Part shown: in pieces, positions 1 through 64,000 of the stretch
Position numbering within the stretch: the first letter of the stretch is position 1
Layout: the number at the start of each line of letters is the position of its first letter
Assembly (NCBI GenBank): GCA_907165135.1
Contig: OU015570.1
Span: 1,628,489-1,692,488 of the forward strand
Source: Oikopleura dioica
Lineage: Eukaryota > Animalia > Chordata
Direction: 5' to 3'
Length of the DNA stretch: 64,000 nt
Notes under the pieces: generated by a model
Told to the model about the DNA's origin: nothing
The model's database searches: none
The model's input: only the letters and a program-made list of their open reading frames with translations
Program-made: the position numbers and the translations under genes

Positions 1-409
1 AAGCTCCTCCTTGATTCCGATCATCTCTACGATCCTTTTCAGTACATTATCAAAAAGCCGAAGAAACTGCCTTGTGTCCATACATACGTCCATTCTGATA
101 GTACCAAAGCGAAGGTCACTAATTTTGACAAGACAATTCTTCACGAAAATATATCAAGGTAATAATTTTGACTGTAAAATATAATTAATTTTTTAGCTTT
201 CTGCACACGGCTTGTGGTTGAAAAATTTGGAGAAAATGCTTACATCGCTCATTTTCCATCTGACACGGAGTTTACGAACATGTGCTACCTCAAACGAACT
301 TCTGAACAAGAGCGAGAAGAAATTGTCGATCTTTTCACCTATGATTTTCAACCAGAAGGAATGGATAATAATTGTTATTTATAAAGAATAAATGTTAGTT
401 AAATAATCA

Positions 410-1718
410 AGATGAATGTAGGAGTTTATTGCAGTTTGCTGAACGTTTTCGGTCGGAGGACCATCATCAGAGCTTGTTCCTTGATAAACTTGAAAAATCT
501 TAAAGGAAAGCGTACCTTCTTTTGTAAGACTGCAGAACTGATTTAAAAACCAAAATAACTTAGTCCCAGAGTAATATTCTAGAAAATATGGTGGTAAATT
601 TTTAAGGTAATCGATATTTTTATCAGAGGCTCCTAACTAGGCTCGAAAATGCCTCTGATCGGTAAAACAATTAATAATTATTAATTCTTAATATTAAACA
701 GTCCTTTCAGGACTGAGAATTCCGAGTTGATTATATAAACTTGTAGATGTTGAATTTGCTTATTCAACGGAGGATTATGAAGACGAATTTCTAATGCTTC
801 CATTTGTACTCTCTTTTTGTATGCTAGATTTCGGTGTAAAACTGTAAACATTTTACTGAGATAGTCAAGATTTAAAATTATTCTGCTCGTATTCATCATT
901 GAATCGAGTTTGAAAAATTTCACAATTTTCAGTATGAGAGAAAATTGCTGTTTGTTTCGACCTTCGTTGATGGTCAATAATTCTAGATTTTAGGCATTCA
1001 CTCTCACCGATGTAAACTGCGCCGATTATTAAGAATTAATTATTATAACAGTTTTTTCCTCTTTTGTGGACCCCAAGTTTGTGGACATTTTTTCCATTTT
1101 AAGGCCTTTAAGTGGGACACTTTATAAAAGATGCTGTTCCAAGTTTGTGGACATTTTTTCGCGGAAAGAAATAAAAAGACAATTTTTTGTGGTGAGATTA
1201 ATTCTAGCTAATCAAGATCGAGTTGTTCATTGTTTACGAAAAACAAAATTAAAGGTTGAACTAGAGACAAAGGGGCCTTTGTCAGTCTTTCAGGAGCATA
1301 AATGCAAAGTCTAGAAAACCATTCGGCGTACTCAAATCTCGAAAAAATTTTAATCGATTTCGATGGGACATTTTTCGGAAGACGTTGCCCAAGTTTGTGG
1401 ACATTTTTCGAAAATTTTGGGACAAAAAATGTCCACAAAAGAGGAAAAGAACTGTAATTGTTTTTCCGATCAGAGGCATTTTCGAGCCTAGTTAGGAGCC
1501 TCTGATAAAAATATCGATTACCTTAAAAATTTACCACCATATTTTCTAGAATATTACTCTGGGACTAAGTTATTTTGGTTTTTAAATCAGTTCTGCAGTC
1601 TTACAAAAGAAGGTACGCTTTCCTTTAAGATTTTTCAAGTTTATCAAGGAACAAGCTCTGATGATGGTCGTCCGACCAAAAACGTTCAGCAAACTGCAAT
1701 AAACTCCTACATTTATCT
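410..1718. mobile_element. Foldback/MITE-like element with 264-bp inverted arms (410-673 and 1455-1718)
   Basis: 410-673 is the near-exact reverse complement of 1455-1718. The spacer holds three CCAAGTTTGTGGACATTTTT copies (1073, 1139, 1389) and a partial inverted copy (~1425). No clear TSD. Confidence 0.7.
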
Positions 1719-2567
1719 ACACGATGTCATTTATCAATCAAGATGAATGTCTATCCAAAAAAGATCTCTCTTGCTTTGGCAGACAGATTATGTTTCCTGA
1801 CAAAGATTCCAAATTGATTATTCAGAAAAATAATTTATTCTCTACAACAAGAATTTTATCGAAGAGCTGGGCGTCTTTCAAGATGCAATTCTTGTTGGGA
1901 AGTTTATCTAAACGCGAAGCTGCATAAAGAACCCCCTTACCCGAAGTGTACACCTTTTGTCGATTATACCTTGCTCTCAAGATAATCTTCTGAGAATCCT
2001 CGATTAAAGAAAGTCGAAGAAAAAAGTTGAAGCTCCCCCAAATAGTCCTTTCTCGATAAAAAAATTTAAATCGTAGTATTTGCTAAAATAAAGGTTAGGG
2101 TTAGGGGGCACCTGCGAAAATGACGGAACAACCTCACCCGAGGGTAACCCTTACTAACCCTTGACTAGACCCCGGCATCTTAGGACCGAGGGGCAGAGCC
2201 CCGAAGTAAGGGACAATTTGATTTTATAATTTTCTCTTGATAAAATAAGCGCTCAATTCGAGATTATTCAATTCTCTGCGTAAATTTTGTCGGCAAGAAT
2301 ATAAATATCTCCAGCAATTACTGAGTCTATATAATATAGACTATATTTCAAGAGTAGAATTTATCCGTACTACGCTTTTTTGGCCTTTCAAAAACTTGGG
2401 TCCTCCGATCGTGTCGGACCCTTATTTAGAGACTGAATCTTTAATTCCGTTAGCGTGGGTAAGATTGGCTCCTGTTTCGACGTGCACGCGCGCGCCTGTT
2501 GATTTTTTGACACTTTCAAGGCTCATCGCAAAGTCATTTTAATTTCAGACTTATATAACAAACGTAG

Positions 2568-2870
2568 TATGAAACGAATTCTGAACAGCACATCCGCGAA
2601 GTCAAGGACCGCAAGCGCGAGCGGGCCAGCAAGATCGAAGCCAAGGTCGTCCAAGTGAACACGGGCAATCTCGAGCTGCTGTCGGAAATCAAGGCCAACC
2701 GCTCTGTTATCTACGCCATGAATGACAATCAACGCGTTCAGAATAATGTTCTACCGTCGCCTCAGCAAATCGCTGCCCGTCCGCAAGTTAATAGTAGTGC
2801 TGCCACGCCAGTTGATTATGAAACGATTATCGGAAATGGTGCCCCGAAGCTAAGCCTCGGCCTTCGATAA
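2568..2870 (+). CDS. Possible isolated host exon, unknown protein (..EQHIREVKDRKRERASKIEAKVVQVNTGNLELL..)
   Basis: Open frame after a TAG that could be a splice acceptor; C/G-ending codon bias unlike the surrounding DNA. No recognisable domain. Confidence 0.25.
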   Translation, partial: YETNSEQHIREVKDRKRERASKIEAKVVQVNTGNLELLSEIKANRSVIYAMNDNQRVQNNVLPSPQQIAARPQVNSSAATPVDYETIIGNGAPKLSLGLR

Positions 2871-3177
2871 CAATGAGACCGTATCAAAACCAGATGAGGG
2901 AAATGGTAGGTCAAAATAAAGACGTTCATTCACTACGAATTTAAATAGGAAATCTGGAAAAACAAGAAATCTGCTAAGTGTGATTGCCCGAAACTGAGGG
3001 TCAAAAAAAAATTACTTGTTGCTTGGAAGTATAAATCTGTTCGACACTCGAGGTAAGCATAACTAGGTTGTTTTAAAAAAGTCATTTTCAAACCCAATTT
3101 TCGGAAAATTTACCTTAGTGACTCCCTTATTCTTTTCCTCAAAAGAGAGCCAAAACTTGAAACTTCCTTTTGGACTT

Positions 3178-3454
3178 GGTCTAGGATTAGGGGTGACTGT
3201 TGGTGATCCAAAATAAGATGCTCAGGATGGATCACCAAAAAATGGTGATCGAGGCCAGATGAGAAAATCAGTGCCTGTTATCTCTTCGATCAGCTCAATT
3301 GAAAGGCTTATTTTGCACAAGATATAATAATGTGACCTTTTGCGCTAAAACAAGCAAATCTACAAAAATTCTCTACTAAGAATCACCAGCGGATCACCAG
3401 GAGCCACCGAGCAACTTATTTTGGATCATCATCGGTCACCCTCAATCCTAGACC
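3178..3454. mobile_element. MITE with ~45-bp imperfect terminal inverted repeats
   Basis: GGTCTAGGATTAGGGGTGAC..GATCCAAAATAAG at left is mirrored by CTTATTTTGGATC..GTCACCCTCAATCCTAGACC at right. Confidence 0.6.
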
Positions 3455-3494
3455 TAGCTTTTAGATATGGTTCACGAAGAAAATTCAAAATGGA

Positions 3495-4003
3495 CGGGAG
3501 AGCTACGACTTGCCGGGATTTCTGGCCAAGCTACGACTTTCCGGGATTAAATTTGCAGAATCCCGGCGAGTCATAGCTGATGTTTTAGAAACTCTAGATG
3601 ACAGAACTATACGGAAGTTAAAAAATGGAAAATTCGCCGATTATTGATTTTTTTCAATCAGTTTAAAAACCCTAACCCTAACATTAAAATAGAAAAATCA
3701 CACAAATACAAATTTACACGGTGCTTCCACCCTGGATTGGCAATCTCACTGTCAAACCACTAAGCACCCAGTTAAAAACCAAATTTAACAATAAAATATG
3801 TAACATGTTAAAAAGAAAAAATATTTCAAGTAAACTTGTATCAGTTTTGCAAAGCAAAATTTTGTAAAATTTTTACCCTAACCCTTATTTTAGAATGATT
3901 AAGCATATTTATATCAGAGTTTCTAGAACAGCTACGACTGGCCGTGACTTAATATGCAAGGTCCCGGCAAGTCGTGAAAATCCCGGCGAGTCGTAGCTCC
4001 CCG
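3495..4003. mobile_element. MITE with TIRs and internal ACGACTTGCCGGGA repeats
   Basis: CGGGAGAGCTACGACTTGCCGGGATTT at left versus AAATCCCGGCGAGTCGTAGCTCCCCG at right; the motif recurs subterminally. Confidence 0.65.
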
Positions 4004-4479
4004 ATAAAAACCGATTTTTACCCGAAATAAAGCTCATTTTTGGACAAAACTCCACCTCAGCTATTAGGGTTCGCACGCAAATAATTTTTTGATTTTCAAG
4101 CTTCTTAAAACTCGTTGATATTAAAATTTACAATAGTAATATTGGCATTTAGAAGAAGTTTAAATTCTTTAAAAATATAAAAATTTTTTTCAACCCTTTT
4201 TACCAAAAAAATTTTTGATTCGTCTTTAGGCACATTTTTAGTGAAGCGGCACTAACTAGTACTCGATATATTGTAGAAAATGCCATTACGAACAATCTGT
4301 GAAAGTTTGTTTAAAATCGGTTGGTACTCCTGGGCGCCGTGGCTCTTGAAAATATGAATCCGGATCATCAAAAAGTGCGCGAAATTTGAAATTTGAAGAT
4401 GGATTGACATTATCAATGATGTCGAGAATAAAATCCAACTGTTAACTTAATAAAACTCAAAAACGAAAAATACACACTG

Positions 4480-5115
4480 ATAAAAATTCTAGAGAAAAAT
4501 TCTTATCAGTGATAAAAATCTTATCAGCAGATGCTCAGCAGGGTGCCAACATACGACCCTGGACATGAAACTCCTAAAGGATAATCAAATCATTGTTAAA
4601 AAGCTCTTTACAAAAAATCACCTTATTTCAGATGCAGGAACATATTCATATCAGCGATACAATCCTTATCAGTGCAGGGGGATTTAAAGCTCTGCAGGGC
4701 GCCATCTATCGACCCTGGTCATGAAACTTCTAGAGGATATCAAAATCAATAAATTAAAGCTCAGTACAAAAAATCAGCTGATTTGAGATGCAGGAACATA
4801 CTCTTATCAGGGATTCGAGCCTTATCAGTGGGGGTCTCAGCACAGCAGGGCGCCATCTATCGACCCTTGTCATGAAACTTATAGAGGATGTTTAAAGCAT
4901 CGAATGAAAGCTCCGTACAAAAATCGGCTGATTTGAGATGCAGGAACATACTCTTATCAGGGATTCGAGCTTTATCAGTGGGGGTCTCAGCACAGCAGGG
5001 CGCCATCTATCGACCCTTGTCATGAAACTTATAGAGGATGTTTAAAGCATCGAATGAAAGCTCTGTACAAAAAATCAGCTGATTTGAGATGCAGGAACAT
5101 ACTCTTATCAGGGAT
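4480..5115 (+). repeat. Tandem array of ~150-bp units (~4 copies), left subterminal region of hAT copy 1
   Basis: (G/C)AGATGCAGGAACAT recurs at ~4629, 4785, 4935 and 5086. Confidence 0.9.
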
Positions 5116-5359
5116 TTTTGTCTTGGTAGAGGCGATTTTCATGTTTGTCGTCCATCATAAATATCACGTGAATGCTGACGATGAAATTGCTAAATTTAGT
5201 CGCTAAACTTGTCTTATGTTATGTAGAATAGAAATACAAACACGAATCAAGGATATAAATGGGGCTCGTATGAAAAAATTAACAATCATTTCTTGTGTAT
5301 GTCACGATTTGAGGACAAGTTTTTGCATGGAATTTTACTTTTCAGGTGACCTGGTCACC

Positions 5360-7092
5360 ATATTGCAATTTTAAAAATTTTAGAACTTAATACTAAATAT
5401 TCCGAGTTCTTCGTTCGACGCGCAAAGAAAGTCTTCATGGCCTCAGATTCAGTATCGCTTGCGAACCACCAGAAAGGCTTTGGGAAAAAGCATAAAAAAT
5501 TAAGTATATACGGCCTTAAAGAATAGCATTGATCGATGAAGAACAAAGATTTCACCTGTTGAGTCTAAGAGACAATAACATGTCGACTCATGTGCAAATG
5601 GCGGATCATATTTGTGGCGTTTTAGACAGTGACCAACTTATTTTCGGAGATGTCCTTAAGAGCAAAGTGCATGCATTTTTGTCAGGTATATTTAAGAAAG
5701 TCTTGATATGCTGACGTGAGCAATAGATATGGGTGGTGGATCCCCTCAACTCAATGCTCTTCTCGCGGAACGTTGGGGGCGAGATATTCCGACAATTTCT
5801 TGTACTCTGAATACTGTTGGTATGGAAATCTTAATATTTTATAGTCGAGATAACCCTACAAAATTTAAGCAAATTTCCTGTCAGAAAGATACTGTCTCAA
5901 GTATTTGAGTAGTAAGACAACGAATCTTCTCTTCCTTTTGGCGCAAATTTTGGGTCATCGTGCTGGAAGTCCGTCATTCCATTTCGACGATTCACAAACC
6001 GAGCTCAAAGCGGTACTGAAGGAAGCCAACATATCAACAAACAAGCGATTTTTCCATCCGTATGGAAATCGATTTGAGGAAAGTTGAATTTGAAAAATCA
6101 TTGTTTTATCTGCAACTCTTTAGTAATCAATATCTTTAGGCTACGTTCAAGAATGCTGTCTCACTGTTTGAGATATATGATATATCATATATGACGATGT
6201 CAAGTATTTGTTCGACATTCTTGCCTATGGAAAGGATTCTGGCCGGTTTGTCGAAGTCAAAAAAGCACTTAATGGCGAAGGATGGCGTTTGATTTTGTTG
6301 GAATGCGCAGTGCTTATAATGCTGTACGTCGGGATCGCATTGCCTTTCTACAATTCTTGCCGAGAAAAAGGGGGGCATCCGGTACGGAAAAGCAAAGGTA
6401 TTTCTTAGATAAAGCTGCGTTTATTAATTGAATTAAGGACTGTTTCACTCGGGCTATTGCCGCCATCGACAGGCCGCTTAGACAGCCAGAGAACACCTTC
6501 ATGCGGCTCTTTGCTTCGACAAAAAATGAAAAGATGGAAGCAAACCAGAAAACTGCATACGAGTTTTTGGAAAAGAAATGTGTCAAAGGGATCTTGATGG
6601 GCGAGAGTTTCGCTGGCCTTAAGAAAAATGTGAATATTATGACGAAAAATATGCTTCTTGGAGTTCGCCAGAAGATAAAGAAGGATTTCGAGCTGTTCAA
6701 GAAATGTAAATTCCGAGAAGATGAACTTTTGACAATTTCAAATCATCGTCTTGAATCGTATGCATTTTTTCTTAATAAATAATTTATTCTTAATTAAGAT
6801 GCTTTGGAGAATTGAAATATCACCAAAAAAACTCCAAAACGTTGATGCAAATCAAATAAACAATGTTATTATTGCGAGAACCAATAGAACATTCGAGTGG
6901 ATGTGGGACTTATCATCGAATGAGCGAAATGACAACATTCTGAAAGCAAGAAAGAACAGAAGACGACGAACGCTGGAAATACGTGAAAAAAAACAGCAAG
7001 CGATTGAAGAAAGACTACAGAGAGCAAGAACAGAAACATCATTCAAAAAAAGAAAACTGAAATTTTTGCTTGAAAATGAAATTAAAATTTGA
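5360..7092 (+). pseudogene. Intron-interrupted DDE transposase remnant (hAT-like)
   Basis: Motifs in order: FMASD (D1); FLS|DMG (D2, across a ~42-nt GT-AG intron at ~5685-5727); SCTLN (degenerate CxxH); YGNRF; SNHRLES (catalytic E); ARTNRTFEWMW. Colinear with the transposase at 34764-37097. In-frame stops present. Confidence 0.7.
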
Positions 7093-7214
7093 ATTAAAAA
7101 GACAAATGGATTGAGACATGGTTTTTTTCAAAAAATGAAGAATTTTTGATTGCGCTTTATCTTTTGTTAACTTATTCATTTTATTCATTCTATCATCCGA
7201 AATGAACTGGGCCT

Positions 7215-7570
7215 GCCAGTTATAAGAGATGTATCACTGATAAAAAAGGATTTCTGCGTCTGAATGAGTATGGTCTTTTGTGAGTGTCATCCGTACCTCT
7301 ATTTGTTCATCCTCTAGAAGTTTTATGATCAGGGTCAATGATTTGTGCCCTGCAGGGCTGATGACTGATAAGAGATATATCACTGATAAGAAAGGGTTCC
7401 TGCGTCTGAACGTCCAAGATCTATTGTGCATGTCTTCCTTTCATCCATTCTCTCATCCTATAGAAGTTTCATGAAAAGGGTAGATGATTGGTACCCCGCT
7501 GAGTTGATCACTGATAAGAGATGAATCACTGATAAGAGACGGTTCCTGCATCAGAACAAGTAAGATCTTT
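7215..7570 (-). repeat. Tandem array of ~146-bp units (~2.5 copies), inverted relative to 4480-5115
   Basis: ATAAGAGAT..TCACTGATAA..TT(C/T)CTGC(G/A)TC recurs at ~7222, 7368 and 7514; reverse-complement similarity to the left array (TTCCTGCATC, CCTCTAGAAGTTT). Confidence 0.8.
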
Positions 7571-8198
7571 TGTGAATGTCTTCTTTAATTTGATTCCATC
7601 ATCCTCTCGAAGTTTGAAAAAAAGTTACTTGAGCCAAGATCTGGGCGAGCGGCGGCAATTCAGCACACGAGCGCCACCCATCCCTCGCGGCGCGCCGCGC
7701 ACACCGGCGATTTTTCGCCATTTTCACGACTCTAGAACTCGGGTTCTAGTAAAGATTTTTAAATTCTGATTTCAGATTTGAAATCAGGGGAATGAATTAG
7801 GGGGACACTAAAAATGGTTATTTGTTAAGCATTTTAAAATTTTAAAATTATTTGGGTGCGAACCCTAGCGCGCTCCCCGCTGCGCGACACCGGCTTCACA
7901 CCGTCTTACTGCACTTATCCCCTCATTATGACCGGATATAAGCTAAATTAAATGACAACGCGAACTTCGACCTGGTCAAAATTCAATGCGCTTTTTGATG
8001 AGGGTATTTATAACTTTGAGTGACAAGTATTTTAGGAGCTGATTCCTTTTGAAGTTGAGCGTCACTTTTTCTCCCTCCTGAATTCAAAAATTATGATATG
8101 AAAAAAAATCAAACGGAGACGTAAGAGGAAAAAAAATAACCCTAGATCTGAGATTTTCATTAAATTTGAAGAAGGAAAGAAAAAGTTCTGCGCTCGTG

Positions 8199-9114
8199 AA
8201 AAGCGGCGCGAGTTCGCTGCGGGTGGTCCCTTAAGAAAGAGATCTTCAGAGAAGAGGATCTTAAAGAGAGACTTCTGGTTTACACAGACGGCTCCGGAGG
8301 AGTTGGAGGTCTCTGTGTGGAAAACTTGGGCGCAAAAGAACCCTTTTACTGGCCAAGGGGCTTTGAAAACGAAGAAATCTTTATGAAAGAAGCTTATGCC
8401 ATCTTGGTTTTACTCCAGCGCAAAGGATCGCTTCTGAAAAACAGGAGGGTCCTGATTAAACATGATAACCAGGTGGTTTGCAGCGCTTTGTATCACGGCT
8501 CGCGGACAGGAAGACTTAACGAGATGGTGTTCCGTATTCACGAGGCAGCGGAGCTACACAATATTGATCTCCGGGTAGATTATGTGAACACGAAAGAGCA
8601 ACTAGCGGACGAACCGTCCAGGACCTTCGATTTCAATGGAAAAGAGATCACGGACGAGGCTTTCGATGAAATATCACGGGCGTGGCCGCAGAAATTCACA
8701 TTGGATGCGTTCGCAACGAAAGAAAATGCTCGAACGGAAAGATACATCTCCCGATTTCACGACGATCAAGCATGGGCATCGGACTTCTTCCGATTCACAA
8801 AATTGAGGCACAAAGAGGTAATCTAAGCTTTCCCCCCAAGAAAAATATCCAGCATGGTCTTTCGATACTTGGACGACTACGCCATGAACATCCCATGGGC
8901 TTTGGTGGTAATCAAGTACGAGCGAACACCTATGGCGATGACTTTGGCAAAGAGGAGAGGTCTGAAGACTTTGAAGCTGAAGTCAAAGATAGCAGTTATT
9001 TCACCTTCGCCTCAGAAAACGGAGGAGATGGGATATTACAAGCCGATCTCCGACGCGGCGACAGTCTGGACCATTTTTAATGAGCCTGATCTGTCAAACG
9101 GTAGTGGACGGTGA
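8199..9114 (+). pseudogene. DIRS1-like retroelement fragment: RNase H followed by N6-adenine methyltransferase-like domain
   Basis: Single frame: YTDGS (8281)..MKEAYA..HDNQ..QLADEPSR (RNase H), then LDAFATKENARTERYISRF..ASDFF..*AFPP (DIRS MT signature; TAA at 8824 where Y/W is expected). No RT or tyrosine recombinase seen. Confidence 0.8.
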
Positions 9115-12100
9115 ATTGGGTTAGAGCAGCGGCTCTTTTTTATTCTGTTTTTGCGCCAGGGTCTCGCACTTACAAGAAGTGCGGTCTCTGCCTGCTTTCT
9201 AACTGATCTTTCTTTTCTGTCTTTTTATGTTCCGGAAGACCCGAGAAGGGATCTTTTTAAAACTTTTTAAGCGACATTTTGTTAAATCTCTAATATAAAA
9301 CTCTGTCAGTTTTTGAACTTGTGTGTTTAGACGCTTCGAAATGGCTTTCATTTTTCCCCCTAAAGGAAAAGAGGAGTTTTTACATAAAAGGATAGGACAT
9401 TTTTGGAGAGGGAATATGGGTAACAGAACAGTGGGAAGAGAGTAAACAAGAAATGCGTTCGCATATCACTGAGGAATTTTGCTTTTTTGCATTGTTTCTC
9501 AACGTGAGAATGAAGTTAACGTTTTTTCTTGCGCATATCGCATTTAACTTTGCTAGGTGGACCCTGGAAAATGGATAAATTGCTTGTGTTAAGTGCGCTT
9601 TCTAATTTTTTTATTTGGGCCGGATTGCTTCGCAGTTTGGAGTATAACTGTGTTGCACTGTATCTTCCCTGCAGAACCCGGTTAAAAGGCGGGAAGTTTA
9701 GAAGCGTTGCCATTTTTATTGGGTTAACAAGCTCGTTACCTATGGTTGTTTGCTGTAGGGTATGAGTCGAGAAGGCAGATGGCTGACTCGAGATTTCTTA
9801 GCCTTTCAATAGTCAAACTATTATCTAGAAGCCGCTCCTTATAAAGAGAAAGGCTTTCTAGCGCCGATATAGCTTCAAGTGCACAAAAACTACTTGTATC
9901 TGGTGCCTGGAGAAATCTTTTCAATATTTGAAAGGACTGTCTTTTTCCTGTGTTTTGTGAGTTTTGATTGGTGTTTACAGTAACAGGGACAAATTCTCGG
10001 CAAAGGAAGTATCTACTTTTGAATATCTAATCTTTTAAATTCTCATATTTTCTGTTATCGCTTTTATAATTGCAGTCTATCCATGTAAGATGAAGAAATC
10101 TACGAACCTTTTGGTCCTAAAATGGGTTCATCATTGTCCAGGGCCCATGAGTAACTTTTAAGGGTATTTTCATAGAAAAGGATTATTTGAAGAAGAATTT
10201 TTAACGTTTGAGTAGATAATCACAGAAGTATTTTTAGAAGAGAAAAACGATGATAATTCTATCTTGATGCTTTGCTGTTTTTCAACGATTCGACGCTGCT
10301 TTACGATTCGGAATTGCTTTGCTCTACGTTTAAAACATTGTGGTATTTTATTTTGACAAACAATTCGATTTGAACTTTTATGGAGAATTTATACGGCAAC
10401 AATCTCAAATTTTTGATTAAAATAATAATTGGATCTATTTACCTTTCTGGATCAAGCCTTTGTTTGGACTTGCTTATTATTGGAAATTTAAAATTATTTG
10501 GTTTATTGATTTGGTTATAAATTTGCTTTGGAATTTGGAAAAGAATCGTGAGATACTGATGACGGTAACAATCACAGACATCAGTTCTCAAGACCGATAG
10601 CCGATTCAACCAATGACGTCAATGATTCACTTATCAGTTCCCAGGGACAACAAGACCTTTACGTCACTTGGTTCCCATCAGCGATGCAACTCATCTATTG
10701 ACGCAATTAGGTTCTCATAAATTCTTATCGACGATTATGGATTCTCCCTCATCAACAGTTTTTAAAATGCAAGCTTTACTAAAACCCTATCAAATTAAGA
10801 AAGTTGTTTGTCCTGAATGCTGATTCCTTAACGATAAAAATATGGCAATGGACAATGAAGTCTGGATAACTTATGAGATTACTGAGGCTAGCGAAAAATA
10901 AAAATGGACGAAGAAGCGATAAATTATGAGACAATGGAGAAAAGACGAGTTTGTGGACATGCTGGTGTCATTTGAAATAGCGAAAGATAAGATCAACATA
11001 GTTATTTCTTTGGTTGGACGATGATTAAATCCTGAAGAGTGATATTCGTCTTTATTCGTGGATCGAATCGAAATAATTGCCTTCCAGACGATATAACTAG
11101 AAAAAGTTTTTGGTCACTTTGTTGACGACGATATTTGATGATGGTCTTTGTGATCTTATGGCAAGGAGAAGACGTGGAAAACTTCTCAGGCCTTGATAAA
11201 CCCGAAAAGTGCCAACATAGTGGACTTCGGTAGGTCGACAGCATGGAGAGGACGTCCGAATTAAACGATATCAAAGGTGAAGAAAAGTTTCTACACTGGA
11301 TGAAGACTTGACTTCACGCTGCCGAGAGAACGATTCTACAAGTTCTTGATAAAAGCAGAAGATATCGGGCTGAAAAAAAACGAACAAAAGAAAAAAACTC
11401 GTGGTGACTGCGAACAATTTGGCCGGAACTTTGCCCGTCACCTAATATAATTGTTTTGTCACTTTGGAAAACATTGGATTATGATGATTTGCAACTTTGT
11501 TTAATGGAGAGGCAATAAAAACAGTATTTCAAAACGAATCAACTTGGACAACGACGTGCTTTCTTGCGAACTGAAAAAAAAGAACCTGTAATTTTTTTTA
11601 CGATTCGGTTCTCAAAAACAAAAAAAAATTACAAAGTATTCAAAAAATTACAAAAATATCAACTACGAACAATGATTTTTGCTTTGTATAGATTTTCCTT
11701 ATTTCTTCCCATCTTGCTTGTTTCTTCTAATAATCTTTTAAATATTTATTTAAATGATCAGATTTCCCTGGACTATTGAGTCCTGAACGTTCGTTCGGAA
11801 GGGACCTTCTCATAAAGCTCATCCGTCAGGCGGAGCTAGGCAATTAAGCCGGTTTAGTTTTTACTTATGTTAGTTTCAAATTTATTAAAATACCTTTTCT
11901 CATTTATTCTTGCTCTTTGTGCGCGTGTGAGCGCCGGCGCGCTCATTTACTGTTATCACTCTTACGCGCGTTACTGTTTCTCATCAAAAGATTCTCTCTC
12001 TTTTTCTGCACTCACCGCGTATTCTTTCTTATGTATTCCCTTTCTAAATTTCTCCTTATTTCCTTAAATTTTGAGTTCTTTTATACTCCTCTTATAAATA

Positions 12101-12612
12101 TTTAGAAGATTAATTTTAAGATCCATTATTTTATGTTTACTGAAAATTATTATTCTGTACTTCAAATTTCATTCAATAAACATAAAAACCTTAGGGGGGA
12201 GGAGTGGTGTGGGGCGCTGTGCAGCCTCGTATATAAGCGGGCTCCTAGCCCGCAACCAGCACTCCTCTCCACCCTCAGGGCCAGCTCATACCAACCGCTC
12301 AGGTCTTCCAGTTATAGTGCTTAAATGCATCTTTTCACCTCTTTTTTTTTTCAATTTTTTCTTGTTGTTCCTTTTTCACTTGAAAGAAATGACAATAACA
12401 AATTTATATAAGAGGTACAGTTAAATTATTTGAAATTTTTTAAAATTCTTTTTTTTCTTGAATTTTTGCATTTCTTTCCCAATTTTTCATGCTTTTTATC
12501 CATCGCGGGCTTGTCGTTTTTTCAGAATCGTAATTCTGCGTTAACAGTATATTGCCTTTAGGGGACCCTTAAAGGTTTCACCTTTTTTTAAGATAAAAAC
12601 CTTTTGCGGGTT

Positions 12613-13161
12613 TCATTGTTGTCTTCCTTTAAAATTACTCCGCCAGATTTTCGGACCTTGCTCTTGTAAGGTTAGATAATACAAAAAAGGTCGCGGCGCT
12701 CTAATGTCAATTCCTAGGGAAAAATTTTCGTTTTCTCCGACTGTAGGTGAGTAGTTGCAGTGGCAAAGTTGGACATGAGTGGGGAATAATTTTAGGCAAC
12801 TAGGACAAGATGGTGGATTTCCGGTTAATTTGAGCTTAATTGCATTTGAAGTGTACCCTTTTTTAACTTTCGGCAGGTCACTTTTTAACATGTTGAATGG
12901 GATATCGAAGTTTATGGTCATTGACTTATTGTTAATAAGGTTTACGAAGTTGGGAAGATTAATAAGGTGAGTGTCTGTCCTTATTACTGTTAGCTTGCTC
13001 TTGAATTTTTTCTTATATTCAAGAAGAATTCGGAGGACTTCGGCTATTCCATCCGCAATGGGTGTTAACAGTATAAGAGTTGATCTTCTTTTTTGTTGGT
13101 CTTTTAAGGTGTGAGTTATAAGCCTCACCCAGGCTCCATTGGGGCAGGCGGGCGAATTCAT
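12613..13161 (-). CDS. Hypothetical 182-aa protein with a CPSC..CHC putative zinc-binding motif
   Basis: Intact ATG-initiated ORF, preceded by a pyrimidine tract/TTTCAG acceptor and an 18-nt A-rich leader. Confidence 0.45.
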   Translation of the reverse strand: MNSPACPNGAWVRLITHTLKDQQKRRSTLILLTPIADGIAEVLRILLEYKKKFKSKLTVIRTDTHLINLPNFVNLINNKSMTINFDIPFNMLKSDLPKVKKGYTSNAIKLKLTGNPPSCPSCLKLFPTHVQLCHCNYSPTVGENENFSLGIDIRAPRPFLYYLTLQEQGPKIWRSNFKGRQQ

Positions 13162-13372
13162 TTTATTTGTCGGTTTTAACTGAAATGTGTAAGAGAAAAT
13201 GCAAAAAATAATAATTTTATCTAAAGTTGAATATAATTAAAAATTGCGTGTAAGAAGTAACTGATTGATTTTTCGTGGGGGTTGGAGGAGGTTTTCTTTT
13301 TTAGGAGCCATAAAATGAGTCAATTCTTCCTCTATTTGCCGATGGCTCCTGGCAATAAGTTATTGGCAATAA

Positions 13373-13842
13373 TTACTTATTGCCAATTACAGTAGGAAAA
13401 CTCTCCTCACTAGAAATGCTATCAGCTGATTCTTGCTGCTCTGGTAAGGGTAACGCTGATACTGTTTCTCCTCCTCTTTGTGTTAAATCGAGATAGTTTG
13501 TTCGTACAAAGGGTTGGGGAACTTTAAGGTAGGCTTCAAGAGATGACTTTTTCTTGCGAAACAAGTTAAAGATGGGTTTTGAGGATCTTGAAAATAAAGG
13601 GATTATCGGGGCATACAGTATGCCGCATACTCCTCTGGCCCTTCAAGAGTTGAGAGAATAAGATTATATAGGGCGGTGAAGATTCTTGGGTGATTATTTT
13701 CAATGAGTTTCAATTCCGAAAAGTCGGATTGTGTAAGCAGGTTTTTAGAAATTAAAATACGAAGAAGAAGTTCGCTTTTTTCCAGACTTGAAAGAGCGTG
13801 AAAAAGAAACGAGTTCTTCATAGAAATTGGGTTTTGACTCAT
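13373..13842 (-). CDS. CARD (death-fold)-like small protein; probably 13603-13842 joined to 13373-13564 by a 1-nt indel
   Basis: LLLRILISKNLLTQSDFSELK..ALYNLIL..EGPEEYAAYC matches by eye the CARD pattern LLD.L...gvLt.eeye.i ..LLd.l..kGp.af..F. Confidence 0.45.
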
Positions 13843-14345
13843 AGCACTTCTTCTACAGCCACACTTCGCATTGATTGTTGGTTTGGATTGCGTTGAAAAT
13901 GAGTTGCACTCGGTTGGAAATTTTCTGGCAGTTGATTAGGAAAAATAGGAGGAAGAGGAAAATGGACAAGAGAAACTTTTGATAAGGTCACGAGATAATA
14001 CTGCTAAACAGAGGTTTAATTTTTATTGTCTTTCAAAAGATTGTAGTAGCTAACCCTCGGGTGTGGCGCTCTTCGGGAGCTGACTCTATTTTTATCACTT
14101 CAATTCTGATCAGAGCTCTCTCGGATCAGGACCTCAGTCCAACTAACAACCTGTTGTGGTAACGATTTGCCTTGCAAAAGAATCGGAGAGCAATTATCCG
14201 CGGTTTTTTATAAAAGCGTATATTAGGCTAGTTTTCAAGTTAAAGAGTGAACAGAAAACGAGGCTTGCGCCGGCGAAAGTTATGAACAGCAGGTGCACGA
14301 GGCGAATCTCCAAATAAGGGAATCGGCAGATTCGCGATCACAACA

Positions 14346-14352
14346 TCCCCCC
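14346..14352 (-). promoter_or_regulatory. Polypurine tract of element B (GGGGGGA)
   Basis: Abuts the 3' LTR on the minus strand. Confidence 0.8.
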
Positions 14353-14471
14353 AGATTCGACTGGCGTGAAGGTTGACCGACGCAGAGTCCAAGTTGGTGA
14401 CGAGAGCGGGTTCGTCGACTTGAAGCATCCTCGTTGTCTTTTCTGATCAAATAGTGATAATAAATGATTTG

Positions 14472-17400
14472 TTATGATCTTGCTTGGAAAGGTACAGTCT
14501 TTTTCCGGGCGCGCCGCGGATATCTTTCGGCGAATGATGAGGCCGGTTCAGCGTCGGGTCGTTTCTTAACAACGGGGTTCTCGGGTTGATTTTGGCTGCA
14601 ATAATCCGGGTCCAGGTGCTGTGGACGGTCCTTGTAGAGAATACAGTGATGTCGGTGTACCCAGCTGAGCTTTCCACTAATGTCCAGTCGAACTATAACG
14701 CCATTAGTGTCCACCACTTCAAAGGGACCATTCCAAGCGCCCTTGCTCTCCTTCGTTTCCGCGGACATGGGTCTTTTTAGCAGAACTCTGTCGCCCTTGG
14801 TTATCGTTATTGGTTCAATTATAGATTTTCCCTTTTTTTAGCGACGAGGTCTGCTTCCGATTGAGCTAAATCGACGAGCTTGTGGACGCGGTTTAGGGTC
14901 GCGGCTATTTCAGTGGCGTACGTTTTTGGAGAATCCGCGGATGGGTTTTCGGCCATTTGTATTCCGTCGAACGAAGGTTTTCTTCCGTAGATAATTTCGA
15001 ATGGCGAGACGCGCGTTGCCACATTTTTGCATTTATTCATAGTACTCACCACTGACGGTAGAACTAATTCCCAACACAGATTTCGTTCAAGGGCGATTCC
15101 ATATAACGCATTTTTGAGAACACGGTGCGATCGTTCTAGGCATCCAGTACTTTCCGGGCGATAAGGAACATGTAAATTCTGCTTGACTCCAAGCAAATGA
15201 CAAAGCTCACTCAGCATTTCATTTCGGAAATGTTTACCTTGGTCGCTGCTGATTATCTTCGGGAAATCGTACAATAGAATGTGACGCATAATTTGGCGAG
15301 CAGCGTCACTTGCTCGGCACCTTGCAGTCGGATAAACCGACAAGAAACGACTGTATCCATCCATAATGGTTAATGCGTATGATTTACCGGTTTTCGATCG
15401 CTCGAGTTGTATAAAGTCGACATAAATGATTTCCCATGGTCGCTTGGCACGGTAAAGAGTCTGCATATCTGGTTTACCTTTCTGCATGTCCTGGCCTTTT
15501 CTTTTCAGGCAAATGTCGCAACTTGAGACAAATCCGCGGATATCGTCCAATTGATCGGGCCACCACGACCATGATAGCAATTCCCTTGTTCGATCAACTC
15601 CGGTGTGCGCTTTGTGATGAGCAGCTTTTAAATAGTGAGGAATAAGGCTTTTAGGAAGCACAAGGCACTTCTTTTCCCCCCAGTTGATCGTCAAGGCTTT
15701 ACTCTCCGGATGGATTTCCAATTTCTTCGACCAGCGTTTGTATGATTCTATGCCGTAAAGACTATCTGGGACTTGCCATTTTTCCGCGGGTGTTTTGTTT
15801 TCTACAAAGTTTTTTACTGTACCTATGAGTTTATCTTCTGATTGAGCATTTACAATTATCCGCAGCTCCAGGATAGGTACGTTTGCTCAGAACTCCTGTG
15901 GCAGCTGATTTTAAAGCATAAATTTCCGCGGCGACTTCTTTGTTTTCGAGGAGCATTTTCTGTGGTAAACTTCCTCCCCCGCACCATGACGGGATATAAA
16001 TTATGAGGTCGCTCTCTCCAGCCGGATTGTAGAATTTTCCTGCCAGTTCGTCGCTTGGTTTTCGTTTTTCGCACAAACTTTGTGCCACGGTCGAGACAAT
16101 ATGTCTGCCAGACAATTGTCTTGTCCTTTAATGTACTGAATTGTAAATCGAAACTTACTGAGTCGATCTTGCCATCTTTGGAGCTTGTCGTTTGCCATTA
16201 TTTTCTTGTCCAAGGCGCATAAAGCTTTGTGATCGGTGAGGAAGAATGGCTTTCCCTCCAAATAATATGAAAATTTCTCGATTGTCATCAATAGTGCGAA
16301 AGCTTCTCGTTCCGTCGTTGACCATTTCGATTCTGTTGACGACAGTGTTTTCGAATAAACGGCGATCAGTTTTTGTTTGTTGCCGAATTTCTGCATAATG
16401 GCTCCTCCAATAGCCACTTTGGATGCATCGCAAACAACCACAAATGGTCGAGAAAAATCAGGAGACTAAATACCTTATTACTTGCCAAGATCCTTTTTGC
16501 GTTATCGAAGCTCGCTTGAGCGTCGTCATTCCACTGAAATGGTTTATTTTGCCTGTTCAGCACAGACATTTCTTTGACGATTGAGCTGAATGAGTTGATG
16601 GCCACTCGGTCACCAACGTTGCATGAGATCCAGCTTTTCCACCAACCAAGGGTTCCGAGGACTGACATTAATTCCTTTCTGTTCCGCGGTGGCTGCAATT
16701 CCTTTATTGCTTTCATGTTTTCTTCTGGGATGCTTATCCCTTCCGCGGAAATTTGTCGGCCCATGAATTTTGTTGATCGCCGGCCGAAATTGCACTTTTT
16801 TCCCCCCAGCTTGACGCCGAATTTTTCACAGGCATCCAAAACCTGCTCCAAGACCTGAAGATGCGTTTCTTCGTCACGGCTATGTAGCAATATATCATCC
16901 ACATAGCTTTTGAAGTTGTTTTGTAGCTTTACCGTCCGTAGCATTTTTGCGACACATTTGCAAAATGCGTCACCGCTGTGTCTCATTCCGAACGGCATTC
17001 TGATGTACTGATACAGCTTGTCCTTATAATAAAAATTCGTTTTATGTCGGTCGTCTGGGTGGATTTCCATGTTCCAATATGCCGCGTTTATATCAATGTC
17101 AGAGAAGATGTGGTTTCCAGTCGCAATGTCCGCAAACAAACAATCTATATTTGGCACGTTCCAGATGTCCGTCTCCTCTGTGAGGCACTGGTTAAGCCCG
17201 GACTTGAAATCGGAGCATACTCTTATATCGTCGTCTTTTTTAGGGACAATGACTAGCGGACTGTAAAAACCCTTTCCATCGGGGCACTCCTCGATTATCT
17301 TCCCATTGAGCATCGTTTCCATCTTACCATCTTTTTTCGGTTGCAGATGTTTGGCTATTGGCCGCGGTCGAGCGCTTTTCGTTAATCCAGGGATTGTCGG

Positions 17401-18072
17401 GATCCTCACTTGCTCCGAAAACAGGCCTACTTTATCGTTTGGCCCTTTGAAAACTTTTTGCTTTCGGAAGAGGACATTGATGAATCGTTCAAAATTTTCA
17501 CCTTTGAAAATTGTGTTATCGAGTTTTAGTTCTTTCGTTTTCTCCAGTAGTTCCACCTTTTGCTGCGTCGTTAATTTGCTGGCTTCCATCCTAAACAGCG
17601 CGTTGACTTCTGACCAAGGGAATAGGACCCTTCGGCCAGAGTGAATCATTATTTCCATTCCATAACCGGCGATTTTGAAGTTTCCGTGCTCGCTGCTTGA
17701 GTGTCCTATGATAAAATCTTTGCCGAGGATTGCCGGCAAACCTTCTCTCACGATGTAAAAGCATACACCGCGGAATTTGTAATTTGATTGGTGAGCTTTC
17801 ACTACTGTGGATATCCTACCAATTGATTTTATTCTTCCACATCCGCGGAATTCCATTGAAGTTGGCTCGATAAACTTGTGAAGTGACGATGGAAGGAGAT
17901 GCATTGGCAAAATACATTTGTCAGATCCGCTGTCGACCAATGCAGTGACTTTTAGTGTAAATCCATTCATCATAAGTGTAATTTTTGTGTTGAAGAAAGA
18001 ATAAGTGATATTTGTGCTGCACGATAAGCATGCTGATAATTCGCACTCATTACCAGCATTTATAGAAAAACC
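14472..18072 (-). pseudogene. pol: pol of element B (protease, RT, RNase H, integrase), several frameshifts
   Basis: LVDSGS; RMPFGM..YVDDI; VCDAS..EREA..TDHKAL..LADILSR; HH-CC zinc finger, YVDF..SDQGKHF..GCLER (D,D35E); GPF motif. Confidence 0.93.
18030..18072 (-). promoter_or_regulatory. Putative -1 ribosomal frameshift signal (G_GUU_UUU, 6-nt spacer, 11-bp stem-loop)
   Basis: The -1 frame at 18072-18066 is open and continuous with the protease. ATGCTGGTAAT/ATTATCAGCAT hairpin with an 8-nt loop at 18059-18030. Confidence 0.7.
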
Positions 18073-19094
18073 GACGCTTCATTTTCCTCTGGTAAACGTT
18101 CTTCTTCATTTGCTTGAGCAACGAAAGTGTTAGTCTTCTTACCGCGGTCTTCTTGTCGTTTAGGTTTCTCGTGGCGAAATCTACAGTTTTTGACTCTGCA
18201 GTTCCCAGCGGCAAAATACTTGCATATTGGCATTTTTGACTTTGGTTTCTGGCTCTGGCGTGCGAAAAATACTGATCCGCCCTGATTGGTTGTTTGAGAA
18301 ATCAGGAATTCGACTTTTGTCGCGATTGTTTGAGCATCTGAGATTTGAGCCCATTCATTGGCCATATGTGCGTGCACCGAAGGTTTCGTGACTTTCAATC
18401 GCCCCGCGATAATGCTCGCAGAAACGAATTCGAATATGTCATCCGCGGTTGGAGCATTACTATCGTCGTTTTCTTGTGTGCCCGGGTTCTTTTTCATTTT
18501 GGTTCGGCGGATTTGAGCGCAAATAGCGGCTTTAGCCGGCTCCATACGATCTTCTATGTCCTGCGCGTACTTTTTCCACGGTGAATTTTCGTCGAATTGC
18601 GTTTCCATTACTCTTGTTAAGAGTTGCAGCGCTGATAATCCCGAATCGTATGTTAAATTTTACCACTCGCGCAGCTCAATCCAAGTTTTCGTCGATTTTG
18701 TTGCGTTTTTAAGCCGCGAGTAAATTGAAGGGCTGAAGCGCAGCTTAACCTTTGACGCGAAGATTTCGTGCAATTTTGGGTCATCGGCGATATAAATTTC
18801 GTAAATTTGTGTTACTTTGGAAGTGAACACCGATGTTTCATCGAAATCTCGCCCGCTGTATGTTAATTCGTTCAGGGCGTTTTCCGCGGATTTGATCGCA
18901 CTTGCTTGCTCTCTGGTTAACTCGTTACCTTCCACTTTGATCCCGTCGATTGCGATGTCCAGCTTTGCCTTGAGTTTCTTCTGTAATTCTTTTTTCTCTT
19001 TTGTGGCTGCTGAATTTGGCGAATTGAGCGCCGTTATTTCTTCATCTAGCTCAGCAATCGTTTCTCGGATCCATTTGAGAGTTTCGAGCGACAT
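18060..19094 (-). pseudogene. gag: gag of element B with CCCH zinc finger; one in-frame TAA (18660-18662)
   Basis: ORFs 18660-19094 and 18060-18608 share a frame; CKYFAAGNCRVKNCRFRH at 18171-18224; position between PBS and pol. Confidence 0.85.
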
Positions 19095-19356
19095 GGCGAA
19101 AAGCAGTTAGGTGACTCTTTTGAATGGCGTTACCTTATTGGTGCACTCAGATTTCAATTTCGATAGGTTTCGAAATTGCTGAGTGACCTCCGTGGAGGGT
19201 TTGATTCCCGCTCAGGATTAATCCACGTGATTGGCTGTAACCACAACTTGCGTTTTCCTCTCGGCGAATTGGTCCACCAAGATGATTTTCTTCCCAAATT
19301 AGCTTCTCTAGATGGCTGGCTAGGAATGGGTGTTGTAGGACCGTGGGGTCGATTTT

Positions 19357-19367
19357 TCCTGGTACCA
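19357..19367 (-). promoter_or_regulatory. Primer binding site of element B (TGGTACCAGGA), tRNA-Leu(UAA)-like
   Basis: 3 nt from the 5' LTR; complementary to the ..UCCUGGUACCA 3' end recalled for metazoan tRNA-Leu(UAA). Confidence 0.7.
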
Positions 19368-19669
19368 GTATGTTGTGGTAACGATTTGCCTTGCAAAAGA
19401 ATCGGAGAGCAATTATCCGCGGTTTTTTATAAAAGCGTATATTAGGCTAATTTTCAAGTTAAAGAGTGAACAGAAAACGAGGCTTGCGCCGGCGAAAGTT
19501 ATGAACAGCAGGTGCACGAGGCGAATCTCCAAATAAGGGAATCGGCAGATTCGCGATCACAACAAACCTGTTTCTGAAAACACCATCTAAAAATAAATCA
19601 ACTTTTATAAAACAACTCTAGAGACTCATCATTTAGCAGACACATCTATTCAGCAGGTTACAACACAAA

Positions 19670-19687
19670 TGGTGTCAGAAGTGGGAT
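19670..19687 (+). promoter_or_regulatory. Primer binding site of element A (TGGTGTCAGAAGTGGGAT), tRNA-Leu(CAA)-like
   Basis: 4 nt after the LTR end; complementary to the ..AUCCCACUUCUGACACCA end recalled for tRNA-Leu(CAA). Confidence 0.85.
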
Positions 19688-19728
19688 AAGATATTTTCCC
19701 AGCGCCAAACCTTAGAGAATACCCACAA

Positions 19729-21891
19729 GTGAGTACAGAGATGAGATTTTTCTACTCATTAACAGATTTAGATACAGTCCTAGTCGACGCTCTTGCGATT
19801 CTAGAGAATCTTGCAGAGCTTGACCCAAAGACAAAATATGAATTTTTTAGGAGTAAGTATGAAGATAAAAAAGGACTCACAAAAGTGCCTCTGCGCTTCC
19901 CAACATCCAATTTTCAGTCAATAGTTAATTTTTACTCGTTAGATATTTCTAGACTAGTTGTAGCACCTAAGGATAAAGCACCTAAAGACAGATGCTATTT
20001 ATTTCATTCTCCAAGTACTCTAACTGATGTAACAAAATTGATTGATGACCTTAGTTAATTAGATAAAAAAATACTAGAAGGACTACAAACTCAGAACTTA
20101 GGAGACAAGCTTGTTATCCTTGAGAGGAGTATAGAGGACTTCATTAAGAGAGTAGAGGAAAACATTGATGAACAAAAGCAAAAGTTATTTGTCTCTGGCT
20201 CGGCGATGAAAGTCTAAGATGTCATTAATGAGTTTGAAGAACGTGAGCGTCTGGTTTTCAATGAAGCGTATGAAAAGGCGGCTAAAGAGTTCTCGAAGAA
20301 AACGATCATTATGGAGAAACAAGTAAGAGATCTAAAAGACACCATCGATGAGCAAGAGAATGAAATTGCGGACCTTCGTTATAATGCCGGGCTTAATGAG
20401 CAGAAGATAAGACGTCTTACCAACGAACTTGATGCTTTGAGGCACAAAGCAACGACATTTGAGCGACTTCACAAGGAAAAGTCAAAAAGAAGCCTCTAAC
20501 CCAAGAAGATACTCAACAACATCTTTCCTCGGACAAACCAGGTCGCACCATTAATTCTTGATGAGCCGGTACCACATCAAAAGAAAGATGCTCTCCAGCC
20601 GTCTCCGGCGGTAGTAAACCTTGAAACATCAGGAGATAAAGCTAATAACACGAAGCCACCTGCAGACCGTAAAAATACCAAAGACGATACGGCGGCACCT
20701 GGTCATAAACTTGAGAATGTTGACGGACATAGGGGCAACGGCCAAGCAATGAACTCAGGTCGTAAAGAGACTCGAAAGGAAGAGACAGAAAAACTAGAAG
20801 AAGACAATTCGGTTGCTAAGACCGAGAGAATGAGCCAAGAGCAGATAGAAAGACTGCAGCATCAAGTGGAGCGAATGACGCTTCTCTTTGAACTGCAACA
20901 ACAGCAGCGAGACCAGGAACTGAACAGGGAGCGAAATCGTCCAAATGAACGAGCGCGACTGCGAGCTGAAGAACCTCGATATGAAGTTGGAAGGGATCAA
21001 GGGCTGAAGGCGACCGTCAAGGCGCCAGTTTGGGCTAAGTCTTCTGATGCGAGCCAAAAAGCAAGTCATCTCAATGACTTTATAGATTCGTTGATACTCT
21101 TTCGTGAACTCTCTTTGCTCTCAGACGCGTCACTGATCTACAGTTCGCTCGAAAACTCGGGTCGAATGGACATTTTGCGTGAATTGACAAATGAGCAGAA
21201 ACGAAGTCTCCCGGAATTCATTGATCATTTGCGACGGGCTCATGGAGGATCTTCACTTTCTCATAGAGCAAGTCTTAGCTCTCTAAGACAAGGACCCACT
21301 GAATCACCACTAAGCTTTTTCATGAGAGTGATTCGAGAGTTCTATCTCTCGCGAAAGGTGCTCCCACCATCTCCGTCAGCAATCACTGAGAGAGATAGAC
21401 AAGAGGACATTCTGTACCTCTTTACAAATGGGCTTAAGAATCAAGCGGTGGCACAACATGTCAAACTTCATGAGAAGACAAGACCATTTGCAGATATTGG
21501 AAATCTGGCAAATGAGGCCGAGGAGGCAATGCAACCGTTGAAAACGCAAATGAGTGTTGTGCGAACATCTAACAGAAGATATGACAACAACGACCGACGA
21601 GATGGGAGCCGGAGACAGAGATCGCTGAAAGATATTGAATGCCATCGATGTGGTTTTAAAGGTCACATTGCCCGAATGTGTACGGCAAATCAGAAAACGG
21701 TAGGTCGTCATGAGCGTCGTAAAGAGAGAGGGCGTAAAGGCACACCCTTTCCGAGAGGTAATAAAAGAGGGCGATCTCAATCACGGTCCTCAGACCGCTC
21801 AAGAAGCAGCAGTCACACACGCTCAAGAAGCAGAGATTCCTCAAGGCGAAATTCAAGAGATTCTTCGAGAGGCAGATCAAATTCAAGATAA
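19729..21891 (+). pseudogene. gag: gag of element A (~720 codons): coiled-coil N-terminus, capsid-like core, CCHC knuckle, Arg/Ser-rich tail
   Basis: ORFs 19729, 20311 and 20749 lie in one frame broken only by TAA at 20056, 20215 and 20497; CHRCGFKGHIARMC at 21640-21681. Confidence 0.9.
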
Positions 21892-22049
21892 TCACGTCAC
21901 AGATCAAACCCCAGCTCGAGACAATCTTCTCGAAACTCAAGTAGAGAAGGGAGACGTTATTAACCGTGCTTATTAATAAGATAACAAAAAAACCGCATCC
22001 TTTCCTGTAAATTTTAACAATTAATACAACTAACCAAAACCTTAAAATT

Positions 22050-25000
22050 ATGACCCTCACAGATGTTCCTGCCTTCATGGCGGAAGCCTACTGTCTTGAC
22101 AGCAGTGGCAACCACCTGGGAGGCATGGTTTATTCAGAAGTCTTGCTTGATACGGGTGCAATGCTTGGAGCTATTGACTCACGGCACCCTTTTGCAGAAT
22201 ATGGCGTACGACATAATAGAACAATTGACATTTCGGCGTTCACAGATAAACTTACATCACAAGAAGAAATCATAACGGTAGACATTAAAATCGTGGATGG
22301 TAGAACCAAAGACGCACTTGTATCATCAGTGACACTTTTGGTATTAGATAACCTTGCTAGAGAAATAATTCTTCCATACTCAGTTATTTCAAATTTCGAT
22401 CTAAAATTTGGTCCCAGATGGTGTTATCTCTATAACAAAATTTCGGAAAAGAGTCATGCTCTGAGGCTGCTCACAGCTGACACTGTGGAAATCTCGACAC
22501 AGATTTGTTTAGAACCACAAGCGCAGCAAGAGCTGGATAACACTGGTATTCCAATTGAAACCGATGGCAGAGTTCAAATGGCATTTCTCGGAAAATATGA
22601 AGAAAGAACGGACCTCCCAGTAATCTCTCATGGAGAGAAATCGATGATCATCAATGACTCAACGGAAGTGCTAAAAATACCGGCAGGGACAAAGCTCTGC
22701 CTAATACGACCAACGTTGCAAGAGGAACGCTTGCTTGAAGACGTTGAAGAATTTCGAAATAGACCACACCTACGTAAATATCAAAACCTTGATCCAAAGG
22801 ATGTTAAAGTAAAACTAGACCATCTCAATGGCCGGCTTAAATGCATTACTGAAGAATTCGTAGAAGAATTCCATTATATATTTGCTAGAAATGACAAAGA
22901 CATTGGTCCAGGATTCCGTTTAGGATATCCCTATAAAATAAACAAAACTACTTCGCAGCCTCAACCGAGGAAGTACATTCCAGTCGCCCAGAAATACGAA
23001 GATTTTCTCCAAAATCACATTAATTCACTTGAAGATCAACGAGTAGTTGAACAGATACCCAATTTGGATGTCATCACGGCGTCTTGGGTCATAGTTCCAA
23101 AGGGCAATGATAAATTACGACCTTGTTTGGACCTCCGTCCACTAAATAATATAACCATTGCGGATAAAAATTTTCCCCTACCACCACTGCAGAGCATTCT
23201 ACAGGAGCTCTCGGGACACAGGTATAACAGTTCATTAGACCTTTCATCGGCCTTTCATCAGTTCGTTTTGCACCCAGATGACAGGCATCACTACATTTCT
23301 GTCGCCTCAGCGACAAGCCTACCAGTATCGTCGAATTCCGTTTGACGGTAGGCTTATCACCTCGTTGTTACAATCACTCATCACGATTGTGCTGGCGGAA
23401 AACGAGAAAAACATATGCTGCTATGTAGATGACATATCAATTTATGCCGACACAGCTGAAGAGCACAACGACGTCCTCAGACGGTTCTTTAACAAGCTTG
23501 GTGATGCCAATCTTGTCCTTAACCCATCAAAGACAATTCTTCTCAAAGAAAAACTAGAAATATTTGGCTACACGGTGGATCGAAACGGCTACAAGCCGTC
23601 AAAGGCAAGAATTGACAAACTTTTGACACTCTCCATACCGGAATCGTCCACTGCAATGCGCAAGGCGATCGCGACGTTTGCATATTTTCGCCCAACTTTC
23701 ATGAAATTTGCGGAAATGGCGCGACAACTGTTTGAATGGGCGCAACCTGGTTCAAAATATAATCCGAAATCGAAAGAGGCAAAAGAAGCGTGGGATGCAC
23801 TCCTCAGATGCACAGCGAACAGCGTTTTGCTTACAAAACCAGATCTCAATCAGCGTTTCACCCTTCGATCGGATGCCTCAACTTATGCTTATGGAAGCGT
23901 TCTGTCTCAACAGATTGATGGACAAGAAAGGATTATTGCTGTGGACAGTCGTCAATTCACAAAAGGTCAAAGGTCCTGGTCGATTCCGACGAAAGAGTTG
24001 TGGTCAGCGTTCTCAGCCGTTCGCTTTAACGCTAACCTGCTCACAGGGAGACGATTTACTTTGATAACGGACAATCAGTCCGTAGTTCATGTTATACGAG
24101 GAGCAAGGAACCTGGAAATAACAACTTCAAACCCAATTGCTAGATCAATCATATACTTAAATATGTTTGAAATAGATGTTAAGTGGTCTAAGGGAACTGA
24201 TGCAGATTTTCACCTTACTGACTTGCTCTCAAGAAATAAGATTCATCTTAACTCCCCAGTTAGATTAGGAACTAAGTCAAAAGAGCCAATTCTACAAGTA
24301 AAAGATATCTATGATACCTGGATTAGTGTAGACCCCCAAGATAAAGAAAAGGTGACAGATGTGGCAAGGAGGGACTACCGACAAGAATCATCAACCAGTA
24401 CTGTAATAACAACAATGAACGTGACTATTCCGGAGGCTCAGATTAAAGTAGCAGAGCTACAAAAGAAAATCAAGAAATCACAGCATGATTGCAAGAAAAC
24501 ACAAAAACGGATAAGGAAGCTTTTGAATAATGAAAAGGTGCCTGGGTTTAAGACAAAGATGGACCCGGAGATTGGACGCAATATCTTATTCAAAGGAGAT
24601 CAAATTGTTGTGCCAAATCACGAAGTTTGTAGCCTGATTGCACAATTACATAATCATACAACAAACAGGGCCATTTTACAACAGATGGAATTGCTCAATC
24701 TGTGGTTTGAGAACATGACGCGTACTATCACCGAGTTTGGACTTTCCTGTGAAATCTGCACCCGTCGGAAAGCGGTGGCTCGTCATCCAGTTAAAATTGG
24801 TCAAACGATAAACCTGGTAACTGAACCTTTCCAGCGTTGCCACTTGGACAATCTTGTTTGCAAACCCTACTACATCATGGTCGTGAGAGATCATTTCTCT
24901 GGGTACACTGACATGGCCGCCCTACATTCTGAAAAACTTGGAGACACATTGGAGACAGTGACTAAATTAATGCTCAGAATGTCGCTACCGAAGGAAGTGG

Positions 25001-25857
25001 TTTGTGATAATGCAAAAACGTTCAAAAGTGAACAATTCGTGGATATGATGACCAACTTGGGGATTGCTCTGACATACATAAGTCCGAAAAACTCAAGAAG
25101 CAATGGGAAAGTCGAACGGATAAATCGGACTATCGGCGAAAGACTTGCGACTCTGACAGGGAATAATACGTTACCGTTACTCATGACGCTATCAGAACTG
25201 GACACGATATGTGCTCTTATCGCGTTTGAGGTTAATCATACGAAGTCAAGGACGAGCAAGTTCGCACCAATTACAATCATTACAGGACAACTGCCAAACT
25301 TCGGAATTCGTCTGCCGCGGAAGGCATTTCATGCCTCTCAAGAGGCGTACATGAAGTGGCTAACAGCTCAACTTTCGCGGATCCGACAGACTCTAATAAA
25401 AGACTTAGATGAAGCAATCAATGAGGAGGCTGAAACTCTACGGATTCGACTAAAAGAAAATGACCGAGTCCGGATTAAAACTGATCCCAAGCCTGGTATA
25501 CCAAAACGAGCAAGGGAGCGATGGTCAAGTGAGACTTATAGGATTGTGAGACTTCATCCAGAACAAAATTCACTCACGATACAGAAGGAAAACGACACGG
25601 GTGATAAACGGTTGCGGGCACCAAGATCGACCGTGGCAATCGACAGAGTAAGAAGAATAACTGACGAAAATGAATTGCGAGAGGAGAAGTCGCGTGATGA
25701 AATAACAGAAGTAAATGAAGACGAAACAGCCGAAGTGAAGAAAAAGGGGGCCCCAAGGAAAAGAGTGACATTCAAAGACATCGATGAGAGAGCAAAGGCT
25801 CCGGTGAGGTATAATTTGAGAAGCAAAAGCCGGTCTGATCAGCCGACTAAGAAATAA
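22050..25857 (+). pseudogene. pol: pol of element A, one frameshift near 23290
   Basis: LLDTGA; YRRIPF..YVDDI; RSDAS..KEL..TDNQS..TDLLSR; HNH..CEIC, HLDNL..CDNAKTF..GKVER. Confidence 0.95.
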
Positions 25858-26120
25858 CTTTGACGAAAGTTCATACCACCGTAAAAGACACCGGCTTGTA
25901 AACATAAAAGAAAAACGCACTTCAAAGTAACTCATTACATAAAATTAATTTTAATTACAACCTGTCGTAAAAATGAGATCAAAGACCTTGATGTAAAAAT
26001 AACTCTGATGGTTATGGTCTTGGTCAAAGCATACACATACCGCCTGTTACCGGTACCACGCCCATCATTAAAACTTATCATATAAAGATCTCTTCAAACA
26101 AACTAAGCTCACTTCCACTC

Positions 26121-28661
26121 ATGAGACGTCAAACAAAACTAAAATGGTTCTTTTTCAAATTACTTCTAGTCATAACCGCTCAAGAGAAACCCCTCCAAAC
26201 ACAAATGGAAGAGCCAGAACTCGTTACACCAACGAGCGTGAATACAACGAGAAACCAATTGTACTCCCCAACAAACATTAAGACAAAGATAATCGCACCT
26301 TTAGGTTTAGCCCTTGTTCTAGAACCCCAAAATACTACCTTACTAATAGAAAATTACCAGCCAGTGAAAAAGATCTTTCGTTTGAACTTCCTATTTTGGA
26401 ATCAATGTTTGCTCACTGTGATGCTGAAATGCTAGAGACCATAAAAACTCAAATTGATAGCGATGAAAATTTTAAAGAGGTCTGCAAACAGGCCCTAGCT
26501 CTTCGACAGCAATTCCTAGCGGAGATTAAGGAAGAAAGTGGATATTCAAGAAAAAGGAGAACAACACAAAAAACGGTGATCTCAATCATGCAAACAAAAC
26601 CTTCTAGTGAAACTGACAACAAACTTAGATGGACACCTCACCCGAATGATGTAATATTAACAAGCTGGACTCCTCCACCAACTATAGATAATAAAAATGA
26701 TCGTGTTATTGAAATGACAGCACCGTCAATTCGCTCGACAGAGCCGCCGGAAGATAACAAGCTTAGATGGAGTCCGACGACTAAAAGGGCAACCACAACG
26801 ACAACAGAGGCGCGCGTAGTGACAACAAAACCATCGACCACAACAAGAATGACAACCACGAAATACACTACAAAGCGTACGACCGTAAAATCGGAAAATC
26901 GATCAAGAAAGCAGCCCAGAACATCAAAAACAACAACAACAACAAGACGCCCAAAGACAACGAAGCGGCAAAACACAACAAGGCGGACAACAACGACGAC
27001 AAACCGCCCAAAAACGACAAAACGAGCGGAGCCCACCACGACTAAACATAGAGAAAGGGTACTTCCAACAGTAGGCTATTTTCCGGACAAAAATGCAAGG
27101 TATCATCGAGGTACGTGCATTAAGGACAACTCTCCAGTTGACTCCTACTGGCTTGGCGAGGTTGTTGATTGCACTGCTGAAGACTGTGAATGCTGTAGTC
27201 AATACACCTGTAAGTATGGGCTTCAAGTTGAGCATATAAAAGACTTGCTAACATATATGGCAGAAAATGGGCGAGGCGACCTTCTATATAAAGCTCAACA
27301 CTTTTGTTTTGGCTCTCCAGCCTATTCAAGAAGGAAAAGATCAATGTCTATTTTTCAGTATTGGTCGCATGGGGAGCTCTCTCCCCTCCAGTATCAATAC
27401 AGAGGTGAAGAACCTCCGGGAAATGGAGGATGAGAAAATAAGCAAGTTGGCGAAACAAATGGTCACCTCAAGTGACTTGACCACTTCGATTAAAAGTGAA
27501 GATGCTAAAATAAGTCTTCTCAAAGACAGTTTATGTGTAGCCACTACTGACAATGTCAACAATCTGAGGCTCACAGAGCTTCGTCTCACCTATTCTGACC
27601 TAGCTTCAAAAATTGAGCTCGCGATAAGGCGATGCTCGGGTGGCTCACTACCCAATGGCTTGCACTATAAAGTGTTAGCTCATGCCTGCAGCCATTTGAA
27701 TCCCTCCAAGATCATTGCTTGCTCGAATCCCGAGATTCTGGAATCAATGAAATGTCAAGTAGACACAGTTCTTATTGGTGAAGATAAAATCGATGTAAGA
27801 ATCAAGGTCTTGATTCCGATATTTGTTCCGAATGAGACTATCACCTCAATTTGAACGTTTCCTTTTCTAGACCAGAGTAGGCAACTAAAACAGGTTCATG
27901 ACTTACCACGTCACATATCAGTCACAAAAACTCATATTTTCAAATCAAACTGTGACCTTCAGGATAATCGCAAATATGCGATTTGCACTCTTGCGGACAA
28001 TCTTGAGCCTTTGAATCTAAAATGTATTAATGCCATCCTTGGAGGAAATGAACACTTTATAAACATTTTTTGCAAAACAATTCCATATACTGGAGAATCA
28101 TGTCTCGTGAGTAAACTACCTAGAGGAATGGGACTAGGTGTTTGGAGTATGACCCCACTTCCAGTTTCATATAAATCGGATGTTGAAAACATGTTAGGGA
28201 AGACGATCGATGTGATTCCTCCAAATTCACCGACAATATTAACTACTTCTGGTACATTTATAACATGCTCAGGAGTACCTTTTGACGTCCCAGAAGAGTC
28301 CAAAAATATTGAACTCAATATAGTTCAGGACTTAGAGGTACACTTGCAGGATGTTCCACTCTTGGAAACGGATTTACATCTGCTTCAGAAGAGAATTTCC
28401 TCTCTGGCAGTTAAACAGGAACAAGATCACCGAAACCAAGTAAACAAAACTTCAACTCTTATTACGTCCATTTTGAACATCGAGCCTAAACATGAGGGAA
28501 CGGCTCGGATAGTTTTTAAATACTTACTACTATTTGCAATCTTAATCTTAGGATACATCTTCCTAAGATGCATATGGAACTCGTTCCAAAAATGTAAGAA
28601 AACAACTCAAACAACCATTGCTAATTTCAGAACCAATCAGATGAGAGACACGTCTGTGTAG
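26121..28661 (+). pseudogene. env: env-like type I membrane glycoprotein of element A (frameshifts near 26400 and 27390; TGA at 27852)
   Basis: Hydrophobic signal-like N-terminus; furin-type sites RKRR (26549) and RRKR (27329); Thr-rich mucin-like tract; Cys cluster; heptad-like stretch after the second site; C-terminal TM IVFKYLLLFAILILGYIFL (~28509-28577). Confidence 0.85.
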
Positions 28662-29686
28662 AATATTCAGATAAAAATCCCCAGCTTGCTTAAAGGGTAA
28701 ACTGCTTATAATTATCTTTTTTTAAATGAACGCACCTTCATATTCGTCAATTGTTATTATCACAGAAGGTTTATTAATTTTCACTAAAATGAGTGACGCG
28801 AAAACTATAAAATGCTTCTAGACCAAAGTTGAACCCATAACTGGAGTAACGATATTTGATTATTTCTTTAAATGCTAATGAAATGCTGCTTTAAGTAACA
28901 CGAGAAATCAAGGATGAAAACAAGGCTTAAAAATAAAAAATATGTATACAATTATGTGCTTATCATTACTTTTATCTATGCTGCTTGCCGTAGAAAAAGA
29001 AAAGAAAAAAAAATTAAAAATATAAATATTAAGATAAAAAAAAAAGATACGAGAAATAAAAAAAAAACGAAAAAAACCTGTACATAATGTATAATTTAAA
29101 CTCTGTTTTAACCTGCTTGTCAAGATTATCATCGTTTTGATAACCTGTATATACTGTATATAGTAATCTAACTTAATTCTTTAAATCATTATCATAATCA
29201 TCAGCTGGTGCAGAAGGATTTTATTGAATCCACTGCAAAGCTGAATTTCTTCAATTTCCACAAAGTTCAATTATAACATGAAAACAGTTCAAAGCAAATT
29301 ATTTTTCACTGCCAATTGTACATTTCTATTTTCACTGCCAATTGAAAATTATTTATTTTCACTGCCACTTGCCGACATCAAAGATCATTTTCTTTCCGTC
29401 ATAAAACTTAATTATCTTCTTTTATGTTAAAATAATTTCCCTTGCTTTATACATGAAAGCATTCTTCAATTTACAACCAGCTTTGCCACTGCCAATATTT
29501 ATATTTAAAAACTCATCAAAATCAAAAGATAGGCCAATAAGGGCCTCACCCCTCGTAAAATGTGCCACTTCAAAAAAAAAATACCACGATGTCACATCAG
29601 TTGCTCTCAACTAAATTAAAAGAAAAGAGTGAAAAACAGAAAAGGGACCTCTGTCCCGAGAAACGAAAAAAAAAAGAGAGTCAAGG

Positions 29687-30922
29687 ATGTATGAAGATGC
29701 AGTAAACAGTCTTGTTTACCAGGAAAGAAGTTTAGCGACCCACCCAAACCTGGCAAGATGGATTTCGGGACCTGGCTTCTCAATTGCAGTATTCCTAGGA
29801 AGAGTTGCGGAGAGATTCAACTTAGCAGAACCGACAATACAGCCCCAAGCGGTCAACAGATTTGTGAAGAAAACAATGCTATTTTTGCATCCTGATAAGA
29901 ACCTAGAAGTGAACGAGGAACAGAGCGAACTACGGACCCGGTTGCTTTGCGTTAAAGGGCTAGTCACGGACAATTTCGAAATCATTTCGAAAATTGAGCG
30001 CGATCTGGAAGAGAAACGAAGAAGACTACAAGAACGAAAGAGGATGAAGGAACAAAGAGAACGCGAAAAAGCCGTAAAACAAGCGCAAGAAGAAAAGCGA
30101 AGAAAGGAAGAGCAAGACAGACTTAAAAAGGAAAAGCGGGAGCGGGAGAAACGACAGGCACAGGCAAAGGCCGAAGAAGAAGAGCGTAAAAGGAAAGAAG
30201 AAGAAGATCGTAAAAGAAAGGAAGAAGAAGATCGTAAAAGAAAGGAAGAAGACGATCGTAAAAGGAAACGAGAAGAAGAAGAAGAAGAACGTAGACGAAA
30301 GGATACTCGTAAACGAGAAGAAGATGGGTCAGAACGCGAAGGTAATAAAAATAATTATGGTCAGGAACGGAACGAATGGAACGGAAGCACAGAAGGAATG
30401 GAATGGGACTCGAACACAAATGAACAATGGAACAACAGACGACGCTATGAGCGGCAAAATATGAGAACGTCACGGGAACAGGAGGCATTAAGAAGAATTC
30501 GGGATTTTAGAAGAACCATTCAAGTCCCGCCCACATCTTCGATAGGACCACTCTTGGCCTTGGAACACTGTGAGTCTTTGATGGAACAGCTTCCTCAAGA
30601 ATATACAGTTGTGTACGAAAGTGAACTTTTCTTGGTCGTCCTAAAACAAAGACTCCAAATCCAGAAAAGATGTTTCGTCAAAACGCTTCTTCGGAACAAA
30701 GAAACATTAAGGAGTATTGGGAACGTTGGAACTCTGGAACTTGGTCGGCTTGGCCCGATCAATGTGGCGAATGTAAAACTGAACGATGGCAGAACTTTTC
30801 CAATGATTCAAAATATTTTTACACTCCCGAGTTATCTTTCGTCAAGGCGCATCTCAATGCAGCCGTGGACCCAACAAATTTACAATCTTGGCGAACGATT
30901 GTACGATATCGTAGAAGACTGA
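29687..30922 (+). CDS. ORF4 of element A: 411-aa protein with J-domain-like HPD motif, charged coiled-coil repeat and unknown C-terminal domain
   Basis: Intact ORF inside the TSD-bounded LTRs; QAVNRFVKKTMLFLHPDKN (HPD at 29888-29896); near-repeated RKRKEEED units. Confidence 0.75.
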   Translation: MYEDAVNSLVYQERSLATHPNLARWISGPGFSIAVFLGRVAERFNLAEPTIQPQAVNRFVKKTMLFLHPDKNLEVNEEQSELRTRLLCVKGLVTDNFEIISKIERDLEEKRRRLQERKRMKEQREREKAVKQAQEEKRRKEEQDRLKKEKREREKRQAQAKAEEEERKRKEEEDRKRKEEEDRKRKEEDDRKRKREEEEEERRRKDTRKREEDGSEREGNKNNYGQERNEWNGSTEGMEWDSNTNEQWNNRRRYERQNMRTSREQEALRRIRDFRRTIQVPPTSSIGPLLALEHCESLMEQLPQEYTVVYESELFLVVLKQRLQIQKRCFVKTLLRNKETLRSIGNVGTLELGRLGPINVANVKLNDGRTFPMIQNIFTLPSYLSSRRISMQPWTQQIYNLGERLYDIVED

Positions 30923-31092
30923 AGGAACAAAAACGAACAACATGAATTCAGATAGATGACCCTTTTTGATTTAAGACCCTATTCATTTTTTTTCTCTGTA
31001 CACTAACCTTTATTCTATTATAACTGTATCTGAATGTACTAACCATATACCACTTTCTGAACCTGTGTACATTTCCCCCCCGGAGCCCCGAG

Positions 31093-31299
31093 TGTAGTAG
31101 CTAACTCTCGAGTGTGGCGCTCTTCGGGAGCTGACTCTATTTTTATCACTTGAATTATGATCAGAGCTCTCTCGGATCAGGACCTCAGTCCAACTTACAA
31201 CCTGTTTCTGAAAACACCATCTCAAAATAAATCAACTTTTATAAAACAACTCTAGAGACTCATCATTTAGCAGACACATCTATTCAGCAGGTTACAACA
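31093..31299 (+). repeat. 3' LTR of element A
   Basis: TG..CA termini, AATAAA, followed by the AGAT TSD. Confidence 0.95.
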
Positions 31300-32700
31300 A
31301 GATTTGACTGCGCGGTCACCAAATTATGAGAACGAAAGTCTTGAAAGTTCGCTTCGACATATAGAGCGTTTCAATCGTAAATTAACGACGAGTGAAAGAT
31401 ATTGTCACAGTGCTGTTTTTATGAATATTCGGCTCCAAAACCCTTATGTTCGAGATGAATGGACTTACCTGCGTAATGTTATTCGAAGTAAAGTTGTTCT
31501 CAGTCGCTTAGGCTATAATTATTGACACTCCCACTGATTACAAAAAAGAGCAAAAATTGAAATTCTTGCGCCGCAATGCCATGATAAAATTTCCAATGTC
31601 GAAAATTATGACTTGGACAATGATGCCGGCGTTGTTTTCAATTATATTATAAGGGAAACAGGAGTTAACTTAAAATTTGAAAATTTTTTCAGCTAACGCT
31701 CAAAGGGATCAAGAGATACCAGATTTTATTGAAGCTTGGTCGCCAAAACTCGCTGAAATTCTTCTTGGTGATACTTAGGGACTATCACGGGAGCGCGAGG
31801 GCCCAATTTTCGCTTTCCCAACTACCCGAAATAGCCATTCATTTTTCTTGATTTTTCCGACAATATATGTTTTCTTACCTGCTGATTTCAAATATGATTG
31901 AAAAATTGGCAAAAAAATATTGAATATTATGAATAATATCGAATTTATCTTTCAAAGATCGAAAAAGTATAGAGCTCGTCTTGCCTCGTCATTCTTATTT
32001 TGATATGTTCTCTATCAGACCCTTCTTTTTAATCTTTCAAAAAATAAATTTACTTGGTTCTACTAGTCGGCCACAATCATCAGATTAGTAAGCAAAAGTG
32101 ACGGCGCGCTAGTGCTTTACACGCTGCGCGGGGAGCCCGAAAAGCATTAGCGCGCGCCATAATCTCAGTGGGTGCTTGTTTTGACCCAGTACACGGAATC
32201 AGATGCAAACAATACCGGGTGATTAACACAAAAAAGTTCCCGGATTTTTTTGTATAACCTTGCATCCCTTTTAGTTTTTTTTTTTGATGGCGACCAAACA
32301 GAAAGGGAAAATAATATAAGAGGAATTCTCCAAACGATCGAATATATTTCTCAAAACTATTTAACTCATCTTGATGAAAACGAGAGTGGAGGCGATCATG
32401 GATGGTTTCTCGTTTTGGCTAGAAAAGGATAATTGACCATTTTATTTGCTCAAGAGGCTAACAGTGATGTTTGCAAGTGCCTTTGTATTTTACCTGAGCT
32501 TGAGCGCGGGTACACTCTCTGAACTCGGGTCAAGCGTATTTGACAAGACGAACTGATTTTTGTTTTGGCTTTTCATCGCGCTTGTCATAGAAAGTTTTAA
32601 ACCTGCCATAAGAGAAATTCGATCGAAGGCACTGCAATGGGCGCTGTTGAAATTTTGAACTAAGAAAATTCATTCTCTTAAAAATAAATTTGCTGCAAAA

Positions 32701-33091
32701 ATGTCGCAAAAAGAAAAGAGAATCCGCATGACATTGGCCGAGAAAAAAAGATATGCAGAGATTATAGTGAAGACGCCGGAGAAGAGTGATGCAAAGAAGA
32801 TTATTAATGGGCTATTTCGAAAGACACATGATGGAAAAGACATTTCGACGCGGTTGGAGGTGGAAGAAGTACCACAAGTTCTAGTAAGAGAAGATGCCGA
32901 CGCTGAAAAGCCATCGACTTCAAAATCGCCAAAGAAGCAGCCGAAAATAACGGTTTTTTGTTAAAAAGTAAATCTGTGAATAAAAATTGAAAAAATAGTG
33001 GCCTAAAGTTGGATTTTTTCGGATGACAGATTTCGGAGATTTTTCAAAAAAGTGGCCTGAAGTTGCTCGGCCTTAAGTTGGGGTTTCACTG
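32701..33091 (+). mobile_element. pogo/Tigger-like internally deleted remnant (duplicated at ~40016-40409)
   Basis: KRIRMTLAEKKRYAEII resembles a CENP-B/pogo N-terminal HTH; right TIR TCGGCCTTAAGTTGGGGTTTCACTG (33067-33091) followed by TA. Confidence 0.6.
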
Positions 33092-34763
33092 TATCAATGG
33101 GCAATTTATAAATCTTTCTTTGAAAAAAGAAATACGGCTTACGCGGCGTCCACCCTAGCCGCGAGAGAAATGCCTGAGGGCGAATGCAGCGCTGTGCGCT
33201 TCGCGCCGCGCAAAAATGGTCAAAAATAGACCTTCAATCGTGAATTACAGTATGTTTGTCATCTGCTTCCCAAAATTTATCAACTGAATATTTTTCACCT
33301 CAATCGAAATAATATATTTATCAAAAAATTTTCTGGGAAGCTTGTGACTAACATGTATTTAACATATATTTCCATATATCTCTTCAACCCTTTAATTTTT
33401 TTCTCTAAAATATGTTTTTAACCTTTTAACAGATATATTAAACCTGTAAAAGTTTGAAAACAATACGATTTGTCTATCAAAAGATAGTATTTTTGGGCGC
33501 GAACGCTACAAACAGGGAATCTTCAATGTCAAGAAATCTCCATTTTTAGATGTAAACTTATGTTCATCATCATCATCCATAAGTGGTTCGAAATAGATTA
33601 CGACCTCTAAAAATTTGAGAGAACTTTTCGTAAACTGGAAGATATTGTGCTCGACGTCGCTCTCTGTGAAAGTGAAGAACTTGAAGGAATTCCATGTGGT
33701 TTCCAACAAGCATTTTGAAGGAAAATTATGAATGTCCTAGGGTTAGGGTTCCGCACGATTGGACCAAAAATTTATTTTTTAATAAAATTTGGAGATTCCA
33801 CCAAAAATATGCCAAGGAACTCATTCCTGGTCTCTGTTTTCCCCAAAAATCCCCCCTTCAGCCCTTTTTAGGGCTTCAAAGTAAATTTTGCCAAAGAGGC
33901 CTGCTGCGCGCTGATTGGCTGGCGCTCGTCGCGGGAATATAAATCGGGTAATGCTAACCACCGTCGACCTGGAGTTGGCTGAGTGGTGAGCGCTTCTCTT
34001 TGCAAAGAGGAGGCGGCGAGCTCGAAGCCAGCTCGAACGCACCCCCTTTTCCATGTTTGGCTTTCTAGCTTCAACATGGAAAACGCGGATGGGCCTCGAA
34101 AAAGAAAAATTCTTTTTGAGATTCGAGCTCACGCCCGTCCGCCAATCCTTTTTGAAGGACTGCGCTCACCACTCAGCCAACAGCTACTTGGGGGGTGGTC
34201 CCGTTTACCGAGTTTCGACTCGAAATTTCCGGAGTCAAAGTTTCCGGACATTTTTTGGATTTTAATCAATCCCCCCGATTTCGTCAACTTTGACTTCGAA
34301 CTACTTTTTTTGGTCGGTTTTTAAAGGTTTTTAAAGGATGAGGGCTCATTTTGAAAATAGCAAAGTTTCGAAATCTTCAAAAATGGGATTCTCAGATTAT
34401 TAATGAATTTTCTTGAAATTTTTACTTGTTTATATTCTGCCTATTTATGATATGCTTATTATTTATTATTTTCGAAATATTTTTTGCTTTATATATTATC
34501 TGGTTATTAGAATTTAGTCATTATAAATGATAGACACTTTAAAAAAGCGAAAAATGATCAGAAATAGCATCATTTGGGCCCAATTCTGATGGAAAATTTT
34601 TATTTTTGAAAAAGCGGCCAAATTTAAGCTTTCTATAGAGCCCTTATTCGTCTAATTCTATCGACTCTCAAAAGTGGAAAAATTGCGGGACCCTGCGAAA
34701 TTGAGTGAAAGAAAAAAGAGAAGTTATAACGACATAGTGATTTTCAGAATTTACATTTTAAAT

Positions 34764-37097
34764 TTACTGTGGAACAATGACAGATTTTTTAAATTTTCGC
34801 GGTATGAGCGCTAGCTGGCGTTGGTCTTCCTGTAGGCTTCTTCTTTTTCTCTCTTCGCGCTGAGTTTTCTGGCTTCTAAAAGCCGCCATCAGCTTCGATT
34901 CTGCTTCGTGCGGCTTAAGATCATCCAGCCATTCATTCAGCTTGTTAAATTTGGCTCGCCCGTTTTCGTACATCTTTTCGTGGCATAGATTTTGGATTGA
35001 TTTCTCAAATCCCTTGAGAGTGGCGAAGGACGATTCTTAATTAAATTCAGATATGCTTTATTCAAAAGAAAATTACCGACTGCTCTGTTCGAGCAACTAA
35101 TTTTTCTGTCGTCTGGCAAGTTCAAATTCTTTAGAAGCCCGAAATCCTTCATGTATTTCTTCAGACTTCCACCGACAACAGCAACAGCAACAGTGTTCAG
35201 TCGCTTGATTCTTGTTGCGGAAACCTTCTGGAATCTTTCTTCAATCAGTTCCACGGTTTTTAGATTCCTCGGATGAAGACATCAGAGCCGCCTGATCCAA
35301 AAGACACGAATACGGCTCGTTTGAATCAACAATCGTCTTCATTCGCTGAATCACTGACTGGAACAAGTCTTTCAATCCCAGGAAAGACAGAGCTTCGTTG
35401 TTCACCTTTGAGATCTTCTTGTGGAAATGATTGATGTTCGCGCAGTAGTTCAGGAACAATGTTGCAGCGTCGAGCAAAACCCCATTATCTCGACCGGAGC
35501 AAAGTTTGTGGATCTGGTGAAACTTGCTGTCCTCAAAACTTCTTGTCATCATGTGCTTTGTCGCGTTCATCACCGTCGGAAAATGTCTCACAAGAGCGCC
35601 CGAGTTGCGACAGTCATTACCGAAGCGCTTGCCTATTAACATTAATTGAGAAAAATCATTCGAAGGAAGTTACCTAGATCGTGAGAGAAAATCTTTGTTC
35701 TGGTGCTCTCCAAATCGTATTTAAGAAGCAGCTGAAGCGATCGGCGACCATCCTGTTGGACGTACCCAAATTTTTCTGGTTTTCCGAAGACACTCTTCAC
35801 AAGTTCCAGTAAGGTAAATGCTTCTTCATTGACCTCTTTTAACGCAGAACAGCTGTTCTTGTCGCAGTTCGAAACGCAGTGCATCGCACAAAAGAGTGAT
35901 GGAGGTGCTTCCTTGTTGATTTCCCGCGTCAGTTTTTCTGCAACGATTGCGTTTGCGTTGATTTGAGCTGACTGCTGGTCAGACATAAGGAGATCAATCT
36001 TCTCGCCGATGACTCGTCCCAAACTGGTCTTGTTTATGATCGCAATCATTTGGTCGGCAATTATTTGACTTGTACCTCCGATCGAACGCTCGGTTCCGAT
36101 GAGATGAAGCTTGCCAGACTCGTCTATCAGCCCGACTGAAATCGTTTTGGATGCATCTAACATGGCTGCGCCGTCACTTGCGAGGTGGAATCGTTTGCCT
36201 TTAAGAATGACATCTTTGGTGTGCTCTTCGTTCAAATACTTCAATGAATCACGAAGTCGCTCAAACCAGTCAGGCGATGGAACTCTTTTTTCTTCGCCCA
36301 GAAGCTCGGGATAATACTTTGCTGTCGTTTTAAAGAAATTGTGGATGCTACTTGCTGTTTCTCCTTTAATAAGCATTTCCAGCGACAAGTTGATAAATTT
36401 GGGACTCCAAGTTCTGTTATCACCACCTTTTCCGTTACTAGGAAGTTTCCCGCTGCGAAGAAAAATATCGGTGATCGGCGATTTATCTTTAACCAGTTCC
36501 GGCTCATCATTTGCTTCCTGGATTTTGTCGACAACTTCATCTTCTTGGATTATTTCTTCTGATTCAGGCATCCATTTTTCCTCAAGCTCACCAGAATCTT
36601 CAATGAACACCTCGTTCATTTTGTCGTTGTTGTCTTCGTTGATTTCAGTCGTTTTCAATATTTGCGACAGACCAGTCGATCGGGTTCCAAGATCTTTCGC
36701 CGCAAAAGTAACGCAATCTTCCTTCGAAAAACTCGTTTTCGATTCGAAACCAGTGCTCAAGGTCTCGACGAACCTGATTTTTTCTTTGTCAATTTCATTC
36801 CTTTCAAGCAATTGTCAAAGACAAGTTCTGGTTGGTTTGTGATGATGTCTATGAAGGAGGATAGAAAAAATAACTTAGATGTATCATACCTTCGAGATAG
36901 GGAATTATCGCTGAATAAAATCCAGAAGTGTTTCTCGAATGTTTCTTTGCAATTTTCTCCAATTCTTCGGAATTCTCTAATATAGTTTCGAGGTATTCTC
37001 TTGAAAAGCCGGTGAATCGGACTTTCGTGTTGGAAGGCTTAATAATAAGCGGTGCGCGAAGGAACTTCATAAAAGATCGCTTGTTGAAAGAAAACAT
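34764..37097 (-). pseudogene. hAT-like DDE transposase with two 41-nt introns (36849-36889, 35633-35673) and about three frameshifts
   Basis: LASDG (D1), LMSDQ (D2), FCAMH (CxxH), DLG|KRF joined in frame by splicing; SNRAVGNF where the catalytic E is expected. Confidence 0.8.
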
Positions 37098-37363
37098 CTT
37101 GACGATAAAATTGAGAAAATTTACTCGCTCAATGATTCAAAAATTCGAATGAATTTTATTGCGTTAAAAAGTTAGGCTGAAATTGTAATCTAGAAAAAAT
37201 TAAGTTTTCGAGAAAAAAATGCTTTTTAATTTCTAGAACTTCTACGTCAAGAAAAGACTGAGACAGCACATCAAGCGCAAGAACAGAAACTTTATTTGAA
37301 AGAGAGTAGAGTTTCTTAAAGAAGAGACAGCTATCATTTTTCGCCCCTAGTCCCCCTATTTAA

Positions 37364-37790
37364 GGGATCCCCCGATCTCACCAACTTTGACCTCTATCTA
37401 CTTTTTTGAGCTTACGTAGCTGGTTTTGGGCGCATTAGAAAGCCCGCTTCGAAAGGAGCAAATTCTGGTAGAATCAGCTTGCCAGCAAAACATTCGCTTA
37501 TGCATTAGAGGCCGTCAAAGTGATTAACATTTTGAAAAATGGCCATTTTAGGTCATTTTTAAATCGTATCTACTTTTTTTGGGCTTTGGGATTCAAAATC
37601 TTTTTCGTTTATCTAAAAGTATAGACGCTAATCTTTATTTTTTGGTAGAATCAGCATGATCGGATAAGTTAAGAAACGCGACGAATGTTTTTTGCACAGT
37701 TGGACAGTCACTGGCGATAAACTTGGTGGATAGATACTTCTGCAGGTCGATTTGCACTTTGAGAGGGGCATTAGACCAAAGTGAGGGGTT
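37364..37790. mobile_element. Partial copy of the TTAA-flanked GGGATC MITE family inside hAT copy 2
   Basis: TTAA|GGGATCCCCCGAT..; same sequence as one end of 43825-44509 and as 50768 onward; far end not delimited. Confidence 0.6.
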
Positions 37791-38247
37791 GAATTTTGAG
37801 GCAGTTTTTGGATTTTTTTAATTATTCTAATAAGTTCTTTCTGGTTTCATAAGAATAATCATTCTTCCGTTATAAGAGGGCCTCCAGAGGCTGCTTCGTT
37901 TTTAACCAATCAGAGCGCACCTAGCTTTCTCACGGCGATTCATAACAAACTGCTAGAATTAAAACTACCAGCACAAGAAAACGGTGAATTTTTAGAGAAA
38001 CTTTCAAAAGAAAAATGATTTTTTATTTTATCGCTATCATAATTTGGCAACGCGAAGTTTGTGCTGCCACTAGAAGTATGAAAAACCGAGAGAAATCGGC
38101 GACTCCGATGGTGAATCGGAATATTAATATCATCATTTTTTCGCCGTATTCGAAAACCTAAACTTTATAAAAGTCAATTCTTAATACAATAAGGATTTGG
38201 ATTTTGAAAAATAAGGTCCTCCAATCGTGCGGAACCCTACCTAGGGT

Positions 38248-39320
38248 TATTGTCTACTACGTCGTTAAGTGAACTCGTCTCTTCCTTTGTGTGGGCAGCA
38301 TTCCATATGCCATACACATTCGTTACCTTTACTTGATGATGGAGTGATGGCATAGTAAATTTTTGTGACTTTCCGAAAATTCACCTGGACCAACAAAGGA
38401 CACATTTGATTCAAGACCGATCCAGTCTTTGACAAAAAATTAAAATAGTTCTTTGCCTGCAGGTTTATGTCTTTGCTATTCTCATAACAAACGAGGTTTC
38501 TTCGGAAGGGTTCCTCTCGTGTCCATTTCGAGAAATGTACCTCTCGTGTCCATGCACCTCTCGTGGCCATATACCTCTCGTGTCCATATACCTCTCGTGG
38601 TCATGACGTAGAGACTTGCGATCACGGAGCATTTTGATGATAAGTTGGGTCTCCAAGCATTTTTTCAAGGATACTATGAGAAGGTCCTTTTGATTGAGTT
38701 AAAATTTCAATAGTTTCAAGTAAGAATAAGTAAATTTATTTGCACAAACCAGACAAAATTCTCTTTAGAATAAGAGGCAAATGTATGAGGGTACTATATT
38801 TAATATAGTTATCTTTTTCAGGTTTTTCGATTAAACAAATTGTTTTCATCAATTCATCTCGATTTTTATTCATATAAAAACTTAATTTATGACCTCTTAT
38901 TATAAATATATAAAGCGTGTAAGCACTCTCTTTGAGGAAATTGGGAGACCCTAAGTTTCATAAGCCGGTGAGTAATGACCACGAGAGGTATATGGCCACG
39001 AGAGGTGCATGGACACGAGAGGTACATTTCTCGAAATGGACACGAGAGGAACCCTTCCGATTTCTTCGAGAGAATTCAGGAAGATGTGGAGAGAATTGAA
39101 CGTTTAACACGACTTGCTGGTCTGCGTCGGTGTAATATGTGTGTTTGGTGCTATTCGTGAGGATTATCCCCAAATTCTGTAAGTTTGCGGTTCCGGATCT
39201 GGTAAAGTTGAGAAGTTGTAGAATGATGCATATTATGCTGGTCAAATTATTTTCTAGGCCGCAAATCATATCGGCGTTGAGGGTCTGTGTCTTCAGAAAT
39301 CTGTAATGGGGAATTATCAA
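38248..39320 (-). pseudogene. env: env N-terminal fragment of element C (duplicated at ~42317-43390), continuing past the hAT at ~33500-33735
   Basis: Signal-like IICIILQLL; QNLGIILTN..; frame is continuous after removing the MITE (..PEFSRRN|LVCYENS..); MECC Cys cluster; RERRR after the hAT. Confidence 0.55.
38502..39060. mobile_element. 559-bp MITE with repeat-containing TIRs and 5-bp TSD TTTCT (second copy 42572-43130)
   Basis: TCGGAAGGGTTCCTCTCGTGTCC.. / ..GGACACGAGAGGAACCCTTCCGA; CCTCTCGTG repeated 4-5 times per arm. Confidence 0.85.
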
Positions 39321-41067
39321 TCGGGCAATAATCGAAAGCCGTTTAAACTTCCTTTTCGATTGGGAATTTACTTGGTTCTACTAGTCGGCCACAATCATCA
39401 GATTAGTAAGCAAAAGTGACGGCGCGCTAGTTCTTTACACGCTGCGCGGGGAGCCCGAAAAGCATTAGCGCGCGCCATAATCTCAGTGGGTGCTTGTTTT
39501 GACCCAGTACACGGAATCAGATGCAAACAATACCGGGTGATTAACACAAAAAAGTTCCCGGATTTTTTTGTATAACCTTGCATCCCTTTTAGTTTTTTTT
39601 GATGGCGACCAAACAGAAAGGGAAAATAATATAAGAGGAATTCTCCAAACGATCGAATATATTTCTCAAAACTATTTAACTCATCTTGATGAAAACGAGA
39701 GTGGAGGCGATCATGGATGGTTTCTCGTTTTGGCTAGAAAAGGATAATTGACCATTTTATTTGCTCAAGAGGCTAACAGTGATGTTTGCAAGTGCCTTTG
39801 TATTTTACCTGAGCTTGAGCGCGGGTACACTCTCTGAACTCGGGTCAAGCGTATTTGACAAGACGAACTGATTTTTGTTTTGGCTTTTCATCGCGCTTGT
39901 CATAGAAAGTTTTAAACCTGCCATAAGAGAAATTCGATCGAAGGCACTGCAATGGGCGCTGTTGAAATTTTGAACTAAGAAAATTCATTCTCTTAAAAAT
40001 AAATTTGCTGCAAAAATGTCGCAAAAAGAAAAGAGAATCCGCATGACATTGGCCGAGAAAAAAAGATATGCAGAGATTATAGTGAAGACGCCGGAGAAGA
40101 GTGATGCAAAGAAGATTATTAATGGGCTATTTCGAAAGACACATGATGGAAAAGACATTTCGACGCGGTTGGAGGTGGAAGAAGTACCACAAGTTCTAGT
40201 AAGAGAAGATGCCGACGCTGAAAAGCCATCGACTTCAAAATCGCCAAAGAAGCAGCCGAAAATAACGGTTTTTTTTGTTAAAAAGTAAATCTGTGAATAA
40301 AAATTGAAAAAATAGTGGCCTAAAGTTGGATTTTTTTCGGATGACAGATTTCGGAGATTTTTCAAAAAAGTGGCCTGAAGTTGCTCGGCCTTAAGTTGGG
40401 GTTTCACTGTATCAATGGGCAATTTATAAATCTTTCTTTGAAAAAAAAGAAATACGGCTTACGCGGCGTCCACCCTAGCCGCGAGAGAAATGCCTGAGGG
40501 CGAATGCAGCGCTGTGCGCTTCGCGCCGCGCAAAAATGGTCAAAAATAGACCTTCAATCGTGAATTACAGTATGTTTGTCATCTGCTTCCCAAAATTTAT
40601 CAACTGAATATTTTTCACCTCAATCGAAATAATATATTTATCAAAAAATTTTCTGGGAAGCTTGTGACTAACATGTATTTAACATATATTTCCATATATC
40701 TCTTCAACCCTTTAATTTTTTTTTCTCTAAAATATGTTTTTTTAACCTTTTAACAGATATATTAAACCTGTAAAAGTTTGAAAACAATACGATTTGTCTA
40801 TCAAAAGATAGTATTTTTGGGCGCGAACGCTACAAACAGGGAATCTTCAATGTCAAGAAATCTCCATTTTTAGATGTAAACTTATGTTCATCATCATCAT
40901 CCATAAGTGGTTCGAAATAGATAACGACCTCTAAAAATTTGAGAGAACTTTTCGTAAACTGGAAGATATTGTGCTCGACGTCGCTCTCTGTGAAAGTGAA
41001 GAACTTGAAGGAATTCCATGTGGTTTCCAACAAGCATTTTGAAGGAAAATTATGAATGTCCTAGGGT

Positions 41068-42308
41068 TAGGGTTCCGCACGATTGGACCAAAAATTTATT
41101 TTTTAATAAAATTTGGAGATTCCACCAAAAATATGCCAAGGAACTCATTCCTGGTCTCTGTTTTCCCCAAAATCCCCCTTCAGCCCTTTTAGGGCTTCAA
41201 AGTAAATTTTGCCAAAGAGGCCTGCTGCGCGCTGATTGGCTGGCGCTCGTCGCGGGAATATAAATCGGGTAATGCTAACCACCGTCGACCTGGAGTTGGC
41301 TGAGTGGTGAGCGCTTCTCTTTGCAAAGAGGAGGCGGCGAGCTCGAAGCCAGCTCGAACGCACCCCTTTTCCATGTTTGGCTTTCTAGCTTCAACATGGA
41401 AAACGCGGATGGGCCTCGAAAAGAAAAATTCTTTTTGAGATTCGAGCTCACGCCCGTCCGCCAATCCTTTTGAAGGACTGCGCTCACCACTCAGCCAACA
41501 GCTACTTGGGGGTGGTCCCGTTTACCGAGTTTCGACTCGAAATTTCCGGAGTCAAAGTTTCCGGACATTTTTTGGATTTTAATCAATCCCCCGATTTCGT
41601 CAACTTTGACTTCGAACTACTTTTTTGGTCGGTTTTTAAAGGTTTTTAAAGGATGAGGGCTCATTTTGAAAATAGCAAAGTTTCGAAATCTTCAAAAATG
41701 GGATTCTCAGATTATTTATGAATTTTCTTGAAATTTTTACTTGTTTATATTCTGCCTATTTATGATATGCTTATTATTTATTATTTTCGAAATATTTTTG
41801 CTTTATATATTATCTGGTTATTAGAATTTAGTCATTATAAATGATAGACACTTTAAAAAAGCGAAAAATGATCAGAAATAGCATCATTTGGGCCCAATTC
41901 TGATGGAAAATTTTTATTTTTGAAAAAGCGGCCAAATTTAAGCTTTCTATAGAGCCCTTATTCGTCTAATTCTATCGACTCTCAAAAGTGGAAAAATTGC
42001 GGGACCCTGCGAAATTGAGTGAAAGAAAAAAGAGAAGTTATAACGACATAGTGATTTTCAGAATTTACATTTTAAATTTACTGTGGAACAATGACAGATT
42101 TTTTAAATTTTCGCGGTATGAGCGCTAGCTGGCGTTGGTCTTCCTGTAGGCTTCTTCTTTTTCTCTCTTCGCGCTGAGTTTTCTGGCTTCTAAAAGCCGC
42201 CATCATTTTCGCCGTATTCGAAAACCTAAACTTTATAAAAAGTCAATTCTTAATACAATAAGGATTTGGATTTTGAAAAATAAGGTCCTCCAATCGTGCG
42301 GAACCCTA
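41068..42308 (-). mobile_element. Ds-like internal-deletion derivative of hAT copy 2 (1241 bp)
   Basis: Same TIRs and same CCTAGGGT TSD; deletion junction at CATCA (42201-42205). Confidence 0.9.
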
Positions 42309-43479
42309 CCTAGGGTTATTGTCTACTACGTCGTTAAGTGAACTCGTCTCTTCCTTTGTGTGGGCAGCATTCCATATGCCATACACATTCGTTACCTTTA
42401 CTTGATGATGGAGTGATGGCATAGTAAATTTTTGTGACTTTCCGAAAATTCACCTGGACCAACAAAGGACACATTTGATTCAAGACCGATCCAGTCTTTG
42501 ACAAAAAAATTAAAATAGTTCTTTGCCTGCAGGTTTATGTCTTTGCTATTCTCATAACAAACAAGGTTTCTTCGGAAGGGTTCCTCTCGTGTCCATTTCG
42601 AGAAATGTACCTCTCGTGTCCATGCACCTCTCGTGGCCATATACCTCTCGTGTCCATATACCTCTCGTGGTCATGACGTAGAGACTTGCGATCACGGAGC
42701 ATTTTGATGATAAGTTGGGTCTCCAAGCATTTTTTCAAGGATACTATGAGAAGGTCCTTTTGATTGAGTTAAAATTTCAATAGTTTCAAGTAAGAATAAG
42801 TAAATTTATTTGCACAAACCAGACAAAATTCTCTTTAGAATAAGAGGCAAATGTATGAGGGTACTATATTTAATATAGTTATCTTTTTCAGGTTTTTCGA
42901 TTAAACAAATTGTTTTCATCAATTCATCTCGATTTTTATTCATATAAAAACTTAATTTATGACCTCTTATTATAAATAAATAAAGCGTGTAAGCACTCTC
43001 TTTGAGGAAATTGGGAGACCCTAAGTTTCATAAGCCGGTGAGTAATGACCACGAGAGGTATATGGCCACGAGAGGTGCATGGACACGAGAGGTACATTTC
43101 TCGAAATGGACACGAGAGGAACCCTTCCGATTTCTTCGAGAGAATTCAGGAAGATGTGGAGAGAATTGAACGTTTAACACGACTTGCTGGTCTGCGTCGG
43201 TGTAATATGTGTGTTTGGTGCTATTCGTGAGGATTATCCCCAAATTCTGTAAGTTTGCGGTTCCGGATCTGGTAAAGTTGAGAAGTTGTAGAATGATGCA
43301 TATTATGCTGGTCAAATTATTTTCTAGGCCGCAAATCATATCGGCGTTGAGGGTCTGTGTCTTCAGAAATCTGTAATGGGGAATTATCAATCGGGCAATA
43401 ATCGAAAGCCGTTTAAACTTCCTTTTCGATTGGGAATTTGCTATTGTAAACATTCTGCGATTTCTCTTCAATAAAGACG

Positions 43480-46400
43480 GTATCGCTTTCGCGTAGATAC
43501 TTTCTGTCTCTATCGGTTAAAGGCAACTTAACAAGATGGCGTCCATTTCGACGCACTTTATTTTCCCAGAATACATGGGTTATGCGGCATAATTATGCCG
43601 TATGTATTACGTGTTCCCACTTTCTCTATGTAAAATGGGCCTCTGTCTGGCTGGGCATGCCCGAGAGCTGATTTAGGGTCTCTAATCATTACCAAGTCGT
43701 TCTTTCCCAAGGTTCCTTCTACCACATTTGATTTTAGAAAGAATCTAATGAGGTGTTGTTCAGCAACCTTTGAATGCAAAGCTTTCATTTGCTGTCTATA
43801 TTCATGAACACCATTCGGACTTAAGGGATCACCCCCGATTTTTCAAAACTTTGGCACAGCTCATTTTCGCCTATCATAAGATTCCTCGTGTTCTGAGGAT
43901 CATTTTGATTTATTATAGTACCCCTCTACATAAATGCGTCCCAAAAATTTTGGCCTCCAAAGTTTGGGAAAATGCACGTAATTTGTACTTAGCGTGAAAA
44001 TCGCGATTATTTTCAATTTTTCATCGTTATCAAAAGAGGACAAGTTAGGGGTTGATCGAAAGCTTAGAATGTGCTGATTACGAATATGATATCCGCACTA
44101 GAATCTTCGGCCATTTGTTGGCGCTAGAGAGCATTTAACCACAAAAATGCCAAAAATGGCTCCAAAAAGTTCTACAACTAGGAAAATTTTTTCACTCATC
44201 CAATTATGCTGGTTCTACCAGAATATTAAGTTTAGGCTCTGAGCTATCTAAAGAAGCAAAAATATTGGTGATTAAAAAGCCCCAAAAAAAGTAGATACGA
44301 TTTGAAAATGGTCAAAAATAGCCATTTTCGCCAACTTTAATCACTTTGACGGCCTGTAATGCATAAGCGAATGTTATGCTGGCAAGCTGATTCTACCAGA
44401 ATTTGCTCCTTTTAAAGCGGGCTTTCTAATGCGCCTAACACCAGCTTCCTACGTAAGCTCAAAAAAAAGTAGATAGAGGTCAAAGTTGACGAAATCAGGG
44501 GGGGATCCCTTAAGTCTGGGGTCTTTTTTTCATTAAATGCTAGACTTGAGAAATACGACGGAGGATCTTGACTGAAAAGGACCTGATGTGGTGTTAGGTA
44601 AGAAAGCCCGCTGCTTGGTCTTTGATTGTATGCATAGACTTCCATGTTAAATTTATGATTGATATTTGCTGGGGTCAGGTCATAGGCTTTGAGGATATTT
44701 CTGACCTCTCTATGTCGTCGTTCGACGATATTAGGTCGAGGATTTGGGAGAGGGGTGACTGTGACTAACGAGATTTCTTTCAAAACACTCGTTCACTTCA
44801 GGATTATTGAATTCACCTCCCCCATCAGTAATGATGTAACCTCTAGTGTTCAAACCTGACTCCCAAATAATTTAATCTAGCTCTCTACCATGAGAGGCTG
44901 TGAGAGGGCGCGTACTAGACGGCAGGTTAAACTGTGACTGAATTCGTCCAAAAATGTGACGTAAATTAATGTTTTGCCCTCACATGTTAACTTTATCGTG
45001 TCTGCATAAACTGTCGCATATGGTTTAAGTGTTGGCTCGACAGCTGCTTTGACTTCCTCTGTGGGCTGTCTTTTGTGTACTATTGCGCATTTAAGGCAAC
45101 TTTTCACACAAAGGCCGACATTTTTCTGCTTATTCGTGAATGATAAGGGTTCACTGCGGCTACGATGTTGTAATCACATTTGCTCCCCGCAGTGGAGTAG
45201 GCTTTCGAGACAACTGCCAGCAGTTTCCCGTTTTTCATTTTGCAGATGATATCATTAACAATCGTGTATCCAGTTCCGCTTTTTCTCTTTTCTCTCGGAG
45301 CGCAAATAAATCCCTGATTTCATTCTTTTAAAAATTTTGTGAACCGGGTTCACACAGATTGTGAACCGGGTTCACAAAATTGAGAACCGGGTTGCCCTTC
45401 ACCCATATCATCCTTTATTTTTATGAGTTTTTCACATTTTTGTTGCGCTTGTTTGATTGCTTCTGGATCAACTTGCGCTCGCTGAATATTTAAATTCATA
45501 ACGTTGAGATTCTCGTCTTATGAAATATTTCCGGGACAGAGAATAGATGGGCTAAAAACTTTTCTGTGGTCAATCTCAGTGATTGGATGCCTGGACAGAT
45601 TATCAACAATTTTGATGATTTCGCTTGTATTGGGCAGGTAAATGACTCTTGCCCGTACGAATTCGCAAACTGTGTCATAGGCTCGGCGAGCCCTTGTCCC
45701 GTTTCCGGGCTTCAGGCCTGCTTTTGTAGTCAAGTCTTCCAGTGACTTATGATCGACGATAAAGATCAATCTAGCGTCTGTTGGAAAAAGGTCGCTGAAG
45801 GATTTGATTCCGTGCATCAAACCCACGAGTTCACGTGACCTTGCTGTGAGGTAGTACTCAACTTCATCGAGTGCTTTTGACGAGTGTCCGCAGACGCGGA
45901 CATTTGATATTTCATCGTTTTCGAGTGTCAGGTTACCAATAATGGCACCTGTTTGCGTAAGACTAGTATCACTTGCAACAAAGATGTGCTCTGTTAAATC
46001 CGCGTCTGATTGGTAAACGAGATGGCAAACACCGACTCCTTTACTAATATTTAGTTTCAGAAGCTCGATGTTGGCTCTCATAGCGTCTGTAAGGGCAAAC
46101 TTTTTGCCAAGAGATATCGCTTTAGCGATCGGAGAGAGAAGTGCTGAAAGCTTGAGAATGAGTCTACAGTAATAATTGAGGCTGCTTATAAATGACATCG
46201 CCTGTTTAGCGGTTTCAGGCATTTTATGGTCAAGAAGTGCCTCAATTTTTGCTTCTGGTGTTTAAACACCGTTTTCACCGACGATAAATCCCAAGAATTT
46301 TACCAATTTCTTAAAAAACTCACATTTTGCCAAAGAGACTACAATGTTGTGTTCATGTATCTTCTTGAAATTGGTCTCTAAAGTTTTGTTATGGTTTCTT

Positions 46401-47889
46401 TCGGGACAAGCAACAAGAAAATCATCTTTGTAATTGAAGCAGAAGAAAGTGTTTCCATTTTCTTCTATTTCATGCAATAGTTTGCTTGCGAATGCTTGGA
46501 AGGTCGAAGGTGCCGAAGCGAGTCCTTGACACATTCTTTTGTATTGCAATTATTTATCCCCAAAGATAAAGGCGGTGTAATCACGATTTTTTTCGCGTAT
46601 TGCCATGGTAAAGAAGGCATTCGTCAGATCCAAACTGCAAAAAAAAATTGATCTGTTGGAAATCGAGCCTTTAATCTTGATATTGCTCTCGACAATTCTG
46701 CCAACAGTGATCGAATTGGGAGCGTGGGGAAGCGCGGGAGGACAAGCGTAGAGTCAATAGAATTGCTCCCTCCCGCGGAGTAGTTATTCACGACTCGTAA
46801 CTTCCCGTTTTTCTTTTCGACAGTCAGAAGTGGGCTTTTGAAGCCGTTCACTGTTGGTTCTAGTATCCCAGAGTCGATTATTTCTTTCAATTTTTCGTCG
46901 ACTCTCTCTTTTTTATGCGCGTCGATACTATACGGCTTGTGGAAAACAGGCGTGACATCTGTCAGTCGTATTTCGCACACAAAGTGTTGCGACAAGCCAG
47001 CATCCGACGGCGATCTGGAGAAATTCCATTGGAATTCTTCAAGAATGCGCTTATGGCCTTGAGCATATTGGAAAGGCGGCGCCGAAACGGCTGCTTTGAT
47101 TTCAGTGCTGATATCGATATCCTCAACTAACAGTTCTCGTTTACTTTTCCATTCTTTGAATTCGAGCTCATGAGTGCGCCTTTCTGCCTGCGGTAATTTG
47201 CTCGTCTTAACTTAGAAATTTAGCACTTGCTGCGGCATTGTTTCTGCTGCTTCTGCAAGTGCTGCCTCTTTTTCAACAGGATCGTTTGGTTTGACCTGTT
47301 GTTGATTTTAATTGGTCAAGATCCTTAATGATTGTGTAGGTCTGGAGGGCTTGTTTTGCTTCAGCCATCTCCGCTGTTACTACAATGCTCAAATCATTTT
47401 TATCGCGATAAGCTCGAGTTCGGCGGATTTTAACGTACTCTGTCTCCTTCGGACCGATAAAGGACGTGTCCATAGCGACGAGAGCAGATTTTTTAGTACG
47501 CTTTACAATCTCGACGATTTTCTCTTCGATTTTCGTGCATCTGAACCTTTTTAGTAGAATAGGTCCTTCAGGAAAGCCGTAAAGATTTTTAATCTTTTTA
47601 GTAGGTTATAGCCTAAAACTCCGTTGTAATCAATTTTATTTTCATTTGATATAATTAAAAATTTTATATTAGGGACTGTCTTCCCTTGAACATTAATATT
47701 ACAGGTAACTGTTTCTGAAATGCTGCACATGTTGACGTTAAATGCATTGCTTATTCCTACTTCAGATTTACGCAATAAAAAGCTGCTGGCTCCTGTATCG
47801 AGGAGAACATTATGAACTTCGTGGTGAAGAATATCTTCGTCTCGATATTGGGCGATAATGATTGAGGTAGTTGGCAGAGCGGGTCCCAT
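43480..47889 (-). pseudogene. pol: pol of element C, many stops and frameshifts
   Basis: LLDTGAS; YKRMCQGL..YKDDF; ASDTS..RELVG..VDHKSL..VDNLSR; SCLKC; YADTI..FLDEFS; VERRH; GPF. Confidence 0.85.
43825..44509. mobile_element. 685-bp non-autonomous element with TTAA TSD and GG..CC termini (Kolobok-like)
   Basis: TTAA at 43821-43824 and 44510-44513; TIR GGGATC(A)CCCCC; removing it restores the integrase frame (..KKTPDL|SPNGVHEYRQQMKALH..). Confidence 0.8.
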
Positions 47890-47969
47890 CTTGATTGGGA
47901 ATTTTACAAATTTATAATCAAAATAATTGAACGGATTTTGGGGAAATATACAAGGTCGAGAAGATTTGA

Positions 47970-49340
47970 AATTGTTTTAGAGAACGCTTGGACACTGACT
48001 CTTCTAGTGACCACGTCCCTGACATTTGTAACAGGTAACGTGTGCCCTTGATTTTACAGGCTTCTCATCGTCACTTTTTTTCTTACTCTTGGTATTTTCC
48101 CCGCTTCCTTGCGCCTTTTTCTGATAACTGCTCTGCTTTTTATTGTTATCGCTCTTGCCTCGATAATTCTGGTTTGATCCTTTTCTTCTTTGGCTCTCAC
48201 TTTTTTGCCAATGATGATTTGATATTTTTGTCTTTTCCTTTACTACTCAATCCTTGGCCCTGATTTTTATAATGCTTCTGCTTATAATTATTCAGGTTCT
48301 CTTGGGATTCCTGCGGTTTCCCTTGAGTTTTCGATTTCTGAGTCAAATAGAGTTCCGATGAAGGGCTCCTTGTCGCATATAAATTTTCTTAGATGCGTAA
48401 TTGCTCTTCCTGTGACTGCTCAGAGGCAACCCTAAACAATGACTCGTTTGTCAGATAATTGGGAAGCTTGCTTTTGAATTTATCCCAACTGATTGCCTTA
48501 ATAACAAGAGGCGTTTCCTCTGGGTGAATTTCCTCAATAAAAGATGTTACTTTTTGTAGAAAAGATTTGAGGTCATCGGGCTTATTGAACCTGAGTTCCT
48601 GCAGCATTCAAGTTGCAACTGCATCATTTCGCCGGTATTTGACTCGAATTAAATCGAGGAATTTTTCGAAATTTGTACGGTCTTCAGCTTTTAGATTTGA
48701 GAGTTGTAGGTTTATCTGTATCTGATCCGAAATCGGTAGGGCTTTGATGGTCGCTTCAATTTTAGTGTTGAAATCTGCGACATTTTGCCTTTCCAATTGC
48801 GATTTGATAAGCTTTATCCGTGATTCAACTCTCAATTTCGGTGAGTAATCAGAAAAAGTGATTTTATGTGCCTTGTTTAATTAACAAGATGACATGTTGT
48901 TTACTTTTGCGTGTAAAGGTTCGTCTTTTATGTGATTATCTTCGGAAAGCTCGGAGTCAATTCGCAATTCCTCCTGGCTGAAGCTTTCAGTATTCATATT
49001 CAGATCCAACTGATTTTTGAAATTTGAATCTGACTCTACCAATGAGAGTGCAGATTTATACGGCTGATATGCTTCCAGGAAATCCGAGTCGGATTTTCGG
49101 ATTGGCGTGTCAAGTGTATTTTCAGATGCTTGATTGTAGCTGAAGATAATGCGGATGTATGACACAAGTCCTGTTGGTGCGCTGTGTGCAAATTTTGATG
49201 AAAAAGAAGATCATCGCCGTTGTGTCGCAAAATTTGGACTTTAACGTAAATCGCCTTCTTTTTGATTTCAGCGACAATTGGATCTTTCTTCAGGTTTTCG
49301 GCCGGTTGATTTTTAAAAATTATTGGAAAAAACAATTCAA
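47970..49340 (-). pseudogene. gag: gag of element C with CCHC knuckle
   Basis: Fragmented ORFs directly upstream of pol; CYKCQGRGH*KSQC near 47990-48035. Confidence 0.7.
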
Positions 49341-49592
49341 ATAATAAGTTTTTATTGACTTTGTTATTTTAACGTTGAAGCTTTGGCCAAGATGTTAAAC
49401 TTCTACCATTATTTATTTTGATTAAAATTCCCATTCCTTGCTCCTAGTTCGTTGATAATATCGTTTTTGAAAGTGCTTTTCTCCTGAATCACTTATTTCA
49501 AAGTAAGGATTTCACTTGAAGTAATCAGCTCTTTCTAAAATAAACTACCAATCTAAAGACCGACGTGCTTTTCTGAGAAGTGCTAACTAAAA

Positions 49593-50598
49593 CAGGGATG
49601 GAAATCTGAGCGGCACGGCACAGCGGCATGGAGAGTAAAATCTGGTTGCGGCACCGCGGCGCAGTATAATTAACCATTCCTTGATTTGTTAATTTAAGGG
49701 GCTTGACGGCCCTTCGGGCGGGGCTATGTACTTAACTCGAAATGCCTTAACTCGAAATGGCCCATAACCCTAACCCTAATCCTAACTCTTAATCATACAA
49801 ATATATGTTACATATAATACCGATGAAAGTAGGGGTTGCCCTGGAAAGAAGCCCGAATAAGCGACACCATGCGGGCGGATATCTTTTCTTTCAGCGGCGG
49901 AGGACCCGGTGGAGGACCCCGCTTGCTGGAAGAGTTCTATTATTTGAGAAGAAATCTCTTCTCACTAAAATTTTCTAATTATTACGTAATTACACCACCA
50001 AACACCTCCAAAATTATTTCTTTTTCAATTTTATTCATCTCCCTCAGCAAAACAGAGAAATAAAAAGCCTCACTCTCCTGGGAGAAGGGCGCCAGGGGTG
50101 GCCAGAGATTATCTCCATATATGGAGATAATCTTTTCCAGGGCAATGCTTTACTTTCATCGGTATGTATATACATGGAAACTAACGAGTTTCCATTTCGA
50201 GTTCAGCCATTTCGAGTTAAAGCATTTCGGCCGTTTCAGCCCCGTTCCTTGATTTGTTAATTCAAGGGGCTTGACATTGGCTGGGAACATTGCTTTCAAT
50301 CTCCGTAACGTCGCCAACCCCACCCTCACCCATTGTTTGAAAAATTCAAATTATCCAACATTTTAAGTTCATTATTGTTTTCATTTAATTTTTTGATAAT
50401 TCTAGTTCACTAGAAGCTTTAATTTTTCATTTAAATAAATAAGTTATATGATTCAAATTTGTGCCGTACCGTGCCGTGATGCCGCGGCACCCCATTATCG
50501 AATTTCGTGCCGTGCCGTACCGTGCCGCGGCACGGGTATTTTGGTTGTGCCGTGCCGTGCCGGTGCCGCTTGAAAATTTTCTCATATTTCCATCCCTG
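49593..50598. mobile_element. Non-autonomous hAT (Ac-like) element with CGGCA subterminal repeats and nested insertions
   Basis: TIR CAGGGATGGAAAT / ATTTCCATCCCTG; clustered (CGGCA)n and (TGCCG)n near both ends; no TSD. Confidence 0.75.
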
Positions 50599-50767
50599 AT
50601 ATAGGCTATATATATATATGTAATTCTTATTTCCATCAAATCTAACACCTTCTGATCAATACTCACCCGATTTATTTCTTATTGTTTATTCGTGGTAGTT
50701 TTGTAAGAGACATTTCGGTCTCCGTTAATCAAATGTATGTAGAGCTTTGGTGGTGCTCCTTATTTAT

Positions 50768-51350
50768 GGGATCCCCCGATTTCGCCAACTTTGACCTCTA
50801 TCTACTTTTTTTTGAGCTTACGTAGGAAGCTGGTTTTGGGCGCATTAGAAAGCCCGCTTCGAAAAGAGCAAATTCTGGTAGAATCAGCTTGCAAGCAAAA
50901 CATTCGCTTATGCATTACAGGCCGTCAAAGTGATTAACATTTTGAAAAATGGCCATTTAAGGTCATTTCCAAATCGTATCTACTTTTTTTTGGGCTTTGG
51001 GATTCAAAATCTTCTTGGTTTATCTAAAAGTATAGACGCGTATCTTTATTTTTTTGTTAGAATCAGCATGATCGGATAAGTGATTAAAAAAATTCTAGTT
51101 GTAAAACTTTTTGAAACCATTTTTGGCGTTATTTGGGTGTAAGAATGCTCTCTGGCGCCAACAATTGACCGAAGATTCTAGTGCGGTTATAATATTCGTA
51201 ATCTTCACATTCTAAGCTTTCGAAAGAGCCCTTGTTTGTGTGATTTCGATGATTATGAAAAATCGAAAAAAATTGTGATTTTCACGATGTACAATTTACA
51301 TGCATTTTCCCGAACTTTGGGAGCCAAAATTTCGGGGATGCATTTACATC
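50768..51350. mobile_element. Copy of the GGGATC (Kolobok-like) MITE family
   Basis: Extended reverse-complement similarity to 43825-44509; another partial end lies at 60250-60357. Confidence 0.65.
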
Positions 51351-52385
51351 CCTGTATGTTGGGGGGCTGATCAACACCTCATATGAAAGCTTAGAGTCTG
51401 TTGTTTGTAGCATCGACCGAATTTTTGGAATCGACCAATCAGATGGCGAGAAATTTCTTGGTCAATGTTTGATGATTTTTTTGTCAAAAAACGCTCAAAA
51501 TTTCATTTTTTCTTTATTATCGGCCAGAATATGACCAGCTATGGCCAGCCATGGTCAAGTTTGGCCGGAGGACCCCGGAGGACCTCTATGGTAGAAGACC
51601 ATCCGCTGGAAGACCAGTATAAAAATTAAAAAAAAAATATTCAATATATGGCCGTGGTCGGTCAGTATATGACCACCTCTGGTTAACTTTGGTCAAGTTT
51701 GGCCGGAGGATCCCCGGAGGACCTCCCTGCTGGAAGACCACTCAGATGGCGAGAAATTTCTCGGTTAATTTTTGATTATTTTCTGTCAAAAAACGCTCAA
51801 ATTTTGGTTTTTAAATAATTTCATCGATTTTGAAAAAGATAAGTAGCAAGACCGACTGGTTGATTTCTATAAAAATTCGAATTTTATCTCAATTTTAAAA
51901 AATTAACCGCCTTTCATATTAATTTACCGGCTATTTTTACGATTTTTTTGGTAGTTAAAATGTACCGCGGGTTAGCTTATCGGTGAGAATATCTTAAATA
52001 TCTGATTATTTTTACAATCGACCATAATTATTTGGGTTTTCTGACAAAAATTAGTTTCAAAGTGTTTATGTTTAAAAGATATATTTACACTTGATCTAAT
52101 GTACTACACAGAATAAGTATTATTTTCGCTTGAATTCGACGTTTTCTTCATAATTGTCCATATGCCAGAAAACGCTTTGAGATAAATTTATTAAATAATT
52201 TTTCCAAAATGGCTTACCGATGTTGATTTCGCGCTTCAGTGATGTCATCTCGTGAAAAGTAGAAATACTCTGTTTTGAGTTAGCTATCAAGATTAAAATA
52301 AAAGGATTTTCGAAAAATATTTTTAACTCCTTCCTGCATGGTCAGCGCCAAATTTCAGAAAAGCTTCGCTGTCAATAATCGTTAA

Positions 52386-52911
52386 CCGTGTGGGACGAAT
52401 CCCCGCGTATGAGCGCGGGAGGAACCGTACATTCGAATGTCATTTAAGCAAAAACTCGAATAACTCATGAACCGCTCGTCCGATATTCCTCAGATTTTCA
52501 GAGATTACTAATCTTTATGTCCTCTTTCATATCCTGATGTCAGAATTCATATCTTGGTATCGTCAGAAATACTTATTTTTTAGAAAGTATGAAAGTGAGA
52601 AATTTTAATTATCATCATGTTGCAGTTGATGAGATTTCATCAGAAATATAGATTAAAGTTGCCTAAATAGCTCAAACAAACAAATTGGTTCGTTTTTACA
52701 GTAAAAATCTCAGCGGGCGCTCGAGTAGGGTAGACATAATCCCGTGTCAGGTGCAACTGAGCCCTGATAAAAATTCCATATTTGCACAAGTTACTGAGAA
52801 GGCATGAACCAACCCACATTTAAAATTTAAAAGTTCTCGGACTTATAGTTTGGGAATAGCGGGCCCCTAAAGTCTTAAATGACATTGGAATGTACGATTC
52901 GTCCCACGCGG
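52386..52911. mobile_element. piggyBac-like MITE
   Basis: TTAA on both sides; TIR CCG(T/C)GTGGGACGAATC. Confidence 0.75.
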
Positions 52912-52948
52912 TTAACCCGTTAACTGGGCGCGCGATATTATACGTTAA

Positions 52949-53390
52949 CAGACGCGTGGAGATCTAATCTCCACGGACGTTCTGACGATTTCTGTAAAGT
53001 ATGGCCAATCTTAGTAAATTCTAAGAAGACAGGGTGATTCAGAAGCGTCTGCTCTTTCATCTGACCATTGTTTTTTTGTTACTCTTGGTCGTCTAATGGC
53101 TGAAAATTGGCTTCAAAGTTACGTCATTTTCGGCGCTGAAAACCATTGAAAAGGGAAAAAAGGGAAAAGGCGAGCGTGTTGCATTACTCTTTCCCTTTTT
53201 TTCGCTGACTGAAGTTTTTCTTTTGCTTCTCCTGAGAAGAATTTCACGCAGAATTTTTTGAAAATTATACTAGGGGATAGAGAATCGATTATATTTTTCA
53301 AAAATGCAAAAATTTAAAAAAAAAAAATTGAGTCTGGTCCATGTTAGAGCGCTTCAAAGGCGCCGTGGAGATTAGATCTCCACGCGACTG
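52949..53390. mobile_element. TTAA-flanked MITE with 28-bp TIRs
   Basis: TTAA|CAG(A/T)CGCGTGGAGATCTAATCTCCACGG at both ends; the TIR contains an internal palindrome. Confidence 0.75.
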
Positions 53391-56300
53391 TTAAGGGGTT
53401 AACGGGCCGCAATCTGGAACTCCAAAGAAAATTTTCACAAAATAAGTTTTACCTAGACTTCCCTGAGGGCACATGTTTGTTGTCGTTCTTTTTTGGATAT
53501 TATTTCCGTAAAACAAAGAGAAAACTGCGTCAATTGCTGGAAAAAGAAACGGCCAATATTGCTCGTGGTATCTTTTGTGAGCTTTTCAAATGTTTTTTTT
53601 TAGGGTTCCAAAAAATAAATGCATTTTTAAGCTCATTCTCGATAAATGTGATCTTGAAGAGACAAGGAACTCGTGTCCGCTTGTATAAATACTGTTATAA
53701 AATGACCAATATCATTTTCGAGTTTCCATCATTTTATTGTGTTGAACGGTTTCGAGCAAAGCTCTTCATCAGAACACTAGGAGAAGGTAGAAACATAAGG
53801 AACAGAAAGGAAGAGTTAACCTGCAAAATTGTGCGGATGGGACTGATGGAAACTCAATTATAAAACGTAAACTTCAATATAATATCATTTTCGTCAATAG
53901 TGTCGTCATTTTCTTTTGTTGGAGTAAAAGATCTCTGAGTTACCATGTCCCAATCAATATAGATACTTAACATGATAAATATCAACGATTTAATTAATTA
54001 AAATATTGTTTTGAGTTGAATTAAAAAACAGCTTTTCAAAAGGAAAAACTTATTTATCATATACTTATATTTTATAATATAAGTATATATATAATATATA
54101 TATAAGTATATATATTATAATTATAATAAATATACTTATATTTTATCTTACCTCATTATTATAGAATCAATTTGACGGCCCTTTGTCTCTTCGATGACAA
54201 GTTTTTTTGCTTGTTTCTTTTGTTTTGAATCGCCTGTAGCCAAATTGAGAATTCAAAGTGATTGTGAGGGTCCTGACAGATTGATATTATTTCAAATTTG
54301 AAAGTATTACCGAGTAAAATAGACTTTGATTCCTTGTAGAGTTGTTTTTTTAAGAGACCAAAGAAGGCGAGAACATGTGTCGACGTGATAAACGTTATCT
54401 TTTAAATAACAATTAAACATGATTTATAAATAATAAAAAACACCACTTTATCCATAGATGATTACTGACAAAATGATTGATTGAAAGAAATAAATGTTTA
54501 CACCAATGACATAAAAAAATCCAGCACAATATAAACTATAATTTGAGAAAATTGATTGCCCGTAGGGAATAAGCGTCTCCTAACTTCTTTTGAAATTTTT
54601 GGACGGATTCATTTGCTTGAAAATCGACTTTCTTCATTTTTTTCAAATTTAAGAATCTATCTTCAGCAGTCGTCACGTTGATTATCTTTGACGGCGTAAT
54701 GTTCTCCATGAAAATGTTGCTCGCATCTCCGTTATCGTCTTTTTGTTTTTCATAGCAATTGTCATTCGTCGTTGTCAATCTTTTTTTTGGTGGCAGAATA
54801 TTCGTCAAATCAGCAAAAGGTTTTTTCTCGCTCTTCCGTTTTTTCGATTCGCTGACTTTTCTTTCTACGAAGAAATTTTCTTTTGCAAAACTGCTCGACT
54901 ATCGATTTTGTTGCATTCCCTGAATTTGCCTCGAACACAGCTAATAATAATATTATTATTTCTTATCCGATTATTTTTTTGTTTATGGATGATCACAAGA
55001 GCAAGAGAAAATTTACCGTTGACATTTAAAATCGCCAATTATAGAGCCACCCTGTCTTTCTGTAGCTTCGTTAACGTTAATAAAATAACGCTAATGATAG
55101 TGATACAAAAATTATACCGATTTGCTTGTGAGTCGCGCATCTCTACGTTTCCGCACTGTTCAAGCCTTTCAAAAAAGTTTCAATAAATCACTGATTCAAG
55201 TGGCCAAGCCGAAATAGAAAAGAGGCAAGCTGCTTTGTAACGGATAAGAGTTCAAGATTAACAAACGCATCTGAACTTGTTTTCTCATTTTCAGATTATT
55301 TTATCTCTTTGCTGAAACTTTATTTTTCTTCTCAAAAAGTCAAACTCTTCTCGCGCTCTGCATTCATCAATAAGCTCGACGTGATTTATCGCTCGGTCCA
55401 TTGTATTAAGTTCCGATGCAATAATGCTAACATAGCTATGATGCGCATCTTTCAGAGGTTTTTAAATTTGTTTAATATTTGTTTTAATTATTGATTTTTA
55501 GATTCTTCACAAACTCTGGCGATGTATGATTTACTTTCTAAAGGCTGCTCTTTATTCTTTAAAACTTTCAAAAATTTTAACAAACGCCTTTAATTGTGAG
55601 CAGCCTAAACTGTGCAGCGGTGTTTTAAAAGTTATGACCAATTCAGGGTAGAACCGTAATTGTGAGAAGCTGAATTAAAAAAAAAATCTATGAGTATTAA
55701 CTCATACCTGTATTGGTTCTTGAAGTCGAGAATGGGGTGAGAATTTTTCATCTATTTTATTCCATTTTTTTATTATTCTGGGTTAATTTTGTTTAAATTG
55801 AATTATCTTTTACTTTTTAATTCTTAATTCTTTTAAAAGATTATGACTTCTCATCTTTATTTTTTATACTTATTTAGAGGCTATAGTGGATCTCAATGTG
55901 CAATTCGCGCTGCGCACGGAATTCATAGTATTTCCTGCGCAAACAAACCCCTCCGCACGGACAGACTTCCCTGCGCACGGAGAGACTTCTCTGCGCGCGG
56001 ACAAAACTATCTACGCCCGTAACAAAGAACGCTTGCTCCCTACGTAAAACCCCTTTCTCCCTGTGCACAAACTTCTTTACGCACGTGATTATTCATTCTC
56101 CATACGGAACTCTCTTTCTTTCTCACGCAACTGTATCACTTCCGTGCGGACCAAGCTCTGTCCGTACGCATAGAAATAGTATATAAGTCGCTGCGCTCTG
56201 CACCTCCATCGTCACTTGAAATTACTCGCTCACTTGTAAAACTTGCTCTTTTTACAAAACAACGCTCACTATTTTTATCCTGCTCGCGATAACAATAAAC

Positions 56301-56492
56301 TACATATTCATATCCAACTTATGTGCATTGAGAAACACGTACATATTTTGGTGACTGAATAAAACGGAACGCCTCCCAAGAGATACAGTCAGAGACAGAG
56401 ATCAAGTGCCGCTCGACGTTCCAAAAACTTGGTTTCTCAAGGACCAGACTCAAATAGGTTAAGGTTACCCAGTAAGCTTATTTTTCGATATC

Positions 56493-57766
56493 ATGGGGGA
56501 CGAGCTTTACTATAAAACGGTCGTTGACCTCACTGCCAAGGAACTTATGCTTGTTTATGACAAGAATCCAAATCGAAAATACCCTTTGGCAATTCCAAGA
56601 TTTGACAAATCAGGATGTGTTCTGAACTTGCTCAATATTCAGCCAAACTTGTTCGATGATTTGGACAAAAAGTATTTTTTTCGAAAGACAAACCAAGGCC
56701 TTGAGTTCGACCCCGCATTTGATGTTACTAACATCCAAGAAGCTGTCCAAAAGACTGCTCGAGCCGACCATAAGATTGATGTCGATAAAATAAATGAGAT
56801 CATTGTTATGGACAACCTTGCCACAATTCTTGACCGAATTGACGAGTCTGAAAAGCAAGAGGAGACCAAGTACCGGCCACCACCCTCTGACTCTAAGCCA
56901 TCTGGATCAACTCCACGAAATGGAAATGCTCAGCCCCGAGGAAGTGCTCAGCCGAAAAAGGAACCAACTAACGATCGCTCAAATCGTTTGGACAAGTGAA
57001 GATGAAGACCCCGAAATTTGATGCTCAACTCCCAGTTGAAAATTTTATTTCGAACCTGGAACTCTACGGAAATTGCTCGAAGATTTGCGACGAAGATCTT
57101 ATCAGTGTTGCTCTGTCCCAAATCCTGATGGAGGAAAGTGGAACTTCTCTCGTCGAAGCAATCACTGAAGAAGAAAAACAAAACTGGAACAGCTTCAAGG
57201 GTAAGCTTGTTCAAGTTCTGGGTAAAGACAAAGAGCACTACAAGCACATGTATACATCGTTCCAACGAGGTCAGGAGACACAGCAAATGGCAGTCACAAA
57301 ACTTCAAGCCTTCTTCAAGAAAGGATACGGAAAGCTCAATCTTGATGCTGCAGATGAATCAATTATCTGTGACCGATTTATCGAATGCCAAGAGCCAAGA
57401 CTCGCTGAACTGCTCAGACGTGAAAAATCCTTGCTGACACTCCGAAATATCGCTCAACGTGCCATGGAACTGGAGAGAAGCTTCTTCAAACGAGAAAATA
57501 TCTTCGTCGCGGAAAGCTCTTCAAATGCGAAGGAATCTGAAATGGCCCAAATCTGCTCTCAACTGAAGGAAATTATATTTGCTGCGAAGGAGCCAGCAAA
57601 GGAAAAGAAGAAAAAGGGAAGATCGAGAATCCCCATCAACAAGCTCCAAGGACACTGCATTTCATACGTCCGAAATAACCGATGCCGATTTGGCGAAAAG
57701 TGCAAATACCTTCATGCGGAAGACGTACCAAAGGAAATTGAGGAAATAATCAAAAAGGAGGCATGA
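56493..57766 (+). pseudogene. gag: gag of element D (frameshift near 56980) with CCCH zinc finger
   Basis: TPKFDAQLPVENFISNLELY capsid-like start; CISYVRNNRCRFGEKCKYLH at 57656-57715. Confidence 0.8.
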
Positions 57767-58354
57767 CTATCAAGAGTCATTGAAACGTGTGAATATGCTC
57801 ATTTTGCACCGGCCTCGCTCAAATTTGTTAAGATTATGCTCAACGGACTAAAATTTCCCTGCCTTATCGATAGTGGCGCAAGTAGAACATGTTTCCGCTC
57901 AGATGTTCTAGATCTATTACCGTCAACTATCAACAAACAAATTCCATCTACAATCATGCTCAAGTGTGCGAACTCAGAAGTCGTCAATGTTAAAACGCTC
58001 AGCTCCCCAATTGACGTCAAATTCGAAACAAGCTCTTCGCCACTAAGATTGAAGTTAGATCCGCTCATCGTTCAAAATTTATCGTGCCCGATCATTTTGG
58101 GAATGGATGCTCTCAAGGGGATAACGATCGGAGAAAAATCAGTCACTTTATTTAATAAGAAAATTCCAACAATAGATCCGAACTCAACTGATTTGTTCTT
58201 AACTGGCCTTATTGAAATCGACAAGAATTCTGGTCGTGAGAAAGAAGATTACGAAGCTTTCTTGAAGAGGCGATCAGAACAAGCCCAGAAAATCAATTTT
58301 GTTCCAGCTATTGGTTCTTATGGTGCAACTGACTTTGACTGTTTCCGATTTTGA
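57767..58354 (+). pseudogene. pol: Aspartic protease (start of pol) of element D, in frame with gag across one TGA
   Basis: LIDSGASRTC and IILGMDAL motifs; same frame as the gag ORF starting at 56996. Confidence 0.85.
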
Positions 58355-59668
58355 GCGTGAAAAATAGAGCGCAACGGGATAAGTTATCGATAATAAAGGC
58401 GTTATTCAAAATTCTAAATCCTAGGATGGAAAGATCAAACACTCTTCTACAAACTGATCTTTTGTTCAAAAAATAGTTGGAATAGTTCAGAAGTTCTATG
58501 CGGTTAACGAAACCCCGAGCTTTTCAACTGCTTCTGTGATCACGAAATTGCTGATTTTTGGTCGGCTAATAGAGAGAGCTTCAAAGATCATGTAGGAATA
58601 ATCTTCCAAACTCTAGATTTGAGTTCAATTTGAAAAATATCGCCAGAGCGGCCGTGAGGCGAGCGCAAGGCCCCGCGCCGATTTTCTGCATTACCCTTAA
58701 GGGAACGTCGACGATAATCAGGCATTTCTCAACCAAAATTTTTTTTTATACGATAAATAATCGAAGAATTCTAATATTTCAGGTATCAAGAAATGCCTTT
58801 GAAGAATACATGAGCGTGAAGAAAAAAAATTTTTTTGAAAAAATGTAATCAAAAAATAAAAAAGTCGAAAAGATTTCTCCTATTGATCTCATCTGTAAAT
58901 AAATTTATATCTCAAAATGAGCCTGAACGGCCCATTAAGTAAAAAGCCGATTTTTTGTGCGACCACCCTAATCATATGACAAAAAATCAATTTTTTCACC
59001 GTTCACTCCCTATATATATGGTGTAACGGTCCTTTTGGCGATGGCGTAACGTTCCGATATGGCCTATTGGTCCGAGTTTTTAATAAAAATTCCCGAGAAC
59101 GCAAAAATAATCTATGCATAATTTAAATTTTATCCCGTCCCTCCTCTGGTTCCCCTCTTTCCAAAAATTTTCATTTTTTCGTGAAGTACAATTTTTCAAA
59201 AGCGCTCGACACAGGATGACGTGGACATGTACACAGGTCCTGTGTCCGTTTGGAACCAAAAAATCTTGATTTTACGAATGCACTCAGACAGTTTTAATAA
59301 GTTACAGGAGAGTAGGGATAAATATTTCGGTATAGAAAGAAGAGACTTTTTATTTCTCACTAAAACCTAACCCGAACCCGGAGGCTTACCGAAATATTTT
59401 TCCATACTACGAGTTACAGTGGTTTTCCATTTTAAGAGCGTTTTTCAGATGACAAGAGTCGATCAAAACGCTCTGAAATTGGGCGAAAACCATTGTATTC
59501 AAAAAATCCTTTTCTAGAACACTTTTATAAGCTAAGTTTTATGTCTTGCTAAAAATACCGTGGTTTCCATCTTAAGAGCGCCCGACTTAAGAGCGTTTTT
59601 GCGTATATTGTAAAATGTTGTCATCTGCAAAAATTCCAACTTAAGAGCGTTGTTAAGATTTTTATTTA

Positions 59669-60249
59669 CAGTGATAACCCATTTTAAGGCCGACCCTTTT
59701 AAGGCCACTTTTCCGAAAAATCTCAAAAATCTGTCATCCTTAAAAATCCACTTTAAGGCCACTTTTTTCAATTTCTATTCAAAACCCGAAAGTTGCAGTG
59801 TCACTTGAAAAAGCTTTTTATCTTCGACTGCCCGATGCCTCCTGTTTTTATATTTATTCTTATTTTTGGTACTCTTCGATGATTTTTTCTCGAATTATAC
59901 AATTAGCGATGATTTCTTACGGTCCTGTCTGAATTTTTACTTAGATTTGACTCCAAGTAATTAAATTTATCATTATATTGGCGTCAAAAAATACGCAGAG
60001 AAATGTCTTAACCATTTTTCTTTCGAAAAAGCTCATTAATTATCTTCTTCACGTAACTTTTCTTTGACGTCTTCACTAGAATCTCTTCATATCTTTTTTC
60101 TTATGATTCGTCATGTTACATGACTCATGAGTCATGAGTCATGTTGTTCCTTTTTCAGACATGTTTTTCGAATATAATTTTTAAAATAATGAAAGAAAGA
60201 ATCACCTTGAGTTCAATTCAAAAATCGGCCTTAAAATGGGTTTTTACTG
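59669..60249. mobile_element. Tc1/pogo-like MITE
   Basis: TA|CAGTGATAACCCATTTTAAGGCCGA .. TCGGCCTTAAAATGGGTTTTTACTG|TA. Confidence 0.8.
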
Positions 60250-60596
60250 TATGTAAAGAGGTATTATCATATATCAAAATGATCCCCAGAACACGAGGAA
60301 TCTAATCATAGGCGATAATGACCGGTGCAAAAGTTTTGAAAAATCGGGGGTGATCCCTTATGACAGTAGCGCATGGCGCTAGAGTTCATTGGTGCTGGCG
60401 GAGCTTCGGCGATAATGCACGCTTATGCAGATTGTTCGCCGTCAAACCGAAGCACCTGTCGCAGTCATCAGAATCGTTGCGGGACACGTCCTTTTGCTGG
60501 GAATTGCCTATCCATCTGTCGAAGCAAAAGTCCTCGACTTCTTATGATAGCTCAAAAAGTATGAAAAAAGGGGTGTTAAACTATGATATTATTTAA

Positions 60597-60788
60597 ATTT
60601 TATCGATTCCTGCTTCCACTGCAAATATTGAACGGGTTTTCGGTAGAGTTAGCAAATATCTTCACGATCCGAAAAGAAGTCGAATCGAGGCGAACACGGT
60701 GCTGTTACTCAAACAATTTTCAATGACGCAAAGATTCGAAGAAGAACTTACGAAATATTGCAAGGAAAACAATATTCCTCTTGAATAA
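60597..60788 (+). pseudogene. hAT transposase C-terminal dimerisation-domain remnant
   Basis: ILSIPASTANIERVFGRVSKYLHDPKRSRI. Confidence 0.75.
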
Positions 60789-61514
60789 TCTTTCTATAAT
60801 GTTTCAAACTATTTTTCATCAATAAATTTTTTCAATGAAGAAGAAAAAACATAAAAACAGGAAAACAACCATTTTTACAAAAATTTGAAACACTGGGCGT
60901 AATGAATATTTAAATTTGGTAAAAATATTTTTAGTTTGCGTCATTCTCGAATTATCTTTTGAACCCGATGCTGTATACTATACAGTGTATAGTCTATACA
61001 GTATAGTCTATACTGTATAGAGGATGCTCAGTGTAAAATTATTCGATAACTTTTCGCGTTTCTTTTTCTCCCCATTCATTTTTTCTATCACCACCATTTT
61101 GATCCCGATCAATCGTCGCATTAACTTCTTTTTCGGGAAACCCTTGGGTGCTTTATTTCTCGGATATTGCAAAATTATCAGATTTTTGATGAGCATTTGA
61201 TGAGTTCTTGTAAGCACTACGTCTAAACTCGCCAAGGATCAACCAAAGCTTTATATTATAAAATAGGTGGTGGTCTAAACTTTGAAGTTCATATGTGCGA
61301 TAACAACTTCGGGTGGCCTAAACTTTGATCGTTCTCATGTGTGATTCTTTGAGAAAGTGGCCTAAACTTTGAATTTCCCCGGAGGCGCTTCTGCCATCGG
61401 TGACTAGAGCACTGCCCTACGCTTTATGCAGACCAATTAGGATTACGCTGCATTCAAGGTGATGACACACATGGAACTAGTCAGAGTGCCTCAGGGGAAA
61501 TTCAAAGTGATTAA

Positions 61515-61666
61515 CCGTGATTATCATTTCTGAGTGACTATTCTTGTCCGCCTACGCTCGTCATTTTAACATTTTCGCATAGGAAAAATGTTATAACGAA
61601 AAATTGTCAATGTTAATTGACGGAGCGTAGGCGGACACAGTAGTCATCTAGAAATGATAATCGCGG
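61515..61666. mobile_element. 152-bp MITE
   Basis: ~45-bp imperfect TIRs CCG(T/C)GATTATCATTTCT..GTCCGCCTACGCTC. Confidence 0.7.
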
Positions 61667-62573
61667 TATATTTGTATTTATATTGTATTTGTATATATTT
61701 GAAGGCGAGCAATCATCTAGAAAATAAATTGGGACCGCCCGCTTTTAAAAACTACGTATCGCAAGCGTGCCGCAGCAGTAGACAGCATTACTACTTATGG
61801 GAAAAACAAAGAGCTCAATTAAATAATTAAATTGCAAAATTATCGAAACCCTGCCGAATAAAGCTCGTATTTAAAAATTCATTGGAGACAATTATCTTTA
61901 ATTCACGCTCGTTCAATTTAAGAAAAAATTCTAGAATGAACTAAGCCGAGCAAGCGCCGCCTGTTTTTATTTTTTCAACTTCTCAGAAATCGACGTTCGT
62001 TCATCATAAATTTCAAAAAAGGGCTAGATACAAAAGCTAATAGCTTTTCTCTTTCAATAACAATTATTTCATAAAAATAAATAATTTAAAAGAAAAAATA
62101 GGAATAAGGGTGAGGTAGGGTTCGCAATGAAAAAATTTTTGGTCCAAAAAATTGTTTAGATATTAATAGATCAAAATTAACAATTGTAATTTGACCTCAA
62201 TAAGTCCAGAAAGTAAAAAATCGGATTAATTATCCGATAAATGATTTTGTTAAAATTTTTCGGAAAAATGAGGTTTTCTCGCCATGAGGGGGCAGGGCAA
62301 CTTTGCGTCGCTGATATAATATAGTCTATATTATATAGATAAGGAATTCTCAAAACATATTTAAGTAAGTTTGTGTCATTAGAAAGAAACGCGTGGGCGC
62401 ATTTCACATTTAAAGTTTATATTAACCAAAATTTTAAGATGACCTTATAAAATGCTGACTAATAATCAAATAAACCTTATTAGTTTATTTTTGTACATTT
62501 AAAGAAAGCGATTGAAATTAAAGAATGAAGAAAAAGAAGTGAATTATCGATTACTAAAATCTAATATCCCGCT

Positions 62574-63716
62574 ATGCCTATTTTTAAGATAAACTTATAT
62601 AAAAAAGAGATCTCATATATTATCAGTGATCCCATAATTATTCCTATTGTTGGATGGTTAATCGGTAAGCCCTGTTTCATCTGGGGAGACATAAAAAATC
62701 TGATTTCAGATTTGAAACCCCACCATTTTTCATTGCGAACCCTAGCTGAGCTTGAGAACAGATTCGGAAAGAAGCGAGTACATCATTAGAAAAGTGGATC
62801 AGTCCGGTAGAGCCATTGGAACCGTGAAAATCGAAAAAGATGCAAAGTTTTCGCCTTTTTCAAAAATGAAGAAGCAGCTGGAATTTGTAGAAGTTCGACA
62901 ATACATTCCCCAGTAAAGTCTCGCGACTCTCACAAACTCGCGGAAATTGTTGCCTTTTCGATCGAGCACAGGTTTTCTGAGCCATCAACGCAGAACGATC
63001 CTGTTTCCATAGGTGCACGTTGGCGAATGGAATGCTTGACACCTGGCAGTACTTCAAAATCACAGGTACATGAAAAAGCTTTTTGTGATATGATAAACGA
63101 AAGATAAGCCTTGTGATCAAGTTGTGAATCTTTGGCTGAAGAACAAGATAAAGACTGCTGTTGCTTTGTATGGAGCTCGACTTGGGCCTTTTCGAGGAGC
63201 GTGTCCGACTCGATCATGGGTTATCAAAAAGGTTTAAAAGATTTTACAGAACAATATTAAATTAAAATTAAGGCCTTCCAATTGATGCTTGAGATTCCGA
63301 AAGAAACGATCGACGCGTCTTGGAGAAAAGTGAATCTTGAGCATCCAATGATCCATGAAGACTTTATCTTTGAAGTCGATGATGAAGAAGAAGAAATCGA
63401 AGTTGGTGCTCAAAATGGACAAGTTGGGGATGGTGCTCAGATGGAGGAAGAAGCCGAAGTTGGTGCTCAAAATGGAGAAGTTGGGTATGGTGCTCAGATG
63501 GAGGAGGTAGCGGATGAAGGATATCAAAATGGACAAGGCGGAGAAGTTGGTCAGATGATAGACGAAATGGTAGCTGAGATTGATTGGGAAATGGTTGGAG
63601 CAGAGAATGAAGCTTACGGTGGTGCTCAAATTGAAGAAATCGATGATGAAATGGAAGAAAATGGAGGAGAAATGGATATTGGTAGGGTAAACGCACAAAA
63701 ATCAGCTTTTTTCTAG
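62574..63716 (+). pseudogene. Possible intron-containing Tc1/pogo-like transposase remnant ending in an acidic repeat tail
   Basis: Fragments LFDRAQ, KPCDQVVNLWLK and IPKETIDASWRKVNL, then a Glu/Gly-rich repeat. A TAGGGTTCGCA TIR-like motif at 62116 has no partner in the window. Confidence 0.3.
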
Positions 63717-64000
63717 GGGTCGTAGAAACTTTATTTTTGGTGACGTGATTGCCCAACATGAAAAACTAAAATTTCCGAAAAAATTTTTAAAAACCACCTG
63801 ACATCATTCTAGCGCCCTCTAAAGGGCTCCAAAAATCTATTTTTCGAGTGGATTGAGTTACAAAGCCGTGGAAGGTCTCATTCGACGCGCCTTGAGATTC
63901 TGATCATTTTGAGACAAAAAAATTTAGTGACAATACTTCTGATCGATCAGGAACCGGCTTACGGTTCACTACTCACGACGATGTTTTTGGTACCTTTTTT

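Follow-up and report, generated by a model that had tools for sequence, protein, structure and literature searches.

An intact open reading frame after env in a Ty3/gypsy-type element of Oikopleura dioica: a candidate accessory gene

The window analysed here, a stretch of 64,000 nt of Oikopleura dioica DNA, contains a retrotransposon in which an intact open reading frame, ORF4, follows gag, pol and an env-like gene. What kind of gene is it, did it move with the element, and what does the HPDKN motif in the N-terminal region of its product mean? A preliminary description had taken this motif as the mark of a J-domain. We propose that ORF4, known from one copy, would be a lineage-specific accessory gene ("additional ORF") of an env-carrying Ty3/gypsy-type element and would encode a nuclear regulator, an explanation to which we give about an even chance.

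The outer element is a gag-pol-env LTR retrotransposon of Ty3/gypsy type, with paired TG..CA LTRs, a target site duplication (TSD) and a primer-binding site. It spans 14042-31299, and its LTRs and genes lie on the plus strand. Direct reading of the sequence gave two identical copies of the 4-bp TSD AGAT, at 14038-14041 on the left and at 31300-31303 on the right. The 3′ LTR (31093-31299) is 207 nt long, starts with TG, ends with CA and carries an AATAAA at 31226-31231. A nested element sits inside the 5′ LTR and splits it in two. The first piece, with the TG start, is at 14042-14151; in self-comparison 14039-14155 matched 31090-31206 at 94.9%, and the piece itself differs from the 3′ LTR by 5 mismatches in 110 nt. 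The second piece, with the CA end, is at 19565-19665 and matched 31199-31299 at 99%. Compared with both pieces together, the 3′ LTR shows 6 mismatches. The matched LTRs and TSD of the preliminary description thus stand, with the amendment that the 5′ LTR is split at 14152-19564. A PBS-like 18-mer with a TGG start was read directly from the plus strand at 19670-19687, 4 nt past the 5′ LTR. The polypurine tract just 5′ of the 3′ LTR is poor, so the interval between env and the 3′ LTR may be rearranged. Searches of the window for a tRNA gene, an Rfam match, a recognisable host gene and a second copy of the outer element found none.

The nested element (14152-19564, minus strand) is a younger Ty3/gypsy element of 5.4 kb, with LTRs of 194 nt and the TSD AACC flanking both sides. 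In self-comparison its LTRs, 14152-14345 and 19371-19564, were 99.5% identical. It encodes a gag with a CCCH finger, PR-RT and IN, and Pfam returned RVP, RVT_1, rve, Integrase_H2C2 and CCCH for its minus-strand ORFs.

The three canonical genes of the outer element are all broken. The gag gene (19729-21891) contains 3 in-frame stops and a CCHC zinc knuckle, for which the zf-CCHC match (E 0.0019) is slightly short of the Pfam cut-off. The pol gene (22050-25857; PR-RT-RNase H-IN) is divided by 1 frameshift into two ORFs in two frames. Its Pfam domains appear in the order RVT_1, RT_RNaseH_2, RT_RNaseH, Integrase_H2C2 and rve, that is, with a Ty3/gypsy-type RNase H and an H2C2 finger. The env-like gene (26121-28661) has 2 frameshifts and 1 stop. 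It was recognised from its ORFs and its architecture: a signal-like N-terminus, a T/S/P-rich mucin-like stretch, two R-x-K/R-R sites, a C-terminal membrane anchor and a short tail. Compared by sequence with Pfam and PDB, the env pieces showed no similarity, including to F-type or gB-type glycoproteins. With a split 5′ LTR and all three of these genes broken, this copy of the outer element is dead.

ORF4 is intact. As the preliminary description had stated, it is a 411-aa ORF between env and the 3′ LTR, inside the LTRs and the TSD; it occupies 29687-30922 on the sense (plus) strand, with its ATG at 29687 and its stop codon at 30920-30922, after the end of the env-like gene at 28661 and before the start of the 3′ LTR at 31093. 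For its composition, stop codons are expected at ~6% of codons. A run of 411 open codons would on this expectation be far beyond chance, and so would the roughly 260 codons of its two non-repetitive ends by themselves. The codon-position composition of these ends is similar to that of pol and env. Read from the sequence, ORF4 is supported as a genuine coding sequence. Its intactness is another matter. With 7 lesions in gag, pol and env over about 8.5 kb, about 1.0 lesion is expected in ORF4, and the Poisson probability of none at this density is about 0.36. Calculated from the LTR divergence under neutrality, the probability of no nonsense change is about 0.35. The intactness of ORF4 in this copy therefore needs no selection and is weak evidence only, a caveat that had been raised before and that holds.

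The ORF4 product has no membrane segment and can be divided into three main parts. The N-terminal region (aa 1-110, 29687-30016) contains HPDKN at aa 68-72 (29888-29902). The segment at aa about 105-215 (29999-30331) is rich in E, R and K. Part of it consists of 4.5 tandem copies of a 24-nt unit at 30173-30282, detected by TRF, and it contains basic clusters; across the whole of ORF4 there are 7 K/R runs of four or more. This segment had been described as a charged coiled coil. It is 82% charged, with 63 opposite-charge pairs at i/i+4 and 5 hydrophobic residues in 111, which makes it a polyampholyte or single helix of the ER/K type rather than a heptad coiled coil. The C-terminal region (aa 262-411, 30470-30919) was modelled by AF2 from the single sequence with a pLDDT of 36.9 and had no match in Pfam, NCBIfam, PHROG or PDB. 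It corresponds, at about 150 aa, to the C-terminal domain of no recognised family that had been noted previously.

Between env and ORF4 lies an AT-rich non-coding spacer (28662-29686, plus strand) with no ORF of 80 aa or more. It contains an A-rich tract at 28992-29076, 26-nt units with a CCAAT core repeated in tandem at 29303-29371, an extra copy of the CCAAT core at 29482-29496 and a TATA-like run at 29500-29510. This spacer may be a putative internal promoter.

Relatives were found for pol and env, and none for ORF4. The pol product is 52% identical to its relative P0001. The region downstream of that pol is 31-51% identical to the env-like region, and the contig carrying it, which holds the sole close pol relative, ends inside env. 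Its silence on ORF4 thus carries no weight. Among metagenome contigs, the pol alignment recovered one distant locus at 28% identity. Word-indexed homology searches with aa 1-110 and aa 262-411 of ORF4 gave no match. An exhaustive phmmer search with aa 1-112 against 1.84 billion representative proteins found no relative, and the lone match covers only the start of the charged segment. The ORF4 domains gave nothing in metagenome, viral and prokaryotic genome contigs, and exact look-ups of ORF4 and two pol ORFs of the window returned no record.

Most likely, ORF4 is an accessory gene that travelled with the element, since it lies inside the LTRs and the TSD, on the sense strand and after env, and bears no marks of later insertion. 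This upholds the earlier claim. We consider it quite unlikely that ORF4 is foreign to the element, that is, a later separate insertion or a host gene fragment captured in this copy alone, which would make it uninformative on the biology of the family. Several features could be read in that way: the 1-kb AT-rich spacer with its A-rich tract separates ORF4 from env, the polypurine tract is poor, and relatives of ORF4 are absent despite a pol relative in the database, although the related contig stops before it could include one. The interval between env and the 3′ LTR is also bracketed by a weak inverted pair of 15 nt (28659-28673 and 31027-31041), but 8 pairs at chance level occur in 2.9 kb, this one among them. 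Against a separate origin, no LTR pair, direct-repeat TSD, convincing TIR or poly(A) tail was found around ORF4, and its composition matches that of the element. A Tc1/mariner-like transposon was rejected, as a transposase domain is absent and the inverted pair is at chance level. A LINE-mediated retrocopy was also rejected, as no poly(A) tract lies 3′ of the ORF.

According to the preliminary description, aa about 33-105 at the N-terminus of ORF4 form a divergent J-domain whose HPD recruits host Hsp70 for particle assembly or uncoating, or for counter-defence, a reading that we judge unlikely. HPDKN, with the HPD at aa 68-70, follows an amphipathic basic stretch, and this part of the N-terminus gives a gap-free alignment with helix II and the HPD loop of two J-proteins, one of them DNAJB8. 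The chance expectation of HPDKN is 6.6e-5 in ORF4 and 0.0024 over all long open stretches of the window. This is low for a single ORF, though not across a scan of many windows for any famous short motif. The motif was also the reason why ORF4 was picked, and the J-domain scores are therefore not independent of the selection. DnaJ (PF00226) was the sole Pfam family returned for the N-terminus alone, but it scored 12.1 bits, below the gathering score of 27.8 bits, at E 0.22 and over profile positions 14-37, just 24 of 63. The full-length protein gave nothing in Pfam at E≤1, and a 70-aa cut gave no match. Against J-domains in PDB the N-terminus reached E 0.3-0.5, with few identities beyond the five motif letters, and when HPDKN was removed the flanks matched nothing. 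An AF2 model made from the single sequence without an alignment placed the HPD in a loop between two predicted helices at a pLDDT of 45.8. Of the earlier "basic helix-LHPDKN-helix", the motif is thus present, and the helices come only from this low-confidence model. Foldseek with the same model returned nothing at E<1 in PDB or in the viral fold library BFVD. Among the weak PDB matches J-domain chains are over-represented, at about 11 of the top 50 with TM 0.32-0.40, none of them significant; in BFVD there was no J-domain protein of note, and polyomavirus T antigens were not returned. A literature search for a retroelement-encoded J-domain found none. Taken together, the profile and fold searches leave the J-domain claim not supported, though not refuted: at present the candidate domain is a motif, HPDKN is insufficient to call the N-terminus a J-domain, and the hijacking of Hsp70 would rest on that motif. 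It would be surprising, in our judgement, if the N-terminus proved to be a true, fast-evolved J-domain and the fourth gene of the env-carrying Ty3/gypsy element thus to be one for an Hsp70 co-chaperone of its own.

A winged-helix alignment over the same residues scores higher. The NCBIfam DtxR profile matched aa 38-87 with 17.2 bits and E 0.0028 over profile positions 28-76, its DNA-binding part. In a control with ten ORFs of the same element, the best E was 0.05. IdeR in PDB aligned with the N-terminus at E 0.3-0.8, with about 32% identity evenly spread over 47 residues and one gap. In the DtxR/IdeR alignment HPDKN falls at the wing turn, and this alignment and that to the J-domain are mutually exclusive. 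The N-terminus would then be a winged helix-turn-helix of the DtxR/IdeR/MarR kind and ORF4 a nuclear regulator of the element that binds nucleic acid, and the basic clusters and the charged spacer would suit a nuclear protein. We regard this as doubtful. The score is far short of the family cut-off of 290 bits and reflects local similarity to the helix-turn-helix and wing only, and the significance becomes about 0.01-0.03 once the four searched libraries are allowed for. No Pfam HTH family was returned for the N-terminus, and the AF2 model, at low confidence, has no strands at the supposed wing. DtxR-type domains are a bacterial family, and phmmer found no eukaryotic relative among the 1.84e9 representatives.

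The accessory-gene reading is the one that we prefer. ORF4 is a sense-strand ORF within the element and outside gag, pol and env, as additional ORFs are. For its route of expression, nuclear location and regulatory role we infer the following mechanism as the most likely. ORF4 would have come in with the element at integration, in the interval between env and the 3′ LTR. Its message would be sub-genomic, either spliced or starting at the region of the CCAAT repeat and the TATA-like run about 180-380 nt upstream, and would end at the AATAAA of the 3′ LTR. The protein is predicted to be soluble and modular, with a small N-terminal helical domain, a long ER/K-rich spacer and, at the C-terminus, a further domain of about 150 aa. 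Its basic clusters may bring it into the nucleus, where it could act on the element's own expression, through transcription or RNA handling, in the manner of the post-env genes of complex retroviruses and of CERV. Judged by composition and by analogy, the product is probably a nuclear regulator.

If ORF4 is conserved across copies, the element would be a Ty3/gypsy element with a four-gene layout like that of complex retroviruses, which is uncommon, and the few known accessory factors of retroelements would gain an orphan protein. A true J-domain would make it the first retroelement-encoded Hsp70 co-chaperone. What we have at present is a single dead copy in which the orphan ORF is intact and contains a suggestive motif; this is not yet a discovery. 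That ORF4 belongs to a known kind of gene, the lineage-specific accessory ORF, seems to us an evenly balanced proposition.

To our knowledge, the J-domain strategy is known among viruses mainly from the T antigens of polyomaviruses and is undescribed for any retroelement. Like these T antigens and Hsp40/DnaJ proteins, ORF4 has HPD-K-N after a basic amphipathic stretch near its N-terminus; unlike J-proteins, it stays below the gathering score of the DnaJ profile. With DtxR/IdeR it shares the local alignment over the helix-turn-helix and wing, and it differs from them in lacking the metal-binding and dimerisation domains. In complex retroviruses (delta-, spuma-, epsilon- and lentiviruses), the genes after env encode small nuclear regulators expressed from a sub-genomic message or an internal promoter. 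By analogy, they share with ORF4 the position between env and the 3′ LTR and the mode of expression that would be expected for it. However, by type the outer element is Ty3/gypsy (Metaviridae) and not Retroviridae, and our searches gave no homology between ORF4 and these genes.

Closer comparisons come from Ty3/gypsy and other LTR elements. The outer element resembles the metazoan "errantiviruses" (PMC13524379) in its gag-pol-env order, Ty3/gypsy pol, short LTRs and tRNA primer-binding site; in both, env has a furin-type site and an anchor at its C-terminus. It differs in that its env has no F-type or gB-type similarity detectable in Pfam or PDB, and a fourth ORF is not described for these env-carrying elements in PMC13524379. 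CERV of the C. elegans element Cer1 is nuclear and regulatory and has no homology outside its genus (PMC10309623). Compared by description, CERV and ORF4 are both 3′-end accessory proteins of Ty3/gypsy elements, of about 400-500 aa, with basic NLS-like motifs and without homology beyond a narrow clade, the nuclear regulatory role of ORF4 being only a putative one. The message for CERV is spliced from five exons and has exons in common with gag, and CERV takes the position of env, whereas ORF4 is a single ORF past a separate env-like gene (PMC10309623). Catalogues for plants and bdelloid rotifers list additional ORFs (aORFs, or diverse ORF3s) of LTR retrotransposons (PMC7264820, PMC5408684). 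Most described aORFs replace env, whereas ORF4 is additional to an env-like gene and brings the number of genes to four. Like ORF4, these aORFs are extra sense-strand ORFs located after the canonical genes and before the 3′ LTR, and many of them are lineage-specific and have no recognisable homology (PMC7264820, PMC5408684).

Comparison of the window with itself and direct reading of the junctions place ORF4, the 411-aa ORF that follows env, inside an LTR element. The 3′ LTR (31093-31299) is 207 nt long, starts with TG and ends with CA. The 5′ LTR, located in the same way, is divided (14042-14151 and 19565-19665), and 6 of its 207 positions differ from the 3′ LTR. The TSD AGAT, read directly, flanks the element on both sides (14038-14041 and 31300-31303), so the matched LTRs and TSD of the preliminary description are right. 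A TGG-initiated, PBS-like 18-mer begins 4 nt past the 5′ LTR; we presume that it resembles the complement of the 3′ end of tRNA-Leu, a resemblance that serves as a lead only.

A younger Ty3/gypsy element on the minus strand (14152-19564) sits within the 5′ LTR and splits it, a point absent from the preliminary description. This nested element has CCCH-gag, PR-RT and IN domains, 194-nt LTRs with one base different between the pair, and its own TSD, AACC. Its gag finger is CCCH, not CCHC, and its LTRs have ends similar to those of the outer element. When it is left out, the outer element measures about 11.8 kb.

Pieces of the broken genes of the outer element were searched separately, with frames unjoined, and breaks are reported as counts. 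Pfam found a CCHC knuckle in gag and, in pol, RT, Ty3/gypsy-type RNase H, an H2C2 finger and an integrase core, in that order. For the third gene, homology was detected neither with Pfam nor by sequence search of PDB. Its architecture is envelope-like: the start is signal-like, a T/S/P-rich stretch, two R-x-K/R-R sites and scattered cysteines are present, and near the C-terminus one strong membrane segment is followed by a short tail. There are three in-frame stops in gag, one frameshift in pol, and two frameshifts and one stop in env. With gag, pol and env broken and the 5′ LTR split, this copy is dead.

Nested transposable elements make up the whole window, and no host gene can be recognised in it. 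Near-identical direct repeats occupy 32047-43439 (32047-34891 and 39365-42205, 99.1%; 38131-39369 and 42201-43439, 99.5%), and each 1.24-kb unit holds an 81-nt inverted repeat. In its arrangement this region resembles a non-autonomous LTR element arrayed as LTR-internal-LTR-internal, or else a local duplication. Further decayed Ty3/gypsy remnants lie at 43800-51350 and 56493-58354; the former has an RNase H ORF on the minus strand (45518-46222), the latter a CCCH-finger gag and aspartyl protease on the plus strand. Also counted among these remnants are LTR-like repeats, which pair 37354-37669 with 50758-51081 (direct, 93%) and 43931-44513 with 50764-51346 (inverted, 82%). A satellite-like tandem array of ~150-nt units, 62-98% identical to each other, spans 4519-5116. 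The 264-nt arms of an inverted repeat (410-673 and 1455-1718), 98% complementary and 781 nt apart, may belong to a small TIR element or a foldback.

ORF4 (29687-30922, plus strand) is open for 411 codons from its ATG. This is far beyond chance, because about 6% stops are expected among random codons of its composition, and it is still far beyond chance when the purine-rich repetitive middle is excluded. Both ends show normal coding periodicity and a third-position composition like that of pol and env. At the lesion density of gag, pol and env, about 1.0 lesion is expected in ORF4, and the probability of no nonsense change, calculated from LTR divergence and its own codons, is ~0.35. The original caution that intactness is weak evidence was correct.

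Residues 1-110 of the protein have ordinary mixed composition and include the motif HPDKN (aa 68-72). Residues ~105-215, described earlier as a charged coiled coil, are 82% charged; they contain 63 opposite-charge pairs at i/i+4 and just 5 hydrophobic residues, and part of this segment is a 24-nt tandem repeat. Its sequence is that of an ER/K-type polyampholyte or single helix, rather than a coiled coil. An N/W/G-rich linker and a C-terminal region of ~150 aa follow. The protein has seven runs of at least four K/R, and it has no membrane segment.

The 1 kb directly upstream of ORF4 has no ORFs and includes an A-rich tract. A 26-nt tandem repeat of 2.6 copies (29303-29371) has the core CACTGCCAAT, which holds CCAAT; a further copy of this core (29482-29496) adjoins a TATA-like run (29500-29510). 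Together they lie 180-380 nt 5′ of the ATG and resemble a promoter or enhancer; an internal promoter is possible. An AATAAA is present in the 3′ LTR (31226-31231). We found no LTR pair, poly(A) tail or target duplication by which ORF4 could be recognised as inserted later. The full ORF4 interval is enclosed by a 15-nt imperfect inverted pair, but this pair is one among eight of its kind within 2.9 kb.

The N-terminus of ORF4 had been read as a J-domain that recruits Hsp70 through HPD. With the full-length protein, Pfam gave no match at E ≤ 1. When residues 1-110 were searched alone, DnaJ was the one family matched, at 12.1 bits (E 0.22; gathering score 27.8) and within profile positions 14-37 of 63. 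A 70-residue cut gave no Pfam match, and the residues before and after HPDKN, searched separately, gave no match. The best PDB sequence matches included the J-domains 2dmx and 2ej7 (E 0.3-0.5), aligned with helix II and the HPD loop in register and with few identities beyond the five motif letters, and also IdeR chains (E 0.3-0.8), whose ~32% identity is evenly spread over 47 residues. The latter belong to a rival reading of the same residues, a DtxR/IdeR-type winged helix in which HPDKN would form the wing turn. The NCBIfam DtxR repressor model matched at 17.2 bits (E 0.0028), with aa 38-87 aligned to its DNA-binding helix-turn-helix and wing; ten antisense ORFs of the same element, run for calibration, reached best E values of 0.05 and 0.076 against the same library. 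The match is nominally significant (~0.01-0.03, allowing for the four libraries tried), but it is far below the family cut-off, and the Pfam HTH models did not match the N-terminus.

A single-sequence AlphaFold model of the N-terminus (pLDDT 45.8) has helices at 33-43, 53-65 and 77-111, with HPDKN in the loop between the last two. With this model, Foldseek returned nothing at E < 1 from PDB or the viral library, and no T-antigen-like proteins from the latter. About 11 of the top 50 PDB matches were J-domain chains (TM 0.32-0.40); Foldseek scores residues too, so these matches are not independent of HPDKN. The J-domain and winged-helix readings are mutually exclusive, and neither is established. 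No test that we ran supports the J-domain and Hsp70 reading, which has an equally good rival. We regard a J-domain as unlikely and a winged helix as doubtful; the fold is slightly more likely than not to be neither.

A search of the word-indexed database gave no relatives of either end of ORF4. An exhaustive HMMER pass over 1.84 billion representatives found none for aa 1-112, the sole match being to the start of the charged segment, and none were found in metagenome, viral or prokaryotic contigs. By exact look-up, neither ORF4 nor the pol ORFs of the window are on record. One close relative, P0001 (52% identity), was found for the longer pol ORF; all other pol matches are at most 28% identical. 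The 5022-nt Logan contig that carries P0001 (L001, SRR29245574) also holds env-like sequence, 31-51% identical to the outer env. As that contig stops within env, the position of ORF4 is not visible there. It is the only close relative of the element, and its pol and env, too, are called as several ORFs, so this may likewise be a decayed copy or else an assembly with errors.

The intact ORF in an LTR element is confirmed, with a split 5′ LTR and a spacer that is not a coiled coil as amendments. Most probably ORF4 is a genuine accessory ORF carried by the element, and such ORFs are of a known kind; this part of the earlier interpretation was reasonable, and the J-domain part found no support. 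Varied extra ORFs are known in LTR retrotransposons of plants and bdelloid rotifers (PMC7264820, PMC5408684). Ty3/gypsy elements with env occur widely among metazoans; no fourth gene is described in a survey of these elements (PMC13524379). In C. elegans, Cer1 encodes CERV, a nuclear protein that regulates the export of genomic RNA and has no homology beyond its genus (PMC10309623). Together with these precedents, the basic clusters, charged spacer and post-env position of ORF4 suggest that its protein would have a nuclear regulatory role and would be expressed from a sub-genomic message. A further precedent comes from complex retroviruses, which place regulators after env, and ORF4 is like these in its position.
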